Virus record (IMG/VR): IMGVR_UViG_3300042869_000273
DNA: 64,000 nt
Strand: one strand, 5' to 3'
From: an uncultured virus (IMG/VR IMGVR_UViG_3300042869_000273)
Lineage: Duplodnaviria; Heunggongvirae; Uroviricota; Caudoviricetes
Shown: piece by piece, positions 1-64,000 of the stretch
How the letters are laid out: the number at the start of each line of letters is the position of its first letter
Numbering within the stretch: the first letter of the stretch is position 1
The notes under the pieces: generated by a model
Databases searched by the model: none
Told to the model about the DNA's origin: nothing
The model's input: the letters and a program-made list of their open reading frames with translations, nothing else
Translations under genes and position numbers: made by a program

Positions 1-1
1 C

Positions 2-664
2 ATCTACAATACCATGTATAACTGCTTCATCTGGGGAGAAAAAGCAATCTGATTGTTGTAGTAAGTGTTTACGAATATATGCTACAGATTTACCTGTACA
101 TTTACGATAATGGGTTAGCATTCTTGCTGAATCTAATTGAAAGTCTTTTGAAGCAGCAGCTATTTCATGTTCTTTACCAACTACTCCACGAGAGAATTGA
201 TGAGACATTACTGAACAGTTCTCAGTAATAAACCGATTACCTTTAGATCCAGCCATTAATAGCATCACTCCAGCCGAGGCAATTTCACCAGTACCAATAG
301 TAGCTACTGGAATAGTAGATTGTTTGATAGTATCAATTAAATGATAAGCTGCAGAAACAAAACCACCTGGACTATTAATAAATAAAATTAATTTGCTTGG
401 TTGATCTTCCTTAGCCATAAGATTATATTCCATAATAGCCATAATAATAGGCTGTACAGATTCATCTTCTACCTCACCCATAAGATACATAATGCCATTA
501 CGCATAATGTTCTTTCCAAACCAGTAGTAATTTCCTTCGTTATCTTCGGGAATTACAGGCTGAGGTGGATTTGGAGATTCTGGCTCTTGAGGTGCTTTAG
601 GCTTAGCCTTTGAATTAAATACACTTGAATAGCTTTTGAACTGGCAACCGAATAGTTTGCTCAT
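2..664 (-). CDS. clpP: ClpP-like serine protease, 3' end runs off the window (not in ORF track)
   Basis: Manual translation from ATG at 664 (AAGGA RBS upstream): FINSPGG, GEIASAG (catalytic Ser), VMSHQ (His), FSPDEAVIHGIVD. Confidence 0.88.
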   Translation of the reverse strand, partial: MSKLFGCQFKSYSSVFNSKAKPKAPQEPESPNPPQPVIPEDNEGNYYWFGKNIMRNGIMYLMGEVEDESVQPIIMAIMEYNLMAKEDQPSKLILFINSPGGFVSAAYHLIDTIKQSTIPVATIGTGEIASAGVMLLMAGSKGNRFITENCSVMSHQFSRGVVGKEHEIAAASKDFQLDSARMLTHYRKCTGKSVAYIRKHLLQQSDCFFSPDEAVIHGIVD

Positions 665-956
665 CTGATAATTCCTTAGTTGAAATAAATAGCTCTGCGG
701 GTTCAAGATAAATATCTGCTGGAGTTGTTACTTTCCAACGACCAATAGATCCTGACCGATTAATAATTTTGTTGTTTAGTTCATTTAACGCAACTAAATC
801 TGTAGAACCACTTACAATAAATGTAATACCAGTATCCCATAAATCATCAACAAGTTTTGTAGTTGTCTTGTTAATATCATCAATAACTAACCTAAACTGA
901 GAGACATGAACAGTACTATTAACTACAAAATCTTTAATTTGATCCGTCAATGTCAT
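615..956 (-). CDS. hypothetical protein (likely start MTLTDQ at 956 rather than 1073)
   Basis: ORF track; the shorter start avoids a long overlap with 934..1113. Confidence 0.55.
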   Translation of the reverse strand: MTLTDQIKDFVVNSTVHVSQFRLVIDDINKTTTKLVDDLWDTGITFIVSGSTDLVALNELNNKIINRSGSIGRWKVTTPADIYLEPAELFISTKELSDEQTIRLPVQKLFKCI

Positions 957-1113
957 CTTCATCTTCGGAACTGTATTCGTCCCACCATCTTCCTTGTTGT
1001 CGTTCTCGCTTATAAGGTCTTTTGTGTCTATCTGAGTTTGAGCTTCGTTCATCTTTAAATTGTTTTTCTTCACGTTCTAATTCCTGCCAATTTGTGGTAT
1101 TATTTTTGTTCAT
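934..1113 (-). CDS. small highly charged hypothetical protein
   Basis: ORF track; MNKNN start gives short overlaps with both neighbours. Confidence 0.45.
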   Translation of the reverse strand: MNKNNTTNWQELEREEKQFKDERSSNSDRHKRPYKRERQQGRWWDEYSSEDEDDIDGSN

Positions 1114-1345
1114 CTGCGTAACTACGTTTAACACCTAATTTATCCGCTTTCTTTTGTAGATATACTGCAAAGAATTTCACAAGATCTTCTGAATCTTCAA
1201 AAGAAGATCCTTCTACAATAGATAAAGAAACTCTTTCAAAATGATTCATAATTTCTTCTGGATTCGTTACGCTTAATGCTGATAAAGTATGATTAACACC
1301 TTGATCAACCATATTTGTAAGTTTAATTTTATCTGATGGAGTCAT
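1100..1345 (-). CDS. hypothetical protein
   Basis: ORF whose start overlaps the nrdB stop (TAATG). Confidence 0.6.
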   Translation of the reverse strand: MTPSDKIKLTNMVDQGVNHTLSALSVTNPEEIMNHFERVSLSIVEGSSFEDSEDLVKFFAVYLQKKADKLGVKRSYADEQK

Positions 1346-2328
1346 TACCAGTCCCAGTTACCATTCATACCATTAACACTATATTCAGTAACACGCTTTT
1401 CAAAGAAGTTATCGTGGGATACACCTGATAATACCCAGTCAAGCCAAGCTAAAGGATTTTCTTTTACCTTGAATACTGGATTTAAACCAAGTTGAGTAAG
1501 GCGACGATCACAAATAAACCTAACATAATTTCGTACATCTTCTTTAGTTAATCCTTCAATTGTATTATTAGTAAATGCAAGATCAATAAATCTATCTTCT
1601 AATTCAACAGCTTCTTTACCCATTTGATAGATTTTAGATTTAAATTCATCATTAACAATTCGTGGATGTTCATCACAATACTTATGAAATAATGCCGCTC
1701 CACCCTCTACGTGTAATGTTTCATCTCTAATAGACCATTCTACTACAGTTCCCATACCTTTCATTTTACCGAAACGTTGAAAATTAAGTAGCATAACAAA
1801 AGAAGCAAACAAAGCAACACCTTCGTTGAATACACCTTTAGCCAAAGTTAATGCCACCCCAGAATGAGTCCCTGTATCATTAGCTTGCATGAACTCAATC
1901 TTTTCTGCCATTTCCTTATAATCTAGAAATTTGTGATACTCTTCATCAGGTAAACCTAGTGTATCGTTTAGTAATGCATATGCTCTTTGATGAGTACCTT
2001 CACGGCCAGCAAATGAACCTAGCATAACCCGAACTTCATTGTTTTTAAATTTAGGTATTAAGTAGTCATAATAGTTTTGACCTACTTGCACATCACCTTG
2101 AGTAAATAATCTTAAGATATGAGTAATAAACTCTTTTTCTTGCTCATTTAATTTTAGTTTCCAATCTGATACATCTTCAGACAAATCAGCTTCATCTTCA
2201 GTCCAATGAATTTCTTCATGTTTCTTTGTTAAGTCTACTGCCCAATCATGAAAGAAAGGTTTATAAGTCTTATTAAAATTTGTTAGGGTTGATAGAGGAA
2301 TATTATCCTTCACAAGCTTTGCATTCAT
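1345..2328 (-). CDS. nrdB: class I ribonucleotide reductase beta subunit
   Basis: FTQGD, EGTHQRAY, EG.ALFASF and RDETLH di-iron ligands; NFFE tail. Confidence 0.95.
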   Translation of the reverse strand: MNAKLVKDNIPLSTLTNFNKTYKPFFHDWAVDLTKKHEEIHWTEDEADLSEDVSDWKLKLNEQEKEFITHILRLFTQGDVQVGQNYYDYLIPKFKNNEVRVMLGSFAGREGTHQRAYALLNDTLGLPDEEYHKFLDYKEMAEKIEFMQANDTGTHSGVALTLAKGVFNEGVALFASFVMLLNFQRFGKMKGMGTVVEWSIRDETLHVEGGAALFHKYCDEHPRIVNDEFKSKIYQMGKEAVELEDRFIDLAFTNNTIEGLTKEDVRNYVRFICDRRLTQLGLNPVFKVKENPLAWLDWVLSGVSHDNFFEKRVTEYSVNGMNGNWDW

Positions 2329-4306
2329 TGTCTTCTGCCTCTACTGCGTTTGTTAGTGTTTGGAAATGAGCATATAGTTTATCAAATCCACCGATATACT
2401 CTCCGTCTAAATAAATTTGTGGTAACGATCTAACATCATCACGACCAGTAACTTCAGCCGCTGTTTTACCTAAAGCTACAATATCAATATAGTCAAATGC
2501 AATACTCTTTGAATTTAAAAGAGCTTTAGCCATTTCACAATTTGGACAATTAGGTTTACCATAAATAATTGTTGTTTTATCATATTTCAATTTATTTTCT
2601 TCAACTTCTTTGGAAACATTTTCAGCACGTACTTTAGCTTCTGTACGTAGATAATATAAACCTTTTAATCCAGATTCCCAAGCTAGTATATGCGCATCTT
2701 TAACATATTTCTTTTCTGCTCCTGCAGGGAAAAATAAATTAACAGATTGACCTTGACAAACAAACTTTTGTCTATCAGAAGCATGTTTAATAACCCAATT
2801 TTGATCTAATTCAAAACTAGTTTTAAACACAGCCTTTATATTATCTTCAAGAAATGGTAGGTGTTGTACTGAACCTCCATTAGTGATAATATTAGCCCAT
2901 ATTTCACTTGTGTTATGTTTAATTTTATCTAAATATTTCTCAAGATATTTATTCTTAACTAAGAAAGACCCTGCACGAGTACGATGTGTATATGCATTTG
3001 CTTTATTAGGTTCGATACTAGGAGAAGTACTTAATAAAATACCAGAAGAAGCATTGGGCGCAATTGCTAGTAGATGTGAATGTCTTACCATTGAAGGCGA
3101 CATATCAGGCGCAGGTCCACGACTGTGTGCCAGGGAATTAGATACTTCTTTTGCCTCACTTTTAATGTAGTCAAATATTTCAATATTTAGCTTAGAGGCA
3201 TCATTACTTTCAAAAGGTATCATTCTACTTTGTAATAAATTATGAAAGCCCATTGCACCAACACCAATTGATCTTTCTTGTGTAGCGCTATATACTGCTC
3301 TGCTTAGACTATCTGGGGCATTTTCAATAAAATATTCTAATACATTATCTAGCATTGTAACTAGATCTTTAACCATATTAGTGTGTTTCCATTGATCATA
3401 GTATTCTAGATTAACAGAACTTAAACAACATACCGCTGTACGATCATCTGATGTTGGTAAATGAATTTCATTACATAAATTACTTCCATGAACTTTCAAT
3501 CCTTTAGATTTTAGCTCCACTGGTAATGCATCATTAACTGTATCAATAAAATTAAGGTAAGGCTCCCCTGTGCGAAAGCGAGTTTCCAATAATTTGATAA
3601 ATACTTTTCGAGCATCAAGAAATTCGCCTGTGGATCCTTTCTTTGGATCAATAAGCTCATATTGTTTACCTTCTTTGACAGCCTCCATGAACTTATCAGT
3701 GATATTAACAGCGTTATGGAGGTTAAGACATTTACGATTATTATCTCCTGTGGGAACCCTAATACTGATAAATTCAAGAATATCAGGGTGATCAATATCA
3801 AGATATGCAGCATAAGATCCTTTTCTTGTCTTACCTTGTCGGTAAGCAGTCATGTCAGCGTCAATAGTACTTAAAAAAGGTATAGGTCCAGGAGCAATGT
3901 CAGATACACTACGGATGTCAGACCAATGACCTCCGACCCCTCCACCCATGACGGATAACCAACGAATTTCAGAACTATGATCAATAAGACCAGAGACAGT
4001 ATCAGGAACATAAGTTAAAAAGCAAGAAATTGGCATTCCTTTACCTTTACCTTTAATATCGGGAGCATTCGATAATACAGGTGAGGCAAACATAAACCAT
4101 TTGTTTGATATATAGTCATACAGTCTTTGAGCTAACTCTAAATCTGTTTGACCTTTGAATGTGCTCCATGCACGACAAGCTCTGGCATAAACTTCTTGTG
4201 GAGATTTTTCATTATCTTTTGCATAGAACTCTAGTACCATGTCAAAAGCATAATCTGTTAAAAGTTTATCTTTATCTAAATCAATTTCAATATCGTAGTA
4301 TTTCAT
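2303..4306 (-). CDS. nrdA: class I ribonucleotide reductase alpha subunit with C-terminal glutaredoxin domain
   Basis: ISCF, SNLCNEI, APNASS, KGLYY; then IIYGKPNCPNC...SLPQIYLDGEYIGGFD (glutaredoxin) and terminal ECKACEG. Confidence 0.95.
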   Translation of the reverse strand: MKYYDIEIDLDKDKLLTDYAFDMVLEFYAKDNEKSPQEVYARACRAWSTFKGQTDLELAQRLYDYISNKWFMFASPVLSNAPDIKGKGKGMPISCFLTYVPDTVSGLIDHSSEIRWLSVMGGGVGGHWSDIRSVSDIAPGPIPFLSTIDADMTAYRQGKTRKGSYAAYLDIDHPDILEFISIRVPTGDNNRKCLNLHNAVNITDKFMEAVKEGKQYELIDPKKGSTGEFLDARKVFIKLLETRFRTGEPYLNFIDTVNDALPVELKSKGLKVHGSNLCNEIHLPTSDDRTAVCCLSSVNLEYYDQWKHTNMVKDLVTMLDNVLEYFIENAPDSLSRAVYSATQERSIGVGAMGFHNLLQSRMIPFESNDASKLNIEIFDYIKSEAKEVSNSLAHSRGPAPDMSPSMVRHSHLLAIAPNASSGILLSTSPSIEPNKANAYTHRTRAGSFLVKNKYLEKYLDKIKHNTSEIWANIITNGGSVQHLPFLEDNIKAVFKTSFELDQNWVIKHASDRQKFVCQGQSVNLFFPAGAEKKYVKDAHILAWESGLKGLYYLRTEAKVRAENVSKEVEENKLKYDKTTIIYGKPNCPNCEMAKALLNSKSIAFDYIDIVALGKTAAEVTGRDDVRSLPQIYLDGEYIGGFDKLYAHFQTLTNAVEAEDNECKACEG

Positions 4307-4320
4307 TATTATTTTTATTA

Positions 4321-4524
4321 TTAAGCGTTAAAGCAAGCACCAGGGCGTAACAAAACTTCTGCTATCATCCCCTCCATCGACTCATCTGAAATACATATAA
4401 AGGCAGTAATATCAAAGTCTGTAAAACTTTCAAGAGCTGCCTCACATTCCTTACTATTTTCATAGATATACTCATTATATTTTTTACTAGAGTTATCAAA
4501 AGCAAATACAGAATATCTCATCAT
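4321..4524 (-). CDS. hypothetical protein
   Basis: ORF coupled (ATGA) to the primase-helicase. Confidence 0.55.
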   Translation of the reverse strand: MMRYSVFAFDNSSKKYNEYIYENSKECEAALESFTDFDITAFICISDESMEGMIAEVLLRPGACFNA

Positions 4525-6152
4525 ATAGTAAGATCCTCAAAACTATTACTTGCATTAATCAATCTACCAGTGTCTTCAATAAATCTATATTGACCCATTG
4601 GACCAGTCCTACCAGTCCATCTATCTTTTAATACCCAAAGCTTACTAGTGTGTCTCTGCACAGGGTCTGCCTCAAGTTTATTTCTACTAATAGCAATTAG
4701 TTGAGCACCAATTTGTTTTAGAGAACCAGAACCTTTTAAATCATCATCTGAAGGTACAGCACCTTCTTCAAAAGATTTTTGGTTATTGTTTGTTTTTCTT
4801 AAATGGCTAACAACCCCAAGCCATATCCCATGACGCTTGGCTAACTTTAATAGATCTGACATAAGTTTATCTGTAGCCCGATTAACATCATTATCTTCAG
4901 CATCTGATACTGCAATAGTGATGTGATCAAGATAAATAAATTTACATCCACTTAAAGCCATGAACTCCATTTTATCAATAAGAGAATCATCTCCCATTGA
5001 GCCTTGATGGTCTAAAAACATAATACGTCCAGTACCCATTGTTTCAACCCAAGCAGATTTTTCTTCATCCTCAGTAACTTCAACATCAGGTAATTGGATA
5101 CGCTTATTTAAGTGTAAAGCCATAATACCTTCAACTGTCTCAGAAACACTTTCTTCTAAAGAGCAAATACCAATCTTTTCATTTGTTGTTTGAAGTAAAT
5201 GGTACTGATCTTCTTTTAGAAAAGAACTCTTACCCATACCAGTACCTGAGCAAAGTACAGTAATAGAGCCTAGACATCTACCATAAATCTTTTTATTAAG
5301 ATCTACAGCAAATTCAGGCCAAGGTACATAATCAATCTCTGATTCAGCCTTATATAAACCCCAAGTATCCGCTGAGTTAACAATGCCAACTGGACTCCAA
5401 GCTTGAGCATCCCAAACTTGAGATAAGACTGCCATATGACCTTCTTTTAAATAAAGCTCATTAGCATCTTTTAACTTAGTATTCTTAACAATTTTAACTT
5501 TGTCAAAACCAATAATCTTAGCAGCACGATCAGCAGCTTCTTTTCCTGGCTCATCATTATCAAACCAAATAACTACTGAATCAAAACTACGTAACCAATC
5601 TCTATTACTTAATAAGATACTAGTTTGACTTGCTGATGGTATAGAAACTACTGGATAAATTTTTTCATACTTATCGAACCAAGCTTGTGATACAGTTAAT
5701 GCATCAATCTCACCTTCAGTAATTACTAGCTGTTTACCCCCATTACCCGCTTGCATTTGTCCAAAAAGACTTTTAATTTTTCCGACAACTGTGAAGTCTT
5801 TAGGGAGAATCCGTTTCTTATATCCTGTAATTTCATTAATACCATATGGGTAATAATGTGTATCCACATCACCTTTTTCATTTACGGTAACCCTTATATT
5901 AAAGTGTTCTGCAATTTTCTTTGTGATCTTGCGGTCAGCAAAACCTCTTATAGCGTAACTAGAAATTTCTTCTAATGTTTCAGTGCCATAATTTTCCTTC
6001 TTAGTTGTCACTAGAGAATCCTTACTTTGATCTGGAAACCAACCACTACATGAAAAACAATATGAGGTTCTATCCTCGTATATCTGTCTAGCATCACTAC
6101 TACCACAGTCTTCACTTAGGCAAGGTTGATCCTTTACAACTATTTTTCCCAT
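4521..6152 (-). CDS. T7 gp4-like primase-helicase
   Basis: Zn finger CxxxxC...CFSC, TOPRIM ITEGEIDAL/FDND, Walker A GTGMGKS, LDHI, SHLRK, DLKGSG. Confidence 0.95.
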   Translation of the reverse strand: MGKIVVKDQPCLSEDCGSSDARQIYEDRTSYCFSCSGWFPDQSKDSLVTTKKENYGTETLEEISSYAIRGFADRKITKKIAEHFNIRVTVNEKGDVDTHYYPYGINEITGYKKRILPKDFTVVGKIKSLFGQMQAGNGGKQLVITEGEIDALTVSQAWFDKYEKIYPVVSIPSASQTSILLSNRDWLRSFDSVVIWFDNDEPGKEAADRAAKIIGFDKVKIVKNTKLKDANELYLKEGHMAVLSQVWDAQAWSPVGIVNSADTWGLYKAESEIDYVPWPEFAVDLNKKIYGRCLGSITVLCSGTGMGKSSFLKEDQYHLLQTTNEKIGICSLEESVSETVEGIMALHLNKRIQLPDVEVTEDEEKSAWVETMGTGRIMFLDHQGSMGDDSLIDKMEFMALSGCKFIYLDHITIAVSDAEDNDVNRATDKLMSDLLKLAKRHGIWLGVVSHLRKTNNNQKSFEEGAVPSDDDLKGSGSLKQIGAQLIAISRNKLEADPVQRHTSKLWVLKDRWTGRTGPMGQYRFIEDTGRLINASNSFEDLTI

Positions 6153-6153
6153 T

Positions 6154-6330
6154 TTATTTATTTATTACATTGTTAGCTGCGAAACAAGCTGTTGATACAA
6201 AACTTAGTGCTATAGAGACTAATAAAAAGTCTGCTGAAGTCCATTGCTCTGTACCTGTTAATAAGTTAACTGATTGTGTTAATACTACAAGCATTGAACA
6301 AAAACCAAGTATAAAACCAATTAATTTCAT
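6154..6330 (-). CDS. small 2-TM membrane protein, 58 aa (not in ORF track)
   Basis: Manual translation MKLIGFILGF...NNVINK; fills the gap between two minus-strand genes. Confidence 0.6.
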   Translation of the reverse strand: MKLIGFILGFCSMLVVLTQSVNLLTGTEQWTSADFLLVSIALSFVSTACFAANNVINK

Positions 6331-6776
6331 TATTTTAATCCTGCTAATTTATTTAATCTTTTACGATGTCTAAGAGATACTGTTTCAGAAGAGCGCCATT
6401 GTACTTTATCAATGAATCTATTATACCAGATATGATTATTAGTTGGAACTTCTACAAAACATTGAGACCATGTTTCTGCCCAACTTAAACCTCCTCTAGT
6501 ATAATATTGTTCTAATACGTGGAATTCAAAGGAGTCTATGCCATTCTCTTCTATTAGTGCATTGATGTCTTTAGATGAACTAGTATAAACTCTCCAATTG
6601 CTTGGTTTGCCTTTATTAAGTTTACCATTCCCTTTAAACATCTTTTTACCAATATACATCATACCATTCTTTTTATCTTTAATTAAATAAATAAATCCAA
6701 AAGCATTTTCATGATCTAGTTGTTCAGTAAATTCCCAGTGCCCATTATCTTTCTTCTTTAATTTGGAAGTGGTCAT
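6330..6776 (-). CDS. GIY-YIG family endonuclease
   Basis: FGFIYLIKDKKNGMMYIGKK, YTSSS, conserved E, WYN. Confidence 0.8.
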   Translation of the reverse strand: MTTSKLKKKDNGHWEFTEQLDHENAFGFIYLIKDKKNGMMYIGKKMFKGNGKLNKGKPSNWRVYTSSSKDINALIEENGIDSFEFHVLEQYYTRGGLSWAETWSQCFVEVPTNNHIWYNRFIDKVQWRSSETVSLRHRKRLNKLAGLK

Positions 6777-7449
6777 TTATATAGCGCCAGATGTGGATCA
6801 ACCTGCCATTGGCAAGTAAATAAGGTTTCCACTGGTCGCCATATTGTTGTTTGTAAGCATTTATTACTGCTGCCTTTCTTTTATTATTATTATCACAGCC
6901 CTCTAAAATCTTTAAAGCCTTTACTGGCCCGATTTTAGGTAGTCCAGGAATATTATCTACTGCATCACCCATTAGAATTTGTTTCCAATAGTGGATATCA
7001 GCTGATTCCTCATCTACTTCATAATGTTCATCTTTTCCTGGTTTAAAATGTTTACCAGGAATACAATCTAGATCTTTGTCTATTGTACACACTACAAATG
7101 GATCGTTATCCCTAGTTGCTTCTACCGCCCAAATTCGAATTAAGTCATCTGCCTCAAATCCGTGAGCAACTACAGCATTAGGATGATTACAAAACCATTC
7201 TTTAAGCTCATCAAAATATTCAGCTCTATTTTTCTTAGATGCTAACCTAGATGCACTTCTTTTATATTCTTTAAAAAACTCTTCTCTCCAATTATTTAGA
7301 CCCCCAATTGCAATGAGATAATCAGTGCAAAAGGTGTTTTCAATAACTTCTTGAAGAACTATGTCTAATTTAATCTTAGCTTCTTCTACGTTTTCAGTAT
7401 CCCAAATAGCCTGATATAGTAGAACGTCCCCGTCTACTAATGCTATCAT
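6745..7449 (-). CDS. 5'-3' exonuclease (T7 gp6-like)
   Basis: LVDGD, EADD, DKDL, GD.VDNIPGLPKIG motifs. Confidence 0.9.
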   Translation of the reverse strand: MIALVDGDVLLYQAIWDTENVEEAKIKLDIVLQEVIENTFCTDYLIAIGGLNNWREEFFKEYKRSASRLASKKNRAEYFDELKEWFCNHPNAVVAHGFEADDLIRIWAVEATRDNDPFVVCTIDKDLDCIPGKHFKPGKDEHYEVDEESADIHYWKQILMGDAVDNIPGLPKIGPVKALKILEGCDNNNKRKAAVINAYKQQYGDQWKPYLLANGRLIHIWRYINDHFQIKEER

Positions 7450-7634
7450 ACTGGGTAGGTTACTTTCTCAAAGCCATATTTCTTAACTCGAGCTAATAGT
7501 TTCTTGCCAATTTTATTACGAACTTTATACTTAATAATTGTAGGGCGATCTACAAAGCTAAGATATAAATACTTATCGCCACGAGGATAAGTATATGTTG
7601 CCGATGGAACTCTGTATACTAATGCTTTTTTCAT
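7446..7634 (-). CDS. small basic hypothetical protein
   Basis: ORF with ATGA overlaps at both ends. Confidence 0.55.
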   Translation of the reverse strand: MKKALVYRVPSATYTYPRGDKYLYLSFVDRPTIIKYKVRNKIGKKLLARVKKYGFEKVTYPV

Positions 7635-8044
7635 TTTTGCTGTACTCTTATATTACTGTGAATTAATGTTAAAATACCTGAATCGGTTTTATATCTGTCT
7701 GAGAATATTACTCTCTCAATACCAGATTGGATTAGTAGTAGTGAACAATTGTCGCATGGAGCAGTTGTCACATATACTGTTGAACCCTTTAAACTCAAAC
7801 CCTCTGCAGCAGCCTTAGAGACTAAATTTGCTTCAGCATGAATTACATAGGATAGTGTTTTATTATAATCATCTTCACATTTATTAGGAAAACCTGTAGG
7901 AGTTCCATTAAACCCAAAGCTGAGAATATTATTATTTTTTACTGCAATAGCACCAACCTTACGCTTCTCAGCATGAGACATTAGTGCTATTCTTTTAGCA
8001 AGATCTAAATACAGGGAATCGTAGCGATCTTCTTTTGTAACCAT
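7631..8044 (-). CDS. dCMP deaminase
   Basis: KVGA, GFNG, HAEAN, PCDNC zinc motifs. Confidence 0.92.
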   Translation of the reverse strand: MVTKEDRYDSLYLDLAKRIALMSHAEKRKVGAIAVKNNNILSFGFNGTPTGFPNKCEDDYNKTLSYVIHAEANLVSKAAAEGLSLKGSTVYVTTAPCDNCSLLLIQSGIERVIFSDRYKTDSGILTLIHSNIRVQQK

Positions 8045-8496
8045 GAAGGTGCATCTCTATTTGTATATCGCATTAAATTTATTTTTTCAGTTAAATAATA
8101 ATTTCGATATGATTCAACTGTATCATTTAACTTACAATGATCTGGCATGGCTAAGGGAGGATCTTGCCAATCTTCTGCTTTAATGTCCCTTGGAAAACTA
8201 GAAAGTGTACCTGAATGATCTAAAATAGTTTTATGTACTTTTCCAAATCGGTGAGTATACTCTTTACCAAGTTCTTCCATAAGAATATAAAGCCACATAT
8301 AATGCTTAATACTACTACGAACCCAAACAGCAGAAGGATGATTGTCATGTGTCTTTTTGTAAGGCCCACCATCACCAACTAGATGATGGGCGGTAGATAA
8401 TAACTGTGCTGACTCAAGAATCATCTTTACTACATGAGAATCATAGTGAGCCTTAGCACATTCTGTTTGGTTTTTGTCTAAATAAAAAATGTTCAT
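8005..8496 (-). CDS. pyrimidine-dimer DNA glycosylase (DenV-like family)
   Basis: MNIFYLD, HVVKMILESAQLLST, H.NHP..VW, AMPD, YRNYY. Confidence 0.75.
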   Translation of the reverse strand: MNIFYLDKNQTECAKAHYDSHVVKMILESAQLLSTAHHLVGDGGPYKKTHDNHPSAVWVRSSIKHYMWLYILMEELGKEYTHRFGKVHKTILDHSGTLSSFPRDIKAEDWQDPPLAMPDHCKLNDTVESYRNYYLTEKINLMRYTNRDAPSWLQKKIATIPCI

Positions 8497-9131
8497 GATT
8501 CGTGTATGTGTGTAAATTCAGGGTATTTAGCTTTAATTTTAGCTATATACTTTGGATCATCATTCTTTCTAATTAAATGAACTTTGAATTCTTTACTAAT
8601 GTCAAACTCTACACTAGTGTCTAATTCATAATCTTCCGAATTAGTTAAATAATCCCAATAATAACCACGAGTATAAGAAGCTTTAGACAAACTTCCATGA
8701 AATGTGTTTAACATCTCAATTGGTTGTCTATCACATAATACAATTTGAATTGGCATAAAACAATTTTTTACGTTTAATACACCAACAACTCCATTATCTA
8801 AACTATGTGTATAATAAGAATTATTTGTTACATCTTCTAATTCATCAGCTTGAAGCTCTAATGCTTGTGATATTCTGTCTTTGATACTATCTCTAGACTC
8901 ATTAGGATACCCATGAATATAGATATCTAAATCCTTTGCAGGGTTACCTAATGCCCAGTCTCGTGGTGCTCCACCTAGAATACAAGAATAAGGGTCCACA
9001 ATATGTAACATGTTTAATGCTGCATGAGCACAGTTTTTCTGTGATTCAATAGTTTTATTTTTCATTTCAGTCTTTAAAGAAAGAGATTCTAAAAGTGCTT
9101 TTTTAATTCTATCATTTATATCGTTATACAT
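8493..9131 (-). CDS. nucleotidyltransferase (CCA-adding/poly(A) polymerase head-domain-like)
   Basis: GGAPRDWALGNPAKDLDI = GGxxRD...DxD motif. Confidence 0.75.
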   Translation of the reverse strand: MYNDINDRIKKALLESLSLKTEMKNKTIESQKNCAHAALNMLHIVDPYSCILGGAPRDWALGNPAKDLDIYIHGYPNESRDSIKDRISQALELQADELEDVTNNSYYTHSLDNGVVGVLNVKNCFMPIQIVLCDRQPIEMLNTFHGSLSKASYTRGYYWDYLTNSEDYELDTSVEFDISKEFKVHLIRKNDDPKYIAKIKAKYPEFTHIHES

Positions 9132-9142
9132 TTTATTCCCAG

Positions 9143-11020
9143 TTAATGTACATCATACCAGTTATTACCGATTTTGGACTCACCATCCATAATATCAACA
9201 CCAAATAACTTTGGACCATCTTGGAAAGCCTTTTTAGCAATCGCAGAAGCTCGTTCAGCATACTCGATAGGGACTTCAAATTCAATCTCGTCATGATAAA
9301 ATATCAATGGATTGAATGGTATGTTCTCCTCTTGGAGTCTAACATAAGTAAGAGCAGTAGCTGCTTTACATGTAATAGCTTCACAACTCTGTAACAGATA
9401 ATTGAGAGACTTATGAGCAGATTCACAAGGAATCTTTCTACCATCAAGTGCAGGAATCCAAGGACTGCCACGTAATTCTGTTTGGTTATAAACAGCATTA
9501 ATACGCTTAATCAATGAATCTAGTCCTGGAATACGTTTTGCAAACTCAGCTTTAATCTTATTACCAAGTTTAGCATTACGAACACCAGTTAAAATTAAAG
9601 AAACCTTCTCACCACCAGCACCAAACAAATAAGCATAAATGAATGGCTTTGCTAATTTACGAGATACAGTAGGGTCTTTAATAATCTTAGGAAACTTAGA
9701 TTGTTCCTCTGTCATTACAGCTGTTAGTACATCTGCATTCTTTTGATGCACATCTCCATTTAAAACTTCATTAGTATATTCATCATTCTTTAGATAATGA
9801 CATAAAGCTCTAAATTGATTACCAGAAGAGTCAGCGCCAATAATTGCATACCCAGGAGTAGCCATAAATAATTTACGAATATCTGGACCCCATTCGGAAT
9901 CAGCACCTGGAACATTGACAATACCACTATGTCTAGCACGACCAGTTGGAGTAGAGATAGTAAAACAACTACCATGTAATCTGTTATTCTCATCTAAAGA
10001 CTCCAACCATCCAGACAAAATAGAATGCCTAGACCTAGTAGTGTAATATTTATCAATTAGCATTCCTACTTCGCCTAACTTTTCTAGTGAACTAGTAGTT
10101 AGCTTTTCAGATACTTTAATAAATTCATTACCTTGTTTTTTCCAATTCCAGTCGTCAGGCTCCCAACCAATTTTGTGTAAATATAATTTAACTGAATCAA
10201 TATTACCTAAATCAGGTTGTACATATTCAAATCGTTGATATGGACCCTCTACCATACGATCATCCCTGCCATTAGAAGGATCAATATTAAAATATCTAGC
10301 AGTAACGGCATCATAATTACCGTTCTTAATCCACTTTGGTATTTTAGGTTGTTTATCCAAGACTTTAGTTTCTGTACTAAGTCGTGGCTCAATAATGGAT
10401 TGAACTTCTTCCATTTGAGCTTCCATCGCAGCCAATAGTTTTGTTGCAGCATCTTTGTCAAATTGCCATCCTATATATTCTGCATCAGCACAAAATTGTG
10501 CAGTAAGGTGCTCATTTTTAATAGAAGTTTTAAGATATGGCTTTTTCTCAGTCATACCTTTTAATTCTTTAATAAGACCTCTATAGACCTTAACGTTGAT
10601 TTTTACGTCTTCTCTACACCGATGTAGCATGTCGGTTGAGTACTGACTCCAGTCCTCATGCTCGACCTTACTATGACCAAGGTATTCACCCCATACAGCT
10701 AGAGAATGCTTTCCATTAAATCGATCATAATTAATGACTTGCGATAGTAACATCGTATCATATAATTTAGTTTCTTTATTTGGAATCCAATTGTATAGTT
10801 TTCGGAGAACAAGTAAATCATAGCCAATAATATTGTGGCCAATTAAACTTGTTGCTTTCGATAGGTGTTGTAAGCCTTGCTCTAAGCTTGGATATTGTGG
10901 ATCATAGTCGGTAAAGATTAACTCTTCACCAGTACTAGTATCATTTGTCACAATCATCCAAACTTTACTTACAGTGTCTAGTAGACCATCACTTTCGATG
11001 TCAAATACTAGATTGCTCAT
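9143..11020 (-). CDS. family A DNA polymerase with 3'-5' exonuclease
   Basis: FDIESD, GHNIIGYD; motif A GADSSG, motif B RKLAKPFIYAYLFG, motif C YHDE. Confidence 0.95.
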   Translation of the reverse strand: MSNLVFDIESDGLLDTVSKVWMIVTNDTSTGEELIFTDYDPQYPSLEQGLQHLSKATSLIGHNIIGYDLLVLRKLYNWIPNKETKLYDTMLLSQVINYDRFNGKHSLAVWGEYLGHSKVEHEDWSQYSTDMLHRCREDVKINVKVYRGLIKELKGMTEKKPYLKTSIKNEHLTAQFCADAEYIGWQFDKDAATKLLAAMEAQMEEVQSIIEPRLSTETKVLDKQPKIPKWIKNGNYDAVTARYFNIDPSNGRDDRMVEGPYQRFEYVQPDLGNIDSVKLYLHKIGWEPDDWNWKKQGNEFIKVSEKLTTSSLEKLGEVGMLIDKYYTTRSRHSILSGWLESLDENNRLHGSCFTISTPTGRARHSGIVNVPGADSEWGPDIRKLFMATPGYAIIGADSSGNQFRALCHYLKNDEYTNEVLNGDVHQKNADVLTAVMTEEQSKFPKIIKDPTVSRKLAKPFIYAYLFGAGGEKVSLILTGVRNAKLGNKIKAEFAKRIPGLDSLIKRINAVYNQTELRGSPWIPALDGRKIPCESAHKSLNYLLQSCEAITCKAATALTYVRLQEENIPFNPLIFYHDEIEFEVPIEYAERASAIAKKAFQDGPKLFGVDIMDGESKIGNNWYDVH

Positions 11021-11618
11021 TTAATAATTTTTCTATATCTTTAATTCGGATTGGTTGATTATTGTTCTTAGTGTAAGCAAGTAGGAATTTTAAATACCAT
11101 AATGCTTTACCTAATTCTTGTTCTTCAGCATCTTTACCGCCAAGGCGATCTAGATACTTTCGTACTTGTAGTTCAACTGCTGCCTTAAAGCAATCAGGAT
11201 TCCTAAAGCTTGGTAGATACTGCATAGTCTCTAACCATTGTAAATCCATTATATAACTCTGATAGTGGCTAGGATTAATAGCACTCTGGTAGTTAGGATT
11301 AAGAATAGTGTTCTCTACTGTTGGTGGATTTTCTTTTAAATATTTCATAAGTTGATCTACTTCCCATTCGTCATCACCATCTTCAATTGCCCACTCATTT
11401 AACAAATTACGATAGTCATTTATCGAGCCAATATGATTTAATTCCTTAGAACGATTCTTTACACTAGTAGGCCAAACGCATTTAATAGTAAAGAAATCCA
11501 TATTGTCTTTCCATGCAGTAACAGCATGTTCAAAGTCATTATAGGTTGCTACTACACCACGGTTTTTACCATATGAATATATTTCATAAATCGGTACGTA
11601 CATCAACTTTATCCTCAT
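11001..11618 (-). CDS. DUF3310 / T7 gp1.7-like protein with N-terminal extension
   Basis: C-terminal INPSHY...KYLDRLGGKD...ELGKALWYL. Confidence 0.7.
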   Translation of the reverse strand: MRIKLMYVPIYEIYSYGKNRGVVATYNDFEHAVTAWKDNMDFFTIKCVWPTSVKNRSKELNHIGSINDYRNLLNEWAIEDGDDEWEVDQLMKYLKENPPTVENTILNPNYQSAINPSHYQSYIMDLQWLETMQYLPSFRNPDCFKAAVELQVRKYLDRLGGKDAEEQELGKALWYLKFLLAYTKNNNQPIRIKDIEKLLNEQSSI

Positions 11619-11772
11619 CTACTTTATATAAATTACCTTCAGCAATAGCATCTTTTAGCATTCTTATAAATGCATAATTCAGAAGATATTCTCTTGCTTC
11701 GTTATCTAAATCTAGTACTACATTTGCACTACCATCTTCATTTTCTGAGATAGTATTAAGAGTAAATTTCAT
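11584..11772 (-). CDS. hypothetical protein
   Basis: ORF track. Confidence 0.6.
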   Translation of the reverse strand: MKFTLNTISENEDGSANVVLDLDNEAREYLLNYAFIRMLKDAIAEGNLYKVDEDKVDVRTDL

Positions 11773-12035
11773 TAGTATACATCTCCATTTTCTTGAATCT
11801 TTTTATCTTCATACGGTGCAGCTACTCTACGATAGAATTCTATCTTGGCACCCTCTAAAGCACCTACAATATCGTTAATTGCTTGATAATTACCTTTATC
11901 TGTACGATTAAAATAATCTCGTACAATAGAAGTAATAACAAAGTTTAACTCACCAGGGCTAGTGCATAAATCACCAACCTCAGCTACACTTTTTGTATGT
12001 AAGAACTGTTTAAAGTCTTGTCGAATATAAGGCAT
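11772..12035 (-). CDS. conserved phage hypothetical protein (MPYI...PGELNF...EFYRR...NGDVY type)
   Basis: Motif pattern recognised from other phage proteins; start and stop abut neighbours. Confidence 0.7.
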   Translation of the reverse strand: MPYIRQDFKQFLHTKSVAEVGDLCTSPGELNFVITSIVRDYFNRTDKGNYQAINDIVGALEGAKIEFYRRVAAPYEDKKIQENGDVY

Positions 12036-12448
12036 TAATCTAAATACTCCGTAATAATAGTGTCACAAGCTTTGTCTACTGTAGATCTCCACTCTGTGAC
12101 TAGAGACTCAAAGAAAGGGTGGATAGTAGAAGCATTAGCTTTAAATGCAACTACTGGTTTTCGTAATACATAAGAAGCATAAAAGACTTCCATTGCAGTA
12201 CCGTGTTTAGCAATTGTAGGGTTATCTAAATTAACAAGGATTAAATCTGATTCTTGAATATCACGAAGATCTAACTCAAATATACGTTTCATATATTTAG
12301 GTTGGAATTCATGAACTCTACGAGTAGGGTCTAATACCTTCTGATCTGCTTGTAATAGTAAATCAGTAGCAATTGTTCTCCATCCTTTTGCATCTTCAAT
12401 AGAAACATGTTCCATTGGACCTGCTAAATATACTGTTCTTTGTTTCAT
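12035..12448 (-). CDS. nucleoside 2-deoxyribosyltransferase-like protein
   Basis: VYLAGPM, DL.DI..SD, GTAME, KPVV. Confidence 0.8.
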   Translation of the reverse strand: MKQRTVYLAGPMEHVSIEDAKGWRTIATDLLLQADQKVLDPTRRVHEFQPKYMKRIFELDLRDIQESDLILVNLDNPTIAKHGTAMEVFYASYVLRKPVVAFKANASTIHPFFESLVTEWRSTVDKACDTIITEYLD

Positions 12449-12747
12449 AAAATTTCTTCTAAAATACGCATGTAATTAGCGGTATACCATAAACCGCCTT
12501 GATTATGTGGTCTTTGATGTCTATTGTAGTCTTGAATCTCTACCCTGCACCATACTCGCTCTTTGTAACTCAAGTGAGGCGCATTAGGAGTAGAACAGCA
12601 ATGCCACCCAGGGCGATAAGCGTAGCCAACAGTAGGATGCGATTCTGCTCCATATAGAACACCTTTTTGTATTTTCTGTTTACGATTAATAAATAATGGA
12701 CCATAAGTTCCATCTTTACGTTTCTTAAATAGTTTGTATGCAATCAT
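12445..12747 (-). CDS. hypothetical phage protein
   Basis: ORF track; RPGWHCC...APHL. Confidence 0.65.
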   Translation of the reverse strand: MIAYKLFKKRKDGTYGPLFINRKQKIQKGVLYGAESHPTVGYAYRPGWHCCSTPNAPHLSYKERVWCRVEIQDYNRHQRPHNQGGLWYTANYMRILEEIL

Positions 12748-13022
12748 TATGACTTAAAATTTAACCAATCTGGTTCCATAGTTACAAGATGTTGAATTAA
12801 TCCAATGTTTTCTACATCAACTAAATCTGCAATCTCTCTAATAAATTCTCGTTCTCCCATTAATGATTCAATTGTGCAAACAGTATAATCCTCATTATAT
12901 GAAAAATCATCTCCAAGTTTACACAAAAGTAACATTTCAAATTCACTAATAGAATCAGTGAATGTTATGGTGTATTCAGAAGTAACCAAGAACTGCTCCA
13001 ATGAAAGGTACAAATACTCCAA
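12747..13022 (-). CDS. acidic hypothetical protein (true start probably later, near a TTG at ~12989)
   Basis: ORF track; 5' part overlaps the 12976..13155 ORF. Confidence 0.5.
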   Translation of the reverse strand: MEYLYLSLEQFLVTSEYTITFTDSISEFEMLLLCKLGDDFSYNEDYTVCTIESLMGEREFIREIADLVDVENIGLIQHLVTMEPDWLNFKS

Positions 13023-13155
13023 TTATACGACCGATAATCCAACCAACTTGGGTATCAGCATTCATAGCCAGAATAGCTATAAAGTTTGCTATCCATCCAT
13101 AGATAGATGCAACTAAAATAGTTAAGCCAACTAAACCAGCAATAAAATTATTCAT
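12976..13155 (-). CDS. small 2-TM membrane protein, 59 aa (not in ORF track)
   Basis: Manual translation MNNFIAGLVG...GWIANF...GRIIGVFVPFIGAVLGYF; ATGA-coupled to upstream ORF. Confidence 0.65.
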   Translation of the reverse strand: MNNFIAGLVGLTILVASIYGWIANFIAILAMNADTQVGWIIGRIIGVFVPFIGAVLGYF

Positions 13156-13289
13156 TTACCTTGTCCTCGATAGCGTTTGAATGATCGACGTTGTGTCTTG
13201 GTCATTGTTGATGTTTTAGGTCGTGAACCACCTTGTGAAGTTCGTTTAACAATGCCCTTAACTGTTTCTTTTCCAATTTTTTTAGCCAT
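13152..13289 (-). CDS. small basic protein, 45 aa, ending KRYRGQGK (not in ORF track)
   Basis: Manual translation MAKKIGKETVKGIVKRTSQGGSRPKTSTMTKTQRRSFKRYRGQGK. Confidence 0.7.
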   Translation of the reverse strand: MAKKIGKETVKGIVKRTSQGGSRPKTSTMTKTQRRSFKRYRGQGK

Positions 13290-13492
13290 TATAAAATCTC
13301 TTTTACAAATACATTAATTACTTTGTCATATAAATCATGAATTATAAAATCCACAATTACAGGATCACCTAGTTGAACCAATATTACTTTATCACCTTCT
13401 TTAAATAAATAGGGTACATCGTGTGTGCAAATAAACTTATCAGCATTTAAACTCCCATCTGCTGCTGCTACCCAAAAACTTGTTTTAAACAT
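13289..13492 (-). CDS. hypothetical protein
   Basis: ORF track; AAGGA RBS. Confidence 0.6.
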   Translation of the reverse strand: MFKTSFWVAAADGSLNADKFICTHDVPYLFKEGDKVILVQLGDPVIVDFIIHDLYDKVINVFVKEIL

Positions 13493-13513
13493 TTTATCCT
13501 TTTAATTTTAAAG

Positions 13514-13588
13514 TGGTCCCTCTTGTAGGAATCGAACCTACATTAATAACTTAGAAGGTTACTGTTCTATCCATTGAACTAAAGAGAG
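13514..13588 (-). tRNA. tRNA-Arg (anticodon UCU)
   Basis: CTCTCTT/AAGAGGG acceptor stem, anticodon arm GTAAC-CTTCTAA-GTTAT, GGTTCGATTCC T-arm, encoded CCA. Confidence 0.93.
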
Positions 13589-13590
13589 TG

Positions 13591-13665
13591 TGGTGGGATA
13601 AGTAGGAATTGAACCTACACTCAATCGATTATGAGTCGACTGCTTTACCATTAAGCTATTATCCC
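13591..13665 (-). tRNA. tRNA with CAU anticodon, most likely Ile2 (lysidine-modified, reads AUA); Met not excluded
   Basis: GGGATAA/TTATCCC acceptor stem, GTCGA-CTCATAA-TCGAT anticodon arm resembling enterobacterial Ile2 (GACTCATAATCG), encoded CCA. Confidence 0.88.
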
Positions 13666-13667
13666 TG

Positions 13668-13694
13668 ATAAAATAGGAGACCTAAGTCCCCTAG
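13668..13694 (-). terminator. hairpin plus short U-tract downstream of SSB
   Basis: Minus strand TAGGGGAC-TTAG-GTCTCCTA-TTTT. Confidence 0.55.
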
Positions 13695-13701
13695 TTGTTA
13701 A

Positions 13702-14202
13702 TTAATAAGGACTATCTTCAAAGTCATCACTACCATTTGCATCTGCTACCCTTACAATCTCTGTTTCAGTAAGTTCAAAGTCATCACCAGAAGATCTAGG
13801 GATATATTCTTTCAACTTAGTAATCTGCACAGCCATTAGCATAGATGCAATCTTATTCTCTGGTGGATACTCATACTGAAAAATCTTTACATTAGCAATA
13901 GAGCCATTACCAATACTAGCAGGATCAATTGCAGTCAAAGAACCATCAACTACAGTTACTGGTTGATTGTCAGCACCATCTTTCTTTTTAGACTTTTTAC
14001 GAAGAGTTACAGAATAAAATACTCCATCATCATCTTCTACTGTTTTGGGCTTTAAGTTGAGTGCTACCCATTCTGCTTTAACTTTCTTGTCTCGAGTGCG
14101 AATCTGAACATCCCATGTAGGTTGTTCTTTGTTAAATTTAGAATTAGGTCTCTTGGGGTCTAATTGTGCCCAGAATAACTCAACATTTTTTAAAATAGCC
14201 AT
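13702..14202 (-). CDS. single-stranded DNA-binding protein (T7 gp2.5-like)
   Basis: IGNGS.ANV, VQITKLKEY, acidic tail ending in an aromatic residue. Confidence 0.75.
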   Translation of the reverse strand: MAILKNVELFWAQLDPKRPNSKFNKEQPTWDVQIRTRDKKVKAEWVALNLKPKTVEDDDGVFYSVTLRKKSKKKDGADNQPVTVVDGSLTAIDPASIGNGSIANVKIFQYEYPPENKIASMLMAVQITKLKEYIPRSSGDDFELTETEIVRVADANGSDDFEDSPY

Positions 14203-14273
14203 AGGTTTTAGTTTCCTTAATTATAATTTCATTTTTAATATTTAGTATACAATTGATTTTGCATACGTTAGTG

Positions 14274-14293
14274 CTTTAGCGTACCCTGGTAAA
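14274..14293 (-). promoter_or_regulatory. repeated element, copy 1; putative phage-RNAP promoter TTTACCAGGGTACGCTAAAG
   Basis: 19/20 identical to the copies at 31528 and 52400; directly after the RNAP stop codon. Confidence 0.6.
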
Positions 14294-14294
14294 C

Positions 14295-16475
14295 TTAACA
14301 AAAAGCATAATCAGAATACACAATTTGACCGACATCTAGATTACCCCTTTCAGGGATAAGGTCTTTACAGTCAAGTTCAGCAAGCAATTTTTCAAGAGGT
14401 TTAGCCTTGTAAAATTCTACAAACTGTTCTCTTACTCTATAAAACAAATCATCCATACGTCCTGGTAAAGTACCAAAAGAATCATGGACAACAGTCATCT
14501 CATAGGGTGCAGATACAACAGTCATTGTCAAGTGGGCAGCATCAAAGCTATGCACAATATTTGGTGCAGCACCTGTCTTTTGGGAATCTTTATTAATAGT
14601 TGCTTCCTCCCAAGTTTGAAGTTGAACTTTTAATTCTTCTTCACCATACTTCAACTTAGTACGTATAATAGATGGCTTACGATATGCCTGAACAACTGGA
14701 AAGTTAGTTACAGGTGTAGTCCATTTTAAGAACACATCTTTTTCATTAGATCTTTGTGCAAGATCCTGAAACATACGTAGCATAGTAGCTGGTCCTTTTA
14801 GCTTTTCATAACAAGTCTGAAATACTAAATCACCTAGCAATGCACCCCAAAGATGTTCTTTGTCACGAAGATATTCAGACATATCACGAGTGTCATCAAT
14901 AATTTGTTGACCCATGCCATATGCAGTACCACCGTAACCGAGTGTCATTACATTTCTTTTTACTACTTTACGTTGATCTTTAGGATTATCAATTTTAAGC
15001 CAGTAAACAGGAAATAATTTTTCTCGGATTGCTCTATTTTGATTACGCCATTCTTGGGCAGCAGCATAGGCTAATGCTTTTTGCTCTGTCTTTTCAGGTG
15101 CATCAAAATATGCTTTTTGTAGTTCTTTAGCTTTACTATAAACAGAATCAAACTGACCTCTTTCTTCAGGTGTTAATTTGTCTGCCATTTCTTGTAGGTG
15201 TTCCCATACATATCTTGCAATATACATGTAGACATCACCAGGAAGCTCTTGTGGAACTAAATTTACTAATGGGGCAATCTCTTCGTCTTGAGACATGGCT
15301 ACTAGATGTTGAACACCATTATTAGAACCATCAATATACACAGGTAGTGAACATTCATAATCTTCTAATTTATTTCCTAACATCAGCCATTCTTTAATTT
15401 TCTTAAGTTCATTACAAGCAGCTAAAAAAGAGAAGGGAGCATCAGTGCCAGTCCAACCTTGATTAATAGTTGGTTTTTCTGCATAGGATAAGAATAAATT
15501 AATATTCTCATCTACAAATTCTGCTCTCTGTTTTAGCGTAACTTTATCATTTCCAAAAGAATTAGAGGTATGTACTTTTAACCAGAATAAACCATTTTCA
15601 CCAAGAGGTGTAGCTTGATCTAACAAAAGTAAACCTTTTGCATTGTCACTAGATTGCTCATGTAAAAATGCAGTATTAACATATACACGACCACGAAAGT
15701 CAAAATTGTATACGTGATAGAAAGCATTATCTAAATGACTCATAGCTAATTGTTCAATAGCTTCTGCTTCAATCATTAATGATTTCTTTTTCTCTTCATC
15801 AATCTCAGAGTGTAATTTAAAAGGGCTATTGTCATTTTCCTTATGAAGAAAATATTGATATACTTTAAATACATCTTTATTAATCCTCCACCCAGTATCT
15901 TGTAGTTTATTTAAAATGTCATACAATGTTTGTTTATCATTTTTCTTAAACTGTTCTAATGCTGTGGAATGACCTTTCTTAATAATTGGTACTCCTAGAT
16001 TGTTATGGGGTGATTTCCAATATTCAGGTTTTTCTCTCATAGGAAAGATATCTACCTTAGTTTGATCAATTAAACCCCAAAGTTCTTTGATTGCCTTCCA
16101 ATCTTTAACTTGAAAGAAGTAAGCTTGATATTTGCTTTTCTTACCATTCTTGTAAGTATACTTTAGTTTAAAAGAAAGTACGCCACATTCAATATAAGCA
16201 ATGCAAACAAACCAACCTACTTGTGCATCAGAGATAGTATCATTGGGTAAGCTTAACACTTGCCTAACTCTACGACCAATAGTTGCAATAATGTCAACTA
16301 ATGTACCTCTTCTTTCTAAACCTCGTAATACATGGGGATAAGATATATCAACTAATAATTTAGAATCAACATCTTTTAAGTAATGAGTATAAATATTTCG
16401 ATCAGCCCTTAATACAGACTGTCTAGCACTAAGATCAGCTACTAATTTTTCAAGAATAGTTGTCATAGTATTCAC
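14295..16475 (-). CDS. single-subunit T7-like DNA-dependent RNA polymerase
   Basis: DFRGRVY, motif A DGSNNGVQH, motif B RKVVKRNVMTLGYG, APNIVHSFDA, motif C VHDSF, C-terminal YAFC. Confidence 0.95.
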   Translation of the reverse strand: MNTMTTILEKLVADLSARQSVLRADRNIYTHYLKDVDSKLLVDISYPHVLRGLERRGTLVDIIATIGRRVRQVLSLPNDTISDAQVGWFVCIAYIECGVLSFKLKYTYKNGKKSKYQAYFFQVKDWKAIKELWGLIDQTKVDIFPMREKPEYWKSPHNNLGVPIIKKGHSTALEQFKKNDKQTLYDILNKLQDTGWRINKDVFKVYQYFLHKENDNSPFKLHSEIDEEKKKSLMIEAEAIEQLAMSHLDNAFYHVYNFDFRGRVYVNTAFLHEQSSDNAKGLLLLDQATPLGENGLFWLKVHTSNSFGNDKVTLKQRAEFVDENINLFLSYAEKPTINQGWTGTDAPFSFLAACNELKKIKEWLMLGNKLEDYECSLPVYIDGSNNGVQHLVAMSQDEEIAPLVNLVPQELPGDVYMYIARYVWEHLQEMADKLTPEERGQFDSVYSKAKELQKAYFDAPEKTEQKALAYAAAQEWRNQNRAIREKLFPVYWLKIDNPKDQRKVVKRNVMTLGYGGTAYGMGQQIIDDTRDMSEYLRDKEHLWGALLGDLVFQTCYEKLKGPATMLRMFQDLAQRSNEKDVFLKWTTPVTNFPVVQAYRKPSIIRTKLKYGEEELKVQLQTWEEATINKDSQKTGAAPNIVHSFDAAHLTMTVVSAPYEMTVVHDSFGTLPGRMDDLFYRVREQFVEFYKAKPLEKLLAELDCKDLIPERGNLDVGQIVYSDYAFC

Positions 16476-16570
16476 TCTTTTACTTCTACCTCTGCAGCCT
16501 CCATGTAATTAACAACCTTCCGTGCTAAGAAGATTAAACCAACAACCAAACAAGCTTTCCAAACGCTCAT
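16472..16570 (-). CDS. small 32-aa protein (not in ORF track)
   Basis: MSVWKACLVVGLIFLARKVVNYMEAAEVEVKE; AAGGA RBS; stop overlaps the RNAP start. Confidence 0.55.
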   Translation of the reverse strand: MSVWKACLVVGLIFLARKVVNYMEAAEVEVKE

Positions 16571-16608
16571 AAATATCCTTATTATTATTATTATTTTTGA
16601 TAAGAAAA

Positions 16609-16641
16609 GCCAGCTAGATTATACTCCCGCTGGCAGGGAGT
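16609..16641 (-). ncRNA. H-type RNA pseudoknot
   Basis: ACUCCC-U-GCCAGC-GGGAGU-AUAAUCUA-GCUGGC: two perfect 6-bp stems in AT-rich DNA. Confidence 0.7.
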
Positions 16642-16642
16642 G

Positions 16643-16873
16643 TTAAGATTTTTGCTTCTTAATAAAAAGGAAAATCCTAATTAATGCTAATAGCATAAAA
16701 GCACCACCAGCACATTCTTCAATGCTGTTGTTGTTTCCATCTAGTAACACTAATATCACAAAATACATAAACCATTCTACGCATAGAATTTGGAATGTAT
16801 TAAACTTCTTAGTTCTACCTGCTGTTCCTGATTGTGTTGACATGACCAATTCTCTTAAATCGTTGATTAACAT
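16643..16873 (-). CDS. hypothetical membrane protein
   Basis: Two hydrophobic segments; start uncertain. Confidence 0.5.
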   Translation of the reverse strand: MLINDLRELVMSTQSGTAGRTKKFNTFQILCVEWFMYFVILVLLDGNNNSIEECAGGAFMLLALIRIFLFIKKQKS

Positions 16874-17066
16874 TTGCTAAAGGGTTAACTTTCCAGAGAT
16901 CTAGTTCTGCACCCACTTGGTTAAAAAAATCTAAAGAATGTGGCTCATATTTAGCCTTAACATAATTATAAATTTCTTTACCTACATGGTAAACATAACC
17001 TTCTTCATCTGCAATTTTAACTGGTGAAGGATTAAATAAGCATTTATTGCACATTTTAAACTCCAA
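16815..17066 (-). CDS. hypothetical protein
   Basis: ORF track. Confidence 0.5.
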   Translation of the reverse strand: MEFKMCNKCLFNPSPVKIADEEGYVYHVGKEIYNYVKAKYEPHSLDFFNQVGAELDLWKVNPLANVNQRFKRIGHVNTIRNSR

Positions 17067-17316
17067 GTTTCTTATCTACAAAGACTAAGTCTTCAACTGC
17101 TTTAAAAATTCTACGAAAGTCTTCAGCAGACTCTGTAATAACAGAAGCTATAGTTTCCCCAGTCATATAAGCTGATTTAACATCATATAATGAAGGGGAT
17201 ACTATCGCTTGTAAAAAGTCATCATACACAATTACTTCAACAGAGTCAAAGGCATTGTATTGAATGGCTTCAATAGTGTAATCACCTGCTTTTAAAGTTA
17301 GTCTAGGCATAATCAA
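17056..17316 (-). CDS. hypothetical protein
   Basis: ORF track. Confidence 0.6.
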   Translation of the reverse strand: MIMPRLTLKAGDYTIEAIQYNAFDSVEVIVYDDFLQAIVSPSLYDVKSAYMTGETIASVITESAEDFRRIFKAVEDLVFVDKKLGV

Positions 17317-17558
17317 TCCTCAATTAGTTGATCATAAATTGAAGTAAACTCAATGATAGATCCATCAAGTTCAACTTCAGTACACATTCTTTCAATTAAC
17401 TCTTTAGATGTACTAGTAGCATAAACTGCTGGTATACCTTTAGTGTCATTTGAGAAGATATAAGTAAGACCAAATTCCTCTAATGATTCAATGATTTCTT
17501 GCGCTGTACATCCGAAGTTATCGCCATACAGTGGGTTTAACAAAAGAAATTTACTCAT
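17313..17558 (-). CDS. acidic hypothetical protein
   Basis: ORF track; GGAG RBS. Confidence 0.6.
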   Translation of the reverse strand: MSKFLLLNPLYGDNFGCTAQEIIESLEEFGLTYIFSNDTKGIPAVYATSTSKELIERMCTEVELDGSIIEFTSIYDQLIED

Positions 17559-17584
17559 TATAACTCCAAAATTAAAAGAACTTG

Positions 17585-17659
17585 GTACTTACCCCAAGAG
17601 GTCTCTCTGCTGAGAAAGTCTAGTACATACCCTAGAGGGTCTCTCTATCCGAGAAGGCT
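17585..17659 (-). repeat. two tandem imperfect 37-nt units, each folding into two hairpins
   Basis: Plus strand gtacttaccccaagaggtctctctgctgagaaagtct (17585-17621) and gtacataccctagagggtctctctatccgagaaggct (17623-17659). Confidence 0.75.
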
Positions 17660-17772
17660 TAAATGTAAGTTACTATACTTACAAGTTCAGGATTAAAATA
17701 TTTTAAATCTTCTACATAGGCAATAGTTGTAATTAAACTACCATCTGCTTTATTGTAAACAAAATAAATCAT
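17659..17772 (-). CDS. small 37-aa protein (not in ORF track)
   Basis: MIYFVYNKADGSLITTIAYVEDLKYFNPELVSIVTYI; AAGGA RBS. Confidence 0.55.
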   Translation of the reverse strand: MIYFVYNKADGSLITTIAYVEDLKYFNPELVSIVTYI

Positions 17773-17781
17773 TTTAATTCC

Positions 17782-17877
17782 TTATTCAACTAACGCATCT
17801 AAACCATGAAGTAACGCAGCTACTAGCACAAGTGCAATTATAACCGCTAATAAAACATCAAGAATAATTTCTGACAT
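17782..17877 (-). CDS. small 31-aa single-TM protein (not in ORF track)
   Basis: MSEIILDVLLAVIIALVLVAALLHGLDALVE; GAGGA RBS. Confidence 0.55.
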   Translation of the reverse strand: MSEIILDVLLAVIIALVLVAALLHGLDALVE

Positions 17878-17885
17878 ATATCCTC

Positions 17886-18296
17886 TTATTTAGTAAGATT
17901 ATCATAAGCTTTTGAAACACCCTCATGAGCCTTTGCATAACCATAAGTAAATCCAATCACAGCTTTATCTTTAAAATTGCGATCTTCTACTGGCGTTACA
18001 ATTGCTTTCTCAAAAGCTGTAGGTTCATTTGCCTTGTTAAACAAAGCTAATTTATCACTACGATCTTTTTCGTCAAATGCACATACTGCTACATTGCCAG
18101 TAGTTGCAATAGTACCTGTTATAATACTTGTTGCAATTATTGGTCCTGCGCCAGGGATAAGCAATGAAGCTGCTGCACCTGCTAATGCACCATAAGTACC
18201 TACCTTGAGAACCTCTTTAGGCTTACAAAATGCTTCACTTGCAAAAGAAGAAACACTAGCAATGCTCAAAGACAAAACAATTAAGAACTTTTTCAT
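17886..18296 (-). CDS. signal-peptide protein with glycine-zipper-like hydrophobic hairpin
   Basis: MKKFLIVLSLSIASVSSFA; GALAGAAA...GAGPIIA. Confidence 0.65.
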   Translation of the reverse strand: MKKFLIVLSLSIASVSSFASEAFCKPKEVLKVGTYGALAGAAASLLIPGAGPIIATSIITGTIATTGNVAVCAFDEKDRSDKLALFNKANEPTAFEKAIVTPVEDRNFKDKAVIGFTYGYAKAHEGVSKAYDNLTK

Positions 18297-18324
18297 TTAA
18301 AAACTCCGTTAGTTAACAAAAAAT

Positions 18325-18376
18325 ACACAAGACCGTTTCTCAACGGTTTCGTCTCATAAAGACTCATCAGTTGTGC
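18325..18376 (-). ncRNA. hammerhead ribozyme (type I)
   Basis: GCACAA CUGAUGA GUCU-UUAUG-AGAC GAAA CCGUU-GAGA-AACGG UC^UUGUGU: complete core and three paired stems. Confidence 0.92.
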
Positions 18377-18630
18377 TGCTTATTACATACTGCCATTACC
18401 TTATAAGGGTCTACTGGCTTAATAGTAAAAGGATCTTTTGCTTTCTTGATTTCTTTATCAAGGGCATAGACTGAAACTTCTAAAGCATCCATTTGGCATA
18501 TTGTTTTAGCCTTATCAGTTGCTTTAATTATTCCATCTTCAATTAACATATCTACGTACTTCTCATGCTTAGATGCCATAGCACTAGTAGACAATACTGC
18601 GATTGATACTGCAATAATTAGCTTTAACAT
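18367..18630 (-). CDS. signal-peptide hypothetical protein
   Basis: MLKLIIAVSIAVLSTSAMA; two Cys; AAGGA RBS; TGA stop lies within the hammerhead CUGAUGA. Confidence 0.65.
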   Translation of the reverse strand: MLKLIIAVSIAVLSTSAMASKHEKYVDMLIEDGIIKATDKAKTICQMDALEVSVYALDKEIKKAKDPFTIKPVDPYKVMAVCNKQHN

Positions 18631-18722
18631 TTGATTTCCTTTAAAAGTTTACTTTGATTTGAGTACTCTATCTAATGATATTTCTTCATTATAGATACGT
18701 CATTTTTCTCACTTTTTTTGAT

Positions 18723-18747
18723 AAAAAAGGCCACCTTTTAGGTGACC
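18723..18747 (-). terminator. rho-independent terminator after pcyX, before the small-gene block
   Basis: GGTCACC-TAAAA-GGTGGCC-TTTTTT. Confidence 0.8.
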
Positions 18748-18750
18748 ATT

Positions 18751-18837
18751 TTAATGTACTTCGCAGTACCATTTGATATATTCTTTAGTATACCAATAAA
18801 ATATTGGAGGTACAGTTAGTAGTGCAATGTATTCCAT
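18751..18837 (-). CDS. possible 28-aa peptide (not in ORF track)
   Basis: MEYIALLTVPPIFYWYTKEYIKWYCEVH; GAGG RBS; fills the gap from pcyX to the terminator. Confidence 0.4.
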   Translation of the reverse strand: MEYIALLTVPPIFYWYTKEYIKWYCEVH

Positions 18838-18838
18838 A

Positions 18839-19525
18839 TTATACCTCTGGAAAAAGACATTCTTGAATAAACTTGTTTACTGTTTCTTCATCAAAGCCAA
18901 GAGACTGCATTACTCTAGGTGTATGAGGATTTTTCTTTTGATTTTGACAATACCAATTTTGTTGTTCAGTAAAATTAAAATTTTCTATCTTATAATCATA
19001 ACTATGCCGACTACTTAGCTTATGTAGTGTATCTAAATACTTTTCTAATGATCTTTTAGATAGCTCGAGTATTTCATTTAACTCAAACTCAGAATTAATA
19101 TTACCAGCAGCTACCATTGAAGAACTAAATATATTCTTAGCCCACTCAGGTAGTTCTCTAGGTTTACTCCATTCTTGATCTTTTACTTCATTAGCAAACC
19201 ATTTAACTAGTTCGTGATCTTTATTACCACAAGGACTAAAATCATGGAATGCTCCAGTAACTTTATTAGTCCCAGCAATAAGATCAAATCCGTAGATAGG
19301 TGCATCACTGTAGACCTTTGGAAATACACAGAGGTGCATCATGTAAAGCTTTTTATTATCTCTAGCATCTACTACATCTAAGTGTGCTCTACGAACATGA
19401 GCATTAACATAGATATTATTTTCCCAAGGGAATGGATGAGTCTCTTCAGATAAGAAAGTTCTTGACTCTAATATATCTTTAAAGTCTTGTGTATGCTTCT
19501 CAAGTTTACTGAATATTATGCTCAT
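18839..19525 (-). CDS. pcyX: ferredoxin-dependent bilin reductase, PcyX-type
   Basis: RRAHLDVVD, H.CVFP, PIYGFD.IAG..KVTGAFHDFSP, RELPEWA.NIFS, YC..QKKNPHT, CLFPE. Confidence 0.8.
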   Translation of the reverse strand: MSIIFSKLEKHTQDFKDILESRTFLSEETHPFPWENNIYVNAHVRRAHLDVVDARDNKKLYMMHLCVFPKVYSDAPIYGFDLIAGTNKVTGAFHDFSPCGNKDHELVKWFANEVKDQEWSKPRELPEWAKNIFSSSMVAAGNINSEFELNEILELSKRSLEKYLDTLHKLSSRHSYDYKIENFNFTEQQNWYCQNQKKNPHTPRVMQSLGFDEETVNKFIQECLFPEV

Positions 19526-20042
19526 CAGCTAACTCATCAAATAGTTGTGTTGCAAAGGCAAAGACTATCTTAGCTTCATCAGCTAAATCGTCTGTTAATT
19601 TTTCTCTAGCAATAGCAATAAGTTCTGTGCGATTATAAAATTCATACATTGAACCAGAACCTGGAACTAACTTCTTTAGCATTTGACCACCGTACATATC
19701 ACCAAAATGGCGGACATAAATGTGGGCAAGTAATTGTTCTTTTGAACATTTTCTGACATACTCACAGTAAGCCATTGTGCTCATGTGTAAATGTTGTCTA
19801 GACTTGTCTCTATTTAGATCTCGTAGATCTTGTGCAATCTTTGCTGTACGTTTAATAGTTACAATATCATCTAATAAACCTAATGCTTCAGCAGTTTGCT
19901 CTAATGCAGCATAGCAATGTTTTTGATTAAACAAAAAGTCACCATACTCTTCTTTTGTAATTTTTCCTGCAAATAGTTTCTTTACAAAAGGATGATTCTC
20001 TGCACTATCATGTGCATCTTTAATTAATTCTCTTAACGCCAT
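19506..20042 (-). CDS. hemO: heme oxygenase
   Basis: H..AE proximal His, Y..LE, AHIYVRHFGDMYGGQ, EAKIVF. Confidence 0.9.
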   Translation of the reverse strand: MALRELIKDAHDSAENHPFVKKLFAGKITKEEYGDFLFNQKHCYAALEQTAEALGLLDDIVTIKRTAKIAQDLRDLNRDKSRQHLHMSTMAYCEYVRKCSKEQLLAHIYVRHFGDMYGGQMLKKLVPGSGSMYEFYNRTELIAIAREKLTDDLADEAKIVFAFATQLFDELADEHNIQ

Positions 20043-20053
20043 TTAAACTCCTT

Positions 20054-20084
20054 AATAAAACAGGGAACCGAAGTTCCCCGTTTG
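20054..20084 (-). terminator. rho-independent terminator with cUUCGg loop
   Basis: CGGGGAAC-TTCG-GTTCCCTG-TTTT. Confidence 0.85.
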
Positions 20085-20089
20085 TTTAC

Positions 20090-20623
20090 TTATTTTTTAT
20101 GACCCCATAGGGACATAGAATAACGTGATCCATAAAATACTGGTTTAGCTCTATGAGTTAAAATAGATGGAAAGAAAACTACAGAACCTTGTTTAAGTGG
20201 TATACTAAATTTTTTATCAGAAATAAATATTTCTAATCCGCCACCAATATAATCTTTAGGGTTTGATAATTCAACAACTCCAGAAAGTATTCTGTAGTTT
20301 CCAGTTGTACCTAGATCTATATGTTTATTGTAATGATCTAAAAATTTATATTCAGCTATTTGAAGATTTTCAATTTGACTCAATTCTTGTAAATGACTTT
20401 CTTTACTTTCATAAAACATTAAATCAATTACTTTTCTAGCTATATTATTATATTCTTCTCCAGACTCAGGAGTAATCCAAGCCACTTTGCCTTTTCTTCT
20501 AAAAGAATTTTGTTTTAGTTCATGGGTTGTGGCAGTTTCGAATTTATCTTTTGAATATTCAATTAGGTATTCACATTCTTCTTTTGATAATACATTATCA
20601 TAATACTTATACATCGGTCTCAT
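20090..20623 (-). CDS. 2OG-Fe(II) oxygenase (prolyl-hydroxylase-like)
   Basis: HID, Y.GG.L, FPS...H.A.PV..G.RYS. Confidence 0.85.
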   Translation of the reverse strand: MRPMYKYYDNVLSKEECEYLIEYSKDKFETATTHELKQNSFRRKGKVAWITPESGEEYNNIARKVIDLMFYESKESHLQELSQIENLQIAEYKFLDHYNKHIDLGTTGNYRILSGVVELSNPKDYIGGGLEIFISDKKFSIPLKQGSVVFFPSILTHRAKPVFYGSRYSMSLWGHKK

Positions 20624-21263
20624 CTAAAAATCCTATATTAAAACTGACTATGATTCTATCTTCTGTAGAGTTATTTGGTAATGATCTATGAGGCAACCAA
20701 GAAGGAAATATAACCATTAATCCTTCTTCTGGAGAAATACTATGTTTAGTTTCTACATTTGGGAATGTAGGCATATCAGTATGCATAAACATTGTTTTGG
20801 CTACCCATGAAGGATCATGAAAAACAATATCTCCACAATTCTTTGGAGTCTTAGAGTAGAACACACCACTAAGATATGAGTTAGAATGCACATGCTCAGG
20901 TACAAAAGCACCTGGTGGATAAATTGTTGTCCACATGTTAATAATATGCATTTTCTTATTATTAGGATTTACTGTATTAATCATAGTTTTTGAAAAATCA
21001 AAAATAAAATCAGATACATTTTTCCATTCTGGTTTATGAAATAAATCTTCAATTGAATTAAAAGAAGTTACTCCACTTTTATAAAAGTCTTCTTTATTAG
21101 ACGATTTTATTCCTTGATCCCATTCTTCAGAAACTAAACTACCTTCTTTTAGATTATCTCTTAAACTATAGGAAAGAGCATTAAGCTCTTCCCTGATAGA
21201 TACTAAGTCCGACTTCCCAATCAAAAGTGGTGTAGCCATTATTGGTCTTAAAAATTCACTCAT
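20607..21263 (-). CDS. putative 2OG-Fe(II) oxygenase (TIGR02466-like)
   Basis: HVH...LSGVFY, P.EG.MVIFPSWLPH, RIIVSFN. Confidence 0.85.
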   Translation of the reverse strand: MSEFLRPIMATPLLIGKSDLVSIREELNALSYSLRDNLKEGSLVSEEWDQGIKSSNKEDFYKSGVTSFNSIEDLFHKPEWKNVSDFIFDFSKTMINTVNPNNKKMHIINMWTTIYPPGAFVPEHVHSNSYLSGVFYSKTPKNCGDIVFHDPSWVAKTMFMHTDMPTFPNVETKHSISPEEGLMVIFPSWLPHRSLPNNSTEDRIIVSFNIGFLDETDV

Positions 21264-21706
21264 TTACTTGGTCTCACTGGCCATTCTATTTCAGTTGTAA
21301 AATCTACAGCTGGATATAAGTTTGTTAAATTACGAAGAGCAGATCTATATGCTGCCCATTCAGTTTTCTTTTGAGCACTTAGTGGTGCATCTAAAGTTTG
21401 TGTCCAATCACAGTCTCTTAATTCACTATCTCTTCTAAAACGAATACAATAGTTAGTTAAATGATCTTGATCGTGTGTAACAATTTCCCAATTCCATACA
21501 AAATTATCACCTTGTTTTGAAAAATGTAATCTACGTAAATATTGTTTAGCTGTTATTTCAGGTTTATTATCTAGTATTGGCCGATATCCATGTTCATGCA
21601 TATTTTCTGGTATGATATGCAAGTTTGGAAATACGTATTTTAAATTTTCTTCCAATATAGGAGCACCAATAGGTTGCTCATTTTGTCCTACTTCAATATA
21701 TTCCAT
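21260..21706 (-). CDS. tail fibre assembly chaperone-like protein (likely start 21706)
   Basis: RD..L..CDWTQ..D.PL...WAAYRSALR...WP.RP; AAGGA RBS before MEYIEV. Confidence 0.7.
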   Translation of the reverse strand: MEYIEVGQNEQPIGAPILEENLKYVFPNLHIIPENMHEHGYRPILDNKPEITAKQYLRRLHFSKQGDNFVWNWEIVTHDQDHLTNYCIRFRRDSELRDCDWTQTLDAPLSAQKKTEWAAYRSALRNLTNLYPAVDFTTEIEWPVRPSK

Positions 21707-21714
21707 AATATTCC

Positions 21715-22713
21715 TTATGATGCATTTCCAGGATATGAACGGCCTGGTCCCCAAATAATACGCACTCCGCCTATACCACCATCACCTGATGCGCTTGGCC
21801 AAGAACTACCTGGGCCACCACCGCCTCCACCATAGTTGCCTCCAGGAATATTGTTAGAGCTTTGACCTGACCCAGAGAATGGGTTTTCACCATAGCCTCC
21901 ATTTGTACCACCGTGAGCACCACTACCACCACTTCCTTGGCCAGAGCTATTATTATATCCTGAAAATGGATTATAAAATGGGTTTCCAGGAGAAGGGTAT
22001 CCTGTAATTCCGTTAAGACCTACCCCACCACCACCACCTGAACCATAAGTAGAGCTATAGTATCCACCACCGCCACCGCCATTATTAGCAGTATTCCAAG
22101 TCTCTTGTTGGTTATAACCTCTACCTGTATAACCACCAGCACCACCGCCACCTGGATGACCTGTAGCATTACCTCCAGCACCACCGCCATCGCCTATATA
22201 TCCACCACCATAACCATTGGAAGAAGGTCCATTGTTATTTTGAATGCTGCCACCAGCGTTTCCTCCACCGTAACCTGCTACTGTACTAGTATCTTTAAAG
22301 TAGCTGGTCCCACCACCCATTAAAGCTTGAGTACTTGTAGTGTTGGGGTAAGATAAACCACCAGCACCAACTTTAACTTCATAACTAGTTCCTGGTTTTA
22401 CCTTAATATTATTTTTCCAACCTAAGCCAGCGCCACCACCAGCTGGATTTGCCCATCCATCATAGCCTGCACCACCACCACCTACGGCTACAACCGATAC
22501 TCCATATACTCCAGCAGGAGCAACCCACGTATAAGTTCCAGCAGTTGTGTAAGTTTGTTGACCTGTAACCAATGTTGGAAGAGTAACTAGTCCATCTACT
22601 TCTACAGGGTATTTAGTTCCGCTAACAGTTACATAAGAGTTTGCTAAATCTACTCCGCCAGAAGCTGCTAATGAGGTTACTTGTAATTCTTCAACTGTTA
22701 ATTTAGTTGCCAT
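21715..22713 (-). CDS. glycine-rich virion/fibre protein
   Basis: GTYTWVAPAGV..VSVVAVGGGG, dense Gly repeats, terminal GGVRIIWG. Confidence 0.75.
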   Translation of the reverse strand: MATKLTVEELQVTSLAASGGVDLANSYVTVSGTKYPVEVDGLVTLPTLVTGQQTYTTAGTYTWVAPAGVYGVSVVAVGGGGAGYDGWANPAGGGAGLGWKNNIKVKPGTSYEVKVGAGGLSYPNTTSTQALMGGGTSYFKDTSTVAGYGGGNAGGSIQNNNGPSSNGYGGGYIGDGGGAGGNATGHPGGGGAGGYTGRGYNQQETWNTANNGGGGGGYYSSTYGSGGGGGVGLNGITGYPSPGNPFYNPFSGYNNSSGQGSGGSGAHGGTNGGYGENPFSGSGQSSNNIPGGNYGGGGGGPGSSWPSASGDGGIGGVRIIWGPGRSYPGNAS

Positions 22714-22724
22714 TTAAAATCTCC

Positions 22725-22955
22725 TTAAGTAGCAGAAGAAGATTCTCTTGCCCTAGCTAGTTCTGTTCTCTCTGCAGCAAGTTCCTCTTCAGTCATTGCA
22801 CGAATAGTACCATTAGCCTTGATAAGTCTAAGACCCATTAAGCTGTCTGCACAAGTTTCAAAACCTTCTAAATTAGTACCTTCAATTGGGTTTAAATAGC
22901 AGATTTCACTTTTATTTTCAGAATTAAATTTTACGTACATTTTAACGATCTCCAT
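22725..22955 (-). CDS. hypothetical protein
   Basis: ORF track. Confidence 0.55.
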   Translation of the reverse strand: MEIVKMYVKFNSENKSEICYLNPIEGTNLEGFETCADSLMGLRLIKANGTIRAMTEEELAAERTELARARESSSAT

Positions 22956-23889
22956 AGTTTAGGGCTGTATCAGTCCAGATTTTCTTGATAATAGAGCTTG
23001 CTGCGCCAGCATATGTCATACTAAATCTAGATTGGAATAAAGAGCTTAACATTCTCATATCACAAATAATAGATGCATTTGTAAAGGTAGTATTAAGATT
23101 ATAGAAAAAGTTAGTATCTTTAAATCTATATGTGGTTTGATATTGATCAGTACTAACTAAACAAGCAAGTATGGTAGTATTAGCAGGAACTGAAAAAGTA
23201 CCTGTCAGGTTTGTATTTTGTGTAGTAGTTGAACTTGAGGCAAGACTTGTACCAGTAACTCCAGTAACACCACTGTAAAGTCCTGAATTAGGAGCAAGTA
23301 CAAACAGTTGTGCACCTTCATATCCCGCAGACCAATAATCAGAGCAGTATGCCGCTAATGAAATAGTAATAGCAGCTCCACTAGTATTACGAATAGGCAT
23401 AATACGAAAACTATGGCCACCATAGCTTGTATTATTATCATAATGGAACACATCACGAGAATAACCTAAACGATTACCATTAGAGAATTGTAGTTGGCGA
23501 CTTAGTCCACCTTCAAAATCACCAAAGTGGGCTAGTTCACTAGTTCCTGAATTTCCATAACCATCCCCAAGTGCCATTGATATAAATTGGATTAAGTGGT
23601 TATCGGTATGAGATTGATTAGCTGTGTAAGTAGTCCAGGGGCCAGAAGAAGACCACTCTCCTGTACTATAAGTATTGCTACGGTCTGTGTGAGAAATTAT
23701 ACACCCAATATTGCCTTTATTTTCTGGAGAAACTAATCCAGAGATAACATCTATTACTGGTCCACTACCAAATACTAAATTACCTGCTCCATCTGTTTTC
23801 ATGAACTGGCCATTTGTGCCATCCGATGTAGGTAGTGTGAAAGCAGCACCACCTGATTTTTGAAATTGGTCTACAACAATTTTAGACAT
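22942..23889 (-). CDS. putative tail fibre/virion protein
   Basis: TLPTSDGTNGQFMKTDGAGNL fibre-type motif. Confidence 0.6.
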   Translation of the reverse strand: MSKIVVDQFQKSGGAAFTLPTSDGTNGQFMKTDGAGNLVFGSGPVIDVISGLVSPENKGNIGCIISHTDRSNTYSTGEWSSSGPWTTYTANQSHTDNHLIQFISMALGDGYGNSGTSELAHFGDFEGGLSRQLQFSNGNRLGYSRDVFHYDNNTSYGGHSFRIMPIRNTSGAAITISLAAYCSDYWSAGYEGAQLFVLAPNSGLYSGVTGVTGTSLASSSTTTQNTNLTGTFSVPANTTILACLVSTDQYQTTYRFKDTNFFYNLNTTFTNASIICDMRMLSSLFQSRFSMTYAGAASSIIKKIWTDTALNYGDR

Positions 23890-23899
23890 AATTTATTCC

Positions 23900-26800
23900 T
23901 TAATTAAAGAGTGCGAATCCATTTGGATTCAACACGAAATGATAAGCGTTTGGAGCAATAGTATATACCGTTGCGCCAGAAAGAGTTAGTGTAGACATAC
24001 TAAAAGTCATCTTGTAAGAACCTAAAGTTTTATCAGTACTAATAGTAGCTACTAGTGGTAATTCATTTACACTTATACCACCTACTGCAGTATTTGTATA
24101 AGAATTTGCAGAGGTTAGCGTAGCAGCATCACCTGCATCAATGTAGGTTTTAGCTGCATTCTGAGAAGGTACTAATACATTTGAAGTACCTAAAGCAACG
24201 TTTGTACTAATAATACCAGTTGTTGAAGCGGCAGTTTTAGTATCTACATAAGTTTTTACAGCATATTCTGTTGGAACTGCAGTATTAGAATTACCTGACA
24301 ATGCGCCATCACTAGAGAACTCATTAATAGTTTCACCTAATTGTGCACCAATAGATCCAAGCTTAAGAGAGGTTAAACCAGCTAAATCGAAAGCGTTAGC
24401 ATTCAAGGTTGCACGGCCAGTAGCTTGATCAATACGGAAATATTCACCAACCCTAAAGTTACCATCTTGGTCAGTACTTACATAGTATACACGACCTGGA
24501 TAGGCTTCATCAGTTTCATTACCTTGAGCTGAAGGTTGTGTTGGAACTCCTGGATAGTTAGTTGTTACTACACCACCAGTACCAATGCTTAAGAAGTCAT
24601 GACCAGTTAAACGAATCTGACTATATTGTCTACGCATAGTAATTACTGAATCTGCTGGAGAACCATTTGGTTTTTCTTGTGCAAGAATTAATACAATTTC
24701 ACTACTTGAGTTTGTATAAGTACCTGATACACTCTGAATAACATAAGAGAATATATCACCTGCAATAGAAATACTAGATCCTGGCTTTGGTAATGCTGTT
24801 AATCCATTTACGATTAATACAAAACCTTTTTGATTCTCTAATCCACCAGTATTAACACTACCAGTACCACCACTTGTAAAAGTTAATGCTTGACCTGCTG
24901 TAAATGTACCTGTAGTATTCTTTACATAAACTTTATCAGCAGAGTATTGTACGTTAGTAACTATACCTGTACCTGATGGGCCTGTAACAGTATCCCCTAC
25001 ATTAATAGCACCACCACCATATTGGAAGTTTAATTGTTGTCCAACTAAAGCACCTGTTAACGCTGATTCATTAACATCAAATCCACGAGAAGTAGCACCC
25101 CATGTACCATAGCTATTATTACCATTTAATGCACGGATAAATCCACCGCCTGAAGCAGTGTATCCAAAGTAGCAGTAGTATGTAAAGCAAGATACAATTT
25201 CAGACTTACCACCATCTTTAACCCAATAGCCAATACCATTATCAGAAATAACAGTGTAGCCATGGAAAATCATAGTCTTAGCGCCTGTTGCATGAACAGA
25301 ACCATCGATCAAAGCACCAATACCACCAGAACCAATAAATGAACATTCAAGTACATATGGTGATTTGTGTGTAATAGGGCTAGCTGGATTCAATCTAACA
25401 ACAACGCCTTTAATAGTAGACGTAGTAACATCTGATGGTGTAGTACCACCAGGAGTCCAACCTGTCATGCCTCTAAAGGTCATCTTATTAAGAATAGAAC
25501 CATTACTCATTAAGAACATCGTTGCTTGTGAGTTTAGAGTAACACCATCGTCACTTAAACCAGTTTTAGGCTCAATAATAACTGTACGCTGATTATCTCC
25601 TACAATAGCAACGTTAGCTGGAATTGTAATAGGTAACTGCTCATCATATGTACCTGTTTTAACAAAGATTGTAGAGTTTTCTGGAGCATTATCACAAGCG
25701 TATCTAACAGAAGCATATGGGGTTGTTAAATTTTTACCATACGCAGGTGCATCTACACCATGAGGAGCTACATAGAATACATTAGCTGATTGTGTAGCGC
25801 CAAGCCAATCTAGGTTTATACCATTACCAGTAACAGTTAAACTTTGTCCAGCATCTGTTGCTTGAATTGCAGGTAATACATCTGATCCACCAACAACAAA
25901 TAATGCCCATTTAGAGGAATCAGTAACGAAAGAAGAACTAGAAGTATGATCTTGAGTTGCTAAATATGCAGAACCAATTGTATCTTTAATTATATCATCT
26001 TTTAGATATAAAGTGGAAGCAGCCCAAGTGCCTCTCCATCTAACACCTGAGTTAAACTTTTGCCATTTAACTGCTGCTAAGTCAGTTTCAAATGTAGTTG
26101 ATGCATGAGGAATGAGAGATATATAAGTGTTGCCACCATGTGAAACTACCTCATCAATACCGTATTCAGTAGTAGTAGCCCAAGTACCTTTGTTCTTAAA
26201 CCCTGCAACTAGTTTATCCCATGTAGCAGTGGTTGTTGGGTTTGTGTTGCTATTATCAAGCCTAGCTTGGAATAAACTACCACCATAAGTTATAACTTCA
26301 CCAATTTTATATGCAGTTAAACTAGACCATACACCTTGGTATTTTAAACCTGCATTATAGAGTTCCCAGTATGATGCTGCAGTAGGTAGATTACCAGTTG
26401 AATCTTGTAATGCAATGTAAGTGTTTGATCCATAGGTTACTAGATCACCCTTCTTATATGCTGTAGCATTTACATATGCACCCTTAAACAGGGTACCACC
26501 TGTAATAATTTCCCAACTAGCCGTAGTTGTAGGTAAAGTATTAGATTGTTCTTGTTTACTTCTATAAAGCGTATTACCATAAACAACTAAGTCATTTAAA
26601 TAGTATGTTGTAACTGAGCTATAAGTACCTTGGAATTTAGTACCACTAATTAATAATTCCCATTGCGTAGTATTGGTAGGAATATTACCTGTAGTATTTA
26701 CTTTTGCACGATAAATATTTGGACCATAAGCAACTAAATCACCTGGAACATATGCTGTTGCGTTGTTATAAACGCTTTTTGCACTAATACCTTCAACAAA

Positions 26801-27268
26801 CTTATCCCAGAATCCTGTTTGAGTAGGATCATTACCTGTAGTGTCTTGTTTAGCAATGTATACAGAACCACCATAAACTACTACGTCATTCTTTTGGTAT
26901 GCTGATACAGGATTGTATGTACCTTCATATTGAATACCATCAGCAAATTGTGACCAGTATGTAGTGTTAGGAGGGGTCTGGTTTACACTGTCTAAAACAG
27001 CAATATAGACTTTACCACCATGGGCAATACCATCACCTACTTTGTAATCAACAGCTGTGCTAAAATTACCTCTAAATTTAAACCCTTGAATCATCAAGGC
27101 CCAATATACTGTATTTGTTGGTAAATTACCAGAGGTCTTTAAACCATACGTATATACATAAACGTTACCACCATATTTGACGATATCGTTTGATTCGTAA
27201 GTGGTGGATTGTAACCAGTCACCTGCGAAATGAAACCGTAGTTTCCCTAAATCAATTAATTGTGTCAT
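23900..27268 (-). CDS. virion protein with ~9 aromatic carbohydrate-binding-like repeats and a pectin-lyase-like domain
   Basis: ~49-aa repeats G.W/Y...Y...D.V.YGG..Y.A...TGN.PT...W; FYVAPHG...TIFVKTGTY.E.LP...VGD. Confidence 0.7.
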   Translation of the reverse strand: MTQLIDLGKLRFHFAGDWLQSTTYESNDIVKYGGNVYVYTYGLKTSGNLPTNTVYWALMIQGFKFRGNFSTAVDYKVGDGIAHGGKVYIAVLDSVNQTPPNTTYWSQFADGIQYEGTYNPVSAYQKNDVVVYGGSVYIAKQDTTGNDPTQTGFWDKFVEGISAKSVYNNATAYVPGDLVAYGPNIYRAKVNTTGNIPTNTTQWELLISGTKFQGTYSSVTTYYLNDLVVYGNTLYRSKQEQSNTLPTTTASWEIITGGTLFKGAYVNATAYKKGDLVTYGSNTYIALQDSTGNLPTAASYWELYNAGLKYQGVWSSLTAYKIGEVITYGGSLFQARLDNSNTNPTTTATWDKLVAGFKNKGTWATTTEYGIDEVVSHGGNTYISLIPHASTTFETDLAAVKWQKFNSGVRWRGTWAASTLYLKDDIIKDTIGSAYLATQDHTSSSSFVTDSSKWALFVVGGSDVLPAIQATDAGQSLTVTGNGINLDWLGATQSANVFYVAPHGVDAPAYGKNLTTPYASVRYACDNAPENSTIFVKTGTYDEQLPITIPANVAIVGDNQRTVIIEPKTGLSDDGVTLNSQATMFLMSNGSILNKMTFRGMTGWTPGGTTPSDVTTSTIKGVVVRLNPASPITHKSPYVLECSFIGSGGIGALIDGSVHATGAKTMIFHGYTVISDNGIGYWVKDGGKSEIVSCFTYYCYFGYTASGGGFIRALNGNNSYGTWGATSRGFDVNESALTGALVGQQLNFQYGGGAINVGDTVTGPSGTGIVTNVQYSADKVYVKNTTGTFTAGQALTFTSGGTGSVNTGGLENQKGFVLIVNGLTALPKPGSSISIAGDIFSYVIQSVSGTYTNSSSEIVLILAQEKPNGSPADSVITMRRQYSQIRLTGHDFLSIGTGGVVTTNYPGVPTQPSAQGNETDEAYPGRVYYVSTDQDGNFRVGEYFRIDQATGRATLNANAFDLAGLTSLKLGSIGAQLGETINEFSSDGALSGNSNTAVPTEYAVKTYVDTKTAASTTGIISTNVALGTSNVLVPSQNAAKTYIDAGDAATLTSANSYTNTAVGGISVNELPLVATISTDKTLGSYKMTFSMSTLTLSGATVYTIAPNAYHFVLNPNGFALFN

Positions 27269-27495
27269 AAGAATTTCACCTGTAAATGTCCATTGTTACC
27301 CCACTGAAACTTTAAAGTATCACGAGACCAAACCCATTGTCTATAATCATATTTGTCAATAATACCTTCATCAGGTAACATAACTGGAGAGCCATCATTA
27401 ATGATCTCTATTTCCAAGTTACCTGTGTCTGGATTAAATCTAAATCCATAAAAGGTTTTATCAGCTAAATCTGTACCTTCATAAAAGCCAGCCAT
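27265..27495 (-). CDS. hypothetical virion-module protein
   Basis: ORF track; coupled to neighbours. Confidence 0.6.
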   Translation of the reverse strand: MAGFYEGTDLADKTFYGFRFNPDTGNLEIEIINDGSPVMLPDEGIIDKYDYRQWVWSRDTLKFQWGNNGHLQVKFL

Positions 27496-27821
27496 TATGC
27501 TACTCCTGATAGAATTGAAGCAATAGCGTCAAAAGCATTAGCATCAACACTGATGGAAATTAATTGATCACCAGGTAATAGTATAATTTTATTACCCTTC
27601 ATTACTTCTTCGTTTTCTCCATTACCTACACGTTTATCTTTTACGATATATGCATCGCCAGTAGATTTACGTAGGATAAGACTAACAGGAAGAAAACTAC
27701 CTGTTTTGTTTGCTAAGTTACACCCAATAAGAATTGCTTTGGTATTAGTAGGAGCTGTATAAATCACAACTTCAGTAGTTCCAATATTAGATGCAACAGC
27801 GTTAATAAAATTATTTGCCAT
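27495..27821 (-). CDS. hypothetical virion-module protein
   Basis: ORF track; YTAP...KIILLPGD. Confidence 0.6.
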   Translation of the reverse strand: MANNFINAVASNIGTTEVVIYTAPTNTKAILIGCNLANKTGSFLPVSLILRKSTGDAYIVKDKRVGNGENEEVMKGNKIILLPGDQLISISVDANAFDAIASILSGVA

Positions 27822-27831
27822 TGTTTTCTCC

Positions 27832-30552
27832 TTAACCTAAAGCAATTGCCATTGCCAATATATCATCCATAGTCACAAAGTCTGCAGTATTAGCTAAAGC
27901 AGCTGTTCCAAGACCTAGATTTGCTCTTGCAGTAACCACATTTGCTACATCGCTTAAATTGTTAGCAGGAACTAAAGAGGCTCCTTGTCCTGATACATAA
28001 GCAGATGTCCAACTAGTACCAGTATAGATACGCATACCTACGTTATTTTGAAAGTATAATGTACCACCAACTAAGGTATTACCATCGTTATCAGTTGTTG
28101 GATCATCAGTTTTAACACCTAAGTATCTATCATCAAAACTGTCATAAGCAGCAAAGGCAGAATCTCTTGCCGCCTCAGCACTTAACTGTGCATTTACTGA
28201 AGCATTCTGAGAGATTAATGCATTAGCTGCAGATGTAGCAGCATTAGTTGCATTGTATACTGTTTCATTCTTATAAGATAAAGAAGTAAGCTCTGAAGCT
28301 AAAGCGTTTGTAGCACTGGTACTAGCATTAGTTGCACTTGTAGCAGCATTGGTAGCGCTTGTTGCTGCATCAGTTTTAGATGTTAAAGCAGATGCTGCAC
28401 TACTAGCCGAAGCAGTAGCACTTGTGGCAGATGCAGTAGCTGATGCCTGTGAATTATTAGCTGAAGTTAATGAAGCAGCAGCACTTGAGGCTGAAGCCAA
28501 TTGACTTGTATTAGCTGATGTAGCAGATCCTGCGGATGCAGTGGCACTTGTAGATGCAGAGGATGCACTTGAAGCAGCACCAATCTCAGCAGCTTCAGCA
28601 GCATTCTCGCTAGCTAAAGCATTTGTAGCGCTAATTGCAGAAGCATTCTTAGAGGCTAAAGCATCAGAAGCACTTTGAGCAGCATTTAATTCTGATGATC
28701 CAATATTAGCTAATGATGTAGCGGCACTTGTAGCACTTGTAAGCGCTTGTGTTGCAGACGTAGCAGCATTCGTAGCTGATAAATTAGCTGCAGTAGCACT
28801 ACTTGTAGTTTGTAATGCATAAAACTTTGCTGAATAATTAGTACCATCTACTGCACCTCCTGTTTTAGAGGCCCAGTCCATAGCGAGAGCTTCACTAAGA
28901 TCTGCATTACTAGCACTAGTAGAAGCACTTGCAGCACTTAAAGCAGAATTAGATGCAGATGTTGCAGCTGCAGTAGCACTTTGACCTGCATTATTAGCAG
29001 ATGCTACAACACTAGATAAATAGCCAGAGGCATCAGTAGCACTTGTAGCTGCATTCAAAGCAGATGTATTAGCATCAGAAGCTTTAGAAGAAGCAATATC
29101 TGCACTTGTAGCAGCAGCATTCTTATAATTTAATGCATAGTTTTCAGATGCACTAGAATTGGTCTCAGAAGTAGCAGCAGCATTCTTAGATGCTAATGCA
29201 CTTGTTGCACTTGTAGCGGCACTCTGTGCTGATCCAGCTGCTTCAGTAGCCTTAGTAATTGCTGTTGTAGCATAGCTTTGGGAAGTAGCACTTGAAGAAG
29301 CTGCTTGTGAAGCACTTAAAGCAGCATTTTGAGAAGCTGTTTGTGCTGTTGCATCATAGAATTGCCAGCCAGTAGAGGTAAATACTTTTAGCTTGTTTGC
29401 TACAGTGTTGAAATATTCAGCACCAATCATTACAGGATCACCATTACCATCTAAGGTAGGGTCTGCATTTAACTCACCTAGATAAGTACTTCTAAAAGAA
29501 GCAAGAGCAGCTTGAGCAGCAGCTTGATGAGCAGCAGCATCAGCGGCACTCTGGGCAGCTTCATTAGCCTTAACTGTAGCAATACTAGATTGTAAAGTTG
29601 CAGTTGTTGCTGAAGCAGCAGCACTTGTAGCACTTGTAGATGCTTCAGAGGCTTTAGTAGTTGAAGTAGCAGCACTTGTAGATGCTTCACCTGCTTTTGT
29701 AGTTGCAGTTGTGGCACTTATAGCAGAAGCATTTTTAGAAGCTAAAGCATCAGCTTGACTTAATGCCGCAGCATTTTTACTAGCTTCAGCATTAGTAGCA
29801 CTTAGGTCAGCTAAGTCAGCACTATAATCAGAGGCAACAGCACTTGCTGCAGAAGCAGTAGCACTTTGAGCAGCTTGAGTTGCACTAGTACTAGCATTGC
29901 TTTGACTACTAGCGGCATTATTAGCGCTTGTCAAGGCATTTGAAGCACTAGTAGTAGCAGAAGTAGCTTGGTTAGTTGCTATTGTAGCTTTGGCATCTGC
30001 AGTAGTAGCAGATGTTTGAGCGGCATTTCTATAGAGTAAGGCATTAGCTTCAGAACTAGCTGCAGCATCTTCACTAGCTGAAGCATCAGCGGCTGCTAAT
30101 TGTGAGTCTATAGCGCTATCCTCTGCTAAGTCTGCAGATACACTAGCTTGAGCAGCACTAACAGCGGCATTAGTAGCACTTATAGATGCGGCATTAGCTT
30201 GGGCAATAGAGTTTACAACACTCTGAGCAGCAGCTTGAGCGCTACCACTAGCTAAGTTTGCACTTGATGAAGCAGCAGATGCAGAGGTAGCGGCTTGAGT
30301 TGCACTAGCAGCTGCAGCAGTTACTTTTTGTGCTAGAGTTGTTAACTCAGTAGCAAATTGTAATGCAGTACCAGTATAGCCATTTTGAACAGCAATTTCG
30401 TAAGCGCTATATCCTTGTGCACCTTGACCTCCAGTACGAGATAGCGACATTATATAGTCTACTGTCTGTACTGTTAAAATATTATTTTGTGTAGTTACAC
30501 CAAGCTCAATAGAGCCAGGATTTACAACTACTTCATAATTTTGAGTAGCCAT
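27832..30552 (-). CDS. Ala/Ser/Thr-rich coiled-coil tail fibre-like protein
   Basis: Long SA.NA..SA repeats; SAYEIAV..G motif; NNLSDV...ARANLGLG; AMAIALG end. Confidence 0.75.
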   Translation of the reverse strand: MATQNYEVVVNPGSIELGVTTQNNILTVQTVDYIMSLSRTGGQGAQGYSAYEIAVQNGYTGTALQFATELTTLAQKVTAAAASATQAATSASAASSSANLASGSAQAAAQSVVNSIAQANAASISATNAAVSAAQASVSADLAEDSAIDSQLAAADASASEDAAASSEANALLYRNAAQTSATTADAKATIATNQATSATTSASNALTSANNAASSQSNASTSATQAAQSATASAASAVASDYSADLADLSATNAEASKNAAALSQADALASKNASAISATTATTKAGEASTSAATSTTKASEASTSATSAAASATTATLQSSIATVKANEAAQSAADAAAHQAAAQAALASFRSTYLGELNADPTLDGNGDPVMIGAEYFNTVANKLKVFTSTGWQFYDATAQTASQNAALSASQAASSSATSQSYATTAITKATEAAGSAQSAATSATSALASKNAAATSETNSSASENYALNYKNAAATSADIASSKASDANTSALNAATSATDASGYLSSVVASANNAGQSATAAATSASNSALSAASASTSASNADLSEALAMDWASKTGGAVDGTNYSAKFYALQTTSSATAANLSATNAATSATQALTSATSAATSLANIGSSELNAAQSASDALASKNASAISATNALASENAAEAAEIGAASSASSASTSATASAGSATSANTSQLASASSAAASLTSANNSQASATASATSATASASSAASALTSKTDAATSATNAATSATNASTSATNALASELTSLSYKNETVYNATNAATSAANALISQNASVNAQLSAEAARDSAFAAYDSFDDRYLGVKTDDPTTDNDGNTLVGGTLYFQNNVGMRIYTGTSWTSAYVSGQGASLVPANNLSDVANVVTARANLGLGTAALANTADFVTMDDILAMAIALG

Positions 30553-30553
30553 G

Positions 30554-30991
30554 TTAGAGCTCCGTTGGAGAGTATCTTACTTCAACTAAGCCTCTAAATG
30601 GTTTCCATACTTGTTTTCGAGTACCTACACCTGTATCTCTAATTTCAAGATCAATATAGCCATATACAGGTTTGTTAGGGGATGGTTGTGGAGACCACCC
30701 TGCAATCAATGTTTCTGGTAACACCATAATAAATTGATTATTAGTGTCTGTTGTATCTAATAATGGGATATCAACAGTTACACCGCCTGGTTTTACTGTC
30801 TCTGGAATTGTTCCAGCACCATCGTTATTTGCTTCTACGACTTTACTAAAAATCTCATAATTTGAAATATTAGTAAGCCATGATAGGGTTAAATTTAAAT
30901 GTATCTGTTCACCCTTAATAACAGATACTAGTACTGCACCATCATCAGATATTAAATCCTTTGATGCAGACGTAATTTTACTTCGTGCCAT
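30554..30991 (-). CDS. hypothetical virion protein
   Basis: ORF track; position in tail module. Confidence 0.6.
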   Translation of the reverse strand: MARSKITSASKDLISDDGAVLVSVIKGEQIHLNLTLSWLTNISNYEIFSKVVEANNDGAGTIPETVKPGGVTVDIPLLDTTDTNNQFIMVLPETLIAGWSPQPSPNKPVYGYIDLEIRDTGVGTRKQVWKPFRGLVEVRYSPTEL

Positions 30992-31036
30992 TTTCTTCCT
31001 TTCTCGATCCTCAGATGGAGCTTAGGGTTAATGAAA

Positions 31037-31480
31037 TCACAATTTTTTAATTGCAATGTATCCTCTTCTTTCCCAACCATACCTTTCAAGTATTTTGGTA
31101 AAAGTATTGTCCTCGTCAAAATGACTTCCTGTGGACATAACTAATTTGATATCTAGTCTTTTTGCTTCTTCTATTAATTCTTCATGTAAAACTTTTATAA
31201 CTCTTGCAGCAGAAATTCCTGCTTGATTTGAACAAAAATAAATTTGTTGTAATATCTTTTCTTTTGTATGCAGATTTAATCCAGGGGTAGCATATATCCA
31301 CCCTATGATTTGATTATTTTTAACTGCCATTCTAACAAATTTATTACGTCTAACTAAGTTACTTAAATTATCATATGCTAGTTGTTTATCCGCAGGGATA
31401 AAAGTTTCATCATTTAAATTTAGATACATATCAACACAAAAATGGATATCTTCTAATGTTCTTGGTTTAATTAATTCCAT
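31037..31480 (-). CDS. GNAT acetyltransferase-like protein
   Basis: IIGWI beta-strand, EEAKRL.I, ILERYGWER. Confidence 0.55.
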   Translation of the reverse strand: MELIKPRTLEDIHFCVDMYLNLNDETFIPADKQLAYDNLSNLVRRNKFVRMAVKNNQIIGWIYATPGLNLHTKEKILQQIYFCSNQAGISAARVIKVLHEELIEEAKRLDIKLVMSTGSHFDEDNTFTKILERYGWERRGYIAIKKL

Positions 31481-31501
31481 TAATAATATCTTATAATAAT
31501 A

Positions 31502-31549
31502 TTACCTAGGGGACGCCTAGGATCTCTCTTTAGCGTCCCCTGGTAAATG
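31502..31549 (-). promoter_or_regulatory. repeated element, copy 2, within an inverted repeat
   Basis: 31521-31549 is identical (29 bp) to 52393-52421; arms ttacc(t)aggggacgc / gcgtcccctggtaa. Confidence 0.65.
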
Positions 31550-31566
31550 TAATAATTTTAATTCAT

Positions 31567-34500
31567 TTAAAAACTAAGATTTGCAGTGGGCATACCATTA
31601 ATACCTGCCGTGGTTGATCTTGCTCTTGTATTTAGGTTAAGTAATGGACCTGTGTTATTATTAAGTGCCATTGTTGTAGTTTTACCAGTATAAAATGGAG
31701 GAATAGTTAATGTTTCATAAGTAGTCCATGCACCCGTATTATCGAACCTGTATTCTGTTACAATTGTTATATCTGAACCTGTATCATTATACTTATTAAG
31801 ATCTACCCTAAACCAATAATATGCATTTCTTGGAATAGTTGTTGCTCTTGTAGTTGGATAGTCTAGATATAATTCATATACTACTGGAGGTACATAAGGT
31901 GTTTTAGATGTATCTGCAATATTCCAAGTTACTGAATTACCTGCTTGAATAGTTCTAGCAGCATTAGTGTAGAAAGTACCAGTGACAGTTTCTGTACCCT
32001 CAGTAAACAAATCTGCAGTCATTCCTAAAGTAAAACTTCCAGTACGAGCAGGTATAGTAAATGAGCCTTGTAACGCTTGTTCAGCTGTATCATTTGCCGT
32101 AATATTAGTTCCACTAATTTGCCAATAGATTGTAAAAGGTAACATCGAGTCTGGTATATTTCCAAATGACCAGCTTATAGTAACATTGGCTCCTTCATCA
32201 ACAGTAAAAGGAGAAGCAGTCCAGCTATAGGTAGGAGCACCTACTGAAGTATCGTCAATTACCCAACTAAGTGAGTTTCCAGCCGATACTGTTTTAGCAG
32301 CATCTTTATAGAAAGAAATAACAGCAGTCTCATCTCCCTCTGTTTTACTATCAGCTGCCATTGCAATACTTGGACCAGCACTACTAACAAAGCTACCAGT
32401 TAAAGAACCTGAAGTAAGATCCGAAGCTTCTATTCCTATAATAGTATAATAGAAAACTACAGGAGATTGAGCAGGATTACTTGGAGTAGCAGAAATTTGT
32501 ATACTGCTAGGAGTACCCGTTTCTTTAATCTTTACAGGATCAATAGGTGCTCTGGTAAATGACCAAGTAGTCTGAGAAATATCATTTACAGTAAGAGTTA
32601 ACTTAGAAAGAGGGCCTACTAGCCCAGTTTCAGGATCATAAACTGTAGGTCCAAACTTTATTTGATTTGCTGGTAACCTAGTTGGTAGTGTATAAAACTT
32701 AAATACTAATGTTTCTGTATTTTCAGTAAGTTGGTCTGATAAGGGACTAAATACTTTAATAAAATTTGAACTTAGTAAATCAAATTCTCCATCTATACCT
32801 CCAGTAGTATTAGTAGTTACTAAATCTGTATCAGAAGTATTAACACCTGTACCTAATGCTCTATAATATACTTTTTGAGGATAAGAAGGAATATCAGCAC
32901 TCTGTATTCTTATCCATGTAGGATACCCTTCATCTAATGTACTGGTATACGTTTCATCGGTATCATATAAAGATATCCTATATGAAGGAGGTGATTTTGA
33001 GGTATCCTCAATTACCCAACTAAGAGTATTACCAATTTGGACAGTTCTATTTGAATCAGAATAGAAAGTAATAGTTGCTGTTTCATTACTACCGTCTGTG
33101 AAAGTGTCTGCATATATAAGTATATCTTTTCCATCAGCCGAATTAAAACTTCCAGTTAATGATCCAGAAGATAGATCGCTTGCTAAAATACCTGTTATAC
33201 CATAGTAAACTGTTATTGCTGAAGAACTTGCATTACTTGGTTGTGCAAAGAAAGAAATAAATTGACCTTCTGGTATTGACCCTGTAGCTGGACTTCTAGT
33301 AAATGACCAAGTTGTTTTAGAAGTATCATTTAGTATTACAGATGCAGTATTACCAATTTGGGTAGTAAGTGCAGCATCTGAGTATATAGAAACAGTTAAT
33401 GTTTCTGAATTTTCAGTTAATTGGTCTGCTAAAATATTTACCGCATAAGAAGTAAATGCACTTGTAAGCACAATTGGACCAGAAAGAGCATAATTAGTAT
33501 CTAAAGCTGTAATACCAGTACCAGTAAGTTTATAATATATTGTAACTGGATATAGAGGTATATAACTGCTACTTACAGAAAAATCAATAGCTAAACCTTC
33601 GTTTACACTATTATTACTAATATTAGGAGAAGAAAATTCTACGCTATAATAAGGTGCATTTAAAGAAGTATCATTAACATCCCAAACTAATGTATTACCA
33701 ATTTGAATACTTCTAGTACTATTACTATAGAAGCTTATCTCTACTGTTTCTGGACCTTCAGTAGCAGTATCTGCCGCCATAGTTATAGTTAAACCAGTAT
33801 TAGATGTGAAGCTGCCTAATGTACCAGCTGGATCAAAATCTCCATCAAGGATAGTACCAGTTACACTTTTTAACCAATAGTAAACTGTAATTGGTGCTTG
33901 TGCAGGATTGCTTGGGGTAGCTGTAAATGCGATTGATTTGTTAGTCCCAGTTTCATTAATAGAACCAGTAGCTGGTATTCTAGCAAAGCTCCAAGTCGTT
34001 TTAGAAGCATCCGCTAACACAATAGATACTGGACTACCTAATTGAATTGTCCTATTAGAATCTGAATAAATAGTAAAAGTTAATGTTTCATTTCCTTCAG
34101 TATATTGGTCAGCTGTAACATCGATATCAAAAGATACACTTGGTCCTGGAACATTTACAGATCCTAATATAGGATCAAAACTAGTATCATCTACTGTTAT
34201 ACCAGTGCCAGATAATTTATAATATGCTGTAAAAGGATATGTTAGTACATTGGCACTATCAATAGTAAATGAGAAGTTAGAACCTTCATCTACTGATGTT
34301 TCAGATACTGATAAGCTATAAGATGGGGGTGTCTTAGAGGTATCCCCAATATTCCAACTTAATGGGTTACCTATTGTAATAGTTCTATTAGAGTCTGAAT
34401 AAAAGGTAATTCCTGCTACTTCTGCAAAAGGTTCCGTAAATAAATCCTCTCTCATAGTAAGGATAAGACCTGTATTACTATTAAAGCTACCCTCTAAAGA

Positions 34501-37500
34501 AGCAGAAGTAAAATCTCCTGTTGTTATATTAGTTCCATTTAACCAATAATAGATTGTAATATTTGGGGCTAATGGATTACTTGGAGTAGCAGTAAATGAA
34601 ATAGGTTGGCCTTCATCTATTGTACCAGTTGCTGGTATTCTAGCAAAAGTCCAAGTAGTCTTTGACGTATCTCCAATACTAAAAGAAAGTTGATTTCCAA
34701 TAGTAGTAGTATAATTTGAATCAGAGTAAAATGTTATTACTAATGAGTCAGTACCTTCTGTAAGTTGATCTGCTTGAATTAGGAACGTAATTTCTTCAGA
34801 ACTATCCTCTATCACCCAACTACCTTGTAGTGCATTTAAATTAAAGTCTTCAGTTGTAATTCCAGTGCCAGTAATCTTATAATATATTGAGAGATTAGTA
34901 TAAGAAGGTATAAAACTACTGTTAGCTGTTACAGTCACAGATACACCTTCATCTACAGTAGCTGTATTTGGATCTCTTACGAAAGACCAGGAAGGTGGTG
35001 GTGTTTTAGAAGTATCCGCTATATCCCATGTTACTGTATTTCCTGCTTGGTTAGTAAATGAAGTATCATGATAAAAAGTTAGAGTTACTAATTCAGGATT
35101 AGTTTCTGTAGTTAAATCTGGAGCCATTGTTAAACCAATAGTTTGTCCAGTAGCAGTTATGTTCCACTCAAATGTTGTAGAGTTAGGTGGAGAGCTAAAG
35201 TCTGAAGAAGTAATGTTTGTACCAGTCATTTTACCGTACAATATTTTTGGTAATACTGCGTTTGTACTGATAGTAATAACTTGATTTGAACCCTCATTTA
35301 CAGAAGCAAAAGATCTCGAGAAAACATACTGAGGATCTCCCATTGTCCAAGATATAGAATTACCAATAGGTACAGTTCTTGCTGGATCAGAATACATATC
35401 AAAGAATACAACTTCTCCAAATAAACCTTCTACAGTATAGTCTTCTACACCAGTAAAAGTTAATGTAACTGGATTATCATTATTTAATACTGTCTCTGTT
35501 AATAGAGTGCCACTAATAAAATCTGCACTAGTTAAATTAGCATTTCCTCCAGTTATTTCTCCATAAACAGTATAAGGATAGCTTAGGTAATTAGGCTTTA
35601 TCGTGAGAGTTTGAGTTTGACCTTCTACTACAAAACCTAAACTTCTCTCTACAGAAATAGCATCTATAATTTGCCATTCTAACCCAGTAATAATATCAGT
35701 ACCAGCAGCATCTCTATAAAAAGTTATTTGAAAGGTCTCTGTACCTTCTGTAATATTATCTTCTTTTATTTGAAACAATACTTGCTGATCTACTGATGTA
35801 ACATTAAAAGCTATTACTGAACCTGTTGTAAAGTTAGTATCAGTATCAAGAGTGCCATTACCAGGGGCAATTCGATAATAAATTGTATAAGGATAAGTGG
35901 GTACATTAGTACTCTGAATTCTAACAACCATATTAGTACCTTCTCGTACTAAAGCAGTAGTTGGATTACCAGTTACTTTACTAAATGACCAATTAATAGG
36001 AGTAAGTGAAGTATCTTTTAAAGAAACATTAAAACCAAGATCTGCTAATCTAGTTCTCGGTATTGGCATATCTTTATCTAAAAATATTGTAAAAGATTCA
36101 TCTCCCTCGGTCTTTAAATCTGCTTTAAATTTAAGAGTAAAAGAACCTAAACCACTCGTAGTATTAACATAATATGTATCACCTGAAACATAATTTATTC
36201 CATTAATCTGAGCAATATCATCCTCAGATGCACCTGTAATAGCTGTTAATCCAATAATTGCCCTAGTACCAGTTGGAGCTGATGTAGTTACATCATATGT
36301 ATACTCAATACCTTCGTTAATAGTGTTTGGACCTGATATAGACCAACTATACTCTAATGAAGTATCATTAACAGTAAATTCAACAAATATAGCTGGATTA
36401 TCATCAATACTTAGTCTTAATTTTTTAGGGCCATCTACTCTAAAATCATTTTTGGCTCTAAAGACTATTGATGCACCAGGGGTAGTAGTATTGGCAGGGA
36501 GTGTAAATCTATTAGCAACTACAGTAGCCCCACTACCTAGTGTAACAGTATCTAGCCAATCGTTAGCATCAAAGGGTTGATCCGTGGCCCCTACTGAGCT
36601 AGGTACCTGAGAGAGTGTATAGTTTACTACTCTAGGAGAAGTTGAACTCTCTAAAGTATTTAATGTAACCGCAACATATTCACCTTCATTAATGCTTGTT
36701 ACATTTGCTGGAAACGTTGACAAGTTATAAAACTTTGTATTTTTAAGACTAAATTGCTGTGCTGTACCAACTAGAGCAGTTCCATCAATATTTGTAATTG
36801 TTACAGTAACTGTTTCTGTTTGCTCAAATATATTATCAGATGAAACTACAAGAAAAAATCTAGACGTACTATTACTTATTGTGAAAGTTCCTGTTAATCC
36901 ATCATTAAAATCTGAAGCAGTTACGCCAGTGCCAGACAGAGTATATCTTAATTGTCTGCCAGTAGGAACATTAACAGTGGTTACATCGCACTGAATAACA
37001 GCGAGATTTCCCTCTTGTTCTTGAGCTGTATTAGTACTTAAAATTAAAGTATAACTTGCAGCTGGAAATGTTCCTCCAATATAGCCTGGAGAATGAGTTA
37101 GAGCATTAATATATAATGGATTATGATCTATACTATCAGGTAATATACTTTTAATTGAACTAGATCTAGTTGAAGCATTAAAAAATCTAGATCCAGTAAA
37201 TCCTAAGTTTCCAGATTTAACTTCTTCAGTTATCCTAGGCATCCAAGAAGATAGGTAACCACCACTTTGATTAAAAAAGGATAAATACCTTTCTCTTTTA
37301 AAGTATGAACTATCTAAATAAGTTAATTTATTAACATCTAAATTTGGTAAGAAATATGCAGGATAGTCTACAGCGGGTATAATATATTCTTGTCCACCAT
37401 TAGGTTGTACAAAAGCATCAAAATTAATACTACTTATTGGCTCTATTTTTAGATGTGACTTTGTTGTGTCAAATACACATTGATCAGAACTATTGAATAA

Positions 37501-37911
37501 TCTAGCACCATAACCAGAACCTGCAGTTGTTATCTGCCCGAGACTGAAACAATATACTTCAGGGATATCATCTGGTACTGGGAGATAATTTGTATTTACT
37601 GCTGCATATATGTAAATACTTTGATTACCTGAATAAAATGGATTTGTTACATTATAAGCTTTGTTATATATAGTATCAGATGGCAATGAAATATAAAATA
37701 CTCCATTAGTTACATTTGGAGGACTATATGTAATACGATAAACAGAATAATTTCTGGTAACATTATCACCATGTGTATAAGAAAACGCTGGAATCTCAGA
37801 GGATATTTCTGCAGCAGCAAAACTAGCCCTTCCGACAAACCAGGGTTTTACAATTTCATTGTCAATAACTAATTCAGAAGAATCATTAAAAAATTTAAAA
37901 CCATAACTCAT
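31567..37911 (-). CDS. 2114-aa virion protein with ~15 tandem Calx-beta/Ig-like repeats
   Basis: ~110-aa repeats V.EG...YY..TGT.IT..D...AD..TEG.E...TFYSD...IGN...W.I.DTS. Confidence 0.75.
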   Translation of the reverse strand: MSYGFKFFNDSSELVIDNEIVKPWFVGRASFAAAEISSEIPAFSYTHGDNVTRNYSVYRITYSPPNVTNGVFYISLPSDTIYNKAYNVTNPFYSGNQSIYIYAAVNTNYLPVPDDIPEVYCFSLGQITTAGSGYGARLFNSSDQCVFDTTKSHLKIEPISSINFDAFVQPNGGQEYIIPAVDYPAYFLPNLDVNKLTYLDSSYFKRERYLSFFNQSGGYLSSWMPRITEEVKSGNLGFTGSRFFNASTRSSSIKSILPDSIDHNPLYINALTHSPGYIGGTFPAASYTLILSTNTAQEQEGNLAVIQCDVTTVNVPTGRQLRYTLSGTGVTASDFNDGLTGTFTISNSTSRFFLVVSSDNIFEQTETVTVTITNIDGTALVGTAQQFSLKNTKFYNLSTFPANVTSINEGEYVAVTLNTLESSTSPRVVNYTLSQVPSSVGATDQPFDANDWLDTVTLGSGATVVANRFTLPANTTTPGASIVFRAKNDFRVDGPKKLRLSIDDNPAIFVEFTVNDTSLEYSWSISGPNTINEGIEYTYDVTTSAPTGTRAIIGLTAITGASEDDIAQINGINYVSGDTYYVNTTSGLGSFTLKFKADLKTEGDESFTIFLDKDMPIPRTRLADLGFNVSLKDTSLTPINWSFSKVTGNPTTALVREGTNMVVRIQSTNVPTYPYTIYYRIAPGNGTLDTDTNFTTGSVIAFNVTSVDQQVLFQIKEDNITEGTETFQITFYRDAAGTDIITGLEWQIIDAISVERSLGFVVEGQTQTLTIKPNYLSYPYTVYGEITGGNANLTSADFISGTLLTETVLNNDNPVTLTFTGVEDYTVEGLFGEVVFFDMYSDPARTVPIGNSISWTMGDPQYVFSRSFASVNEGSNQVITISTNAVLPKILYGKMTGTNITSSDFSSPPNSTTFEWNITATGQTIGLTMAPDLTTETNPELVTLTFYHDTSFTNQAGNTVTWDIADTSKTPPPSWSFVRDPNTATVDEGVSVTVTANSSFIPSYTNLSIYYKITGTGITTEDFNLNALQGSWVIEDSSEEITFLIQADQLTEGTDSLVITFYSDSNYTTTIGNQLSFSIGDTSKTTWTFARIPATGTIDEGQPISFTATPSNPLAPNITIYYWLNGTNITTGDFTSASLEGSFNSNTGLILTMREDLFTEPFAEVAGITFYSDSNRTITIGNPLSWNIGDTSKTPPSYSLSVSETSVDEGSNFSFTIDSANVLTYPFTAYYKLSGTGITVDDTSFDPILGSVNVPGPSVSFDIDVTADQYTEGNETLTFTIYSDSNRTIQLGSPVSIVLADASKTTWSFARIPATGSINETGTNKSIAFTATPSNPAQAPITVYYWLKSVTGTILDGDFDPAGTLGSFTSNTGLTITMAADTATEGPETVEISFYSNSTRSIQIGNTLVWDVNDTSLNAPYYSVEFSSPNISNNSVNEGLAIDFSVSSSYIPLYPVTIYYKLTGTGITALDTNYALSGPIVLTSAFTSYAVNILADQLTENSETLTVSIYSDAALTTQIGNTASVILNDTSKTTWSFTRSPATGSIPEGQFISFFAQPSNASSSAITVYYGITGILASDLSSGSLTGSFNSADGKDILIYADTFTDGSNETATITFYSDSNRTVQIGNTLSWVIEDTSKSPPSYRISLYDTDETYTSTLDEGYPTWIRIQSADIPSYPQKVYYRALGTGVNTSDTDLVTTNTTGGIDGEFDLLSSNFIKVFSPLSDQLTENTETLVFKFYTLPTRLPANQIKFGPTVYDPETGLVGPLSKLTLTVNDISQTTWSFTRAPIDPVKIKETGTPSSIQISATPSNPAQSPVVFYYTIIGIEASDLTSGSLTGSFVSSAGPSIAMAADSKTEGDETAVISFYKDAAKTVSAGNSLSWVIDDTSVGAPTYSWTASPFTVDEGANVTISWSFGNIPDSMLPFTIYWQISGTNITANDTAEQALQGSFTIPARTGSFTLGMTADLFTEGTETVTGTFYTNAARTIQAGNSVTWNIADTSKTPYVPPVVYELYLDYPTTRATTIPRNAYYWFRVDLNKYNDTGSDITIVTEYRFDNTGAWTTYETLTIPPFYTGKTTTMALNNNTGPLLNLNTRARSTTAGINGMPTANLSF

Positions 37912-38261
37912 TTTAGTAGTACCAATATTTTAGTTGGCTTCTTTTCAAAACCATGGGTTGCAATAGTAGGAGAAAAGTCTGGGTTAACGGACCAATAACT
38001 AAGTTGTGGGTAGTTACCAATAGTAGCTCCAGGAGTTCCAGGACCATCCCAAGGTCCAAAAACCTTATATAAATAGTCCCCAGAAATTAAAGGTACAACT
38101 GTTAGTCTTCTACCCACATGTTGTGGATAAGTGATTATAGTTGGGTTACTAGAAATTGCACTTGTTGAAAGGTCTAACATACCAATAGGTATTCCACCGT
38201 AACTAGTAGAATCAAATTCTATTCCACCAGACTCATTATATGTTCTCATTCCATATGCCAT
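37908..38261 (-). CDS. tail-associated hypothetical protein
   Basis: MAYGMRTYNESG.IEFDS, like the YG...F repeats at the start of the next gene. Confidence 0.6.
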   Translation of the reverse strand: MAYGMRTYNESGGIEFDSTSYGGIPIGMLDLSTSAISSNPTIITYPQHVGRRLTVVPLISGDYLYKVFGPWDGPGTPGATIGNYPQLSYWSVNPDFSPTIATHGFEKKPTKILVLLK

Positions 38262-38277
38262 ACTTTTCTCCTAAATT

Positions 38278-41200
38278 TTAAATTGCTAAGTTACCTATAA
38301 TAACCCTAGGTAAACTACTACTTGATCCATAAACTAATATTTGGCTATCAGTTAACAATATTCTATTGGCTCCAGATGTATTACCGATTGCTAAAGCTGA
38401 AGTAGAAATAGTACCAGTTACTACCGCACTACCATCTACATATAATGCAACTTCACCCCAACCACTTCCATTGTACAAATATGTTTTAGAATATTTTGCA
38501 GATTGATTGAATAAAGTAACCCTATCCCCAGCTCTAGGGGTTTGATTATCTATAGGTGATGTTTCTGTTACAGGGTATGCATTGGTTAAAGCAGCTTGAC
38601 ATGCAGTCGCAATTGTAGCAGGACTTGCAGATGAGTCAAAAGCTACAGCCCAAGTTAATACAGCAATACCTCTTAAGCCCTTTTTACCCTCGTCGCCTTT
38701 ACTACCTTTTGCAGTTTGCAATAGGGGTACAGTTTGTGAGTCAACTTGTGAGTTAGTACCACTTAAATACAATACACCTCTTACAAATTTTGTAGTTAGA
38801 GGTACAGTACTGCTATTTACTGGTATAGATTTAGAATTAGTAGGATCACTTGCAGCGCTAATAGTTGTCCATGAACTACCATCTGCACTTCCTTGGATCT
38901 CAATTTTACCAGCATAATTAGCATAAGCACTATTACCAGATTTTACTTCAGCATTAAAGGTTAAACTAGTAGGTGAATAGGTTAGCAATGTAGTATCATA
39001 TATTAAGCTATTAGCACTAGGTGATATCTTGTAAATAGAACTAGATTTCATTTTAGTTAATGAAAATACCTTTTTAGCAACTTCAACTCCATCTACTTTA
39101 GCTATATATGTTACTGAAGCCACATTAACAGAAGGAGAACTACTAATTCCTGAAGTAATTTCATACATTCCAAGGGAGTTTGGGGCTGCAGGAGGAGTAT
39201 CAAATCCAGTGCTAGTGTCATAATGATAAGTTACACCAGTAGCTGCTACGCCATCTTTAGTTACTAAGAATTGACCTTTAGCCTCTTGATAAGAGGTCAC
39301 TACACCTGTTTCATTTGAAGGTAAACCTTGGCTATCATTAGTGAGCCAACCAGTATAAGGTGTTACTCCATCTATTCCATCTTTACCATCAACACTCTTG
39401 TTAACAATTAATTCTTTTCTACCTATAATAGTAGCACCTAATTTAGCAATAAATGTTGCTTTACCTACATCTGCAGTAATATTTGTAACTTTTACAAGAC
39501 CAGTGTATTCTCCAATTTCAACTGAAAGATTTGTTGGGGTAATAGCAGGATCTATATAAAAAGTTAAACCAGAAGTTATGTAAGAGGCACCTCTAGCAAC
39601 TTGCATATTAGTAAAAAATGGTAGTTGATTACTTGGAGATAAGACTCCAGCTGCGGTATAACGAATAGTTTTATTTTCATTTGTGAGTGTAGCATTGTAG
39701 CTATCATCTCCATCTTTAATAGAAAATACAGTTATTTGATCGTATACATTTATAGTAGCATCTGTAGATGAAGTTACAACTACCTTGACTAATTTTGGTT
39801 GACCAATATATCTTGTTAAGGAATAAGTAGATGTTGTACCAACTGGAACTACTTGTTGTCCATCTACAAACCAAGTGTATCTAGCAGAAGTTACACCTTC
39901 AGCAACAGCAGTAAAAGTAATCGTATTAGGGAAAACATCAGTTAATGCTGTTGTATTTTTTGGTTGTACAAACGCAATACCATCAGAGGTAAGATTTACT
40001 ACAGGAGCATCCAATCCATCAGCGCCATCAGCGGCTTTATTAATTACAATCTTTTTCTCATGAATAGAACCGTCAGATGCAACTACAGCTCTAACTGTTG
40101 CGTACCCAACTCTAGACGTAAGAGGTCCTGTGAAACTATTTACAGTTACTACACCTGTGCTAGGATCTACTGTTGCATCTATATTAATATTTGAACCAGA
40201 GACAATAGAAAACAATACTGTATTTGTATTAGGGGGAGTTGTAACAGTGTTAGCAATTCCAGCACTACCACGAAATAACAACGGAGTCATTATAAGAGAT
40301 AGGAAGTCAGGAAGTATTGCTCCTGTAGGATCACAACCAATTGTTCTATTAGCATCTACATAGTCAAAATTATATGCACTACTACCATCTTTAACACTAT
40401 AAATTGTAACATTATCAAAACGTCTAATTCCTGAGTCAGCAGCTTCATAAACTTCTACATTAATATTTCTAGTTTCTCCACTAGGAAATGCAGCTAAAGT
40501 TATCATACTAGTTGTAAGAGTTACACCAGCGGGAGTAGCGCCATCAACTTCCCATACATAACGGGGGTCATCAAACGCTTCCTCTCTAGCATACACATTG
40601 ATTGAAGCTTGATCTGGGGTATTAGAGTTAGCAGGATAAACAAAACCTAATCTATCAGGGTCTAATGTAACAATCCTAGTAGCTGCAGCAGTAGACTTAG
40701 CTATTCTTAATGTAATACTTAATGTTAAGCTTGCAGCTGTGATAGTAGCATCAATATCTACTCTAGCATATGGATCTGCCACTGCAGTAACTGTGAATAT
40801 ACCATTTGTAGTTGTATTACTTTGTAGTGTACAACCAACTGGATTTAATGTATATACGATACCTTCTGTAACAGGAGTAGCTCCTTTATAAACATCAATA
40901 TTTATAGATTGAGGTAACTGGCCTGCTTCTGGTACTCCATTTGAATCACAAGTTAAATTTAAGGCTGCTTCAGATAAACCGATAGCATAAGAGTCAGAAC
41001 CTGCATTAATATAATAGACTGTTTCAAAGTCCTCTAAGAATGTAGTAGTTATTCCTTCAGTTACTCTAACTTTAATATCTTTAGTTGGGACATCAATAAA
41101 ACTAGGTACACTAAATGTAGCTGATGTTTGGCCAGCTTGTAAAACCTCGTTAATATACCATTTATAAGTAGGAGCATCAAATCCAGTTACATTTACTGAA

Positions 41201-43749
41201 AATAAAATTGCTGTTGGAGCAACTACGCTACTATTAGCTTGCTTCACAAAAGCTCTTCCACTAGCCTTTAATTTAACTGATTTACCTGAGAATGCAGTAG
41301 CAAAAATTGGTGAGACTACATTAGTTACAGCAATATCAGATAGTTTACCACCCTTACTTATTGCTCTTACACCAAATATTGTTTGATCTAACGTTAATGG
41401 AGGTAATATATATTGAGTATCTGTTGTACGACCTAATTCAGTCCAGATCACCTCTCCTCCGCCTGTAACATTACCAGGGAAATGATAGTATGTGATATAA
41501 CAATCTAGTTGAGATTCATCAGGTACTTTAGTCCATTCTAATCTTCCTGAAGAATTTAAAATTTGAGCTGTTTGTGCTATGTAAATTAAATTAGAGGGTT
41601 TACCAAATTCAAAGGAGTAAACATTAATTGCTTTGATATACTCGTTATCATCTACATTCCATGCCAATTGTGTATAATCAAACCTAGTAGCATTTACTTC
41701 ACATACTGCTTCATCCGTAATTTTTACTTCATTAACTCTTAAATATAAATCAATATCAACACCTAGTTTAAGTGTTTGACTAGATAACTTAATAAAATCA
41801 CCTGGCTCTAAGAACTTATCTTTAATTACATATTTAAATCTTATTCCAAATGCTGTCCTACTTGTTCTTACAAGTTCTTCTGCTTTAGCTAATGCATGGT
41901 AATAGTCTGTAATACCATCAGCAAATATATCAGTCTCTAAGTCTAAATCATTATCTTCTAGTTTCATAGCAGTATAAACTGCATTATTATTATTAATAGA
42001 TACTAGGCTAGTGTAATTATCAGATCTAGTAGTCCAATGTACAAATGAACCTTTAGATAATTTTCCAGCAATTCCTTTTCCACTTCCACCAGAATCCTGA
42101 GCAGTTAGTCTAATTCTGTATTCAGTATCCTTAGTTAAGCTTACTGTACCTGTGGTAATAGCTTTCCAATCTGTAGCAGAGCCTGAGTATAGTACTGTAC
42201 CCGTAGTAGTAGCTATAGAAGCAGTTGCAGAATTATCTCCTGTAAATTCAAATGTATATGAACCTGTTTCTTTTACAAAGAATTTCCATGTTTGATCAAA
42301 AGAACTTGCAGTGCTCGACCATACGGAATATTTCTTAAGCAAAACACCACCTACACTATCATCCCAAGCATCATCTACAGAGTCTGGGTATTTAAATCCG
42401 CCCACACCCCTTAATGAAACACCAGATTCTTTTGGAGGCCAAGATACTGTATCTTCCTTAAAGTTTTCAGATTCATTATGAAATCTTACTGTACAAAAGT
42501 TTAATCTTTCACTTGAGCTAGGCCAATTAATACTTACATTATCATCAATAACTAAATCATCATCTGTTAATGTATTTGCAACTACAATATTACTATTACT
42601 TGTTGGATATTGTAAACTTAATTTATATTTACCACCAGACCAAATAAGTCTTGCGTCACCCATTGTTGACAAGATAGATTCAACATTTTCTCTTAATGGC
42701 TTCTGTGTATCAATAATTGCATTACATTCATAGAGTCTAATAGCTCTAGTATTACCTGTAGTAACTCCTTCAGCACCTAAAGGGTTAAATGTTGGCTTGT
42801 ATATCTTTCCACCTATAGATGCATTTGGTAACACAGTAGTATTACAAATTAATTTAGCATTATAGAATGATTCTAAATCAATTAAACTAGTATCTAATCC
42901 TTTTCCAGCAGTATCGTCTAATAAATAATCTAGCAAACATAATGCTGGATTATTAGAATAAGATCTAGTTGTGGCTACTGAATAGGTATAACTGCCTACA
43001 CTACCAGCTCTAGTAATATCTTTGACTTTTTTACCTTCAAGGAAAAATTGTAAAGTGGGTACACCATTAAGTGCTGGATCATCTCTATCTAGTTTAATAC
43101 AGACAGAAGCATAAGCCAATCCAACTTGATCTTTAATCTGCGTAAATACTGAGCTTACTCTTTCTGGATTATTTGCAGACATCACAGAATCAGCCACTGG
43201 CAAATCACCGTAATGGATATCAACTCTAAGCCCTGACTTAACAGTATTAGATGTAAAATATTGATAGTTTGGATCTTGTTCAGTTCCAGTATTAGTACTT
43301 GTAGTTGTTGTTTGAGTAGTTGATAGATCAGGATCATCTAAGTATCTTGATTCATCTACTACAATGTCATAGACTCCATTAATTGGACCTTGACACATTG
43401 CTTGCTGGAAAAATAAAAATTCGTTTGCTCTACCTTCTACATTAGTATCAAATCCTGGAGTTAAAAATATTTTATCAGAATTAGGAGTAGCTATAACAAA
43501 GTTATTAGAAGTATTATGGTAAGATCTAACTCCACCAACTTTAGCTCTTCCATATACTACTGGAAGTGTAACCCCTTCACCTTCTACAACTAACTCATAC
43601 CCTTTTCTTGCATCAGCAGCTGCCTGAGCAGCTTTCTTCATTTTTCTAGCTTGAATTATTTGATAAGCTATTGAGGCTAGTGTAATAGCCATCTGAGCAG
43701 TAAGCACTACTCCTGCTACAATTGTTATAGCCATTATTTCTTCCCCCAT
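38278..43749 (-). CDS. tail tip / central fibre (host-specificity J-like) protein
   Basis: LPVVYGRAKVGG, YSNNPALCLLDYL, LEPGD, Ig-like C-terminal region, PRVIIGNL end. Confidence 0.8.
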   Translation of the reverse strand: MGEEIMAITIVAGVVLTAQMAITLASIAYQIIQARKMKKAAQAAADARKGYELVVEGEGVTLPVVYGRAKVGGVRSYHNTSNNFVIATPNSDKIFLTPGFDTNVEGRANEFLFFQQAMCQGPINGVYDIVVDESRYLDDPDLSTTQTTTTSTNTGTEQDPNYQYFTSNTVKSGLRVDIHYGDLPVADSVMSANNPERVSSVFTQIKDQVGLAYASVCIKLDRDDPALNGVPTLQFFLEGKKVKDITRAGSVGSYTYSVATTRSYSNNPALCLLDYLLDDTAGKGLDTSLIDLESFYNAKLICNTTVLPNASIGGKIYKPTFNPLGAEGVTTGNTRAIRLYECNAIIDTQKPLRENVESILSTMGDARLIWSGGKYKLSLQYPTSNSNIVVANTLTDDDLVIDDNVSINWPSSSERLNFCTVRFHNESENFKEDTVSWPPKESGVSLRGVGGFKYPDSVDDAWDDSVGGVLLKKYSVWSSTASSFDQTWKFFVKETGSYTFEFTGDNSATASIATTTGTVLYSGSATDWKAITTGTVSLTKDTEYRIRLTAQDSGGSGKGIAGKLSKGSFVHWTTRSDNYTSLVSINNNNAVYTAMKLEDNDLDLETDIFADGITDYYHALAKAEELVRTSRTAFGIRFKYVIKDKFLEPGDFIKLSSQTLKLGVDIDLYLRVNEVKITDEAVCEVNATRFDYTQLAWNVDDNEYIKAINVYSFEFGKPSNLIYIAQTAQILNSSGRLEWTKVPDESQLDCYITYYHFPGNVTGGGEVIWTELGRTTDTQYILPPLTLDQTIFGVRAISKGGKLSDIAVTNVVSPIFATAFSGKSVKLKASGRAFVKQANSSVVAPTAILFSVNVTGFDAPTYKWYINEVLQAGQTSATFSVPSFIDVPTKDIKVRVTEGITTTFLEDFETVYYINAGSDSYAIGLSEAALNLTCDSNGVPEAGQLPQSINIDVYKGATPVTEGIVYTLNPVGCTLQSNTTTNGIFTVTAVADPYARVDIDATITAASLTLSITLRIAKSTAAATRIVTLDPDRLGFVYPANSNTPDQASINVYAREEAFDDPRYVWEVDGATPAGVTLTTSMITLAAFPSGETRNINVEVYEAADSGIRRFDNVTIYSVKDGSSAYNFDYVDANRTIGCDPTGAILPDFLSLIMTPLLFRGSAGIANTVTTPPNTNTVLFSIVSGSNINIDATVDPSTGVVTVNSFTGPLTSRVGYATVRAVVASDGSIHEKKIVINKAADGADGLDAPVVNLTSDGIAFVQPKNTTALTDVFPNTITFTAVAEGVTSARYTWFVDGQQVVPVGTTSTYSLTRYIGQPKLVKVVVTSSTDATINVYDQITVFSIKDGDDSYNATLTNENKTIRYTAAGVLSPSNQLPFFTNMQVARGASYITSGLTFYIDPAITPTNLSVEIGEYTGLVKVTNITADVGKATFIAKLGATIIGRKELIVNKSVDGKDGIDGVTPYTGWLTNDSQGLPSNETGVVTSYQEAKGQFLVTKDGVAATGVTYHYDTSTGFDTPPAAPNSLGMYEITSGISSSPSVNVASVTYIAKVDGVEVAKKVFSLTKMKSSSIYKISPSANSLIYDTTLLTYSPTSLTFNAEVKSGNSAYANYAGKIEIQGSADGSSWTTISAASDPTNSKSIPVNSSTVPLTTKFVRGVLYLSGTNSQVDSQTVPLLQTAKGSKGDEGKKGLRGIAVLTWAVAFDSSASPATIATACQAALTNAYPVTETSPIDNQTPRAGDRVTLFNQSAKYSKTYLYNGSGWGEVALYVDGSAVVTGTISTSALAIGNTSGANRILLTDSQILVYGSSSSLPRVIIGNLAI

Positions 43750-44330
43750 TTAAGCTGTAGCACACCTGATCCCTCATAGATTTGATCAAATGAGGTATCA
43801 GAAGAATCTCTACCAAAGGTAGCATCTTTAGTTGTGTAAAAAGATTTAGTTAAATCAAGATCATTCATAGGACTAGAGCAACTAACATTTAATAAAACTT
43901 CACCTGTAACACTAGTATTTATACTATATTCGGTACTATCTATTTTTCCACGATATACAGTTAATAGATTAGCAATATCTAGCTCAGGAAGTTTAGTAGT
44001 TTGATTTACAAAACCTACCTTAACATCTACAAGTTTGCCGATTAAACCTGAATCTACACTTGCACCAAATGTAAATGTAGGATCTGCAAAGCTTATTTTA
44101 AATAACTCTCTATCTACGGTAGAAGACAATCTTGGACTGTCAACTTGTACTAGTTTGCCATCATTATAATATGTAGTAACTGGTACAGAATTATTTGTTA
44201 TAACTACATCCCTATAATATGTAGTTGATCGATATGTTGTACCTGAAGACACATATACCTCAACTAAATAAAATGCCTCAATAGTTGGTTGAGACAGTAT
44301 ATTTCTAACTGTTGTACTAAATTGAATCAT
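43734..44330 (-). CDS. tail hub/minor tail protein
   Basis: Position after the distal tail gene; YRGKID, D..FD...WGK. Confidence 0.65.
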   Translation of the reverse strand: MIQFSTTVRNILSQPTIEAFYLVEVYVSSGTTYRSTTYYRDVVITNNSVPVTTYYNDGKLVQVDSPRLSSTVDRELFKISFADPTFTFGASVDSGLIGKLVDVKVGFVNQTTKLPELDIANLLTVYRGKIDSTEYSINTSVTGEVLLNVSCSSPMNDLDLTKSFYTTKDATFGRDSSDTSFDQIYEGSGVLQLKWGKK

Positions 44331-44926
44331 AACTTCTCCAATAACCTTATCTGCCCAGTATCCATTAGGATACCATCACTATAAATCATACCTGATACTA
44401 TATTAGTATCGTATAAACATTGCATCTGAACATCATCTCTATAAGTCATTGTTCCTGATGCGGCAGCAATTAACGTAGGAAAAATACTAATAGTACTTGA
44501 TATACCATTAGTAAATGAAACGTTTGTTGTTGTCATATAAACTTTAGAATGACTTGAAAATTTTATAAAAGTACCTTTTGGAATTAAACCAGATAAACCA
44601 GATATACTTACTTGTCCAGAACCAATACTTCCAGTTGCTGTAGCAACACCGATAGCTGTTCTAGATCTTACTGCTCCATAGTTTTGGGGTACAATAATTG
44701 TAACTGCCTCAGAATACCCTTTAGTCACTAAATTAACCATTAAGTCTTGAGCATCATTCATTAGAGGTTCGAGGCCAGCGTCGATTTCCCAACGCTGCGC
44801 ACTCCTACGACTAATGAATCTCTTTAGCGAAAGGGTATCTGAAACGAAGACTGGTTGGTTACTTCTTACAGTCAATGGTGCTGTAAAACGAGCAATCACC
44901 TCTCCATTTTCATAGATACCATACAT
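44327..44926 (-). CDS. distal tail protein
   Basis: Directly after tape measure; QRW, G.FIKF..H.KVY, I.IFP.L. Confidence 0.65.
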   Translation of the reverse strand: MYGIYENGEVIARFTAPLTVRSNQPVFVSDTLSLKRFISRRSAQRWEIDAGLEPLMNDAQDLMVNLVTKGYSEAVTIIVPQNYGAVRSRTAIGVATATGSIGSGQVSISGLSGLIPKGTFIKFSSHSKVYMTTTNVSFTNGISSTISIFPTLIAAASGTMTYRDDVQMQCLYDTNIVSGMIYSDGILMDTGQIRLLEKL

Positions 44927-44930
44927 AATA

Positions 44931-47900
44931 TTACCTTAAACCTTTCTCTCTATTGTGGGAGTTAACCCCCTCAGCAATAGATGGGAGCATTTTATAAATT
45001 TCTGATTTTGTTTGACGACTAATATCACCTGTGATATTTACATTAACTACCTGTTGACTTTGATTTGTCATAGCAGCTGCTACTCTAGCTTGTTGAGCTT
45101 CATTTAATACAATCTCACCTGCATGAGCAAGAACTGGAGTGGCACTACCCATAGCCCCTGGAATAACACCGCCATCTGCAAAGCCAGGCATACCTAGTAC
45201 TGATGCAATATTACCACCACTAGTAAATAAACTACCAAAAGAAGTTAAACCTTTGCTAAATAATTGGCTAGCACCACTAAATAGATTACCAAATATTCCA
45301 CCAGAAGAACCACCAGTAAGACTATTTAAATCTTTTACTCCTGGTACTTCTTTAGTATATAAAGGTTTTAGCGGAGAAGTTCCAGCCTTATTACCACCTA
45401 GTAAACCAGTTATACCTCCAAGAGAAAATAAGCTTTCATCAACAGGAGGTGCTTGTACATCTTCAACTTTTGGTTTATCAATCAGTCCACCAAGCCTTGT
45501 TCCAAATTCAGTAGGTGCGGCAAACAATTCTAGGAAATTAGAAGTACTAAATATTTCATCTGTTAAACTTTTAGCAAAAGAATCAACAACTCGAGATGTA
45601 AATTGGTCTGCTAGGTAAGTACCAAATTCTTTGCCTGTCTTTTTACCTTTAAGAAATTCAGAAAATCCAGATTTAAAATCTTCAATATAAGCTCTAGATT
45701 GTTCAGTTCCTTCAGTAATAGATTTAGCTGAGAAGTTACCACCTTTAATATTAGTAGATACTTCAGGTGCAATTTTAACTATCTCTCCTTTAAGTCTATC
45801 CGTAATTTCTTTAACTTGGGCATCAATAGGGCCCTGCTCATCACCTCGATCTTGTTGACCTTGCAATACACGCAGTTGTCTAAAAGTATTTGCAATAACT
45901 TTAGTAACATCACTATTTGAACTTAATTTTGATTTTAATTGAGTATCAAGATCTTTAGGTTGTAAGTCTTTAGTCTCAGGTATTAAGGCTAGTGTTAACT
46001 CTTTTAATGTAGTAAACTCACTACTTGAAAGACCTTTAACCCCTCTATTAAATCCAGAAGGTTTTAGTTTATTATTGTAAAAATCTTCTAATTCTTTAAT
46101 AGCGTCTGGTTTTTCTAAAGATTCTTTTAAAGTACCAATAGGTGCATTTTTAAATCCTAGTCTTGTAACAAAGTCAGCTGTTTCTATTGTAGCTAGGGAG
46201 GATTTAAGTGATTTTGCTAAAGCATCTGTATTTTTAGATAGTGATAAATTACTATCTTTTATATCAGATATTGTATTTAAAAAATCTGTTAAATCAAGCT
46301 TTACTTTAACATTACCAACAGTTAATTCTTGAACCTGTTTCTTAGGATCAATTTGAGAAAATACTTCTCCAATTGGACCCTTGGTTCCACCAGCAAATCC
46401 TGGCAAGACTCCACTGTTCATTGATTGTAGTAGTGGTAGATGTTCTTTAGTTGCCTTAGCATTAACTACGAATTCACCATTAGATAACCTAGCAAGAATA
46501 GAATCGGATTTACCAGTTCCTTCCCCAATTATTTGACCACCATTTGCAAATGCTTTTGTGTAGTTAAGCCTTAAACCATTTTTAGATACTTTTGCTCTTA
46601 GCTTACCACCCGCTAAATCAAAACTTGCACCCTCTAGTGCACCTTTAGATATGGCTTGGCTAGTACTAATATAATCTTGATTTTCTCCAAAATAATTTGA
46701 AACATCAGCCTTAACAGAATTCTTTAAATAAGTTATTAATTGTTTATTTAATTCTGCCGATTTTACTATTTGTTGTTCACCAGGAGTTAACTCTTTTGCA
46801 AAATTTCTATTAGTTATAAAGTTATTACCTTTAAAGTCAGCAATCTTTAATCCATAATTTTCTGGAGGACTGTTAATAGGTTCTTCAGTACCTTCTGCAT
46901 ATTTAGGTAATCCTAAAATTCTACCAATAATAGTTTTAGCTTTATACTTAGACTGGGCTTCCTGTAATAAAGCCATTGGGTCACCTGCATCAATAAGTGC
47001 TGGTTTACCAATTTTATTTGATATTGCAGATTGGATTTTATCTTTTCTTATACTAAGATTATTACCGCCACCTATATCCGAATTTTGTAATCTAGAAAGT
47101 AATGCATCAATTTCACTATTAGAGGCTTGAGGTAATTTATCCATTAGTAAAACATTATCTGTTTTGCTAGATACACTTGTAAAGCTTTTAAATAGTCTAT
47201 CAAAGATATTTTCATTATCTTTCTTAATTGTATCTAATTTTTCTTTACTAGGTAATTGTTGGTTCTCATCTAATATTTTATTAGAGATTGCATTACGGAA
47301 TAAATCAGCTTCTCTTGATCTTCTACCTTTGTATTCACTGTATTTAGCCCACACGTCGTAATAATGTGCAGCCTGTTTATAGTCACCTTTTGCAGCAGCA
47401 GTAGCAGCTAATTTACTATTTCCTCTAGTAATGTTTCCTGTTTGGAATAAAGTAGATACTAACGCAGTTCTTACTGGTTTTGGCAATGATTCAAAGGATT
47501 GACCATTAACACTTGATGAAATATTCTTGAACTGATTTTTAGTTAAATTGATATAGTAATCAACTGATCTTTGCTCTATTAACGCAGCCTCAGCATCTGA
47601 AATGCTTAATGGTTTATTAAGTAATGCATTAACAGCTGATTTTCTTTTCTTACCAATATAAGGTTTTAACTTAGTAACCAAATTATTTGGAATACCCATA
47701 TCAGATAAGCTAGTTAAACTCTGTTGCCCTAGATCAAGACCCGTAGCAATAGTTACACCCGATACACCTTTAGGTGGCACATAACCATATGTCTTTGGTA
47801 ATGCTGATGGTCCATTTTCTTCTCTTCTTAAGAAATCTAAATCAATTAATCCACCAGAATTAAAACCTGGAAGGCCACTATTTAACTTTTGAAGTAATGG

Positions 47901-50900
47901 TAGATTCTCGGAGGTTGCTTTAGCATTAACTACAAACTCACCATTAGAGAGTCTAGCCATAATAGAGTCTGATTTACCTGTACCAGGGCCACTAATACGT
48001 CCACCACTAGCTCTTCTTTGTTGTGGATTTAATTCAGTAACTGTTGGTTTTACAGGAGTTGATCCTGCAGGTCTAAATGATTTTTCTGTAAAGAAATTCT
48101 TTAGGTCACTAAACTTACCAACAACATAGTCAGCAGCGTCTCTTAATCCTTTACCTATAGAATCAAATACTGCACCAAAAGCATCACCTATAAAGAATGA
48201 AACTTCTTTAAATTTATCACCAAGGAAGTATGCTAATCTTGTTATTTTTCCTTCAATACCCTTTGCATCTTTATTACCAAATAATGCGTAATAGAGTAAT
48301 GAACTACCTGCAGCAATACCTAAAGCACCTAGTAAAACGGGTAAAGTAAAGAATGCAGTTATAGCAGCTAATATTCCACCCATAGCAGAAAGAACAGCTG
48401 CACCTGCAGGAAACATTGAAGCAGAGAATACAGCAGCTAGTGCTAATCTTTTAAGAGCTAGTATAATTGCAGGGCCAGCCGTAATAGTTGCCCAAGCACT
48501 AAAAGCACCTGCACCTGCACTTATTGCCCACCCTGTCATAAAGATAGCACCCGCAGTAATACCTAAATGATAAAATGTATTTTCTACATCTAATGATTCT
48601 GCAATTGCATCTCCAATATGGGAACCAATAAATAAAGCAGCAAGGCCAGCAGCAACAGCAAATGCACTTTGGAATACTTTACCTAATGTACTACCAGCAG
48701 CTTTTGCTCCTGGTGTAGCAGCACCTGTATTGTCTTTATTAAAGATTTTTGATAAGATAAAATAATTTGCTAACTCTTTTGCTACTATTCCAATTAAGGA
48801 AGTCATCTTACCAGAGGCAATAGCTAATGCAGCTGTACCAAATAGTAGGCCTACAATAAACCCACCTGAGCTAGGAGCAAAGCCTTCAAGACCTAATCCG
48901 TTTAATATTGAGTTACCAAAGTCTGTAATATGCTTTTTAAGAGTATTTAAACCATCTACAAAACTAGCATCTTCTCCAAAAGCAATCTTAAAGATTAATG
49001 TAGCAACAGCAATTTGCCTGAATCCTTTATTAAATGCAACTAAGAGTGCAGCTATAACTATATCCTGCAAATCTTCTTGAAAAGTTGTTTTAATATCATC
49101 TCTTAAAGCTCTAGCAGATATACGCCCAAATGTTTCTCCTAAACTTGTAAATGCTGTTTTAGCTAAATCAGTATTTGCAATACCTTTTTGGAATAGCTCT
49201 ACTGTATTTTCAATAACTAAAGCTAAGTTTTGTTCTAATGTTCTTGTAGATATATTGTTAAACTTTTGTTGAATATCTAGTTTAAAATTTTGGAAAGATA
49301 TATCAAATTGTGATTCGTCCATCTTAGCTAATGCTGCTTGTAACTTAGCAGCTAATAGTGGCATCTCTCCTAATCCTGGTAAGAATACACCAAGTAGCTT
49401 TGTCATCGCATTTGTGAAGTCATTAAATACTTTTCCAGCACCAGACTTAGAAAACTGAGCTAGTTTCTTTATGCTATCCCCAATTAGATCTAATGAGTAG
49501 TTAATACCTGAAGCAGCGGCTTCTAAACCAGAGTTACCTAATCTTTTTATAGCAGCAACAATATCATCAAATAAATTTTCAATATATTTTAATGCTCCAA
49601 CATCTTGAATAATTTTTACTTCAATTTGTATTTTCTCTTTCCACATATCAAATGCATTTTTGATATCAGAAAATACATCTACTACATAACTTGAGAATTT
49701 AGTTATTCCTGGAGTTGCCATTCCGTATAGCTTATTTGCCCAATTAGCAATACCCATAATAGTGTCAGGCCAATAGGAATTACCTACAATTACATTCCAT
49801 ATTTTATAGAATACTGCAATAACAAATTTTCCAAAGTCATCAATTTTCTGTTTAACAGTATTTAGCCTTGGCATATAAGAATCAAGATCTAACTTAAAAT
49901 CAGGAATATTTGGTACAAAATTACTTAAATCTATTTTCTTACTATTTTGTACAAATTGATTAATTGACCTGTTAACTATATTTAGAGAGCCAGTGAGACC
50001 TAAAACAAAAATCTTAAAATCAATTATAGATGTTGTTAAGTCATACTGAATAAATTTAGCAAGCTTTTGGATACCCTTTGTAATTGAGTTAACAACATTA
50101 ATAATAACTGTTTTCAAACCAGTACTGTTAACAATTACATCTTGAAGATTCTTTATTGCATCTCCTAAATTAGAGAACGATCCTGATAGTGTATTAACTT
50201 GTTTCCTAGCAACTCCACCATAACCTTGTGTAGAGAAGGCTAATTTATTAAAAGCCTTAAATACTTCATCAAATGTAAGATTGCCTCTTTCCATTGTAGC
50301 TGACCATTCAGCCCATGATTTACCAGCTTCCTTAGCAATTCTTTGTAGTGGAATACCAATGGTAACAAGAGGTTCAAGTCGCTCATATGTTACACGACCT
50401 TCAGATGCCATTCTTGAAAATGCTTCTGTTACTCTTTGGATTTCGTAATCTCCGCCACCTACAGCAGTAACTGCATTAGCTATACCTTCTAAGCTATCTA
50501 ATACTTGTCTATTACTAGAAAATAATGTGCTACCTGTATTAGCGAGACGTGCATAGGAATCTGCTAATGCATCTACACTGAATTTTGTTTCAGCGGCAAA
50601 TTGCTGAATATCAGAAAATGCCTTTTGTGATTTAACAATAGATCCAGTTGCGATAGCTAACCTAGTTCTAATACCATCAAATTGTTGGGCTGTCTTTAAT
50701 AAAGAAGTACCAAATACTCCTACTGCAGCAACAGCAAATGTTGACTTTAAAGTATTACCTAATTTTGTTGCAGAACTGTTTATGCTATCTATATTTTTAT
50801 TAATTTGTCCTGTTTGGGAAATAGCAGTTGATAAGGATCTCTCATCAAATACTTTATATCTTGGTGATTGTTTTAATTTTGCATTTAAATTTTGTATGCT

Positions 50901-51068
50901 TTTATTTATTCCATTAATCTTTTGTTGATCTGCATCAACGTCTAAGATTTTTGTTTTCTTGCTGCCTTTTGCAGCTTCATCCTGTACTTTCTTTAGTAGA
51001 CCACGTAGTCTATCTATATCTTCGGATGCCTTTCTTGTGTCTGCCGTGACTTTAATTTCTACTGACAT
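44931..51068 (-). CDS. tape measure protein with embedded pesticin-type lysozyme domain
   Basis: 2045 aa, N-terminal tape-measure domain, hydrophobic segments, GYVP...SGVTIATGLDLGQ, repeated GKSDSI.ARLSNGEFVVNA. Confidence 0.9.
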   Translation of the reverse strand: MSVEIKVTADTRKASEDIDRLRGLLKKVQDEAAKGSKKTKILDVDADQQKINGINKSIQNLNAKLKQSPRYKVFDERSLSTAISQTGQINKNIDSINSSATKLGNTLKSTFAVAAVGVFGTSLLKTAQQFDGIRTRLAIATGSIVKSQKAFSDIQQFAAETKFSVDALADSYARLANTGSTLFSSNRQVLDSLEGIANAVTAVGGGDYEIQRVTEAFSRMASEGRVTYERLEPLVTIGIPLQRIAKEAGKSWAEWSATMERGNLTFDEVFKAFNKLAFSTQGYGGVARKQVNTLSGSFSNLGDAIKNLQDVIVNSTGLKTVIINVVNSITKGIQKLAKFIQYDLTTSIIDFKIFVLGLTGSLNIVNRSINQFVQNSKKIDLSNFVPNIPDFKLDLDSYMPRLNTVKQKIDDFGKFVIAVFYKIWNVIVGNSYWPDTIMGIANWANKLYGMATPGITKFSSYVVDVFSDIKNAFDMWKEKIQIEVKIIQDVGALKYIENLFDDIVAAIKRLGNSGLEAAASGINYSLDLIGDSIKKLAQFSKSGAGKVFNDFTNAMTKLLGVFLPGLGEMPLLAAKLQAALAKMDESQFDISFQNFKLDIQQKFNNISTRTLEQNLALVIENTVELFQKGIANTDLAKTAFTSLGETFGRISARALRDDIKTTFQEDLQDIVIAALLVAFNKGFRQIAVATLIFKIAFGEDASFVDGLNTLKKHITDFGNSILNGLGLEGFAPSSGGFIVGLLFGTAALAIASGKMTSLIGIVAKELANYFILSKIFNKDNTGAATPGAKAAGSTLGKVFQSAFAVAAGLAALFIGSHIGDAIAESLDVENTFYHLGITAGAIFMTGWAISAGAGAFSAWATITAGPAIILALKRLALAAVFSASMFPAGAAVLSAMGGILAAITAFFTLPVLLGALGIAAGSSLLYYALFGNKDAKGIEGKITRLAYFLGDKFKEVSFFIGDAFGAVFDSIGKGLRDAADYVVGKFSDLKNFFTEKSFRPAGSTPVKPTVTELNPQQRRASGGRISGPGTGKSDSIMARLSNGEFVVNAKATSENLPLLQKLNSGLPGFNSGGLIDLDFLRREENGPSALPKTYGYVPPKGVSGVTIATGLDLGQQSLTSLSDMGIPNNLVTKLKPYIGKKRKSAVNALLNKPLSISDAEAALIEQRSVDYYINLTKNQFKNISSSVNGQSFESLPKPVRTALVSTLFQTGNITRGNSKLAATAAAKGDYKQAAHYYDVWAKYSEYKGRRSREADLFRNAISNKILDENQQLPSKEKLDTIKKDNENIFDRLFKSFTSVSSKTDNVLLMDKLPQASNSEIDALLSRLQNSDIGGGNNLSIRKDKIQSAISNKIGKPALIDAGDPMALLQEAQSKYKAKTIIGRILGLPKYAEGTEEPINSPPENYGLKIADFKGNNFITNRNFAKELTPGEQQIVKSAELNKQLITYLKNSVKADVSNYFGENQDYISTSQAISKGALEGASFDLAGGKLRAKVSKNGLRLNYTKAFANGGQIIGEGTGKSDSILARLSNGEFVVNAKATKEHLPLLQSMNSGVLPGFAGGTKGPIGEVFSQIDPKKQVQELTVGNVKVKLDLTDFLNTISDIKDSNLSLSKNTDALAKSLKSSLATIETADFVTRLGFKNAPIGTLKESLEKPDAIKELEDFYNNKLKPSGFNRGVKGLSSSEFTTLKELTLALIPETKDLQPKDLDTQLKSKLSSNSDVTKVIANTFRQLRVLQGQQDRGDEQGPIDAQVKEITDRLKGEIVKIAPEVSTNIKGGNFSAKSITEGTEQSRAYIEDFKSGFSEFLKGKKTGKEFGTYLADQFTSRVVDSFAKSLTDEIFSTSNFLELFAAPTEFGTRLGGLIDKPKVEDVQAPPVDESLFSLGGITGLLGGNKAGTSPLKPLYTKEVPGVKDLNSLTGGSSGGIFGNLFSGASQLFSKGLTSFGSLFTSGGNIASVLGMPGFADGGVIPGAMGSATPVLAHAGEIVLNEAQQARVAAAMTNQSQQVVNVNITGDISRQTKSEIYKMLPSIAEGVNSHNREKGLR

Positions 51069-51082
51069 ATTTTGTTCTCCAT

Positions 51083-51133
51083 AATAAAAAAGCCCTAAAA
51101 TGAATCCTCATTATTAGAGGCCATCCTAGGGCT
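51083..51133 (-). terminator. long hairpin plus U-tract upstream of the tape measure gene
   Basis: AGCCCTAGGATG...CATTTTAGGGCT-TTTTT. Confidence 0.65.
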
Positions 51134-51138
51134 ATTAT

Positions 51139-51477
51139 TTATTTTTCGTTGCTAAAGTTTACTGGTGCTGAAACTTCACCAATAGTAAGTAGCACTTGTT
51201 CAATGAAAAATGGTGGCGCTTGTTTTGAATAACCAGTATTCAATATACCAATGTATGGCGCATCATTATCTATTTTACCAACAAGTTCACCATTTATCTT
51301 GATCATGCTATACTTCCATCTACTAGCTGCATAACCTGTATCTACTGGGGTTACTGATCGTAAGGCTTCTGTAGTAAATTCTGTTCTTTCCTTAATAGTT
51401 GCTTCTGCAAGAGAAACAGCCTCTTTCTGGATTCTTTTGATTTCTTTTTCAAAATCTACTTTTATACCTAAACTCAT
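51139..51477 (-). CDS. HK97 gp10-like tail completion protein
   Basis: TPVDTG.A..RW, N.APYI..LN.G.SKQAP..F. Confidence 0.75.
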   Translation of the reverse strand: MSLGIKVDFEKEIKRIQKEAVSLAEATIKERTEFTTEALRSVTPVDTGYAASRWKYSMIKINGELVGKIDNDAPYIGILNTGYSKQAPPFFIEQVLLTIGEVSAPVNFSNEK

Positions 51478-51484
51478 AGTTACC

Positions 51485-51805
51485 TCACTCTATAGTTGGA
51501 TCCCAATCTTCTGCACCTTTAGCTGTTTTGAGTAAACTTAAGAAACCAGGATTAATCCTTGACTTATTAGTTCTCTCTAATGCTTTAAGTGACTCAAAAA
51601 TTTCAGAACCTCTTTTCTTAACTCCCTGTGCATTAAGCAACAGAGAGGTACGATAGTCATCTCTCCAACCTACAGGTCTTGATGCGAAGAACTGATTCCA
51701 CCCGATGAATTCTTCATAAGGCATTTCATCTAGAATTTTGTGAACAGGCATATGCAAATGATATGCTAACTCATAAATTGTCAGTTCTTCAGGGCTTAGT
51801 TTCCC
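51485..51805 (-). CDS. tail assembly chaperone -1 frameshift extension (lambda gpT-like)
   Basis: -1 frame open from GGGAAAC: KLSPEELTIYELAYHLHMPVH...W..FF. Confidence 0.75.
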   Translation of the reverse strand, partial: GKLSPEELTIYELAYHLHMPVHKILDEMPYEEFIGWNQFFASRPVGWRDDYRTSLLLNAQGVKKRGSEIFESLKALERTNKSRINPGFLSLLKTAKGAEDWDPTIE

Positions 51806-52086
51806 TCAGCTGAACCTACCATACCAGAATATTTAACAATTTCTGCAGATAGGGACGTCAACTCTTCTAATGGAAAAGTTGCAATATCCTCGTCAGATAA
51901 TTCGTCTGCGCCAATAACGGCTAAACGTAAAATCACACGAAGAGTGTTAATTTGGTCTTCCTCAGAGGTATTCTTTGTAGCCTCCTGGATTCTTAAAACT
52001 TCATTGACAGTGAGTTTCTTGATCTCAACTTTATCACCCATGAAGTCAACTTTTTTACTAATCTTTTTACCAACTAAATGTTTCAT
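51796..52086 (-). CDS. tail assembly chaperone (lambda gpG-like)
   Basis: Between major tail and tape measure genes; ends in G GGA AAC TAA. Confidence 0.8.
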   Translation of the reverse strand: MKHLVGKKISKKVDFMGDKVEIKKLTVNEVLRIQEATKNTSEEDQINTLRVILRLAVIGADELSDEDIATFPLEELTSLSAEIVKYSGMVGSAEGN

Positions 52087-52101
52087 TATATTTCCTTACT
52101 T

Positions 52102-52347
52102 TTATTTATTATCATTAAATAGATGTTTATTATTTTCTTGAAAGTCATCTAGAACTTTTCTTACTGTATGCAATACAGATAATGTTTCCATAATCTCTCT
52201 TCCTGCTATACTTTCTTTATCGAAATCTTGAAATCTTTCAAATGATTTACGAATACTAATATCAACACTACGTCTCATATGACGGAATGTAGTCTTCATA
52301 ACGAATGACTTACTAAATGGTGGTTTATCTTGATTGTTATCAATCAT
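52102..52347 (-). CDS. hypothetical protein
   Basis: ORF track; AAGGA RBS. Confidence 0.6.
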   Translation of the reverse strand: MIDNNQDKPPFSKSFVMKTTFRHMRRSVDISIRKSFERFQDFDKESIAGREIMETLSVLHTVRKVLDDFQENNKHLFNDNK

Positions 52348-52375
52348 ACTTATCCTTAATATATACTATAAATAC

Positions 52376-52421
52376 TACCAAGGGGAGCCTCAGATCTCTC
52401 TTTAGCGTCCCCTGGTAAATG
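52376..52421 (-). promoter_or_regulatory. repeated element, copy 3, within an imperfect inverted repeat
   Basis: Minus strand CATTTACCAGGGGACGCTAAAGAGAGATC, followed by GCTCCCCTTGGTA. Confidence 0.65.
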
Positions 52422-52446
52422 GACTAGAAACTAGCCCAAATTGTCA

Positions 52447-52998
52447 TTAGGTGAGACCAACAGTTCCAGGACCGAAGAAACCGCCTTGTGAAGACAATGT
52501 TAGTGTAGCTTGGTTAGCGTCTGTTAATTGTGGGCTAACTAATAGTGCTTCGATTTTACCAACGAAGTAGAAGTTAGAATTGTTTACAGAACCTAGACCG
52601 TTAGCACCTGGGGTAGTGTTTAAGGCAACTGGTTTAGCATTTAGCATAGAAAACTGGAAAGCATAAATCTTACCATTACCAACTAATGCACCTAGTGCCG
52701 AGCCTGGTGCCCACTCATTAGGAATGTAATTTAGAGTAAGTTCTAAGTTAGGTGAATCAGACTGGCCTTGAATTTGGCTAGAAGTCTTTTGACCATAAAC
52801 AGGTACGTTAACGATGTTAGCTGGTGTACCGATTTGTGGGAATTCACGGACGTTTTTAATTTCAGTGAATGATGCTGCACTGGTAAATTTACCAGTTAGT
52901 TTTGTTAAATCGTCTACAGTTGAGAGATCAGTGATCTCGGTTGTGTTTACGGCCATAGCTGAGAAAATACCAGCTCCGATTGATGTAATATGTGCCAT
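52447..52998 (-). CDS. major tail (tube) protein
   Basis: EFP.IG....V.VP.YG......GQ.D...LELTLNY; position. Confidence 0.75.
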   Translation of the reverse strand: MAHITSIGAGIFSAMAVNTTEITDLSTVDDLTKLTGKFTSAASFTEIKNVREFPQIGTPANIVNVPVYGQKTSSQIQGQSDSPNLELTLNYIPNEWAPGSALGALVGNGKIYAFQFSMLNAKPVALNTTPGANGLGSVNNSNFYFVGKIEALLVSPQLTDANQATLTLSSQGGFFGPGTVGLT

Positions 52999-53003
52999 GT
53001 GTT

Positions 53004-53411
53004 TTAATCTCCATAAGCTTTAAAATTTATTGAATAATCACCACGATAAAGGGATTTATCTGCGGGATCAAGGCCAAGCTGCATTACTGTGCTTGCGCCA
53101 AATTGGGTTCCATTTGTCAAAGTCTTACCTTGAAATAATGAATCTATAGTATCAGCAATAGTGAACAATTCTGCATCACCATTACCTGCCTTGACAAAGA
53201 TCGATAGTATTAACATACCTGAGAATTTTTTCTTAAACCCATGAGCATCAACTGTACCACTTCCTGGTAGAATACTAATTCTAATAAAAGAAGTAGTAGT
53301 GTCTATTATTCCACTGTAGTTGGCAGGATACGCTTTGTATCCAGTTGTTGTCCATGCGCTTGAAGCGAATAAACCATATATGTCTGACTTTAGTTTACTA
53401 TACATACTCAT
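53004..53411 (-). CDS. tail terminator-like protein
   Basis: G.LILSIF..AG.G....AD.I...F pattern; position. Confidence 0.65.
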   Translation of the reverse strand: MSMYSKLKSDIYGLFASSAWTTTGYKAYPANYSGIIDTTTSFIRISILPGSGTVDAHGFKKKFSGMLILSIFVKAGNGDAELFTIADTIDSLFQGKTLTNGTQFGASTVMQLGLDPADKSLYRGDYSINFKAYGD

Positions 53412-53752
53412 ACTCCTGCTAATGAGAGTACAACAACGAAATCATCTTTTGAAATAACATTACAACCATATTCTACACTACTAACGGTTACCCGAGAATA
53501 GCTATCGAAGTTAATTGTAGGATTACTTTTAATTGTGAGTGAAGTTGTAGTCACAGGAATACCAGACTCAAAAGATTTACTAGTTCCTAGAAAGCCTTGA
53601 GCTGTATATGTCTGATCCGTTTTTACAATCGAACCAGTGGTAAAATTAAATCCACTGACGATCTTATTGTCAAAAGTAGCTGTTACCGAAAGATCCTTTA
53701 ATTTCTCAAAGGCAGTATCCACGGATTGTTGTACTTTTGATTTAAGGGACAT
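53408..53752 (-). CDS. head closure/neck protein
   Basis: Size and synteny. Confidence 0.55.
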   Translation of the reverse strand: MSLKSKVQQSVDTAFEKLKDLSVTATFDNKIVSGFNFTTGSIVKTDQTYTAQGFLGTSKSFESGIPVTTTSLTIKSNPTINFDSYSRVTVSSVEYGCNVISKDDFVVVLSLAGV

Positions 53753-54250
53753 TTAATTTGCCCTCCACCATTGAGTAGAACCTTGGTTTACTAAAAGTGG
53801 TTTTAGGTATTTTCTAACAAGATTAGGAACTACTGGAGTCCTAGTCGTATCATTATTACTATCTTTCAATGTAATAGTACCAATTGAAATTTCTTCAAAG
53901 TTTTGTGTTTTGTTATCTAACAAATTTTCGTTAGATAATAAATGATAAGCCATTTCTAAAACAGCTTGTTTCATTCTTTTTGGAATTTCAGTTACACTAA
54001 AGTTAACCTCTTGTCCTAATCTAGGATCAAAAATATAAGCCCCCTTACGAGGCCATGCAAGACTCTGTGTGGAACTGACAGCAACACCAATAAATTGATT
54101 TTCATCAAGTATAAGAGTTGCGGTCACTAATGCTGACTCCTGATCATCATCCTGAGCATTTATCCAAGCACCCGCATCAATGCGAGTATCGAAATATGCA
54201 TCAGCTTCGACCATAGTTACATATGTGTTTGTACCTAGGACTAGTGCCAT
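53753..54250 (-). CDS. head-tail adaptor
   Basis: NTYVT..EADAYF, AL..AT..LD, QSLAWPR, IP...K.A..E.A. Confidence 0.75.
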   Translation of the reverse strand: MALVLGTNTYVTMVEADAYFDTRIDAGAWINAQDDDQESALVTATLILDENQFIGVAVSSTQSLAWPRKGAYIFDPRLGQEVNFSVTEIPKRMKQAVLEMAYHLLSNENLLDNKTQNFEEISIGTITLKDSNNDTTRTPVVPNLVRKYLKPLLVNQGSTQWWRAN

Positions 54251-54267
54251 CAGTTCCTCCTAATGGA

Positions 54268-55362
54268 TTAAGCGTGGAGAATAGGTAGAATACCTAAGTT
54301 CAATGCATTCATTTTACGTGCCCATGAACCAGCAGTACCATAAGCAGAGTTAGTAGCGAAAGCGTTAGTAGCGCCAGCCCAGTCATAGCCCATTGGATGA
54401 ACTACGAAGCCATAACGATACCAGATAGCAGTAGAACCACCGCCAGTATAGGCAGCTGCACTACGATCAACTTCAACAGGTGTAGGAACAGCAATGTTTG
54501 TAAAGCTGATAGCACCTGGCTTGCAAATGAATGTAGTCTTTGTAGAACGATCATTTACGTTAGCAGAAGCAGACAAGTCACCTTGAGCAACACGGCTGAG
54601 TAATAGACGGAACTTACCACCGAACACTGTTTGGAATGTTAGGTTACCATCAGTAACTGTAGTTACGTCTACTAAGTTAGCAGCACGTAGTTCAGCTAGT
54701 ACTTCAGGTGAAGTAACCATGTACATGAAGTCTGGCTCATAGTCTTTGAATGCCATGCCAAGAGCTTGGAATAGACGTTGACCACGAGCAGCACCGATAG
54801 CTGTAGCATCAAATAGCTTACGCTGATCAGAAGCAGAGGTAGCAGCGGCAGCACCGAATACACCAGCAGCATTGATATCAACGAAGTTACCAGTAGTAGC
54901 ACCATCGCCATCTGTGTCATAACCGACTAAACCAGCACCACGAGAAACTTCGTAAGCGGCTACGCCTTTGAGGGTAGCAACAATAGCGTCAGACTCGTCT
55001 TGGCTACGAACTTCAGAGAAGTCACGAGCAATTTTAGAAAGACCGTCTTGTTGAGAAACGATTTGTTGTAGGTTGATTTGCTCAGAACCAAATGTACGTA
55101 CTGTTTTGATGTAGTCAGCGATTTCTGTAGAAACATCAGTGTAAGTACCAGCATTGGCAGAGGATAAGCTAGCAACGTTAATGTTGGCAGCTAGGGGTTT
55201 GTACCAGCGCATTTGACCAATAAAGCTTTCGCCTGTTGGGTCAATACGGGCATCAGTACCAACGATGCCAGTGCTGTTAAGCTTTTTGGCATTTGAGTAC
55301 ATTTCATCAGCATATGCAGAAATAGCAATAGCTACGTTTTGGAACATTGTATGATTAATCAT
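54268..55362 (-). CDS. major capsid protein
   Basis: 364 aa after the scaffold; VEVDR...GG....WYR..VVHP.G..W; biased, high-expression-type codon use. Confidence 0.8.
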   Translation of the reverse strand: MINHTMFQNVAIAISAYADEMYSNAKKLNSTGIVGTDARIDPTGESFIGQMRWYKPLAANINVASLSSANAGTYTDVSTEIADYIKTVRTFGSEQINLQQIVSQQDGLSKIARDFSEVRSQDESDAIVATLKGVAAYEVSRGAGLVGYDTDGDGATTGNFVDINAAGVFGAAAATSASDQRKLFDATAIGAARGQRLFQALGMAFKDYEPDFMYMVTSPEVLAELRAANLVDVTTVTDGNLTFQTVFGGKFRLLLSRVAQGDLSASANVNDRSTKTTFICKPGAISFTNIAVPTPVEVDRSAAAYTGGGSTAIWYRYGFVVHPMGYDWAGATNAFATNSAYGTAGSWARKMNALNLGILPILHA

Positions 55363-55382
55363 TTAAAAAATCTCCTGTGATT

Positions 55383-56078
55383 TTAAAGGGTGAAGCTACC
55401 TAATTTTCCACCTGCGGCAAGTGCTAACACTTCCTCAGTAGTCATTTCAGATATCTTCTTATTGGGATCGAGTTTGGGAGTACCGTTCATATTGCTACTA
55501 CCACCCCCTGAATTAGATTTAGGTTTAAATAGGAAAGAATTATCTTCATTCTTTACATATTGTCCTACAAAATCCTTGATTGATACACCAGATTTGTGAA
55601 TCCATGCACCAGTCTCTGGATCTTGGATGAGTTGATCGATAATATCCCGATAAGCCATTTGGCCAGATCGGTCATTACGGAAATCAAGACCAGTTAATGC
55701 ATTACGAACTGCACCATCTCGGGTGAGTTCAGTTACTTTACCTTCGGCTAACGCAAGCTTTTCAGTGAGTTCTGCGAGCTTCATCTCAGCAACTTCTTTA
55801 TGCTTACCTTCATCCTCTAAAGCTTTCATCTTACGTTGTTTAGCATCATCTTCAAGACGAACACGCTCTTTAACAGCATTGTCACGTTCTTGGTAAGCTT
55901 TATCTAAACTTAGTTTGATTTTAGAAAGACGCTCTTCAACCATTCGATTGATTAAGTCTTCTGTATCTTTATTGTTAGCACCTCCACCACCAGTATCAAC
56001 CTCATCGATTTTAAACTCTGGGTTAGGTGTGTTGCTATCATCGAGGAACTCTTTGTTTCCGAACTTATCTACTTTCAT
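55383..56078 (-). CDS. capsid scaffolding protein
   Basis: Charged coiled coil, FLFK...SGGG tail, immediately before the major capsid gene. Confidence 0.75.
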   Translation of the reverse strand: MKVDKFGNKEFLDDSNTPNPEFKIDEVDTGGGGANNKDTEDLINRMVEERLSKIKLSLDKAYQERDNAVKERVRLEDDAKQRKMKALEDEGKHKEVAEMKLAELTEKLALAEGKVTELTRDGAVRNALTGLDFRNDRSGQMAYRDIIDQLIQDPETGAWIHKSGVSIKDFVGQYVKNEDNSFLFKPKSNSGGGSSNMNGTPKLDPNKKISEMTTEEVLALAAGGKLGSFTL

Positions 56079-56144
56079 CTTTATTTTCCTTTGGCACAGC
56101 CATTTAATTTTAATTTTTTAGGGTTTAGTTACAAACATAAACTC

Positions 56145-59100
56145 TTACGGTCCAATACCATACCAATCCATACCTTTAGGTATAGGAGCCAGTATATCTT
56201 TTCTCGTAATCTTGTTTCGAGGATTTATTAAGCCATCCTGAATAGCCTTTTGTCTTAAAGAGTTATAGGTTGCTCTTGACAACCCTTCTTCTCTAAGAGC
56301 AAGTAAAGTTTTCTCTATTGTATCACCTTCTAAGGCATCTGCATAGATTTCTCTAAGAGCTACCTTTGACTTAGCTGCTTGTCCGATGTTTGTGAAGAAA
56401 GCATCATGAATCGTAGCGGTTTCAACACCGTTTTTACGACCCCATAAATGATATCTTCTTACAATAGCGGCATCATTCATATGGTTGCCATTAACACCCA
56501 TACCAATACCTGCTCTCATTAAACTTGATTTTCCTAGAAGTGAAGCATCTTCTGCTCGATCTTCGTAAATATTACGGACCATCCTATTAGCCTCTTTGTC
56601 ATAGAACTCAATGCTAGTTTGGATTTTAGGTCTGTATCTCTGGTATAAAGTCTTACCATCAAATGTTACCCAAGGTACATCGACCTTCTGAGTTTCATCA
56701 ACGTAAGCTTTAGCAGCCTCTTTCCAGAATTGTACGAATTTTTGAGTTACTGGTGCTCTCTCAGCTAATCTCCGAGACATGATCTCAGAGACAGATTTGA
56801 AGTCTTGAGGACCAATTAGTCCTTTACGAGCATTCATTAACTTATCGACAAACGCTTCTACGTCTGGGTGAGAATCACGAGCATGTGATAAAAGTTCCTG
56901 CCCCACAGGGGTTTCACCTTCAACAACCTCATTCAACTCACGTTTTAATTGTTTAAGACCAAATACAACATTATCAGCACCTAGCCTATCTGCTTCTTTG
57001 ATCTTTGCATCTATAATATTAGTTACACCACGAAGTTCTTCACGGGTAACAACAGTATATCCTTTTGTTTCTAATACTGAAGCAAATTTAGCCTCAATAT
57101 TAGCCGCCTGTGTTGCCTTACCAGCGCCATAGAAAGAAACCATGTTCTGAGCCTTAGCGGCTTTTTGGAGATCAGTCCATTGAACATTAGCATCTCTTAA
57201 TCCTTGTATCTTTTGAAACTCTGGATCAGACACTGTATCCATTGCTACTAAGTCATACAAACGATTCTTTTGAAGTGTAGGTAACACATTTGAGTTAATT
57301 GAAATATCTCTATCGCCTGTACTCAATCCGATGATTTGAGCACCAGAGGATGAGGCATCATTCTCAATCATTAATTTTGTTTTATAAGTTGATAGCTTTT
57401 TTAAATCAGTAAAGTCACCATTTACATGATCATATATTCTAGCATATTCAATAGCCAGCCTAGATATCTTTGGGATTTCTTCAGCTTCCTGAGAACGAAT
57501 AATAGGGTGATCTAAGAACTCTCGAATACGTCTATCACGTTGAGTTGTTTCTCTCATAAGCCTACCAAGACTTAAAATATCTTTTTGATTTCTCATAAAG
57601 ATTTCCATTCTACCTGCTTGTGTTAATGCCTCTGTAGCTGGACCTATCATAGAACCAGTTTGAATCATTAGCTCCTGAACAATTTCAGGTGTAACAGCTT
57701 CTGCCTTAGCAGTGTTTAAGAATGGACGAACAACTTCACCTCCAGTAGGAGTAAGAAACCCTTGATAATAAACACGTCCACGACCATCAATATTAGCAAC
57801 TACGCTAAATGGTTTTCCAGTATCTCTATGAAACTTTACAGTTTGCATAAAGCTATAGCCTTGATCACCACGAGTTAAAATAAGTTTTCTAAAATCATTT
57901 AAGTCATCATACTTCTTTACGTTACCACGAGGATCTCTAAAGCGTACAACATCTTCCATAAATCCAGCATACTCATTATCAACTTCATATTTAAATGACA
58001 TAGTATGATTAAGCATATCAGCAAAATCTTTATCAATTAATAACTTATCATAGTTAGCATTAGCTCTACGGGTAATAACAGTAATACCTGTATTTTTACC
58101 TCTCGCATCAAAATAAGTTTTCTCACCTGGCCTAACATAAATCTTATCTCTATCATTAATAATACCAATTCGTTGGCTTACAATTAATGCTCGATTAATT
58201 CTTTGTAAATCTAGCATATCTTTATCTAAGATTTGCACCTCACGACTAACAGTATCTCTCCAAGGACCACTGGCACGACCTGTCTCTAAGTCTACTACTG
58301 AGCGCCTAGTCTTTCCACGTTTAACAACTCGGATATACCCAGAGTCTTTTAATGCAGTAAGTATTTCAGAACCGTCTTCATGATAATCTTTTAGCGTAGG
58401 TTTAAAAAATGGGAAGTTAGGTAATTTCCAGTTAGCTCTTAATTCTTTACCAATATTGATAGCAAGTGTATCATAGTCAGTAGATTTACCATCAGCAACA
58501 ACTGACATAACTCGTGATAAAGAATCAACAATAAATTTATCGTTTGTTTTATCTTCAATATATTGTTGTAGATAACTTTGTTTATTACCACGATACAAGA
58601 ATTCGAGATCTAATATTCTTCTCCAAGCTTCTTTCTTTTCTCTAATATATTTTGTTATAAGACCTTCTTTAGGCTTATTACGGTCTAACCATAATGCCCC
58701 ACCAGGAATTTCTTCTCTAACAAAGGTCTCTAATTTCTTACTAAATGATTTAGAGTCTCTTGTTAATGGACCTCTAAACCAAGTATACAATGGTGTTCTA
58801 CCAGTGTATAATAATTTACGAGCTAAGGGTCTACCATGCCTTTCAGCCCAAGCATCCTTATACCGTTGATTATCTAATGTGTTGTTTATGATGTCATCAA
58901 AGGTATAGTACTTTCCAAATATCTGTACTTTAGCTGGTTCTCCTGCAACTCCATAAGAATCAAACTGAGAGGATCTAGCACGAGAGCGTCTATCTAAAAT
59001 ACGACTTGTATTTACTACAGAGTATTGCATCTCTCCACGAACAACGTTCATGAAATTAACCCAAGGTTGTTTATCATTATTGTATCGTTCAAATACAACA

Positions 59101-60566
59101 CGTAGATTCTCAGTAACAGCAGTTTGCTGATTAACAGAAACAGAGTCATCAAGTGTTTCTACAAAATCCCTAATCCATACTTTTTGATCTTGAGATAAAA
59201 CTTTAGAATTTCTAACGAAGTCAAGTCTTTCTTGTAAAGTAAGAAAATCAGGATCATATAGCAAGGTAGAACTTTGTTCACCAGTAAATGGATCAAAGCT
59301 ATTATTACGTTCATCAAACTCGTTGTTAGACCGAATCCTGACAGATCGCTTACCTGCTAATGTAGTACCTCTATAATCAGTTAAGGATATAGCTTGTGCT
59401 AGATTATCTGAATCAGCAATATACATCTCTCTGAGTTGTCTCTGTGCTTCTGTATTCTTTAACAATTCATTAGGTCTAGATATATTAAGCTCAAATATAT
59501 TTTCTTCTGCTTTGCTAACAGCTGTTTGCCTTGTTGGAAACCATAGCGTACGAGCATTATCTAATTTTCTTAAAGCAGCAATGCTTAGTTGATTACCTTT
59601 AGTTGTAGTAAATGCTTTAACATCTAATGCACCTTTTTGTAGTAGTCCTGCTTTTTCCTCGCTACCTAAATGTTTAACTTGAACATTCATAGGTTGACGT
59701 TTAAGCCAAATACTGTATGTTTCAACAGGAGGAGGAGCACCATTAAGTTCAACTGGATTAGTTTCTTTTAGCTTATTAGCTTTAAGTCTAGTATCAGCAG
59801 TTTCATCAAGAGACCTTAGTAATTGATCTTTACTTTTTAAGATAGGGATCATTGAACTACGACAATTCCAATGTAATGGTGGACGAAATCTTATGTCATT
59901 TATTTTATATACTTCGCCATCATGGTGAGCACAAATTGCTGATGTTCTATTATCTAGTACAGCAGTAAACCGATAACCAATCAATAATTCTTCATTACGA
60001 CTCATTACAAGATTCATTGCAGTAGATTGAGTGTTAGTAATAGCAGTTCTAACAAGAGATTTAGCTTGTACTTCGCTTAGTGTAGTAGTTTTAATAACTT
60101 CATTAATAATCTCTTTAATAGGTTTACCATCTGCTAAACCACCCTTGATTTTACCATCTATCCTTGCTAGTTCAGCAGTACCAATAGAATCAAAATGTTC
60201 TCTTAAAGTTTTAGATGCAGTAACATTAGGCCCAATTAGTTTAGGAATAGCATCACTAGCCCTAGGTCTTTGAACTCTAAAAAATTTACCTGCACTTTTA
60301 TCTAAGTTATTAGAATGAAAATTAACAGCAGCATCCGCATAATCAGTAACAGAATTATTCACAATCATGTGAAGTTCTTTAGTGGCTCTTGTAACTTCTG
60401 GTTTAACATCAGATTTGATATTATTTTTTAATAAGTCTCTAAGTCTCTTTTGATGTCTACGGATACCTCTTGAAACATTTGTAGATGTCTCTGCCTCATA
60501 TAACCTTGTATCAGCTAAGTGCTGAATAATACGATCATAGAGATCTGTATTAATTGGTGTTGGCAT
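56145..60566 (-). CDS. MuF (SPP1 gp7-like head morphogenesis) domain fused to a single-subunit RNA polymerase
   Basis: N-terminal FTAVLDNRTSAIC...DG...PPLHWNCRS; C-terminal DGRGRVYY, NDASSSGAQ, KAQNMVSFYG, NHMNDA, IHDAF. Confidence 0.88.
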   Translation of the reverse strand: MPTPINTDLYDRIIQHLADTRLYEAETSTNVSRGIRRHQKRLRDLLKNNIKSDVKPEVTRATKELHMIVNNSVTDYADAAVNFHSNNLDKSAGKFFRVQRPRASDAIPKLIGPNVTASKTLREHFDSIGTAELARIDGKIKGGLADGKPIKEIINEVIKTTTLSEVQAKSLVRTAITNTQSTAMNLVMSRNEELLIGYRFTAVLDNRTSAICAHHDGEVYKINDIRFRPPLHWNCRSSMIPILKSKDQLLRSLDETADTRLKANKLKETNPVELNGAPPPVETYSIWLKRQPMNVQVKHLGSEEKAGLLQKGALDVKAFTTTKGNQLSIAALRKLDNARTLWFPTRQTAVSKAEENIFELNISRPNELLKNTEAQRQLREMYIADSDNLAQAISLTDYRGTTLAGKRSVRIRSNNEFDERNNSFDPFTGEQSSTLLYDPDFLTLQERLDFVRNSKVLSQDQKVWIRDFVETLDDSVSVNQQTAVTENLRVVFERYNNDKQPWVNFMNVVRGEMQYSVVNTSRILDRRSRARSSQFDSYGVAGEPAKVQIFGKYYTFDDIINNTLDNQRYKDAWAERHGRPLARKLLYTGRTPLYTWFRGPLTRDSKSFSKKLETFVREEIPGGALWLDRNKPKEGLITKYIREKKEAWRRILDLEFLYRGNKQSYLQQYIEDKTNDKFIVDSLSRVMSVVADGKSTDYDTLAINIGKELRANWKLPNFPFFKPTLKDYHEDGSEILTALKDSGYIRVVKRGKTRRSVVDLETGRASGPWRDTVSREVQILDKDMLDLQRINRALIVSQRIGIINDRDKIYVRPGEKTYFDARGKNTGITVITRRANANYDKLLIDKDFADMLNHTMSFKYEVDNEYAGFMEDVVRFRDPRGNVKKYDDLNDFRKLILTRGDQGYSFMQTVKFHRDTGKPFSVVANIDGRGRVYYQGFLTPTGGEVVRPFLNTAKAEAVTPEIVQELMIQTGSMIGPATEALTQAGRMEIFMRNQKDILSLGRLMRETTQRDRRIREFLDHPIIRSQEAEEIPKISRLAIEYARIYDHVNGDFTDLKKLSTYKTKLMIENDASSSGAQIIGLSTGDRDISINSNVLPTLQKNRLYDLVAMDTVSDPEFQKIQGLRDANVQWTDLQKAAKAQNMVSFYGAGKATQAANIEAKFASVLETKGYTVVTREELRGVTNIIDAKIKEADRLGADNVVFGLKQLKRELNEVVEGETPVGQELLSHARDSHPDVEAFVDKLMNARKGLIGPQDFKSVSEIMSRRLAERAPVTQKFVQFWKEAAKAYVDETQKVDVPWVTFDGKTLYQRYRPKIQTSIEFYDKEANRMVRNIYEDRAEDASLLGKSSLMRAGIGMGVNGNHMNDAAIVRRYHLWGRKNGVETATIHDAFFTNIGQAAKSKVALREIYADALEGDTIEKTLLALREEGLSRATYNSLRQKAIQDGLINPRNKITRKDILAPIPKGMDWYGIGP

Positions 60567-60632
60567 TTAAACTCCTTAATGTCACATAACAACTACATCG
60601 TGGATGTCCTTGATAGTAACTATTGTTTATAT

Positions 60633-60848
60633 TTATTCAGGTTTATTAGGAAATACTACTTCACCTTCAGGAGGATTGTTCATAAGCTCAGTAATAGCAG
60701 ACCTATACTCTGCCCACTGGTTTCTAGTAACTCCACTTAAATCACTCGATGCTATCCACTCTGTTTTAGCTAGTATTTCAGTACACTTATCTATTAGATC
60801 AGTATTATCCTGTTGTGGTGCTACACGTTTAATTATTTTAGGCTCCAT
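60633..60848 (-). CDS. small fibre-chaperone-like protein (likely start MEPK at 60848)
   Basis: L..TEW...D.....WAEYR.A......FP.KP, like the C-terminus of 21260..21706. Confidence 0.55.
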   Translation of the reverse strand: MEPKIIKRVAPQQDNTDLIDKCTEILAKTEWIASSDLSGVTRNQWAEYRSAITELMNNPPEGEVVFPNKPE

Positions 60849-62478
60849 TATTATTCCGATCATCATTATTATTATTATTATTATTGTCAGGCCGCATATT
60901 ATCTGTATTAGAGATAGATGAGTCAATGCTCATTGCTTTTGTGTCTACAAGAGGATCACTCTGGATTTCTGCTACACCCTCTTCATCATTATATTCTGAA
61001 GGTAGTACATCATTGAACTTAGCAATAGAGATAAAGGTAGAACGTGGAATAATACCTTGTTGATACCATTCTGTAACTAGCCTCATCCAATCTGCGCCTA
61101 CTGGTGTAGGGTTAAAGTCAGCACTTAATGTAAACTTAATATCTGTTGGAAGAACCTCAATATTATATTTCCACTTAAGCATTACTGTAATAATCTGTCT
61201 CATTGTTTCTGAGATACGAGTATTAAGCATACCTAACTGAGCAGTCTGGGCGGCATTACGGATTTCTAAACTTACACCTGACTCACCTGAAGAACCTTCG
61301 GGGGAGAGCATACGAATGCCCATACGAGCCATCTCTTCGATAGTAGCGGCAATACTTGCCTCCATATCTTTTAGAGCACCTGTAGGTGTATCTAGTGCTT
61401 TGATATCATCTCCTGCACGAAGTTTAATCCATGAACCTAAACCAGCATCAACAATATTCTCAAACTCTTCATCAGTCATATCTGACATAACTACTGGAGT
61501 GTATGTTGCAGCACCATAGAGTAAATGGTTACGACGGCTAATTTTATTGTATAGAGCAATCTCACGATCAATTAAAGATTGTAGAATAGGTTCTACAGGA
61601 TCAATCTGACCATTTAATGGATAAGCTGGAATGAAATTCATTCTCTCATTATTCATTAAAGGTATTTCTGTACGTGTCTTGTTCCATGCTGCATTAGCAT
61701 TATCTACTTGATACTTAGACGTAACATTACCGTTGATAACGTTAACAGACTCGTTAGTATCTCTTGTGTAGGTATCTACAACAAGCAATCCTGATTCATC
61801 TAGGTAGTAATGAGTAACTGTATCTACATAGTCTGGATGGAATTGATTTTTAGAATAGTCTTCCATATAGTAACGGAAGAGTAAGCTAGTTAATACTTGT
61901 TTATTAGTATTACGGTCTTGACCTCTACGCCAGTTAATAATATTCTCTGCTTGGATGAGCATAACATAAGGTGAAAGAGCCTTAGCTTCTTCCATTGTTA
62001 ATGCGTCTGGATTAGCAACTGTAGGATAGTCTACTAAACACCAAGCTCTAGATGACTGTAGTTCTTCCCAGATAGCAGCATCTAAGAATCCATGTAGTGA
62101 AGTCCCATCAGAGCCAAAAGAATTACGAATCCAATCTTCAGTTCCTTCAGGAAATAAGTTGTCTGGTAATTCAATTGATGCTTGTTTACGTAGTAATCCA
62201 CCTACAAGTACTTTAGCATACTGTGCTGTTAGTCCTGGTAACTCACCTTCAGCACGATAAAAATTGTACTGTTGAGAACTCATTGTAGGAGAAAATGGTA
62301 ATAGTAAGTTACTAAAATTTACTGGGTCAATTGTATCATCGTATGCTCTTGCATGCGTCTGCCCATTTAGAACAGCTCTAGCTCTTTCCCAGAGTGGCCG
62401 CATAGACTCGTATGCAGCATTAGGGTCCCCAAGGCTTTTTGTCTTAGCCTTTGATGGGGTCGTTGTTAGGTTTGCCAT
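60838..62478 (-). CDS. portal protein
   Basis: Y..Y..RA, LVDYP, PY..L..AENIINW; size and position before MuF/scaffold/capsid. Confidence 0.85.
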   Translation of the reverse strand: MANLTTTPSKAKTKSLGDPNAAYESMRPLWERARAVLNGQTHARAYDDTIDPVNFSNLLLPFSPTMSSQQYNFYRAEGELPGLTAQYAKVLVGGLLRKQASIELPDNLFPEGTEDWIRNSFGSDGTSLHGFLDAAIWEELQSSRAWCLVDYPTVANPDALTMEEAKALSPYVMLIQAENIINWRRGQDRNTNKQVLTSLLFRYYMEDYSKNQFHPDYVDTVTHYYLDESGLLVVDTYTRDTNESVNVINGNVTSKYQVDNANAAWNKTRTEIPLMNNERMNFIPAYPLNGQIDPVEPILQSLIDREIALYNKISRRNHLLYGAATYTPVVMSDMTDEEFENIVDAGLGSWIKLRAGDDIKALDTPTGALKDMEASIAATIEEMARMGIRMLSPEGSSGESGVSLEIRNAAQTAQLGMLNTRISETMRQIITVMLKWKYNIEVLPTDIKFTLSADFNPTPVGADWMRLVTEWYQQGIIPRSTFISIAKFNDVLPSEYNDEEGVAEIQSDPLVDTKAMSIDSSISNTDNMRPDNNNNNNNDDRNNNGA

Positions 62479-63204
62479 TTAAAGATTCTCCTCCATAAGC
62501 ATCCTAACAATTCTAGCAACGATGTCTGAACGAACAATATCGTCTACACCAAACTCGATGATAGGAATGTCAATGTTATGTTTTTTACATAGGTGGACAA
62601 ATTTAAGTATGTCCTTACCACTATTAATATCACTCTGGGCAGGATCGCCACAGAGGACCATTTTAGAGTTCTCCCCAAGGCGTGTTGTAATTGCCTTTAA
62701 CTCTTCAAATGTTAAATTCTGACACTCGTCTACAATGACAAGTGAGTTTTCATAAGATCGACCACGAATAGTTTCTAGTGGTTGGATCTCGATTGAACCT
62801 TTATTTACTAGGTATTGATAGAAGCCTAATCCAAAAGACTTCTCTAAAACACTAGTAATAGGCATTAACCAAGGAGCCATCTTATCAGCGATGGTCCCTG
62901 GAAAATGTCCTAAAGATTTTCCCGTAGCTACGTTAGCTCTGCTTAAAATTATTTTATCGTACTTCCCTGTTAAAAACAGAGAGGCTACCATAGATGAGGA
63001 GCAATAAGTTTTACCTGTACCAGCGCAACCAATAGTGACAGTGATAGGATAGTGGCGAATTGCAGTAAGCAAATTATCTTGCTTGTCATTTTTTGGTTGA
63101 ACATGAAATGGCCTTGGAGCCTTAATAACTTTAACATTAGATTGATAATCCTCAATATGTGTAACTTGAGCTTGTTTACGTGGAACTCTACGGGGTTTAT
63201 TCAT
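62479..63204 (-). CDS. phoH: PhoH-like ATPase
   Basis: GCAGTGKT, LGHFPG, RGRS, IVDECQN, TRLGENSK, GDPAQSD, DIVRS. Confidence 0.95.
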   Translation of the reverse strand: MNKPRRVPRKQAQVTHIEDYQSNVKVIKAPRPFHVQPKNDKQDNLLTAIRHYPITVTIGCAGTGKTYCSSSMVASLFLTGKYDKIILSRANVATGKSLGHFPGTIADKMAPWLMPITSVLEKSFGLGFYQYLVNKGSIEIQPLETIRGRSYENSLVIVDECQNLTFEELKAITTRLGENSKMVLCGDPAQSDINSGKDILKFVHLCKKHNIDIPIIEFGVDDIVRSDIVARIVRMLMEENL

Positions 63205-63217
63205 ATATGGTTAGTCC

Positions 63218-63331
63218 TTACTTCTTGAACTTAGATACTAGCTTGTCTTGTATTGTGATTGCCCATGATGGTTGCGGAACATGCCAACCAATAACAATAC
63301 CTACGGCAATGCAAATTAATGCTGTTATCAT
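63218..63331 (-). CDS. small 37-aa single-TM protein (not in ORF track)
   Basis: MITALICIAVGIVIGWHVPQPSWAITIQDKLVSKFKK; GGGGA RBS. Confidence 0.55.
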   Translation of the reverse strand: MITALICIAVGIVIGWHVPQPSWAITIQDKLVSKFKK

Positions 63332-63340
63332 AATATCCCC

Positions 63341-63526
63341 TTATTTCTTAGTAGGTACTTCTGTACCTTCTAGCTTTTTATGTGTTTTAATTTCTTTACA
63401 TACTTCCTTAGACTTTCCAGTCTTAGGGTCTTTAGTCTCTTTACAAACCTTTTTTGTTGTTTGTTCTGCAGAATGAACTGTAGGAACTATAAACATAAAG
63501 GCAAATAATAGTATAAACTTATTCAT
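63341..63526 (-). CDS. small secreted Lys-rich protein with two VCKE motifs
   Basis: Signal peptide; KVCKE...EVCKE. Confidence 0.6.
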   Translation of the reverse strand: MNKFILLFAFMFIVPTVHSAEQTTKKVCKETKDPKTGKSKEVCKEIKTHKKLEGTEVPTKK

Positions 63527-63535
63527 TTGTATCCT

Positions 63536-63994
63536 TTAGATAAGGGGATGTTCTGGGTGAGGAGGTGCTAGTTTACCCCCATAACCTGTGGTTACAGTAG
63601 TCTCAGTAACTGTACGTTGTTGTTGTACTGCGGGATAACTTTGTCCATACTGTTGTGGTTGCTGATTACCCATGGACATACCCATAGGTTGTGGACCTGA
63701 TGATACTCCTGCTATTTTCTCTTGACCTCTAGACCAGGCAGTAATACCTAATACAGCACCCATAGCCATATGAAACAAACCACCGCCCTGAAGGGTTAAT
63801 GGAGCCCACTGTCTAAACGCATCATTCTGAATAGCTACTTCCCAAAATTGTACAATAGTAAATCCAATAGGGAATATAATAAAGTCACATGCGCATACAC
63901 ACATATACATCATAGCCATTAGTGGACGCCATTTCTTTTGCATCCAACTTTCTTCTTCTTTCTTAGGTTCTTCAACCTTAGCTTCTTCTGCCAT
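63536..63994 (-). CDS. holin-like membrane protein
   Basis: KWRP, hydrophobic helices, LG...WSRG.EK. Confidence 0.6.
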   Translation of the reverse strand: MAEEAKVEEPKKEEESWMQKKWRPLMAMMYMCVCACDFIIFPIGFTIVQFWEVAIQNDAFRQWAPLTLQGGGLFHMAMGAVLGITAWSRGQEKIAGVSSGPQPMGMSMGNQQPQQYGQSYPAVQQQRTVTETTVTTGYGGKLAPPHPEHPLI

Positions 63995-64000
63995 AAGAAA

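Follow-up and report, generated by a model that had tools for sequence, protein, structure and literature searches.

In the 64,000-nt stretch of uncultured virus DNA analysed here (IMG/VR record IMGVR_UViG_3300042869_000273; hereafter the window), we found two divergent T7-like single-subunit RNA polymerases. RNAP2 is a free enzyme, and MuF-RNAP is a polymerase fused to an SPP1-gp7/MuF minor head protein. We think it rather probable that the two form a relay in which packaged MuF-RNAP reads a promoter-like element termed class E, RNAP2 is made, and RNAP2 then reads a second class of sites (class M), the MuF-RNAP gene being among those served. With two T7-type polymerases, each apparently with its own promoter, the gene programme may run largely without the host polymerase. 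Which enzyme reads which motif, where transcription starts and how independent it is of host RNAP are points that we infer from the arrangement described below.

By sequence, the phage falls in a large uncultured clade, to which the roseophages DSS3_VP1 and DSS3_PM1 (Naomviridae, dU-DNA) are related. These two are the closest cultured relatives (50% identity for RNAP2 and 48% for MuF-RNAP, same gene order); the host of DSS3_VP1 is Ruegeria pomeroyi. In both, class E occurs twice, downstream of the tape-measure gene and a terminator. They differ from the window in G+C content (47.5% versus 35%), in their class M consensus and in having no bilin genes annotated. Their records name the fusion 'head morphogenesis' or 'minor head protein-like', and MuF-RNAP is 47.9% identical over its full length to the 'head morphogenesis' protein of DSS3_VP1. 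Head morphogenesis is the sole label that public records give the protein, so the fusion appears to have been overlooked. The main text of the founding paper on DSS3_VP1 makes no mention of an RNA polymerase or of virion proteomics, and a literature search covering the main texts of openly available papers returned no description of a MuF-RNAP fusion or of a two-polymerase programme in Naomviridae. Terminal repeats of 107 to 127 nt were found, which may be assembly overlaps, and an Rfam search gave only two tRNAs. Two freshwater metatranscriptome runs (contigs) contained 12% and 6% of the sampled words, as short pieces of 88 to 99% likeness that carry no start or end information.

The RNAP2 gene occupies 14295..16475 (minus strand); counted from its GTG codon, the product has 726 aa. 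The true start is probably the ATG at codon 4 (16466), giving 723 aa, because the relatives align from residue 4 to 7 and are mostly 722 to 724 aa long. RNAP2 matches Pfam RNA_pol (PF00940, E 1.7e-79) and T7 RNAP chain 1aro (E 1.7e-61), and in the 1aro alignment DFRGR, DGSNNGVQH, RKVVKRNVMTLGYGG and HDSFGT stand opposite the T7 catalytic motifs. The catalytic test set consisted of motifs A, B and C plus T/DxxGR (T7 D537; R627, K631, Y639, G640; H811, D812; D421-R425), and all of these motifs are present. In an alignment of 44 sequences D382, R502, K506, Y514, G515, H664 and D665 are invariant, as are D259, R261 and R263. The AF2 model (pLDDT 89.8) scores VIA Z 36 to 45 against most T7 RNAP chains; residues 5-726 superimpose on 1cez_A (T7 75-883) with Z 36.3 and rmsd 3.7 over 656 aligned residues at 29% identity. 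According to the model the T7 fold extends over the whole chain, N-terminal domain and specificity hairpin included, with hairpin 599-627 aligned to T7 739-770. About the first 74 residues of T7 RNAP are missing from RNAP2. The original prediction described a T7-like 726-aa RNAP with canonical motifs that is shorter than T7 RNAP (883 aa); both points were confirmed, and the short length is a family trait, as relatives among the 120 matches listed span 633 to 768 aa, nearly all 706 to 768. The gene also lies where it was said to lie, closing the small-gene block (ORFs 16643-18630) and preceding the replication genes. The ORF that comes next (13702..14202, minus strand, 166 aa) had been called SSB. 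Its position holds, while its identity as a possible ssDNA-binding protein is a lead only: it has no Pfam or PHROG match, and its language-model neighbours (0.97) are clusters in which PF24083, PF10991 or PF21265 occurs on 12 to 27% of members.

MuF-RNAP (56145..60566, minus strand, 1473 aa) joins the SPP1-gp7/MuF domain to a T7-fold polymerase and is the candidate virion RNAP. The MuF/head-morphogenesis part comprises residues 3-339 (59550..60560, minus strand) by phrog_241 coverage, and the polymerase module residues about 554-1473 (56148..58907, minus strand) by the AF2 model and T7 alignment. Both parts score above curated profile cut-offs: Phage_Mu_F (PF04233) at residues 136-239 with E 4.5e-12 and 47.1 bits (cut-off 29.6), TIGR01641 phageSPP1_gp7 with 55.7 bits (cut-off 39.65), and RNA_pol (PF00940) at residues 1054-1424 with 26.7 bits (cut-off 22). 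PHROG matches are phrog_241 (head morphogenesis, E 2.4e-52) and phrog_414 (RNA polymerase, E 1.3e-22). The gene sits in the late module between the portal and scaffold genes, the order being portal, fusion, then scaffold and major head protein; the portal gene (60838..62478, minus strand; phrog_145, E 2e-58; DUF4055) is immediately upstream. The AF2 model of residues 380-1473 has pLDDT 80.2 and pTM 0.71, and its residues 175-1093 align to T7 RNAP 30-883 with Z 25 to 30 for most chains (3e2e_A: Z 25.4, rmsd 5.3, 675 aligned). D1070, K1138, Y1146, G1147, H1387, D1388 and D927-R929-G930-R931 are invariant in 40 sequences, and over the alignments made the catalytic residues hold in 40 to 46 family members; judged by these residues the polymerase is divergent yet catalytically intact. 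The family comprises 244 clusters at 90% identity and 133 representatives at 50% identity.

RNAP2 and MuF-RNAP share 21% identity (BLASTP E 0.003). Profile-profile comparison gave a probability of 13% and E 0.0022, formally weak for homology; the motifs do align. In the phylogeny each family forms one clade (support 98 for RNAP2 and 100 for MuF-RNAP). With this low identity and the separate clades, the earlier statement that the RNAP2 motifs are clearly unlike those of the fused enzyme is correct. Phylogeny had also been proposed as a check; it separates the two families, but the order of its deeper forks gives no origin, since the tree leaves the forks among the RNAP2 family, Autographiviridae, Kolga and the MuF family without resolved order. 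Very long branches connect the MuF family with N4 gp16, a grouping that may be due to long-branch attraction. The two enzymes differ in the conservation of their hairpins. Invariant residues make up 7 of 24 positions in the MuF-RNAP hairpin aligned to the T7 specificity loop and 11 of 35 in its N-terminal hairpin, compared with 0/29 and 0/24 in the corresponding hairpins of RNAP2. The promoter-like elements show the same contrast, class E being invariant and class M variable. All five RNAP2-bearing relatives with records at least 90% complete also match MuF-RNAP, one of them being distant (33% RNAP2 identity). Relatives of both enzymes are found in DSS3_VP1, and both polymerase genes were confirmed in the nearest record (G001). 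In EBPR siphovirus 1 the fused enzyme is present, and a search of 50,000 of its 54,466 bases gave no match to RNAP2. The head morphogenesis proteins of pelagiphages Kolga and Aegir match only the MuF part (query 5-341).

The class E and class M motifs were found by reading intergenic gaps; a de novo repeat search of the whole window was dominated by coding repeats of the tail-fibre genes. Class E (GTGAGAAAA-N9-CTATAAT-GAAGAAA; 18681..18712, minus strand) is a promoter-like element that heads the unit ending in RNAP2, with a start predicted at about 18687 by analogy to T7. It lies just downstream of an intrinsic-terminator-like hairpin with a T-run (18729..18747, minus strand; 8 pairs, 5 G-C, TTTTTT tail) that closes the late/AMG operon, and the same order of terminator and class E is found in G005, G006, G010 and DSS3_VP1. 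The early block between class E and RNAP2 (16643..18630, minus strand) holds six ORFs of 76 to 136 aa and some shorter ones; PHROG and Pfam searches gave no match at threshold for any of them. Class E occurs once in the window (0 expected). In relatives it keeps its place and strand and is nearly invariant down to 32% RNAP2 identity; of the 21 clade loci whose upstream sequence extends for 1.5 kb or more, 20 have it, and the relatives examined have one or two copies per genome, upstream of RNAP2. An IMG/VR-wide scan matched 50 stretches. Thirty loci extend 2.6 kb or more downstream; RNAP2 follows on the same strand in 25 of them, and two of the other five have it farther on. No class E match was obtained in clade locus L027, whose upstream sequence covers 4 kb, or in G020, a distant record with both polymerases. 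The element is also absent from 5/5 Kolga-like loci and from the Kolga genome, phages that have an RNAP2 relative and a MuF protein without a polymerase. Class E is restricted to the early unit and lost where MuF lacks the polymerase; this loss could be plain divergence, since RNAP2 identity in the Kolga-like loci is only 28 to 30%. Searching Kolga and G020 for motifs brought up AT-rich noise at most, and nothing that resembled a promoter.

Class E is followed by a small inverted repeat, TATC-N-GATA, which varies in step from one relative to another. The vRNAP promoters of N4 are short DNA hairpins. An N4-style hairpin promoter was considered for class E, the class M leaders and a tandem element at 17559-17660, which fold no better than shuffles (z 0.62, 0.52, -1.22 and 1.05; the value for the class E region is 0.52, obtained with parameters for RNA as opposed to supercoiled DNA).

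The alternative that survives best is a start in the style of T7 or Xp10, in which the TATAAT of class E is what host sigma-70 RNAP recognises; the RNAP2 produced in this way would take over. MuF-RNAP would then be redundant at the start or would do another job after injection, for example priming replication or transcribing a short unrecognised unit. We regard this as unlikely. The host enzyme could read class E because the element contains a perfect TATAAT and an A-rich tract upstream; T7 has a host promoter just before gene 1, and Kolga, with the RNAP2 relative only, has TTGACT and TATAAT-like boxes in its AT-rich divergent early region. There is also a sigma-70-like site (TTAACA-17-TATAAT, 11/12; 16618..16646, minus strand) about 140 nt upstream of RNAP2. 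That site is lineage-specific, present in the window and G006 and absent in G005 and G010, where small ORFs occupy its space, and the scan that found it is non-discriminating (44 sites against 44.7 in shuffles for 12500-23000). Class E itself has no -35-like hexamer at the usable spacing of 16 to 18 nt. About 22 of its specified positions stay fixed while the polymerases diverge to 32 to 50% identity and G+C by 12 points, and they include the initially transcribed GAAGAAA, which is kept in phages of 35% and 47.5% G+C. In the genomes of 185,579 bacterial and archaeal species (596 Gb) class E occurs at chance level (two matches, neither near a polymerase), which also argues against a host promoter. 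Finally, a host start would leave an intact and strongly conserved fused polymerase without a conserved promoter.

The relay favoured here needs MuF-RNAP to reach the new cell. MuF fusions are described as head-packaged and injected effectors, and the published view is that they deliver the C-terminal enzyme (PMC5512222, PMC9503650). Going by domain homology and gene position, MuF-RNAP would be packaged, and it is probably injected with the DNA. In full-length matches among 1.84 billion representatives the polymerase module always follows about 515 to 700 N-terminal residues, and a complete stand-alone form was not seen in that set. We therefore argue that selection acts on the link to the head domain. 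If MuF-RNAP were not delivered in active form, it would act late in the producing cell (for example in packaging-coupled transcription or late-gene expression), or only the MuF part would be kept after cleavage. The nature of the case for packaging, just given, leaves room for this, and the 200-residue region between the MuF and polymerase parts, which contains several low-confidence stretches in the model, could be a cleavage site. We consider non-delivery quite improbable in view of the missing stand-alone form and the published role of MuF fusions, and a late enzyme would only repeat the work of RNAP2, which already has sites ahead of the late genes.

Three class M sites were found in the window against 0.02 expected, all on the coding strand (minus). 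The promoter-like 'middle' variant TTTACCAGGGTACGCTAAAG (14274..14293; one mismatch; PWM 34.6 bits) has a predicted start at 14274, 21 nt past the RNAP2 stop codon, and the possible ssDNA-binding protein is the first gene after it. Two consensus sites without mismatch (PWM 45.4 bits each) are intergenic, one in the tail/fibre module (31528..31547, 55 nt before an ORF) and one in the head-tail module (52400..52419, 60 nt before an ORF). The fourth best score on the coding strand (13.9 bits) belongs to a weak class M-like candidate inside a replication-module ORF (8171..8198, minus strand); the opposite-strand maximum is 4.9 bits with this PWM, which was trained on the window's own sites. The 'middle' site recurs 17 to 18 nt past the end of RNAP2 in 11 of 11 examined loci of at least 83% identity. 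G005, G006 and G010 each have five or six class M sites on the coding strand, and DSS3_VP1 has 16 coding-strand sites of a related motif. The 3' end of class M is the same as T7 phi1.1A at six of the eight positions up to the annotated start, and its location after RNAP2 mirrors that of phi1.1A, 26 nt after T7 gene 1. The reverse pairing, with class M read by the injected MuF-RNAP and class E by RNAP2, could appeal to the T7-like CTA(T/A)A-G end common to both classes and to the indirect basis of the motif-enzyme assignment, but it is hardly credible: the injected enzyme would activate the structural genes immediately, nothing but its own operon would be left for RNAP2, the variability of class M goes with that of RNAP2 and the constancy of class E with the more conserved MuF-RNAP hairpins, and the site after RNAP2 corresponds to phi1.1A after T7 gene 1.

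In the proposed relay, MuF-RNAP would be made late from the structural module, dock in the capsid via its SPP1-gp7/MuF domain and exit together with the DNA. In the new cell it would initiate at the single class E promoter and transcribe RNAP2 together with the small early genes. Next, RNAP2, a T7-type enzyme of the ordinary kind, would initiate at class M promoters; the deviant copy after its own gene would drive the replication genes, and the consensus copies would drive the structural genes including MuF-RNAP, which would close the loop. The original prediction had proposed such a cascade from MuF-RNAP through RNAP2 to middle and late genes. Its layout is directly visible in the gene map, with the candidate vRNAP among the late structural genes and the second RNAP in the first unit; the two motif classes and the catalytic residues are consistent with the remainder.

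It is possible, and we suggest it tentatively, that the whole marine and freshwater long-tailed clade, including the dU-DNA Naomviridae, is transcriptionally autonomous by means of a MuF-tethered T7-fold RNAP followed by a second RNAP. The portal-associated, MuF-tethered polymerase would travel with the leading DNA end and fire from one nearly invariant promoter during genome entry, and the second T7-fold polymerase would take over everything else. To our knowledge, virion RNAPs come in three forms: the giant N4 enzyme, the two-barrel enzymes of crAss-like phages and P23-45, and the multisubunit enzymes of jumbo phages. If the suggestion is true, a T7-fold RNAP that travels on MuF, a common head protein, would add another solution that evolved independently; virion RNAPs would then have been invented independently a third time, following N4 and the two-barrel enzymes, and MuF would prove capable of delivering an enzyme more than 900 residues long. 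The relay may then be tied to uracil-for-thymine genomes, which host RNAP may read poorly, a possible reason why such phages avoid the host enzyme. Two compact and apparently orthogonal polymerase/promoter pairs would also be of interest to builders of transcription tools. Because the cultured, non-pathogenic DSS3_VP1 exists and the family is not rare, the idea is directly testable.

Among known systems, the phage resembles T7 (Autographiviridae) in the fold and catalytic motifs of RNAP2, in a phage promoter just after the polymerase gene, and in a deviant promoter before DNA-metabolism genes with consensus ones before structural genes. The deviant and consensus class M sites may have their parallel in the class II and class III promoters of T7. 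It differs in being siphovirus-like, with a genome of 75 to 80 kb, in its second, capsid-linked polymerase, and in a polymerase unit headed by class E instead of recognisable host promoters.

The 'N4-like logic' of the original prediction holds only as an analogy. N4 (Schitoviridae) uses the virion RNAP gp50, then RNAPII (gp15/gp16), then host RNAP. An N4 gp50-type vRNAP has about 3500 aa with a central polymerase domain between injection and encapsidation regions (gp50 spans 34523-45025 in the N4 record); MuF-RNAP, at 1473 aa, begins with MuF and ends with the polymerase. Its modelled fold is nearer T7 and mitochondrial RNAPs (Z 22 to 30; one T7 chain 18.5) than N4 vRNAP (Z 14 to 17); against N4 mini-vRNAP (2po4) the module gives Z 16.9 and rmsd 7.1 over 645 aligned residues. 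A tblastn search of 50,697 records found no N4-like phage matching the polymerase module at E 0.01. Further differences are that RNAP2 is one chain with an N-terminal domain while N4 RNAPII is split, that the virion here is long-tailed, and that the late genes carry class M sites, so an N4-like late phase by host RNAP is not indicated. The likeness lies in the second T7-family RNAP encoded in the early unit, in the T7 fold of both enzymes in both phages, and in a packaged single-subunit RNAP that starts the programme in N4 (PMC4496689) and would do so here.

AR9 and phiKZ-like phages run a host-RNAP-independent programme with an injected and a newly made phage RNAP, and AR9 has dU-DNA (PMC5449584, PMC5312081, PMC10612078). 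Their enzymes are multisubunit beta/beta'-like RNAPs in genomes over 200 kb, compared with two single-subunit T7-fold enzymes here. A virion-to-non-virion relay in a long-tailed phage is not itself new, having been published for the Thermus phage P23-45. As described in that report (PMC10770324), the P23-45 vRNAP is fused to the tape measure and transcribes a short pre-early unit encoding the second, non-virion RNAP (gp64); its promoters fall into two distinct motifs, the first of which is missing from relatives that lack the fusion. The phage described here shares with P23-45 an RNAP fused to a virion structural protein, a second RNAP in the early unit and two motifs. It differs in that the P23-45 enzymes are two-barrel polymerases related to cellular RNAPs while those here have the T7 fold, in that the carrier is MuF and not the tape measure, and in that late genes of P23-45 use host RNAP (PMC10770324).

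The free polymerase gene (RNAP2) is found at 14295-16475 on the minus strand, an ORF exactly where the original prediction had placed it. It encodes a 726-aa T7-like RNA polymerase with matches to PF00940 (E 1.7e-79) and T7 RNAP (E 1.7e-61). The canonical motifs claimed for it are present: DFRGR, DGSNNGVQH, RKVVKRNVMTLGYGG and HDSFGT align opposite the T7 catalytic motifs, and across 44 family members these residues do not vary. The AF2 model (pLDDT 89.8, pTM 0.82) aligns to the T7 promoter complex 1cez_A with Z 36.3 and rmsd 3.7 over 656 residues. Model residues 5-726 correspond to T7 75-883, so RNAP2 is T7 RNAP minus roughly the first 74 residues. The shorter length stated for it is correct, and the short form is a family trait. 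The family contains 308 clusters at E ≤1e-10; among the 120 clusters listed, identity is 45-92% and length 633-768 aa (nearly all 706-768 aa).

The second enzyme, MuF-RNAP (1473 aa, 56145-60566, minus strand), is a fusion. Over residues 3-339 it matches families of head-morphogenesis proteins (phrog_241, E 2.4e-52; PF04233; TIGR01641). For residues 380-1473, the AF2 model (pLDDT 80.2, pTM 0.71) aligns through its residues 175-1093 to T7 RNAP residues 30-883. Comparison with T7 chains gave mostly Z 25-30 (8dh5_M: Z 29.8, rmsd 3.5, 520 aligned; 3e2e_A: Z 25.4, rmsd 5.3, 675 aligned), the exception being 1aro_P at Z 18.5. Mitochondrial RNAPs scored Z 19-27 and N4 vRNAP only Z 14-17. D1070, K1138, Y1146, G1147, H1387, D1388 and the DxRGR motif show no variation across 40 sequences. 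RNAP2 and the MuF-RNAP polymerase share 21% identity (E 0.003), and their profiles are collinear over 621 columns (E 0.0022, probability 13%). In a 23-row tree each family forms one clade (support 98 and 100), with a long stem under the MuF family and deep forks without resolution. The two enzymes belong to distinct lineages of long standing rather than being recent paralogues, and the original observation of two divergent polymerases is confirmed.

The window has a G+C content of 35%, and all but two ORFs of at least 100 aa are on the minus strand. Transcription order begins on that strand with a holin-like gene and PhoH, followed by portal, the 1473-aa fusion, and then scaffold and major head protein. 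The second group consists of head-tail genes, a tape measure protein of 2045 aa, and tail and fibre proteins of very large size. The tape measure protein (44931-51068, minus) contains a Pesticin/lysozyme-type domain (PF16754, residues 1075-1217, E 3.6e-29), presumably a wall-degrading activity brought in by the tail. A 2114-aa protein with no family match (31567-37911, minus) has about seven repeats of 330-345 nt, and a 906-aa fibre-like protein (27832-30552, minus) is made of 21-nt (7-residue) periodic repeats. Third are two 2OG-Fe(II) oxygenases, which precede a heme oxygenase (PF01126) and a bilin reductase of the ferredoxin-dependent type (PF05996), in the stretch 18839-20042 with 20090-21263 (minus); the heme oxygenase and reductase pair closes the late operon and is also present in the relative G005. 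A bilin pathway is unusual in a phage without any other cyanophage hallmark.

The small-ORF block and then RNAP2 come fourth. In mid-block, 17559-17660 (minus) holds a tandem pair of 38-nt units (TTCTC..AGAGAGACC plus a small inverted repeat). These are common to the window and the relative G006, with a compensatory change from CTAG/CTAG to CCAG/CTGG, and absent in G005 and G010; the region folds no better than shuffles. RNAP2 was said to close the small-gene block and precede SSB and replication genes. It does close the block and precede replication genes; the next gene is only a possible SSB. That gene and two tRNAs are fifth: tRNA-Arg(TCT) and tRNA-Met(CAT) (13514-13665, minus) lie after a terminator-like hairpin, with the possible SSB gene on one side and the following small ORFs on the other. 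The last group opens with a family A DNA polymerase and a dCMP-deaminase-type enzyme, continues with exonuclease and primase-helicase, and ends with ribonucleotide reductase and ClpP. Its primase-helicase and exonuclease genes are separated by a gene for a SegE-type GIY-YIG homing endonuclease (6330-6776, minus). The ClpP-family protease gene (2-706, minus) is cut by the low end of the window, downstream of ribonucleotide reductase and away from the head genes. The dCMP-deaminase-family protein (7631-8044, minus) is 36% identical to the roseophage DSS3_VP1 enzyme whose deamination of dCTP for dU-DNA synthesis has been demonstrated (PMC12697855). Three other DSS3_VP1 proteins gave no tblastn match in the window.

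The gap ahead of the small-gene block contains a terminator-like hairpin (18729-18747) followed by the promoter-like class E element (18681-18712). Its 25-mer occurs unchanged in G010 and, twice, in G006; the G005 copy differs at one position. DSS3_VP1 has two sites with four mismatches each, all within the spacer, the first directly after the tape-measure gene and terminator. With the strict pattern, 18 of 32 loci have it upstream of RNAP2 at a distance of 1.6-2.7 kb, on the same strand; the relaxed pattern added two. Class E is present in 20 of the 21 clade loci having at least 1.5 kb of upstream sequence, the exception being L027. Apart from one poor relaxed match (L036), none of five loci resembling pelagiphage Kolga has it, and it was not found in G020, a distant two-polymerase relative. 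The exact degenerate pattern hit 50 stretches in 2.9 million viral contigs. With at least 2.6 kb downstream, RNAP2 follows on the same strand in 25 of 30 loci (32-100% identity) and lies farther along in two of the other five. In 185,579 prokaryote genomes the pattern occurs twice, neither time near a polymerase.

The class M 20-mer was spotted by reading intergenic gaps. Three copies with at most one mismatch (14274-14293, 31528-31547 and 52400-52419) lie on the coding strand (minus), compared with 0.02 expected. With a matrix of 21 sites from four genomes, the window's own included, the copies at 31528-31547 and 52400-52419 score 45.4 bits each and the one at 14274-14293 scores 34.6; the next best coding-strand position scores 13.9 and the opposite-strand maximum is 4.9. 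By analogy with T7, transcription is predicted to start at 14274, 31528 and 52400. The deviant copy (14274-14293) begins 1 nt past the RNAP2 stop codon. Comparison of 24 of the 32 loci placed it 17-18 nt past the RNAP2 end in 11/11 loci whose identity is 83% or higher. One locus, at 65% identity, carries two copies whose core is altered, and twelve more distant loci lack it in this position. T7 likewise puts phi1.1A 26 nt after gene 1, and the class M 3' end agrees with phi1.1A at six of eight positions up to the annotated start. A coding-strand scan of DSS3_VP1 found 16 sites of a related but different consensus. Between the MuF-RNAP gene in the late module and the upstream end of the window there is no class E or class M site.

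Among cultured phages the nearest are DSS3_VP1 and DSS3_PM1, roseophages with dU-DNA (RNAP2 50%, fusion 48% identical over full length); in their records the fusion carries the label "head morphogenesis" or "minor head protein-like". The fusion matches 1251 phage records, with at least 80% coverage in only four (two DSS3_VP1 records, DSS3_PM1 and EBPR siphovirus 1) and through the MuF part only in the remainder. The polymerase module as sole query matched 175 records, again four in full; the others are marginal matches to enzymes of the T7 group, covering 20% of the query. In large protein collections the fusion has 244 clusters at E ≤1e-5, and a separate count gives it 133 representatives among 1.84 billion. 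Full-length representatives have about 515-700 residues before the polymerase module, and shorter matches begin at their own first residues, as expected of contig-cut fragments. Among 26 IMG/VR records with an RNAP2 relative, 12 match the fusion, including 5/5 of those with completeness of 90% or more; for three Kolga-like records of the 12, the match is to the MuF part alone. Kolga itself pairs an RNAP2 relative (28% identity) with a MuF protein lacking a polymerase. The RNAP2 gene of G020 (81.5 kb; L033, C1:39604-42345) is interrupted at the tyrosine-glycine of motif B, where roughly 517 nt separate query residues 512 and 515. EBPR siphovirus 1 has an HNH endonuclease gene inside its fused polymerase gene, which in G018 is split. 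Both polymerase genes seem to be targets of homing elements. The first 127 nt (107 in G006) recur at the record end in DSS3_VP1 (L001/L002), G006, G010 and G020. These repeats could be assembly overlap, a reading compatible with their size, so no genome ends or packaging mode are deduced.

RNAP2 is unable to make its own first transcript, so the reader of class E is either host RNAP or something brought in. We infer that the fused polymerase is the only conserved candidate for the latter. MuF-RNAP would read class E, and RNAP2 would read class M. The hairpin aligned to T7's specificity loop and an N-terminal hairpin have 7/24 and 11/35 invariant residues in MuF-RNAP, above the rest of the module, whereas the same hairpins in RNAP2 have 0/29 and 0/24, with average or lower conservation. 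This pattern fits the two motifs, class E being invariant and class M drifting. The data also allow reading of class E by host RNAP: its perfect TATAAT and A-tract permit it, and a lineage-specific sigma-70-like site precedes RNAP2. No -35-like sequence was seen 16-18 nt upstream of the TATAAT, and the predicted first transcribed bases of class E are as conserved as the upstream block. Conserved initially transcribed bases are usual in phage single-subunit polymerase promoters and unusual in sigma-70 promoters. Counting against a relay are L027 and G020, which lack class E, and EBPR siphovirus 1, in which RNAP2 was not found in the 50,000 of 54,466 bases examined. No usable signal came from RNA libraries, from complex prediction or from the folding of hairpins. 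The predicted cascade from MuF-RNAP to RNAP2 is the best reading and a fairly probable one, and the gene and motif layout agrees with it.

The literature search found no description of a MuF-polymerase fusion. RNA polymerase, MuF and virion proteins are unmentioned in the main texts of the DSS3_VP1 paper and the 2025 dU-pathway paper. According to a polyvalent-protein survey, modules of the N4-like virion RNAP type are confined to N4-like phages; in the available text, polymerase is not among the enzymes named in MuF fusions (PMC5512222, PMC9503650). The "N4-like logic" of the original prediction holds as an analogy, in that N4 has a two-polymerase relay like the one proposed here (PMC4496689). 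P23-45 is even closer: a tape-measure-fused vRNAP transcribes a pre-early unit encoding a second RNAP (PMC10770324). The carrier there is the tape measure, and here it is MuF. Relatives of P23-45 that lack the fusion also lack its first promoter motif; Kolga-like relatives, with neither fused polymerase nor class E, parallel this natural experiment but are distant. Since the P23-45 relay is known, finding such a relay in a phage with a long tail would not be novel in kind. The T7-fold enzyme for both steps, the MuF carrier and the clade are new.

Follow-up and report, generated by a model that had tools for sequence, protein, structure and literature searches.

A probable compact type I hammerhead ribozyme overlapping the stop codon of a small early gene in an uncultured freshwater phage

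Introduction

Hammerhead ribozymes are present in the genomes of bacteria and their viruses. Prophage hammerheads that flank single genes have been reported to cleave both in vitro and in E. coli, and the accessible text of the same paper proposes that phage hammerheads divide lengthy phage transcripts into mRNAs about one gene long (Perreault et al., 2011; PMC3088659). In bacterial and phage DNA, type I hammerheads whose helix III is long have been described, according to the accessible part of PMC13725137. As far as the available text of two reviews goes, the role of bacterial and phage hammerheads is still considered open (PMC6765202; PMC6155905). The element described here is probably a compact type I hammerhead. 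It lies among the early genes of an uncultured freshwater phage, which carries a gene for an RNA polymerase of its own.

Two further systems offer points of comparison. RNase III sites lie between the early genes of phage T7; cuts are made upstream of the phage RNA polymerase gene and a hairpin is left at the upstream 3′ end. Synthetic insulators of the RiboJ type are engineered elements derived from a satellite-RNA hammerhead and are placed behind a promoter.

In this study, the anatomy, genomic context and relatives of the phage element were analysed. The whole 64-kb stretch of viral DNA that was analysed is called the window, and coordinates refer to it unless a contig is named.

Results

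Anatomy and fold of the element

A 52-nt type I hammerhead ribozyme motif was found on the minus strand at 18376..18325, on the basis of sequence, fold and a covariance model (R1). Read 5′ to 3′, it begins with the 5′ strand of stem I (GCACAA, 18376-18371), followed by the core heptamer CUGAUGA (18370-18364), stem II (GUCU, loop UUAUG, AGAC; 18363-18351), which has 4 bp with a fifth U.G pair possible, and the core GAA (18350-18348). Stem III (ACCGUU, loop GAGA, AACGGU; 18347-18332) comprises 6 bp including the A15.1-U16.1 pair. It is followed by C17 at 18331, the last base of a GUC cleavage site, and by the 3′ strand of stem I (UUGUGU, 18330-18325), which forms 6 bp with 18376-18371, the terminal one being a G.U pair. 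The predicted cut lies between 18331 and 18330. The core of the hammerhead class is complete (CUGAUGA, GAA, A15.1-U16.1 and C17, where H17 is required and not G), and all of it is invariant across the lineage. Helix I is open and holds both RNA ends, and helices II and III are closed by the loops UUAUG and GAGA, as is the rule in type I; the three helices measure 6, 4-5 and 6 bp and show covariation. A preliminary description of this DNA had reported a type I hammerhead with the full consensus and a cut at 18331/18330. Every feature that it listed was found on the minus strand at 18376..18325, and the predicted cut position agrees with C17 at 18331.

Our own hammerhead descriptor, applied to both strands of the 64-kb window, returned this single site. 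No type I hammerhead was found in 300 dinucleotide-preserving shuffles of the window, even with the stems relaxed to at least 4, 3 and 3 pairs. The heptamer CUGANGA by itself occurs 44 times in the window (both strands), compared with a mean of 26.8 in dinucleotide shuffles, an excess that is probably due to codon usage. When a 56-nt stretch was folded in isolation, the hammerhead came out as the minimum-energy structure (-14.5 kcal/mol, z -2.16) and also as the centroid, and 6 of 200 shuffles folded as well or better. Within 161 nt of context the minimum-energy fold is not the hammerhead, the 3′ half of which pairs with the start of ORF136; this competing fold is weak (ensemble frequency 0.006, z -0.88). 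Model R1, which we built from the ribozyme, scores the window site at 84.8 bits. By eye, loop II can be paired with the 5′ flank over 4-5 bp in the window and in the related locus L008; this pseudoknot was dropped, since pairing of such A/U-rich sequence is no evidence.

Comparison with Rfam models

A scan of the whole window at Rfam gathering scores detected two tRNAs only and no hammerhead, and a whole-window scan by E-value (E up to 1) revealed no further ribozyme. Sub-threshold Plastid-ycf2 matches on the strand opposite the tRNA genes look like tRNA artefacts. A search with the Rfam hammerhead models had been named as a check on the motif, and none of these models reaches its gathering score at the site. 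RF00163 (Hammerhead_1, type I, clan CL00010) gives 22.2 bits against a gathering score of 34, as measured on the near-identical record G001; RF00008 (Hammerhead_3) gives 28.7 bits against 48.5, aligned in an ill-fitting type III register; and RF03152 (RAGATH-1 hammerhead) gives 21.9 bits against 56.3, the last two scores coming from a local E-value scan. The word "perfect", which the preliminary description had applied to the hammerhead, is accurate for the core and the helices and fails for Rfam.

With RF00163, 13 of 14 control genomes also gave matches below the threshold, so a match to this model means little by itself. A gathering score is the curated threshold of a particular model and not a feature of the ribozyme class. 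Like RF00163, the element has type I topology (helix I open, helices II and III loop-capped) and the same core; it differs in being compact, with a long helix III and a 6-bp helix I that has no internal loop. We infer, without having inspected the seed alignment, that the RF00163 model represents the compact phage form poorly. Rfam thus leaves the motif neither confirmed nor refuted. The evidence for it is anatomical and comparative.

Genomic context

Genes in the window lie predominantly on one strand: 63 of the 72 ORFs of at least 75 aa are encoded on the minus strand, including every ORF longer than 160 aa. The upstream part of the minus-strand order consists of structural and tail genes, two 2OG-Fe(II) oxygenases, a heme oxygenase, a ferredoxin-dependent bilin reductase and a terminator-like hairpin. 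The rest comprises a promoter-like leader, ORF87, the hammerhead, ORF136, small ORFs, the RNA polymerase, two tRNAs and replication genes. Four very long ORFs were identified in the structural region of the minus strand (31567-37911, 38278-43749, 44931-51068 and 56145-60566), with lengths of 2114, 1823, 2045 and 1473 aa, respectively. The two oxygenase genes (20090-21263, minus strand) lie ahead of the genes for heme oxygenase (1e-21) and bilin reductase (Pfam Fe_bilin_red, 6.7e-22), which overlap by 20 nt (18839-20042, minus strand). The heme oxygenase, bilin reductase and 2OG-Fe(II) oxygenase genes are auxiliary metabolic genes located just upstream of the early region.

The bilin reductase gene is followed downstream by a terminator-like hairpin with a U-run behind it (18729..18747, minus strand), identified as a consensus match only; it likely marks the end of the preceding transcription unit. 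Next comes a promoter-like or 5′UTR leader (18632..18717, minus strand) with the motif TATAAT at 18693-18688, which is conserved in relatives and may be a promoter. As the terminator-like hairpin and the conserved leader lie just upstream of it, ORF87 is plausibly the first gene of its transcript.

ORF87 (18367..18630, minus strand) encodes 87 aa with a hydrophobic N-terminus that by eye resembles a signal peptide. ORF136 (17886..18296, minus strand), with 136 aa, likewise has an N-terminus that looks like a signal peptide, together with a glycine/alanine-rich hydrophobic stretch, both judged by eye. Neither protein could be assigned to a family: there was no match in Pfam or PHROGs, and NCBIfam yielded sub-threshold noise only. 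The hammerhead lies between these two genes on the coding strand, with phage genes around it. The stop codon of ORF87 (18369-18367) is U4G5A6 of the ribozyme core, and U7G8A9 (18366-18364) forms a second in-frame UGA. The final ORF87 codons, for H and N, are encoded by the 5′ strand of stem I. From the predicted cut, a 34-nt leader (18297..18330, minus strand), which would carry a 5′-OH after cleavage, extends to ORF136. It begins with the stem I 3′ strand (18330-18325) and contains a GGAG Shine-Dalgarno-like motif at 18307-18304, 7 nt ahead of the ATG of ORF136 (18296). The preliminary description had placed the stop codon of the ORF at 18367..18630 inside CUGAUGA, had taken the 5′ strand of stem I to be coding, and had given the next gene a leader of about 34 nt. 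All three points were borne out: the ORF ends at U4G5A6, stem I encodes its last codons H and N, and the distance from the cut to the ATG at 18296 is 34 nt. Further along the minus strand are a gene for a single-subunit RNA polymerase (16475..14295) and, just downstream of it, adjacent tRNA genes for Arg-TCT and Met-CAT (13514-13665).

Four metatranscriptome runs (contigs; 5-6% of sampled words) were compared with positions 17300-19600; positions 18301-18608 were uncovered, so these runs are uninformative on transcription and cleavage. A contig from one RNA run (X1) joins 17902 to 18676 and skips the 773 bases between them (17903-18675), which hold ORF87, the hammerhead and ORF136. This junction suggests a natural relative that lacks the cassette.

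Distribution and conservation in the lineage

Based on the RNA polymerase, the nearest cultured phages are the roseophages DSS3_VP1 and DSS3_PM1 (Naomviridae), with ~50% identity. A blastn search with positions 17800-18700 gave no match among cultured phages. The only match of model R1 to DSS3_VP1, of 16 bits and 21 nt, was rejected, and this phage has no hammerhead of the kind described here. Relatives, 32 viral loci in all, were gathered via the RNA polymerase. Model R1 matches four of these 32 sources (the window, L007, L008 and L013), a relaxed descriptor concurs, and the R1-positive contigs are exactly those in which homologues of ORF87 and ORF136 were found. The ribozyme is present at the stop codon in all four of the four metagenome loci encoding ORF87. 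Relatives of ORF136 were detected at four viral loci. In L014 and L020, ORF136 is kept behind a different, 36-aa ORF and both ORF87 and the ribozyme are missing; in L004, L005, L006, L009 and L010 the whole cassette is absent. The ribozyme travels with ORF87, since loci with ORF87 carry it and relatives without the cassette do not. Judging from these genomes, the lineage can do without the hammerhead: the cassette is missing from close relatives, and the ribozyme from L014, L020 and DSS3_VP1.

Between lineages, 48-52 of the 52 ribozyme positions are identical. Identity of ORF87 in the same comparison is 34-38 of 85 aa and 136-144 of 255 nt (53-56% at the nucleotide level); the reading frame of the homologues is intact, and the C-terminal KHN that helix I encodes never varies. 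The ribozyme changes seen in the lineage are a U-A to C-G replacement on both sides of stem III, a G.U to A-U change at the end of stem I and one base in loop II. The catalytic core is intact at seven of seven lineage loci (the window, L007, L008, L013 and L159-L161), and none of the 13 core positions varies while there is covariation in the stems, both in the lineage and in the wider family described below. This conservation and covariation show that the RNA structure of the ribozyme is under selection. Covariation in related phages, which had been named beforehand as a check, was thus obtained at both levels, with one compensatory stem III pair in the lineage and 12 of 16 pairs in the family among the matches listed.

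The 34-nt leader is conserved in relatives and its U-run is not (AUUUCCC...). Stem III with the U-run was considered as a terminator and rejected; this reading falls because the U-run after helix I is not conserved. The promoter-like leader (~85 nt, with TATAAT) is 82-92% conserved, for instance at 3445-3559 and 3689-3770 of L007 and at 3034-3118 of L014. In some relatives it is repeated before each small early ORF, and in the window it occurs once only. It looks like a portable promoter/5′UTR module for swapped-in early genes.

A wider family in viral contigs

A search pattern that specified only the core plus the inner three pairs of helices II and III, and left helix I free, gave at least 120 matches in viral contigs, and 80 loci were retrieved. 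A covariance model applied to these 80 sources found 85 hammerheads, some of them additional copies lying a few hundred bases away from the pattern matches. Among the matches listed, 56 distinct members had enough flank for helix I to be assessed; it is exactly 6 bp long in 40 of them and at least 4 bp in 54. The inner pairs of stems II and III are set by the search pattern, and the helix I result comes from plain sequence and is independent of the model. In the family alignment (A3; 61 distinct rows from the matches listed), 99.6% of cells are paired and both partners change in 12 of 16 pairs, counts that lean towards structure because the alignment was fitted to the model. The covariation takes in all 6 pairs of helix I, and none of 500 shuffles reaches the observed score, again for the matches listed.

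An unpaired A caps the 5′ side of helix I in 39 of the 56 members, and A occupies the first and second positions on the 3′ side in 35 and 33 of them (matches listed). Loop II is short and U/A-rich (4-5 nt) and loop III is often GNRA or UNCG in the listed matches. The window has an A on both sides of helix I, UUAUG as loop II and no internal loop in helix I; its stem I is short and A-U rich. In natural extended hammerheads, a tertiary contact between helix I and loop II allows fast cleavage at physiological Mg2+. A comparable contact may form here; its signature looks conserved in the family and is scored poorly by the Rfam type I model.

The 128 ORFs flanking family members fall into 78 similarity clusters; among the matches listed, ORF87 and ORF136 are matched by the window's own lineage only. 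Where downstream ORFs of at least 50 aa were found, they mostly start 20-47 nt after the cut (matches listed). Several contigs carry more than one family hammerhead. Three were found in L070 (20-68, 595-643 and 1051-1102), spaced by a few hundred bases, two in L092 (595-643 and 1171-1219), and two each in L041, L051, L065, L076, L078, L096, L102 and L114. In multi-copy contigs the hammerheads flank single small genes, and one contig gives four pattern matches over L091, L092 and L093.

Position of the upstream stop codon

The upstream stop codon was surveyed in 55 distinct members, from the matches listed, whose upstream flank spans 200 nt or more. Where upstream ORFs of 50 aa or more existed, the longest was taken and the position of its stop was measured relative to C3. 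The stop lies in the core UGA (+1) in 12 of these members, three of which belong to the window's own lineage, in the 5′ strand of helix I in nine, and at -12 to -7, that is, 1-6 nt before helix I, in 18. It lies at +11 in two members, at -30 to -13 in two and beyond -30 in nine; the remaining three lack an upstream ORF of that length. Among these listed matches, 41 of the 55 have their stop between -12 and +11 of the core, and 11 have it more than 12 nt upstream. The register at which the upstream gene stops differs between homologues (+1, -8 and -9 in one group; +1, +11 and -3 in another), so the exact overlap is interchangeable.

Both flanks of the ribozyme are near-minimal, so compaction alone would set it against a stop codon. 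The overlap appears to be mainly a consequence of tight gene packing, with the core supplying the UGA. A literature search for a stop codon inside a hammerhead found nothing relevant, and the term "stop codon" occurs 0 times in the available text of PMC3088659, PMC6765202 and PMC6155905.

Discussion

Proposed role

Based on anatomy, conservation and gene order, the element most likely serves to cleave itself during transcription and so to part ORF87 from ORF136 and the genes that follow, and we regard this role as probable. The analysis establishes the motif, the selection on it and the family to which it belongs; transcription, cleavage and the consequences for the mRNA are what we infer. The ORF87-ORF136 message would be transcribed on the minus strand, with the ribozyme folding during synthesis and cutting after C17, between 18331 and 18330. 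The upstream piece would retain the ORF87 stop and end in the two ribozyme hairpins and a 2′,3′-cyclic phosphate. The downstream piece would start with a 5′-OH and six ribozyme bases, as part of a 34-nt unstructured leader before ORF136 and the following genes. The two cistrons would gain separate ends and hence separate stability and translation. RNA ends with a 5′-OH or a cyclic phosphate are poor substrates for 5′-end-dependent decay and for 3′ exonucleases, respectively, and because such ends resist these activities the two messages could have separate fates. The element would thus act as a ribozyme counterpart of the nuclease processing sites between phage early genes.

Alternative explanations

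The stop codon within the core allows a reading in which the ribozyme is gated by translation: a ribosome on ORF87 would melt the 5′ strand of stem I and the core, and cleavage, or release of the downstream message, would track upstream translation. The stop is U4G5A6 in all lineage members examined, and that of the longest ORF lies within -12 to +11 of C3 in 41 of the 55 members from the matches listed. Measured against the size of a ribosome footprint, to which the distances of stops from the core were referred, this range is inside the footprint. With type I topology the stop codon also stays on the 5′ side of the cut, so that termination would still be normal afterwards. The register varies, however, across the same listed matches (12 stops in the core, nine in stem I, 18 at -12 to -7, two at +11, 11 more than 12 nt upstream and three members without an ORF), and it differs between homologous upstream genes; compaction of the near-minimal flanks suffices as an explanation, and no experiment or paper on such gating was found in the literature searched. 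Since most stops fall within the ribosome footprint of the core, an effect of the ribosome on folding is possible, but it is not needed to account for the data. The idea put forward in the preliminary description, that the core stop couples cleavage to translation, finds no specific support in the 55 listed members or among the homologues. Packing would explain the overlap better than a dedicated translation switch, and we consider gating unlikely. If it did operate, the placement near the stop would be functional and upstream translation would set the fate of the downstream message; a protein-free translational coupling built from a ribozyme is accordingly a doubtful prospect.

It could also be supposed that the ribozyme is a passenger of a mobile ORF87 cassette, active or decaying, that is kept by linkage alone and has no role for the phage. 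Its constant association with ORF87, its absence from close relatives, the RNA-library contig that joins 17902 to 18676 without the cassette, and the mosaic early region with its repeated leader modules are all compatible with this. A neutral passenger would decay, though, and the core is intact at all seven lineage loci. The ribozyme has moreover kept 48-52 of 52 positions, compared with 53-56% nucleotide identity in ORF87, and it has undergone a compensatory change. We regard linkage alone as quite improbable. Least credible is that the site is no ribozyme and consists of two ordinary hairpins, a terminator or a protein-binding site, that match the consensus by chance. Stem III does resemble a terminator, a U-run follows stem I in the window, and the Rfam scores are under gathering. 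Against these points, none of 300 shuffles gives a match, the U-run is replaced in relatives (AUUUCCC...), and 13 invariant core positions with covarying stems, in lineage and family, make a chance match very hard to sustain.

Significance

The locus is a clean single-copy test case, with one ribozyme, two small genes and a likely promoter just upstream; natural relatives without the ribozyme or without the upstream gene add to its value. The tendency of family members to hug the upstream stop and to keep a cut-to-start spacing of mostly 20-47 nt is a regularity not found in the searchable literature. It has now been given numbers, and the stop-hugging can be tested directly with reporters. 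This form of the type I hammerhead is common in phages and is missed by the Rfam thresholds.

Comparison with known systems

As far as the accessible text of the 2011 study describes them, the prophage hammerheads share with this element the consensus core, the three helices, a coding-strand site between small phage genes and the proposed role (Perreault et al., 2011). The present case differs in that a single hammerhead occurs in 64 kb, with no cluster, and in that the phage is an uncultured freshwater relative of the Naomviridae. The words "stop codon" and "overlap" occur 0 times in the available text of PMC3088659, and an overlap with the upstream stop is not described there. Phage elements of this kind have been known since 2011, and overlap with a stop codon is common among them.

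With the RNase III sites of T7, the element shares cutting between early cistrons upstream of the RNA polymerase gene and a 3′ hairpin on the upstream piece. In T7 a host protein enzyme acts on a double-stranded stem and leaves a 5′-phosphate and a 3′-OH, whereas here a self-cut is predicted, with a 5′-OH and a 2′,3′-cyclic phosphate. RiboJ-type insulators likewise place a hammerhead before a cistron, remove the upstream RNA and define a 5′-OH leader, as is predicted for the phage element. RiboJ sits behind a promoter, whereas the phage hammerhead sits on a stop codon.

Follow-up and report, generated by a model that had tools for sequence, protein, structure and literature searches.

The 1473-residue open reading frame at 56145..60566 (minus strand) of this viral DNA raises the question of whether a single phage protein joins a head-morphogenesis domain to an RNA polymerase and, if so, whether that polymerase travels in the virion. 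An earlier note had read the frame in this way and had proposed that the MuF domain acts as a packaging tag. We analyzed the whole 64,000-nucleotide stretch, called the window here. In its translation, the frame (P0001) is open throughout, and its ATG sits 6 nucleotides past an AAGGAG ribosome-binding site. We confirmed that its product has a MuF/SPP1-gp7 module at the N terminus and a T7-type RNA polymerase module at the C terminus. Both halves of the earlier interpretation, fusion and packaging tag, were supported, and no test contradicted either one. This lake-water phage probably packages a transcription enzyme of its own in the capsid and starts infection by injecting it.

The MuF/SPP1-gp7-type head module spans residues 1 to 340 (59547..60566, minus strand). 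Its Pfam core at residues 136 to 239 (59850-60161) matched Phage_Mu_F (PF04233) with an E value of 4.5e-12 and a score of 47.1 bits, the cut-off being 29.6. The PHROG head-morphogenesis family phrog_241 matched residues 3 to 339 (E 2.4e-52), and the MuF protein of Pelagibacter phage Kolga aligned with residues 5 to 341. The signature first used to recognize the domain, FTAVLDNRTSAIC...PPLHWNCRS, was found at residues 200 to 237 (59856-59969). Behind it lies a conserved region, module X (residues ~341 to 590; 58797..59546, minus strand; dN/dS 0.06-0.28), with no family match in Pfam, PHROG, or Atlas. Module X also follows MuF in two proteins in which an RNA_pol match is absent, P0197 (718 residues) and P0184 (1057 residues).

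The T7-type single-subunit RNA polymerase module occupies residues ~701 to 1473 (56148..58466, minus strand); its start is not sharp and falls between residues 640 and 700. Pfam RNA_pol (PF00940) matched residues 1054 to 1424 (E 3.1e-6, 26.7 bits, cut-off 22), so that both domain calls, for which the earlier note had proposed a profile check, exceed Pfam's curated cut-offs by which we judged them. The PHROG RNA polymerase family phrog_414 also matched the frame (E 1.3e-22), and T7 RNA polymerase chains were matched from the single sequence at an E value of 1.6e-5. With a profile of 31 family members, the match to T7 RNA polymerase ran in colinear blocks (E 1.7e-17), followed by mitochondrial RNA polymerase (1.9e-9) and N4 RNAPII (2e-5). 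Aligned by hhalign to the family of the free-standing T7-like polymerase that the window also encodes, the fusion profile was colinear over about 730 residues (probability 97.5%, E 7.9e-12), residues 701 to 1429 lying on 62 to 706 of the 726-residue free enzyme.

The polymerase motifs, all on the minus strand, occur in the T7 order and where the earlier note had placed them. DGRGRVY (residues 927-933; 57768..57788) aligned to T7 DWRGRVY at 421-427. Motif A is ENDASSSGAQ (residues 1068-1077; 57336..57365), with NDASSSG at residues 1069-1075 (about 57342-57362) and D1070 corresponding to T7 D537. Motif B is KAAKAQNMVSFYG (residues 1135-1147; 57126..57164), ending in KAQNMVSFYG (residues 1138-1147; 57126-57155). 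VNGNHMNDA (residues 1359-1366; 56469..56492), with NHMNDA at 1361-1366, aligned to T7 PNFVHSQDG, and H1387-D1388 of motif C, IHDAFFT (residues 1386-1392; 56391..56411; IHDAF at 1386-1390, about 56397-56411), aligned with T7 IHDSFGT. Across 31 members with identity down to 18%, R931, D1070, K1135, K1138, Y1146, G1147, D1365, and D1388 are invariant, as is S1074 (n = 31); H1362 is invariant in 16 sequences.

The module nevertheless differs from T7-type enzymes in that it lacks Cys, follows two head-protein modules, and has diverged strongly (PF00940 score of 26.7 bits versus 268 for the free enzyme). As had been noticed earlier, the arginine of motif B is missing: the T7 position, 12 before Y1146, is Q1134 here and Q, A, or V among relatives, next to the invariant K1135, giving K-x2-K rather than R-x3-K. 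The spacing K1138-x3-M-x3-Y1146-G1147 is the same as that of T7 K631...Y639-G640, and the motif aligned with motif B of P0250, a compact PF00940 protein with R at Y-12; hhalign against the free polymerase family put motif B out of register. The motif distances (D1070-Y1146, 76 residues; Y1146-D1388, 242) are unlike those of T7 and the phage's own free polymerase, the A-to-B segment being shorter and the B-to-C segment longer. The weak PF00940 score, the lost arginine, and the unusual spacing could point to a catalytically dead relic kept as bulk internal protein or as a DNA-binding plug. We regard this as very improbable, given that the catalytic aspartates, the K, Y, and G of motif B, and the DxRGR arginine are invariant in the 31 members and that dN/dS is about 0.1. 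In addition, EBPR siphovirus 1 has a group I intron with a homing endonuclease exactly in motif B, and such introns typically occupy conserved, functionally critical sites. The motifs suggest a complete T7-type module that is apparently active.

The survey of MuF-polymerase architectures called for by the earlier note returned 410 database proteins matching the fusion at E <= 1e-5. Among the best 120 of these, nearly all are 1450 to 1600 residues long and have both Pfam domains, and MuF was present in 17/17 full-length representatives tested (21 such representatives in total). Relatives are encoded on 385 IMG/VR contigs, and the cultured roseophages DSS3_VP1 and DSS3_PM1 have the fusion too, annotated solely as a head protein; the fusion is not an artefact. 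In 4/4 complete relatives, it is the sole PF04233 match in the genome. dN/dS was 0.06-0.28 across all three regions, with synonymous divergence saturated except in the closest pairs, and conservation is highest in the polymerase region (66-92% identity, dN/dS 0.08-0.14). These comparisons show that the fusion is conserved, under purifying selection, ancient, and obligatory.

Separately encoded halves had been named as a sign of an assembly error. The only split homologue examined, from EBPR siphovirus 1, does not bear this out: its break falls within motif B and not at the MuF/polymerase junction, the splitting element being the group I intron with its HNH gene; clean separate MuF and polymerase genes were never seen in the loci examined. 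No invariant Met was present between residues 1 and 851 among 16 sequences, which makes a conserved internal start codon unlikely. In Pelagibacter siphovirus Kolga, a similar free polymerase accompanies a plain 633-residue MuF protein, implying that a fused polymerase is dispensable for such a genome type in general. We found no publication that describes a MuF-RNA polymerase fusion, and the main text of the DSS3_VP1 paper contains neither a virion proteome nor a discussion of the polymerase.

The fusion gene is part of the late head operon and occupies the portal-MuF-scaffold-capsid position first assigned to it. The order is PhoH, portal, fusion, scaffold, and major capsid protein, and the phage also encodes a tape-measure protein and siphovirus tail proteins. 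Immediately upstream of the fusion is the portal gene (60838..62478, minus strand; phrog_145, E 2e-58). Directly downstream, the block 54268..56078 (minus strand) holds the scaffold (55383-56078) and the major capsid protein (54268-55362), identified by matches to phrog_206 and phrog_247. Of the 80 related loci kept, 51 have a portal homologue adjoining the fusion upstream; most of the rest lack sequence on that side. No terminator-like sites were found in the intergenic gaps from the portal to the capsid genes.

The free-standing polymerase gene is at 14295..16475 (minus strand; 726 residues from a GTG; phrog_414, E 1.2e-131; PF00940, E 1.7e-79), and an ATG at 16466, three codons past the GTG, fits its relatives better as the start. 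Free polymerase and fusion co-occur in 9/12 related records, including 4/4 complete ones. A 20-nucleotide motif, TTTACCAGGG(G/T)ACGCTAAAG, has three minus-strand copies in the window versus 0.02 expected: immediately after the free polymerase gene (14274..14293), in an intergenic gap of the tail-fibre region (31528..31547), and upstream of the major tail protein gene (52400..52419). The first copy is kept in place in 6/9 relatives' loci (L088-L093), three of which are near-identical to one another, and in G001, a near-copy of the window. We propose this motif as a candidate promoter of the free-standing polymerase.

Cysteine content sets the two polymerases apart. The only two cysteines of the fusion, C212 and C235, are invariant and lie in the MuF module; residues 236 to 1473, the 1238 residues past the MuF core, have none. 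Family-wide, there are 3 cysteines in 173,761 residues past the MuF motif, and 135/138 members have none, whereas the free polymerases of nine relatives have 6 to 11 each and the window's own has 7. Our positive control, the N4 virion polymerase gp50, has 0 in 3500 residues, compared with 1.1-1.4% in the N4 helicase, DNA polymerase, exonuclease, and primase and 0.75% in its ssb. Virion-module frames of the window are Cys-poor overall (0.29%, 34/11585, versus 1.31%, 77/5872, for nonvirion ones), so the zero of one protein is weaker evidence than the family-wide figure.

Expression from the late block would also suit a polymerase that is never delivered and instead acts late in the producer cell, for example, tethered to the procapsid or portal so that packaging is coupled to late transcription or DNA processing, and a ClpP-type protease gene at 2-706 makes it possible that the chain is processed so that MuF alone enters the head. 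We consider this doubtful: the promoter-like motif of the free polymerase already precedes late genes, Cys loss across the family in the polymerase part but not in the free enzyme is hard to explain for a protein that remains cytoplasmic, and the unlikely internal start and the lack of clean separate genes in the loci examined argue against it as well.

We therefore favor, with reasonable confidence, a capsid-targeted RNA polymerase that is packaged, ejected, and active on the early block before a relay to the free enzyme. Four features point this way, all indirectly: the complete relatives have no MuF gene other than the fusion, the fusion belongs to the late head operon, the phage has another, free-standing T7-like polymerase, and the part after MuF is cysteine-free like N4 gp50 while the free polymerases are not. 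The tag reading rests on gp7, a portal-bound internal capsid protein with C-terminal cargo; the accessible parts of PMC6316719 and PMC5576092 describe it as bound to the portal, present in few copies inside the capsid, and required for an efficient start of infection, and delivery to the host has been proposed there and in PMC5512222 (in part) for cargo on the C-terminus of gp7-like proteins. By analogy, residues 1 to 340 would bind the portal while the procapsid assembles, leaving a few copies of the entire 165-kDa chain inside the head. On infection, the chain would exit through the portal and long tail, either together with the DNA or before it, and would need to be mostly unfolded on the way, in keeping with its lack of cysteine. 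We know of no direct precedent for a 165-kDa protein traversing a siphovirus tail. The T7-type module would then transcribe the first-entering early block, needing neither host RNA polymerase nor new protein synthesis. This block includes the free polymerase gene, whose product would next take over replication and virion genes from its own promoter-like motif. Packaging, ejection, activity, and the promoter use of each enzyme are the parts of this model that we infer.

How the early block would be started bears on a further explanation. At 18676..18747 (minus strand), a strong terminator-like hairpin (18729-18747) closes the late/AMG block; past it lies a conserved element (18676-18712) with TATAAT and an imperfect hairpin (-4.9 kcal/mol, z -2.24, single strand). 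G001, G002, G006, and G004 (the last with 3 mismatches) each have one or two copies of the element, always at this place, and it is absent from G003; it is a candidate early promoter heading the block toward the free polymerase gene. Just upstream of that gene lies an 11/12 sigma-70-like promoter, TTAACA-17-TATAAT (16646-16618). With these two sites, host polymerase could start the program, as in T7. The fusion might then be packaged and ejected chiefly as a motor that draws in the genome by transcription or as the source of an RNA primer for the initial round of replication, with host RNA polymerase expressing early genes, the free polymerase included. T7 and N4 internalize DNA by transcription, T7-type polymerases prime replication, and Kolga-type relatives cope with a plain MuF. 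However, sigma-70-like sites are not enriched (40 versus 44.5 expected; in a second count, 42 versus 46.1), and the 11/12 site, which overlaps a hairpin, could have arisen by chance at a genomic G+C content of 35%. We judge this role unlikely, if less so than nondelivery; it would still need promoter-specific transcription and so overlaps with the packaged-polymerase reading rather than excluding it. The missing arginine, the odd motif spacing, the sigma-70-like site, and Kolga's plain MuF were all counted against the packaged-polymerase reading.

Among known systems, N4 is close in logic: an injected enzyme starts the transcription program, as we propose here. Like the polymerase part of the fusion, gp50 is a Cys-free, T7-superfamily single-subunit polymerase among late virion genes, with a second phage polymerase alongside. 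N4 is a podovirus, a coliphage of the Schitoviridae, whose late genes are transcribed by host polymerase, whereas the free polymerase motif in our siphovirus-like phage also precedes tail genes. The fusion, whose module resembles T7 and mitochondrial PF00940 enzymes far more closely, has no detectable homology to gp50 (hhalign probability 0.3%), so it would be an independent invention. Its tag is an N-terminal MuF domain, whereas gp50 (3500 residues) is encapsidated through its own C-terminal region, and virion RNA polymerase modules are said to be limited to N4-like phages (PMC5512222, in part). With SPP1 gp7, Mu gpF, and MuF-cargo proteins, the fusion shares an N-terminal MuF beside the portal gene and a C-terminal enzymatic domain. 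The cargoes described in the available parts of PMC5512222 and PMC5576092 include toxins, ADP-ribosyltransferases, RNases, and RelA/SpoT domains, and "polymerase" occurs 0 times in the available text of the latter. Unlike in MuF toxins and polyvalent proteins, the cargo here is much larger, about 1130 residues, and would serve gene expression by the phage itself. The phiKZ-like, AR9/PBS2, and crAss-like phages also package one polymerase and later use another, nonvirion one. Their virion polymerases have multisubunit or two-barrel architectures with no relation to the T7 fold, and to our knowledge none is MuF-tagged.

The minus-strand ORF at 56145-60566 comprises 1473 open codons, with an AAGGAG ribosome-binding site 6 nt 5' of its ATG. 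An earlier note, made from the sequence alone, had read it as a MuF head-morphogenesis domain fused to a T7-type RNA polymerase, and every motif it listed was found in this ORF where it had been placed. The two halves of that reading were each upheld by curated profiles. Pfam Phage_Mu_F (PF04233) matched residues 136-239 (E 4.5e-12; 47.1 bits against a cut-off of 29.6), and RNA_pol (PF00940) matched residues 1054-1424 (E 3.1e-6; 26.7 bits against a cut-off of 22). The PHROG head-morphogenesis family phrog_241 spanned residues 3-339 (E 2.4e-52), the PHROG RNA polymerase family phrog_414 also matched (E 1.3e-22), and the fusion sequence on its own retrieved T7 RNA polymerase chains at E 1.6e-5. 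Assignment to the MuF family is based on the profile score above the curated cut-off and on an adjoining portal gene. Assignment to the T7-type polymerases is based on the PF00940 cut-off, T7 homology, the motif A and motif C aspartates, the DxRGRxY motif, and colinearity that includes the N-terminal domain. By profile comparison, then, the fusion protein is a MuF family member and a very divergent PF00940 member. It has the layout of a MuF-cargo fusion, an N-terminal MuF followed by a C-terminal enzymatic domain, with a polymerase in place of a toxin as the cargo.

Three modules can be distinguished along the minus-strand reading frame. The MuF module covers residues 1-340; the plain 633-aa MuF protein of Pelagibacter phage Kolga aligns to residues 5-341. 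Module X (residues ~341-590) is conserved and matches no known family. The polymerase module runs from residue ~700 to the C-terminal end, as judged by hhalign colinearity with the free-standing T7-like polymerase of the same phage group. The same MuF and post-MuF region occurs, with no polymerase attached, in the database proteins P0197 (718 aa) and P0184 (1057 aa) and in Kolga gp59 (locus L104, 3495-5396). P0184 also has weak HINT and LAGLIDADG matches, which suggest an intein. Because region ~341-590 is present in these polymerase-less proteins, it is part of the head-protein portion, and the polymerase thus seems to have been joined onto an older, two-module head protein. An ESM Atlas search with residues 256-700 gave no usable match.

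The architecture is widespread. A word-indexed search with residues 700-1473 returned 410 proteins at E<=1e-5, and nearly all of the best 120 of these were 1450-1600 aa long with both PF04233 and PF00940. An exhaustive HMMER search with residues 340-1473 against 1.84 billion cluster representatives gave only 140 matches; 21 were full length (>=1380 aa), with homology from about their residue 340 onward. The earlier note had proposed a survey of MuF plus polymerase architectures as a check, and an N-terminal MuF was present in 17/17 full-length representatives scanned. Relatives of the fusion are encoded on 385 IMG/VR contigs, in one continuous frame wherever the contig allows, and a portal gene lies directly upstream of the fusion gene in 51 related loci. 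Among cultured or named phages, full-length homologues were found only in EBPR siphovirus 1 and in two roseophages of the Naomviridae, DSS3_VP1 and DSS3_PM1, where they share 48% identity and bear the annotation “head morphogenesis” or “minor head protein-like protein”. Purifying selection acts on all three regions of the fusion, with dN/dS of 0.06-0.28 (synonymous divergence being saturated except in the closest pairs), and the polymerase part is the best conserved. There was no conserved internal translation start and no invariant Met between residues 1 and 851.

Homologues with the two halves as separate genes had been named in the earlier note as the mark of an assembly artefact. In EBPR siphovirus 1 (JF412302; locus L004, 7170-8030) the homologue appears split into gp47, an HNH gene, and gp49, the exons being annotated as separate genes. 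The break falls between the residues equivalent to 1143 and 1144, inside motif B, and homology picks up right after the HNH stop. At the start of the insert, the Rfam model for group I introns is matched over its full length (E 1.4e-8), scoring 40.5 bits and so falling short of the gathering score of 50. An intron with an HNH endonuclease ORF interrupts the catalytic core here, and the split does not reflect adjacent genes for MuF and polymerase. P0131 and P0142 were considered as free-standing close relatives of the polymerase module and rejected, both being contig-end fragments. Two further proteins, P0146 and P0152, are ORFs of partial length (740 and 765 aa) within long contigs (61.6 and 27 kb, respectively) and may be split or interrupted forms; P0146 ends just past motif A. 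Other family members, P0129 (1821 aa), P0141 (1890 aa), P0143 (2073 aa), P0079, and P0046, have extra segments, either C-terminal or internal stretches of 350-600 aa or inserts of 70-130 aa directly after MuF, in which no Pfam families were found.

We compared a profile built from 31 fusion members with known polymerases. Against solved structures, it matched T7 RNA polymerase in four colinear blocks (E 1.7e-17), mitochondrial RNA polymerase (E 1.9e-9), and N4 RNAPII (E 2e-5). Against the family of the free polymerase (14295-16475, minus strand, 726 aa), hhalign gave a probability of 97.5% (E 7.9e-12) and registered fusion residues 701-1429 on residues 62-706, colinear over almost the whole length. 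Residues R931, D1070, K1135, K1138, Y1146, G1147, D1365, and D1388 are invariant in the 31 members, which go down to 18% identity. R931 lies in DGRGRVY, which aligns with T7 DWRGRVY; D1070 of motif A aligns with T7 D537, and D1388 of motif C aligns with the D of T7 IHDSFGT. The earlier note had cautioned that motif B has Q where an arginine is expected, and rightly so: this position, Q1134, varies across the family (Q, A, or V), while the adjoining K1135 is fixed. Motif B keeps the T7 spacing K-x3-M-x3-YG and, apart from the arginine, the pattern R-x3-K-x7-YG; it can be aligned to the canonical, arginine-bearing motif B of P0250, a compact PF00940 protein. A Tyr is conserved where T7 has Y639, which fits a ribonucleotide polymerase. 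With its catalytic aspartates intact in all 31 members, the polymerase module is hardly credible as a dead relic.

Motif spacing in the fusion is unusual, with 76 residues from A to B and 242 from B to C, and hhalign mis-registers motif B because of it. The motif A-B segment alone gave only chance-level phmmer matches in the PDB. Four compact metagenomic PF00940 proteins of 520-606 aa (P0228, P0243, P0246, and P0250) resemble the fused polymerase in their short motif A-to-B spacing and MVSFYG-type motif B (BLAST E 4e-14 to P0250). No close relatives of these four were found among named phages, and they may form an undescribed group of small single-subunit polymerases.

The gene order around the fusion is PhoH, portal (60838-62478), fusion, scaffold, major capsid protein, adaptor, tail terminator, major tail protein, and a 2045-aa tape-measure protein, which is a siphovirus head-tail module. 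No intergenic terminator-like sites were found between the portal, fusion, scaffold, and capsid genes. In each of the four complete relatives, the fusion alone matches PF04233; as the sole MuF gene, whatever role MuF has in these heads is done by the fusion chain. The free polymerase is a much closer match to known families (phrog_414, E 1.2e-131; PF00940, E 1.7e-79). Fused and free polymerases occur together in 9 of 12 related records and in all four complete genomes, and the three records with the fused polymerase only are 58-75% complete. Contigs of two freshwater metatranscriptome runs, 90-99% alike, cover 52-57 kb (tail, capsid, and scaffold genes and the 3' part of the fusion gene), ~57.5-58.4 kb, and the portal region. 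Since DNA carry-over is possible, we do not take these contigs as evidence of expression, and parts of the stretch without such cover, including the 5' half of the fusion gene, carry no weight. A ClpP-type protease gene (PF00574) at 2-706, behind the ribonucleotide reductase genes, runs off the low end of the window. It is labeled head maturation protease in PHROGs and could process head proteins, the fusion included. In the tail region, the ORFs at 31567-37911 (2114 aa) and 38278-43749 (1823 aa) have internal repeats of ~330-690 nt and almost no family matches.

The fusion protein is nearly devoid of cysteine. It has two, C212 and C235, both invariant and both in the MuF core, and residues 236-1473 have none. 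Among the 138 full-length members with a recognized HWxCRS motif, only 3 cysteines occur in the 173,761 residues after that motif, and 135 members have none there. The free polymerases of nine relatives have 6-11 cysteines each. Summed over the window phage, cysteine makes up 77/5872 residues (1.31%) of the non-virion ORFs and 34/11585 (0.29%) of the virion-module ORFs. As a positive control, the virion polymerase of phage N4, gp50, has 0/3500, against 1.1-1.4% in the N4 helicase, DNA polymerase, exonuclease, and primase and 0.75% in ssb. It is conceivable that the polymerase is never delivered, acting late in the producing cell or being cleaved off. With the cysteine signature running to the end of the polymerase module, we consider this unlikely.

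Taken together, these features make it probable, in our view, that the fusion is a packaged and ejected MuF-polymerase that starts a two-polymerase relay; we infer its packaging, ejection, and activity, as well as the promoter assignments below, from sequence. At infection, the fusion chain would be ejected from the head, and its polymerase module would transcribe the early block, in which the free polymerase gene lies. The product of that gene would next transcribe the replication and virion genes. This design would work like the N4 relay from gp50 to RNAPII, and like gp50, the fusion is encoded among late virion genes with a second phage polymerase alongside. However, the fusion lies outside the gp50 family. 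The hhalign comparison to gp50 gave a probability of 0.3% (E 0.18); a faint phrog_2166 match (E 0.0023) stood alone.

Transcription signals were then considered for the two polymerases. The 20-nt motif TTTACCAGGG(G/T)ACGCTAAAG has three coding-strand copies in the window against 0.02 expected, all minus strand and intergenic: at 14274-14293, immediately after the free polymerase gene; at 31528-31547, in the tail-fibre region; and at 52400-52419, before the major tail gene. Two of the three are followed by AGAGAGATC and an inverted repeat. Of nine relatives' loci, six (L088-L093, of which three are near-identical) keep the copy behind the polymerase gene, as does G001, a near-copy of the window. 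In T7, the first promoters lie just behind gene 1, and a motif copy likewise lies just behind the free polymerase gene here. The motif is a candidate promoter for the free polymerase.

A strong terminator-like hairpin at 18747-18729 (minus strand) closes the late block with its auxiliary metabolic genes. Right behind it, at 18676-18712 (minus strand), is a conserved element that is identical in the window and in the related genomes G002 and G006 and is found in relatives at this spot only, in 1-2 copies per genome. It holds TATAAT and, where N4-type virion polymerases use early hairpin promoters, only a weak hairpin (-4.9 kcal/mol, z -2.24). Since this element heads the block of small genes in front of the free polymerase, it stands as the best candidate for an early promoter, to be used by either the injected enzyme or the host polymerase. 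The fusion could instead be ejected mainly as a DNA-entry motor or primer-maker, with the host polymerase starting the program. An 11-of-12 sigma-70-like site directly upstream of the free polymerase gene speaks for this, but such sites were not enriched in either region scanned; on balance, we consider it rather unlikely. A promoter search by exact k-mers gave only AT-rich runs. Upstream of four small ORFs ahead of the free polymerase gene, at ~17560-17646 (minus strand), there is a tandem pair of ~38-nt units, ..CTC.G..AGAGAGACC.TCT.GGGGTA.GTAC.A.., each with a short hairpin. No counterpart of the pair turned up in the relatives' loci examined; most of these end short of that position.

Virion-packaged T7-type polymerases have so far been a hallmark of N4-like podoviruses, and according to a 2017 survey (PMC5512222), they occur in N4-like phages only. 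MuF proteins with C-terminal toxins and other effectors are known; in the fusion, the cargo is a polymerase. What is new is the combination of a virion polymerase with a MuF cargo tag, each kind being already known. Full-text literature searches, confined to main articles, found no description of a MuF-polymerase fusion, and term searches did not find it in PMC8323127, PMC12697855, PMC12669031, PMC5576092, PMC5512222, or bioRxiv 10.1101/2025.10.29.685362. The word “polymerase” is absent from the MuF-toxin paper (PMC5576092), and the main text of PMC8323127 gives no virion proteome. Database pipelines have computed both Pfam domains on these proteins, yet the proteins are named head or minor capsid proteins.

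If the relay starting from a packaged MuF-polymerase is true, virion polymerases would have a second, unrelated lineage, one that belongs to long-tailed phages and carries a defined packaging tag. Host-independent early transcription would then have evolved convergently, and a simple rule would emerge for loading large cargo into capsids. It would also explain how infection starts in an abundant, globally distributed phage group. Hundreds of marine and freshwater genomes make up the Naomviridae-like clade, the two cultured roseophages among them. We see an even balance for and against a bolder proposition, that Naomviridae-like siphoviruses independently invented the N4 strategy. Here, a T7-type polymerase of ~130 kDa would be hitched to a portal-binding MuF, borne in the capsid, and threaded cysteine-free through a long non-contractile tail to start the relay, and no part of the transcription program would depend on the host RNA polymerase. 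In that case, MuF would be a general tag, open to engineering, by which very large enzymes can be loaded into capsids. DSS3_VP1 and DSS3_PM1 are both in culture on Ruegeria pomeroyi DSS-3, which opens the second lineage to a direct test.

DSS3_VP1 is a uracil-DNA phage and suggested a tie of uracil DNA to the fused polymerase. The window (7631-8044), the relatives G002-G004, and DSS3_VP1 all have a gene of the dCMP-deaminase family. The dTMP phosphatase family PF12917 gave a match below cut-off (22.5 versus 25.9 bits) in DSS3_VP1 only and none in the three complete close relatives. As the window has the dCMP-deaminase-family gene only, the tie is unsupported for this clade. A SegE-like GIY-YIG homing endonuclease gene (6330-6776) lies between the 5'-3' exonuclease and primase/helicase genes. 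Window DNA recurs in lake-water metagenomes, where 22 of 24 listed runs hold at least half of the sampled words; 10 of those 22 may be the source runs themselves. At the end of the late block, 18839-20042 and 20090-21263 encode a heme oxygenase (PF01126), a ferredoxin-dependent bilin reductase (PF05996), and two 2OG-Fe(II) oxygenases. These auxiliary metabolic genes, the G+C content of 35%, and the lake-water origin may together offer a hint of the host.
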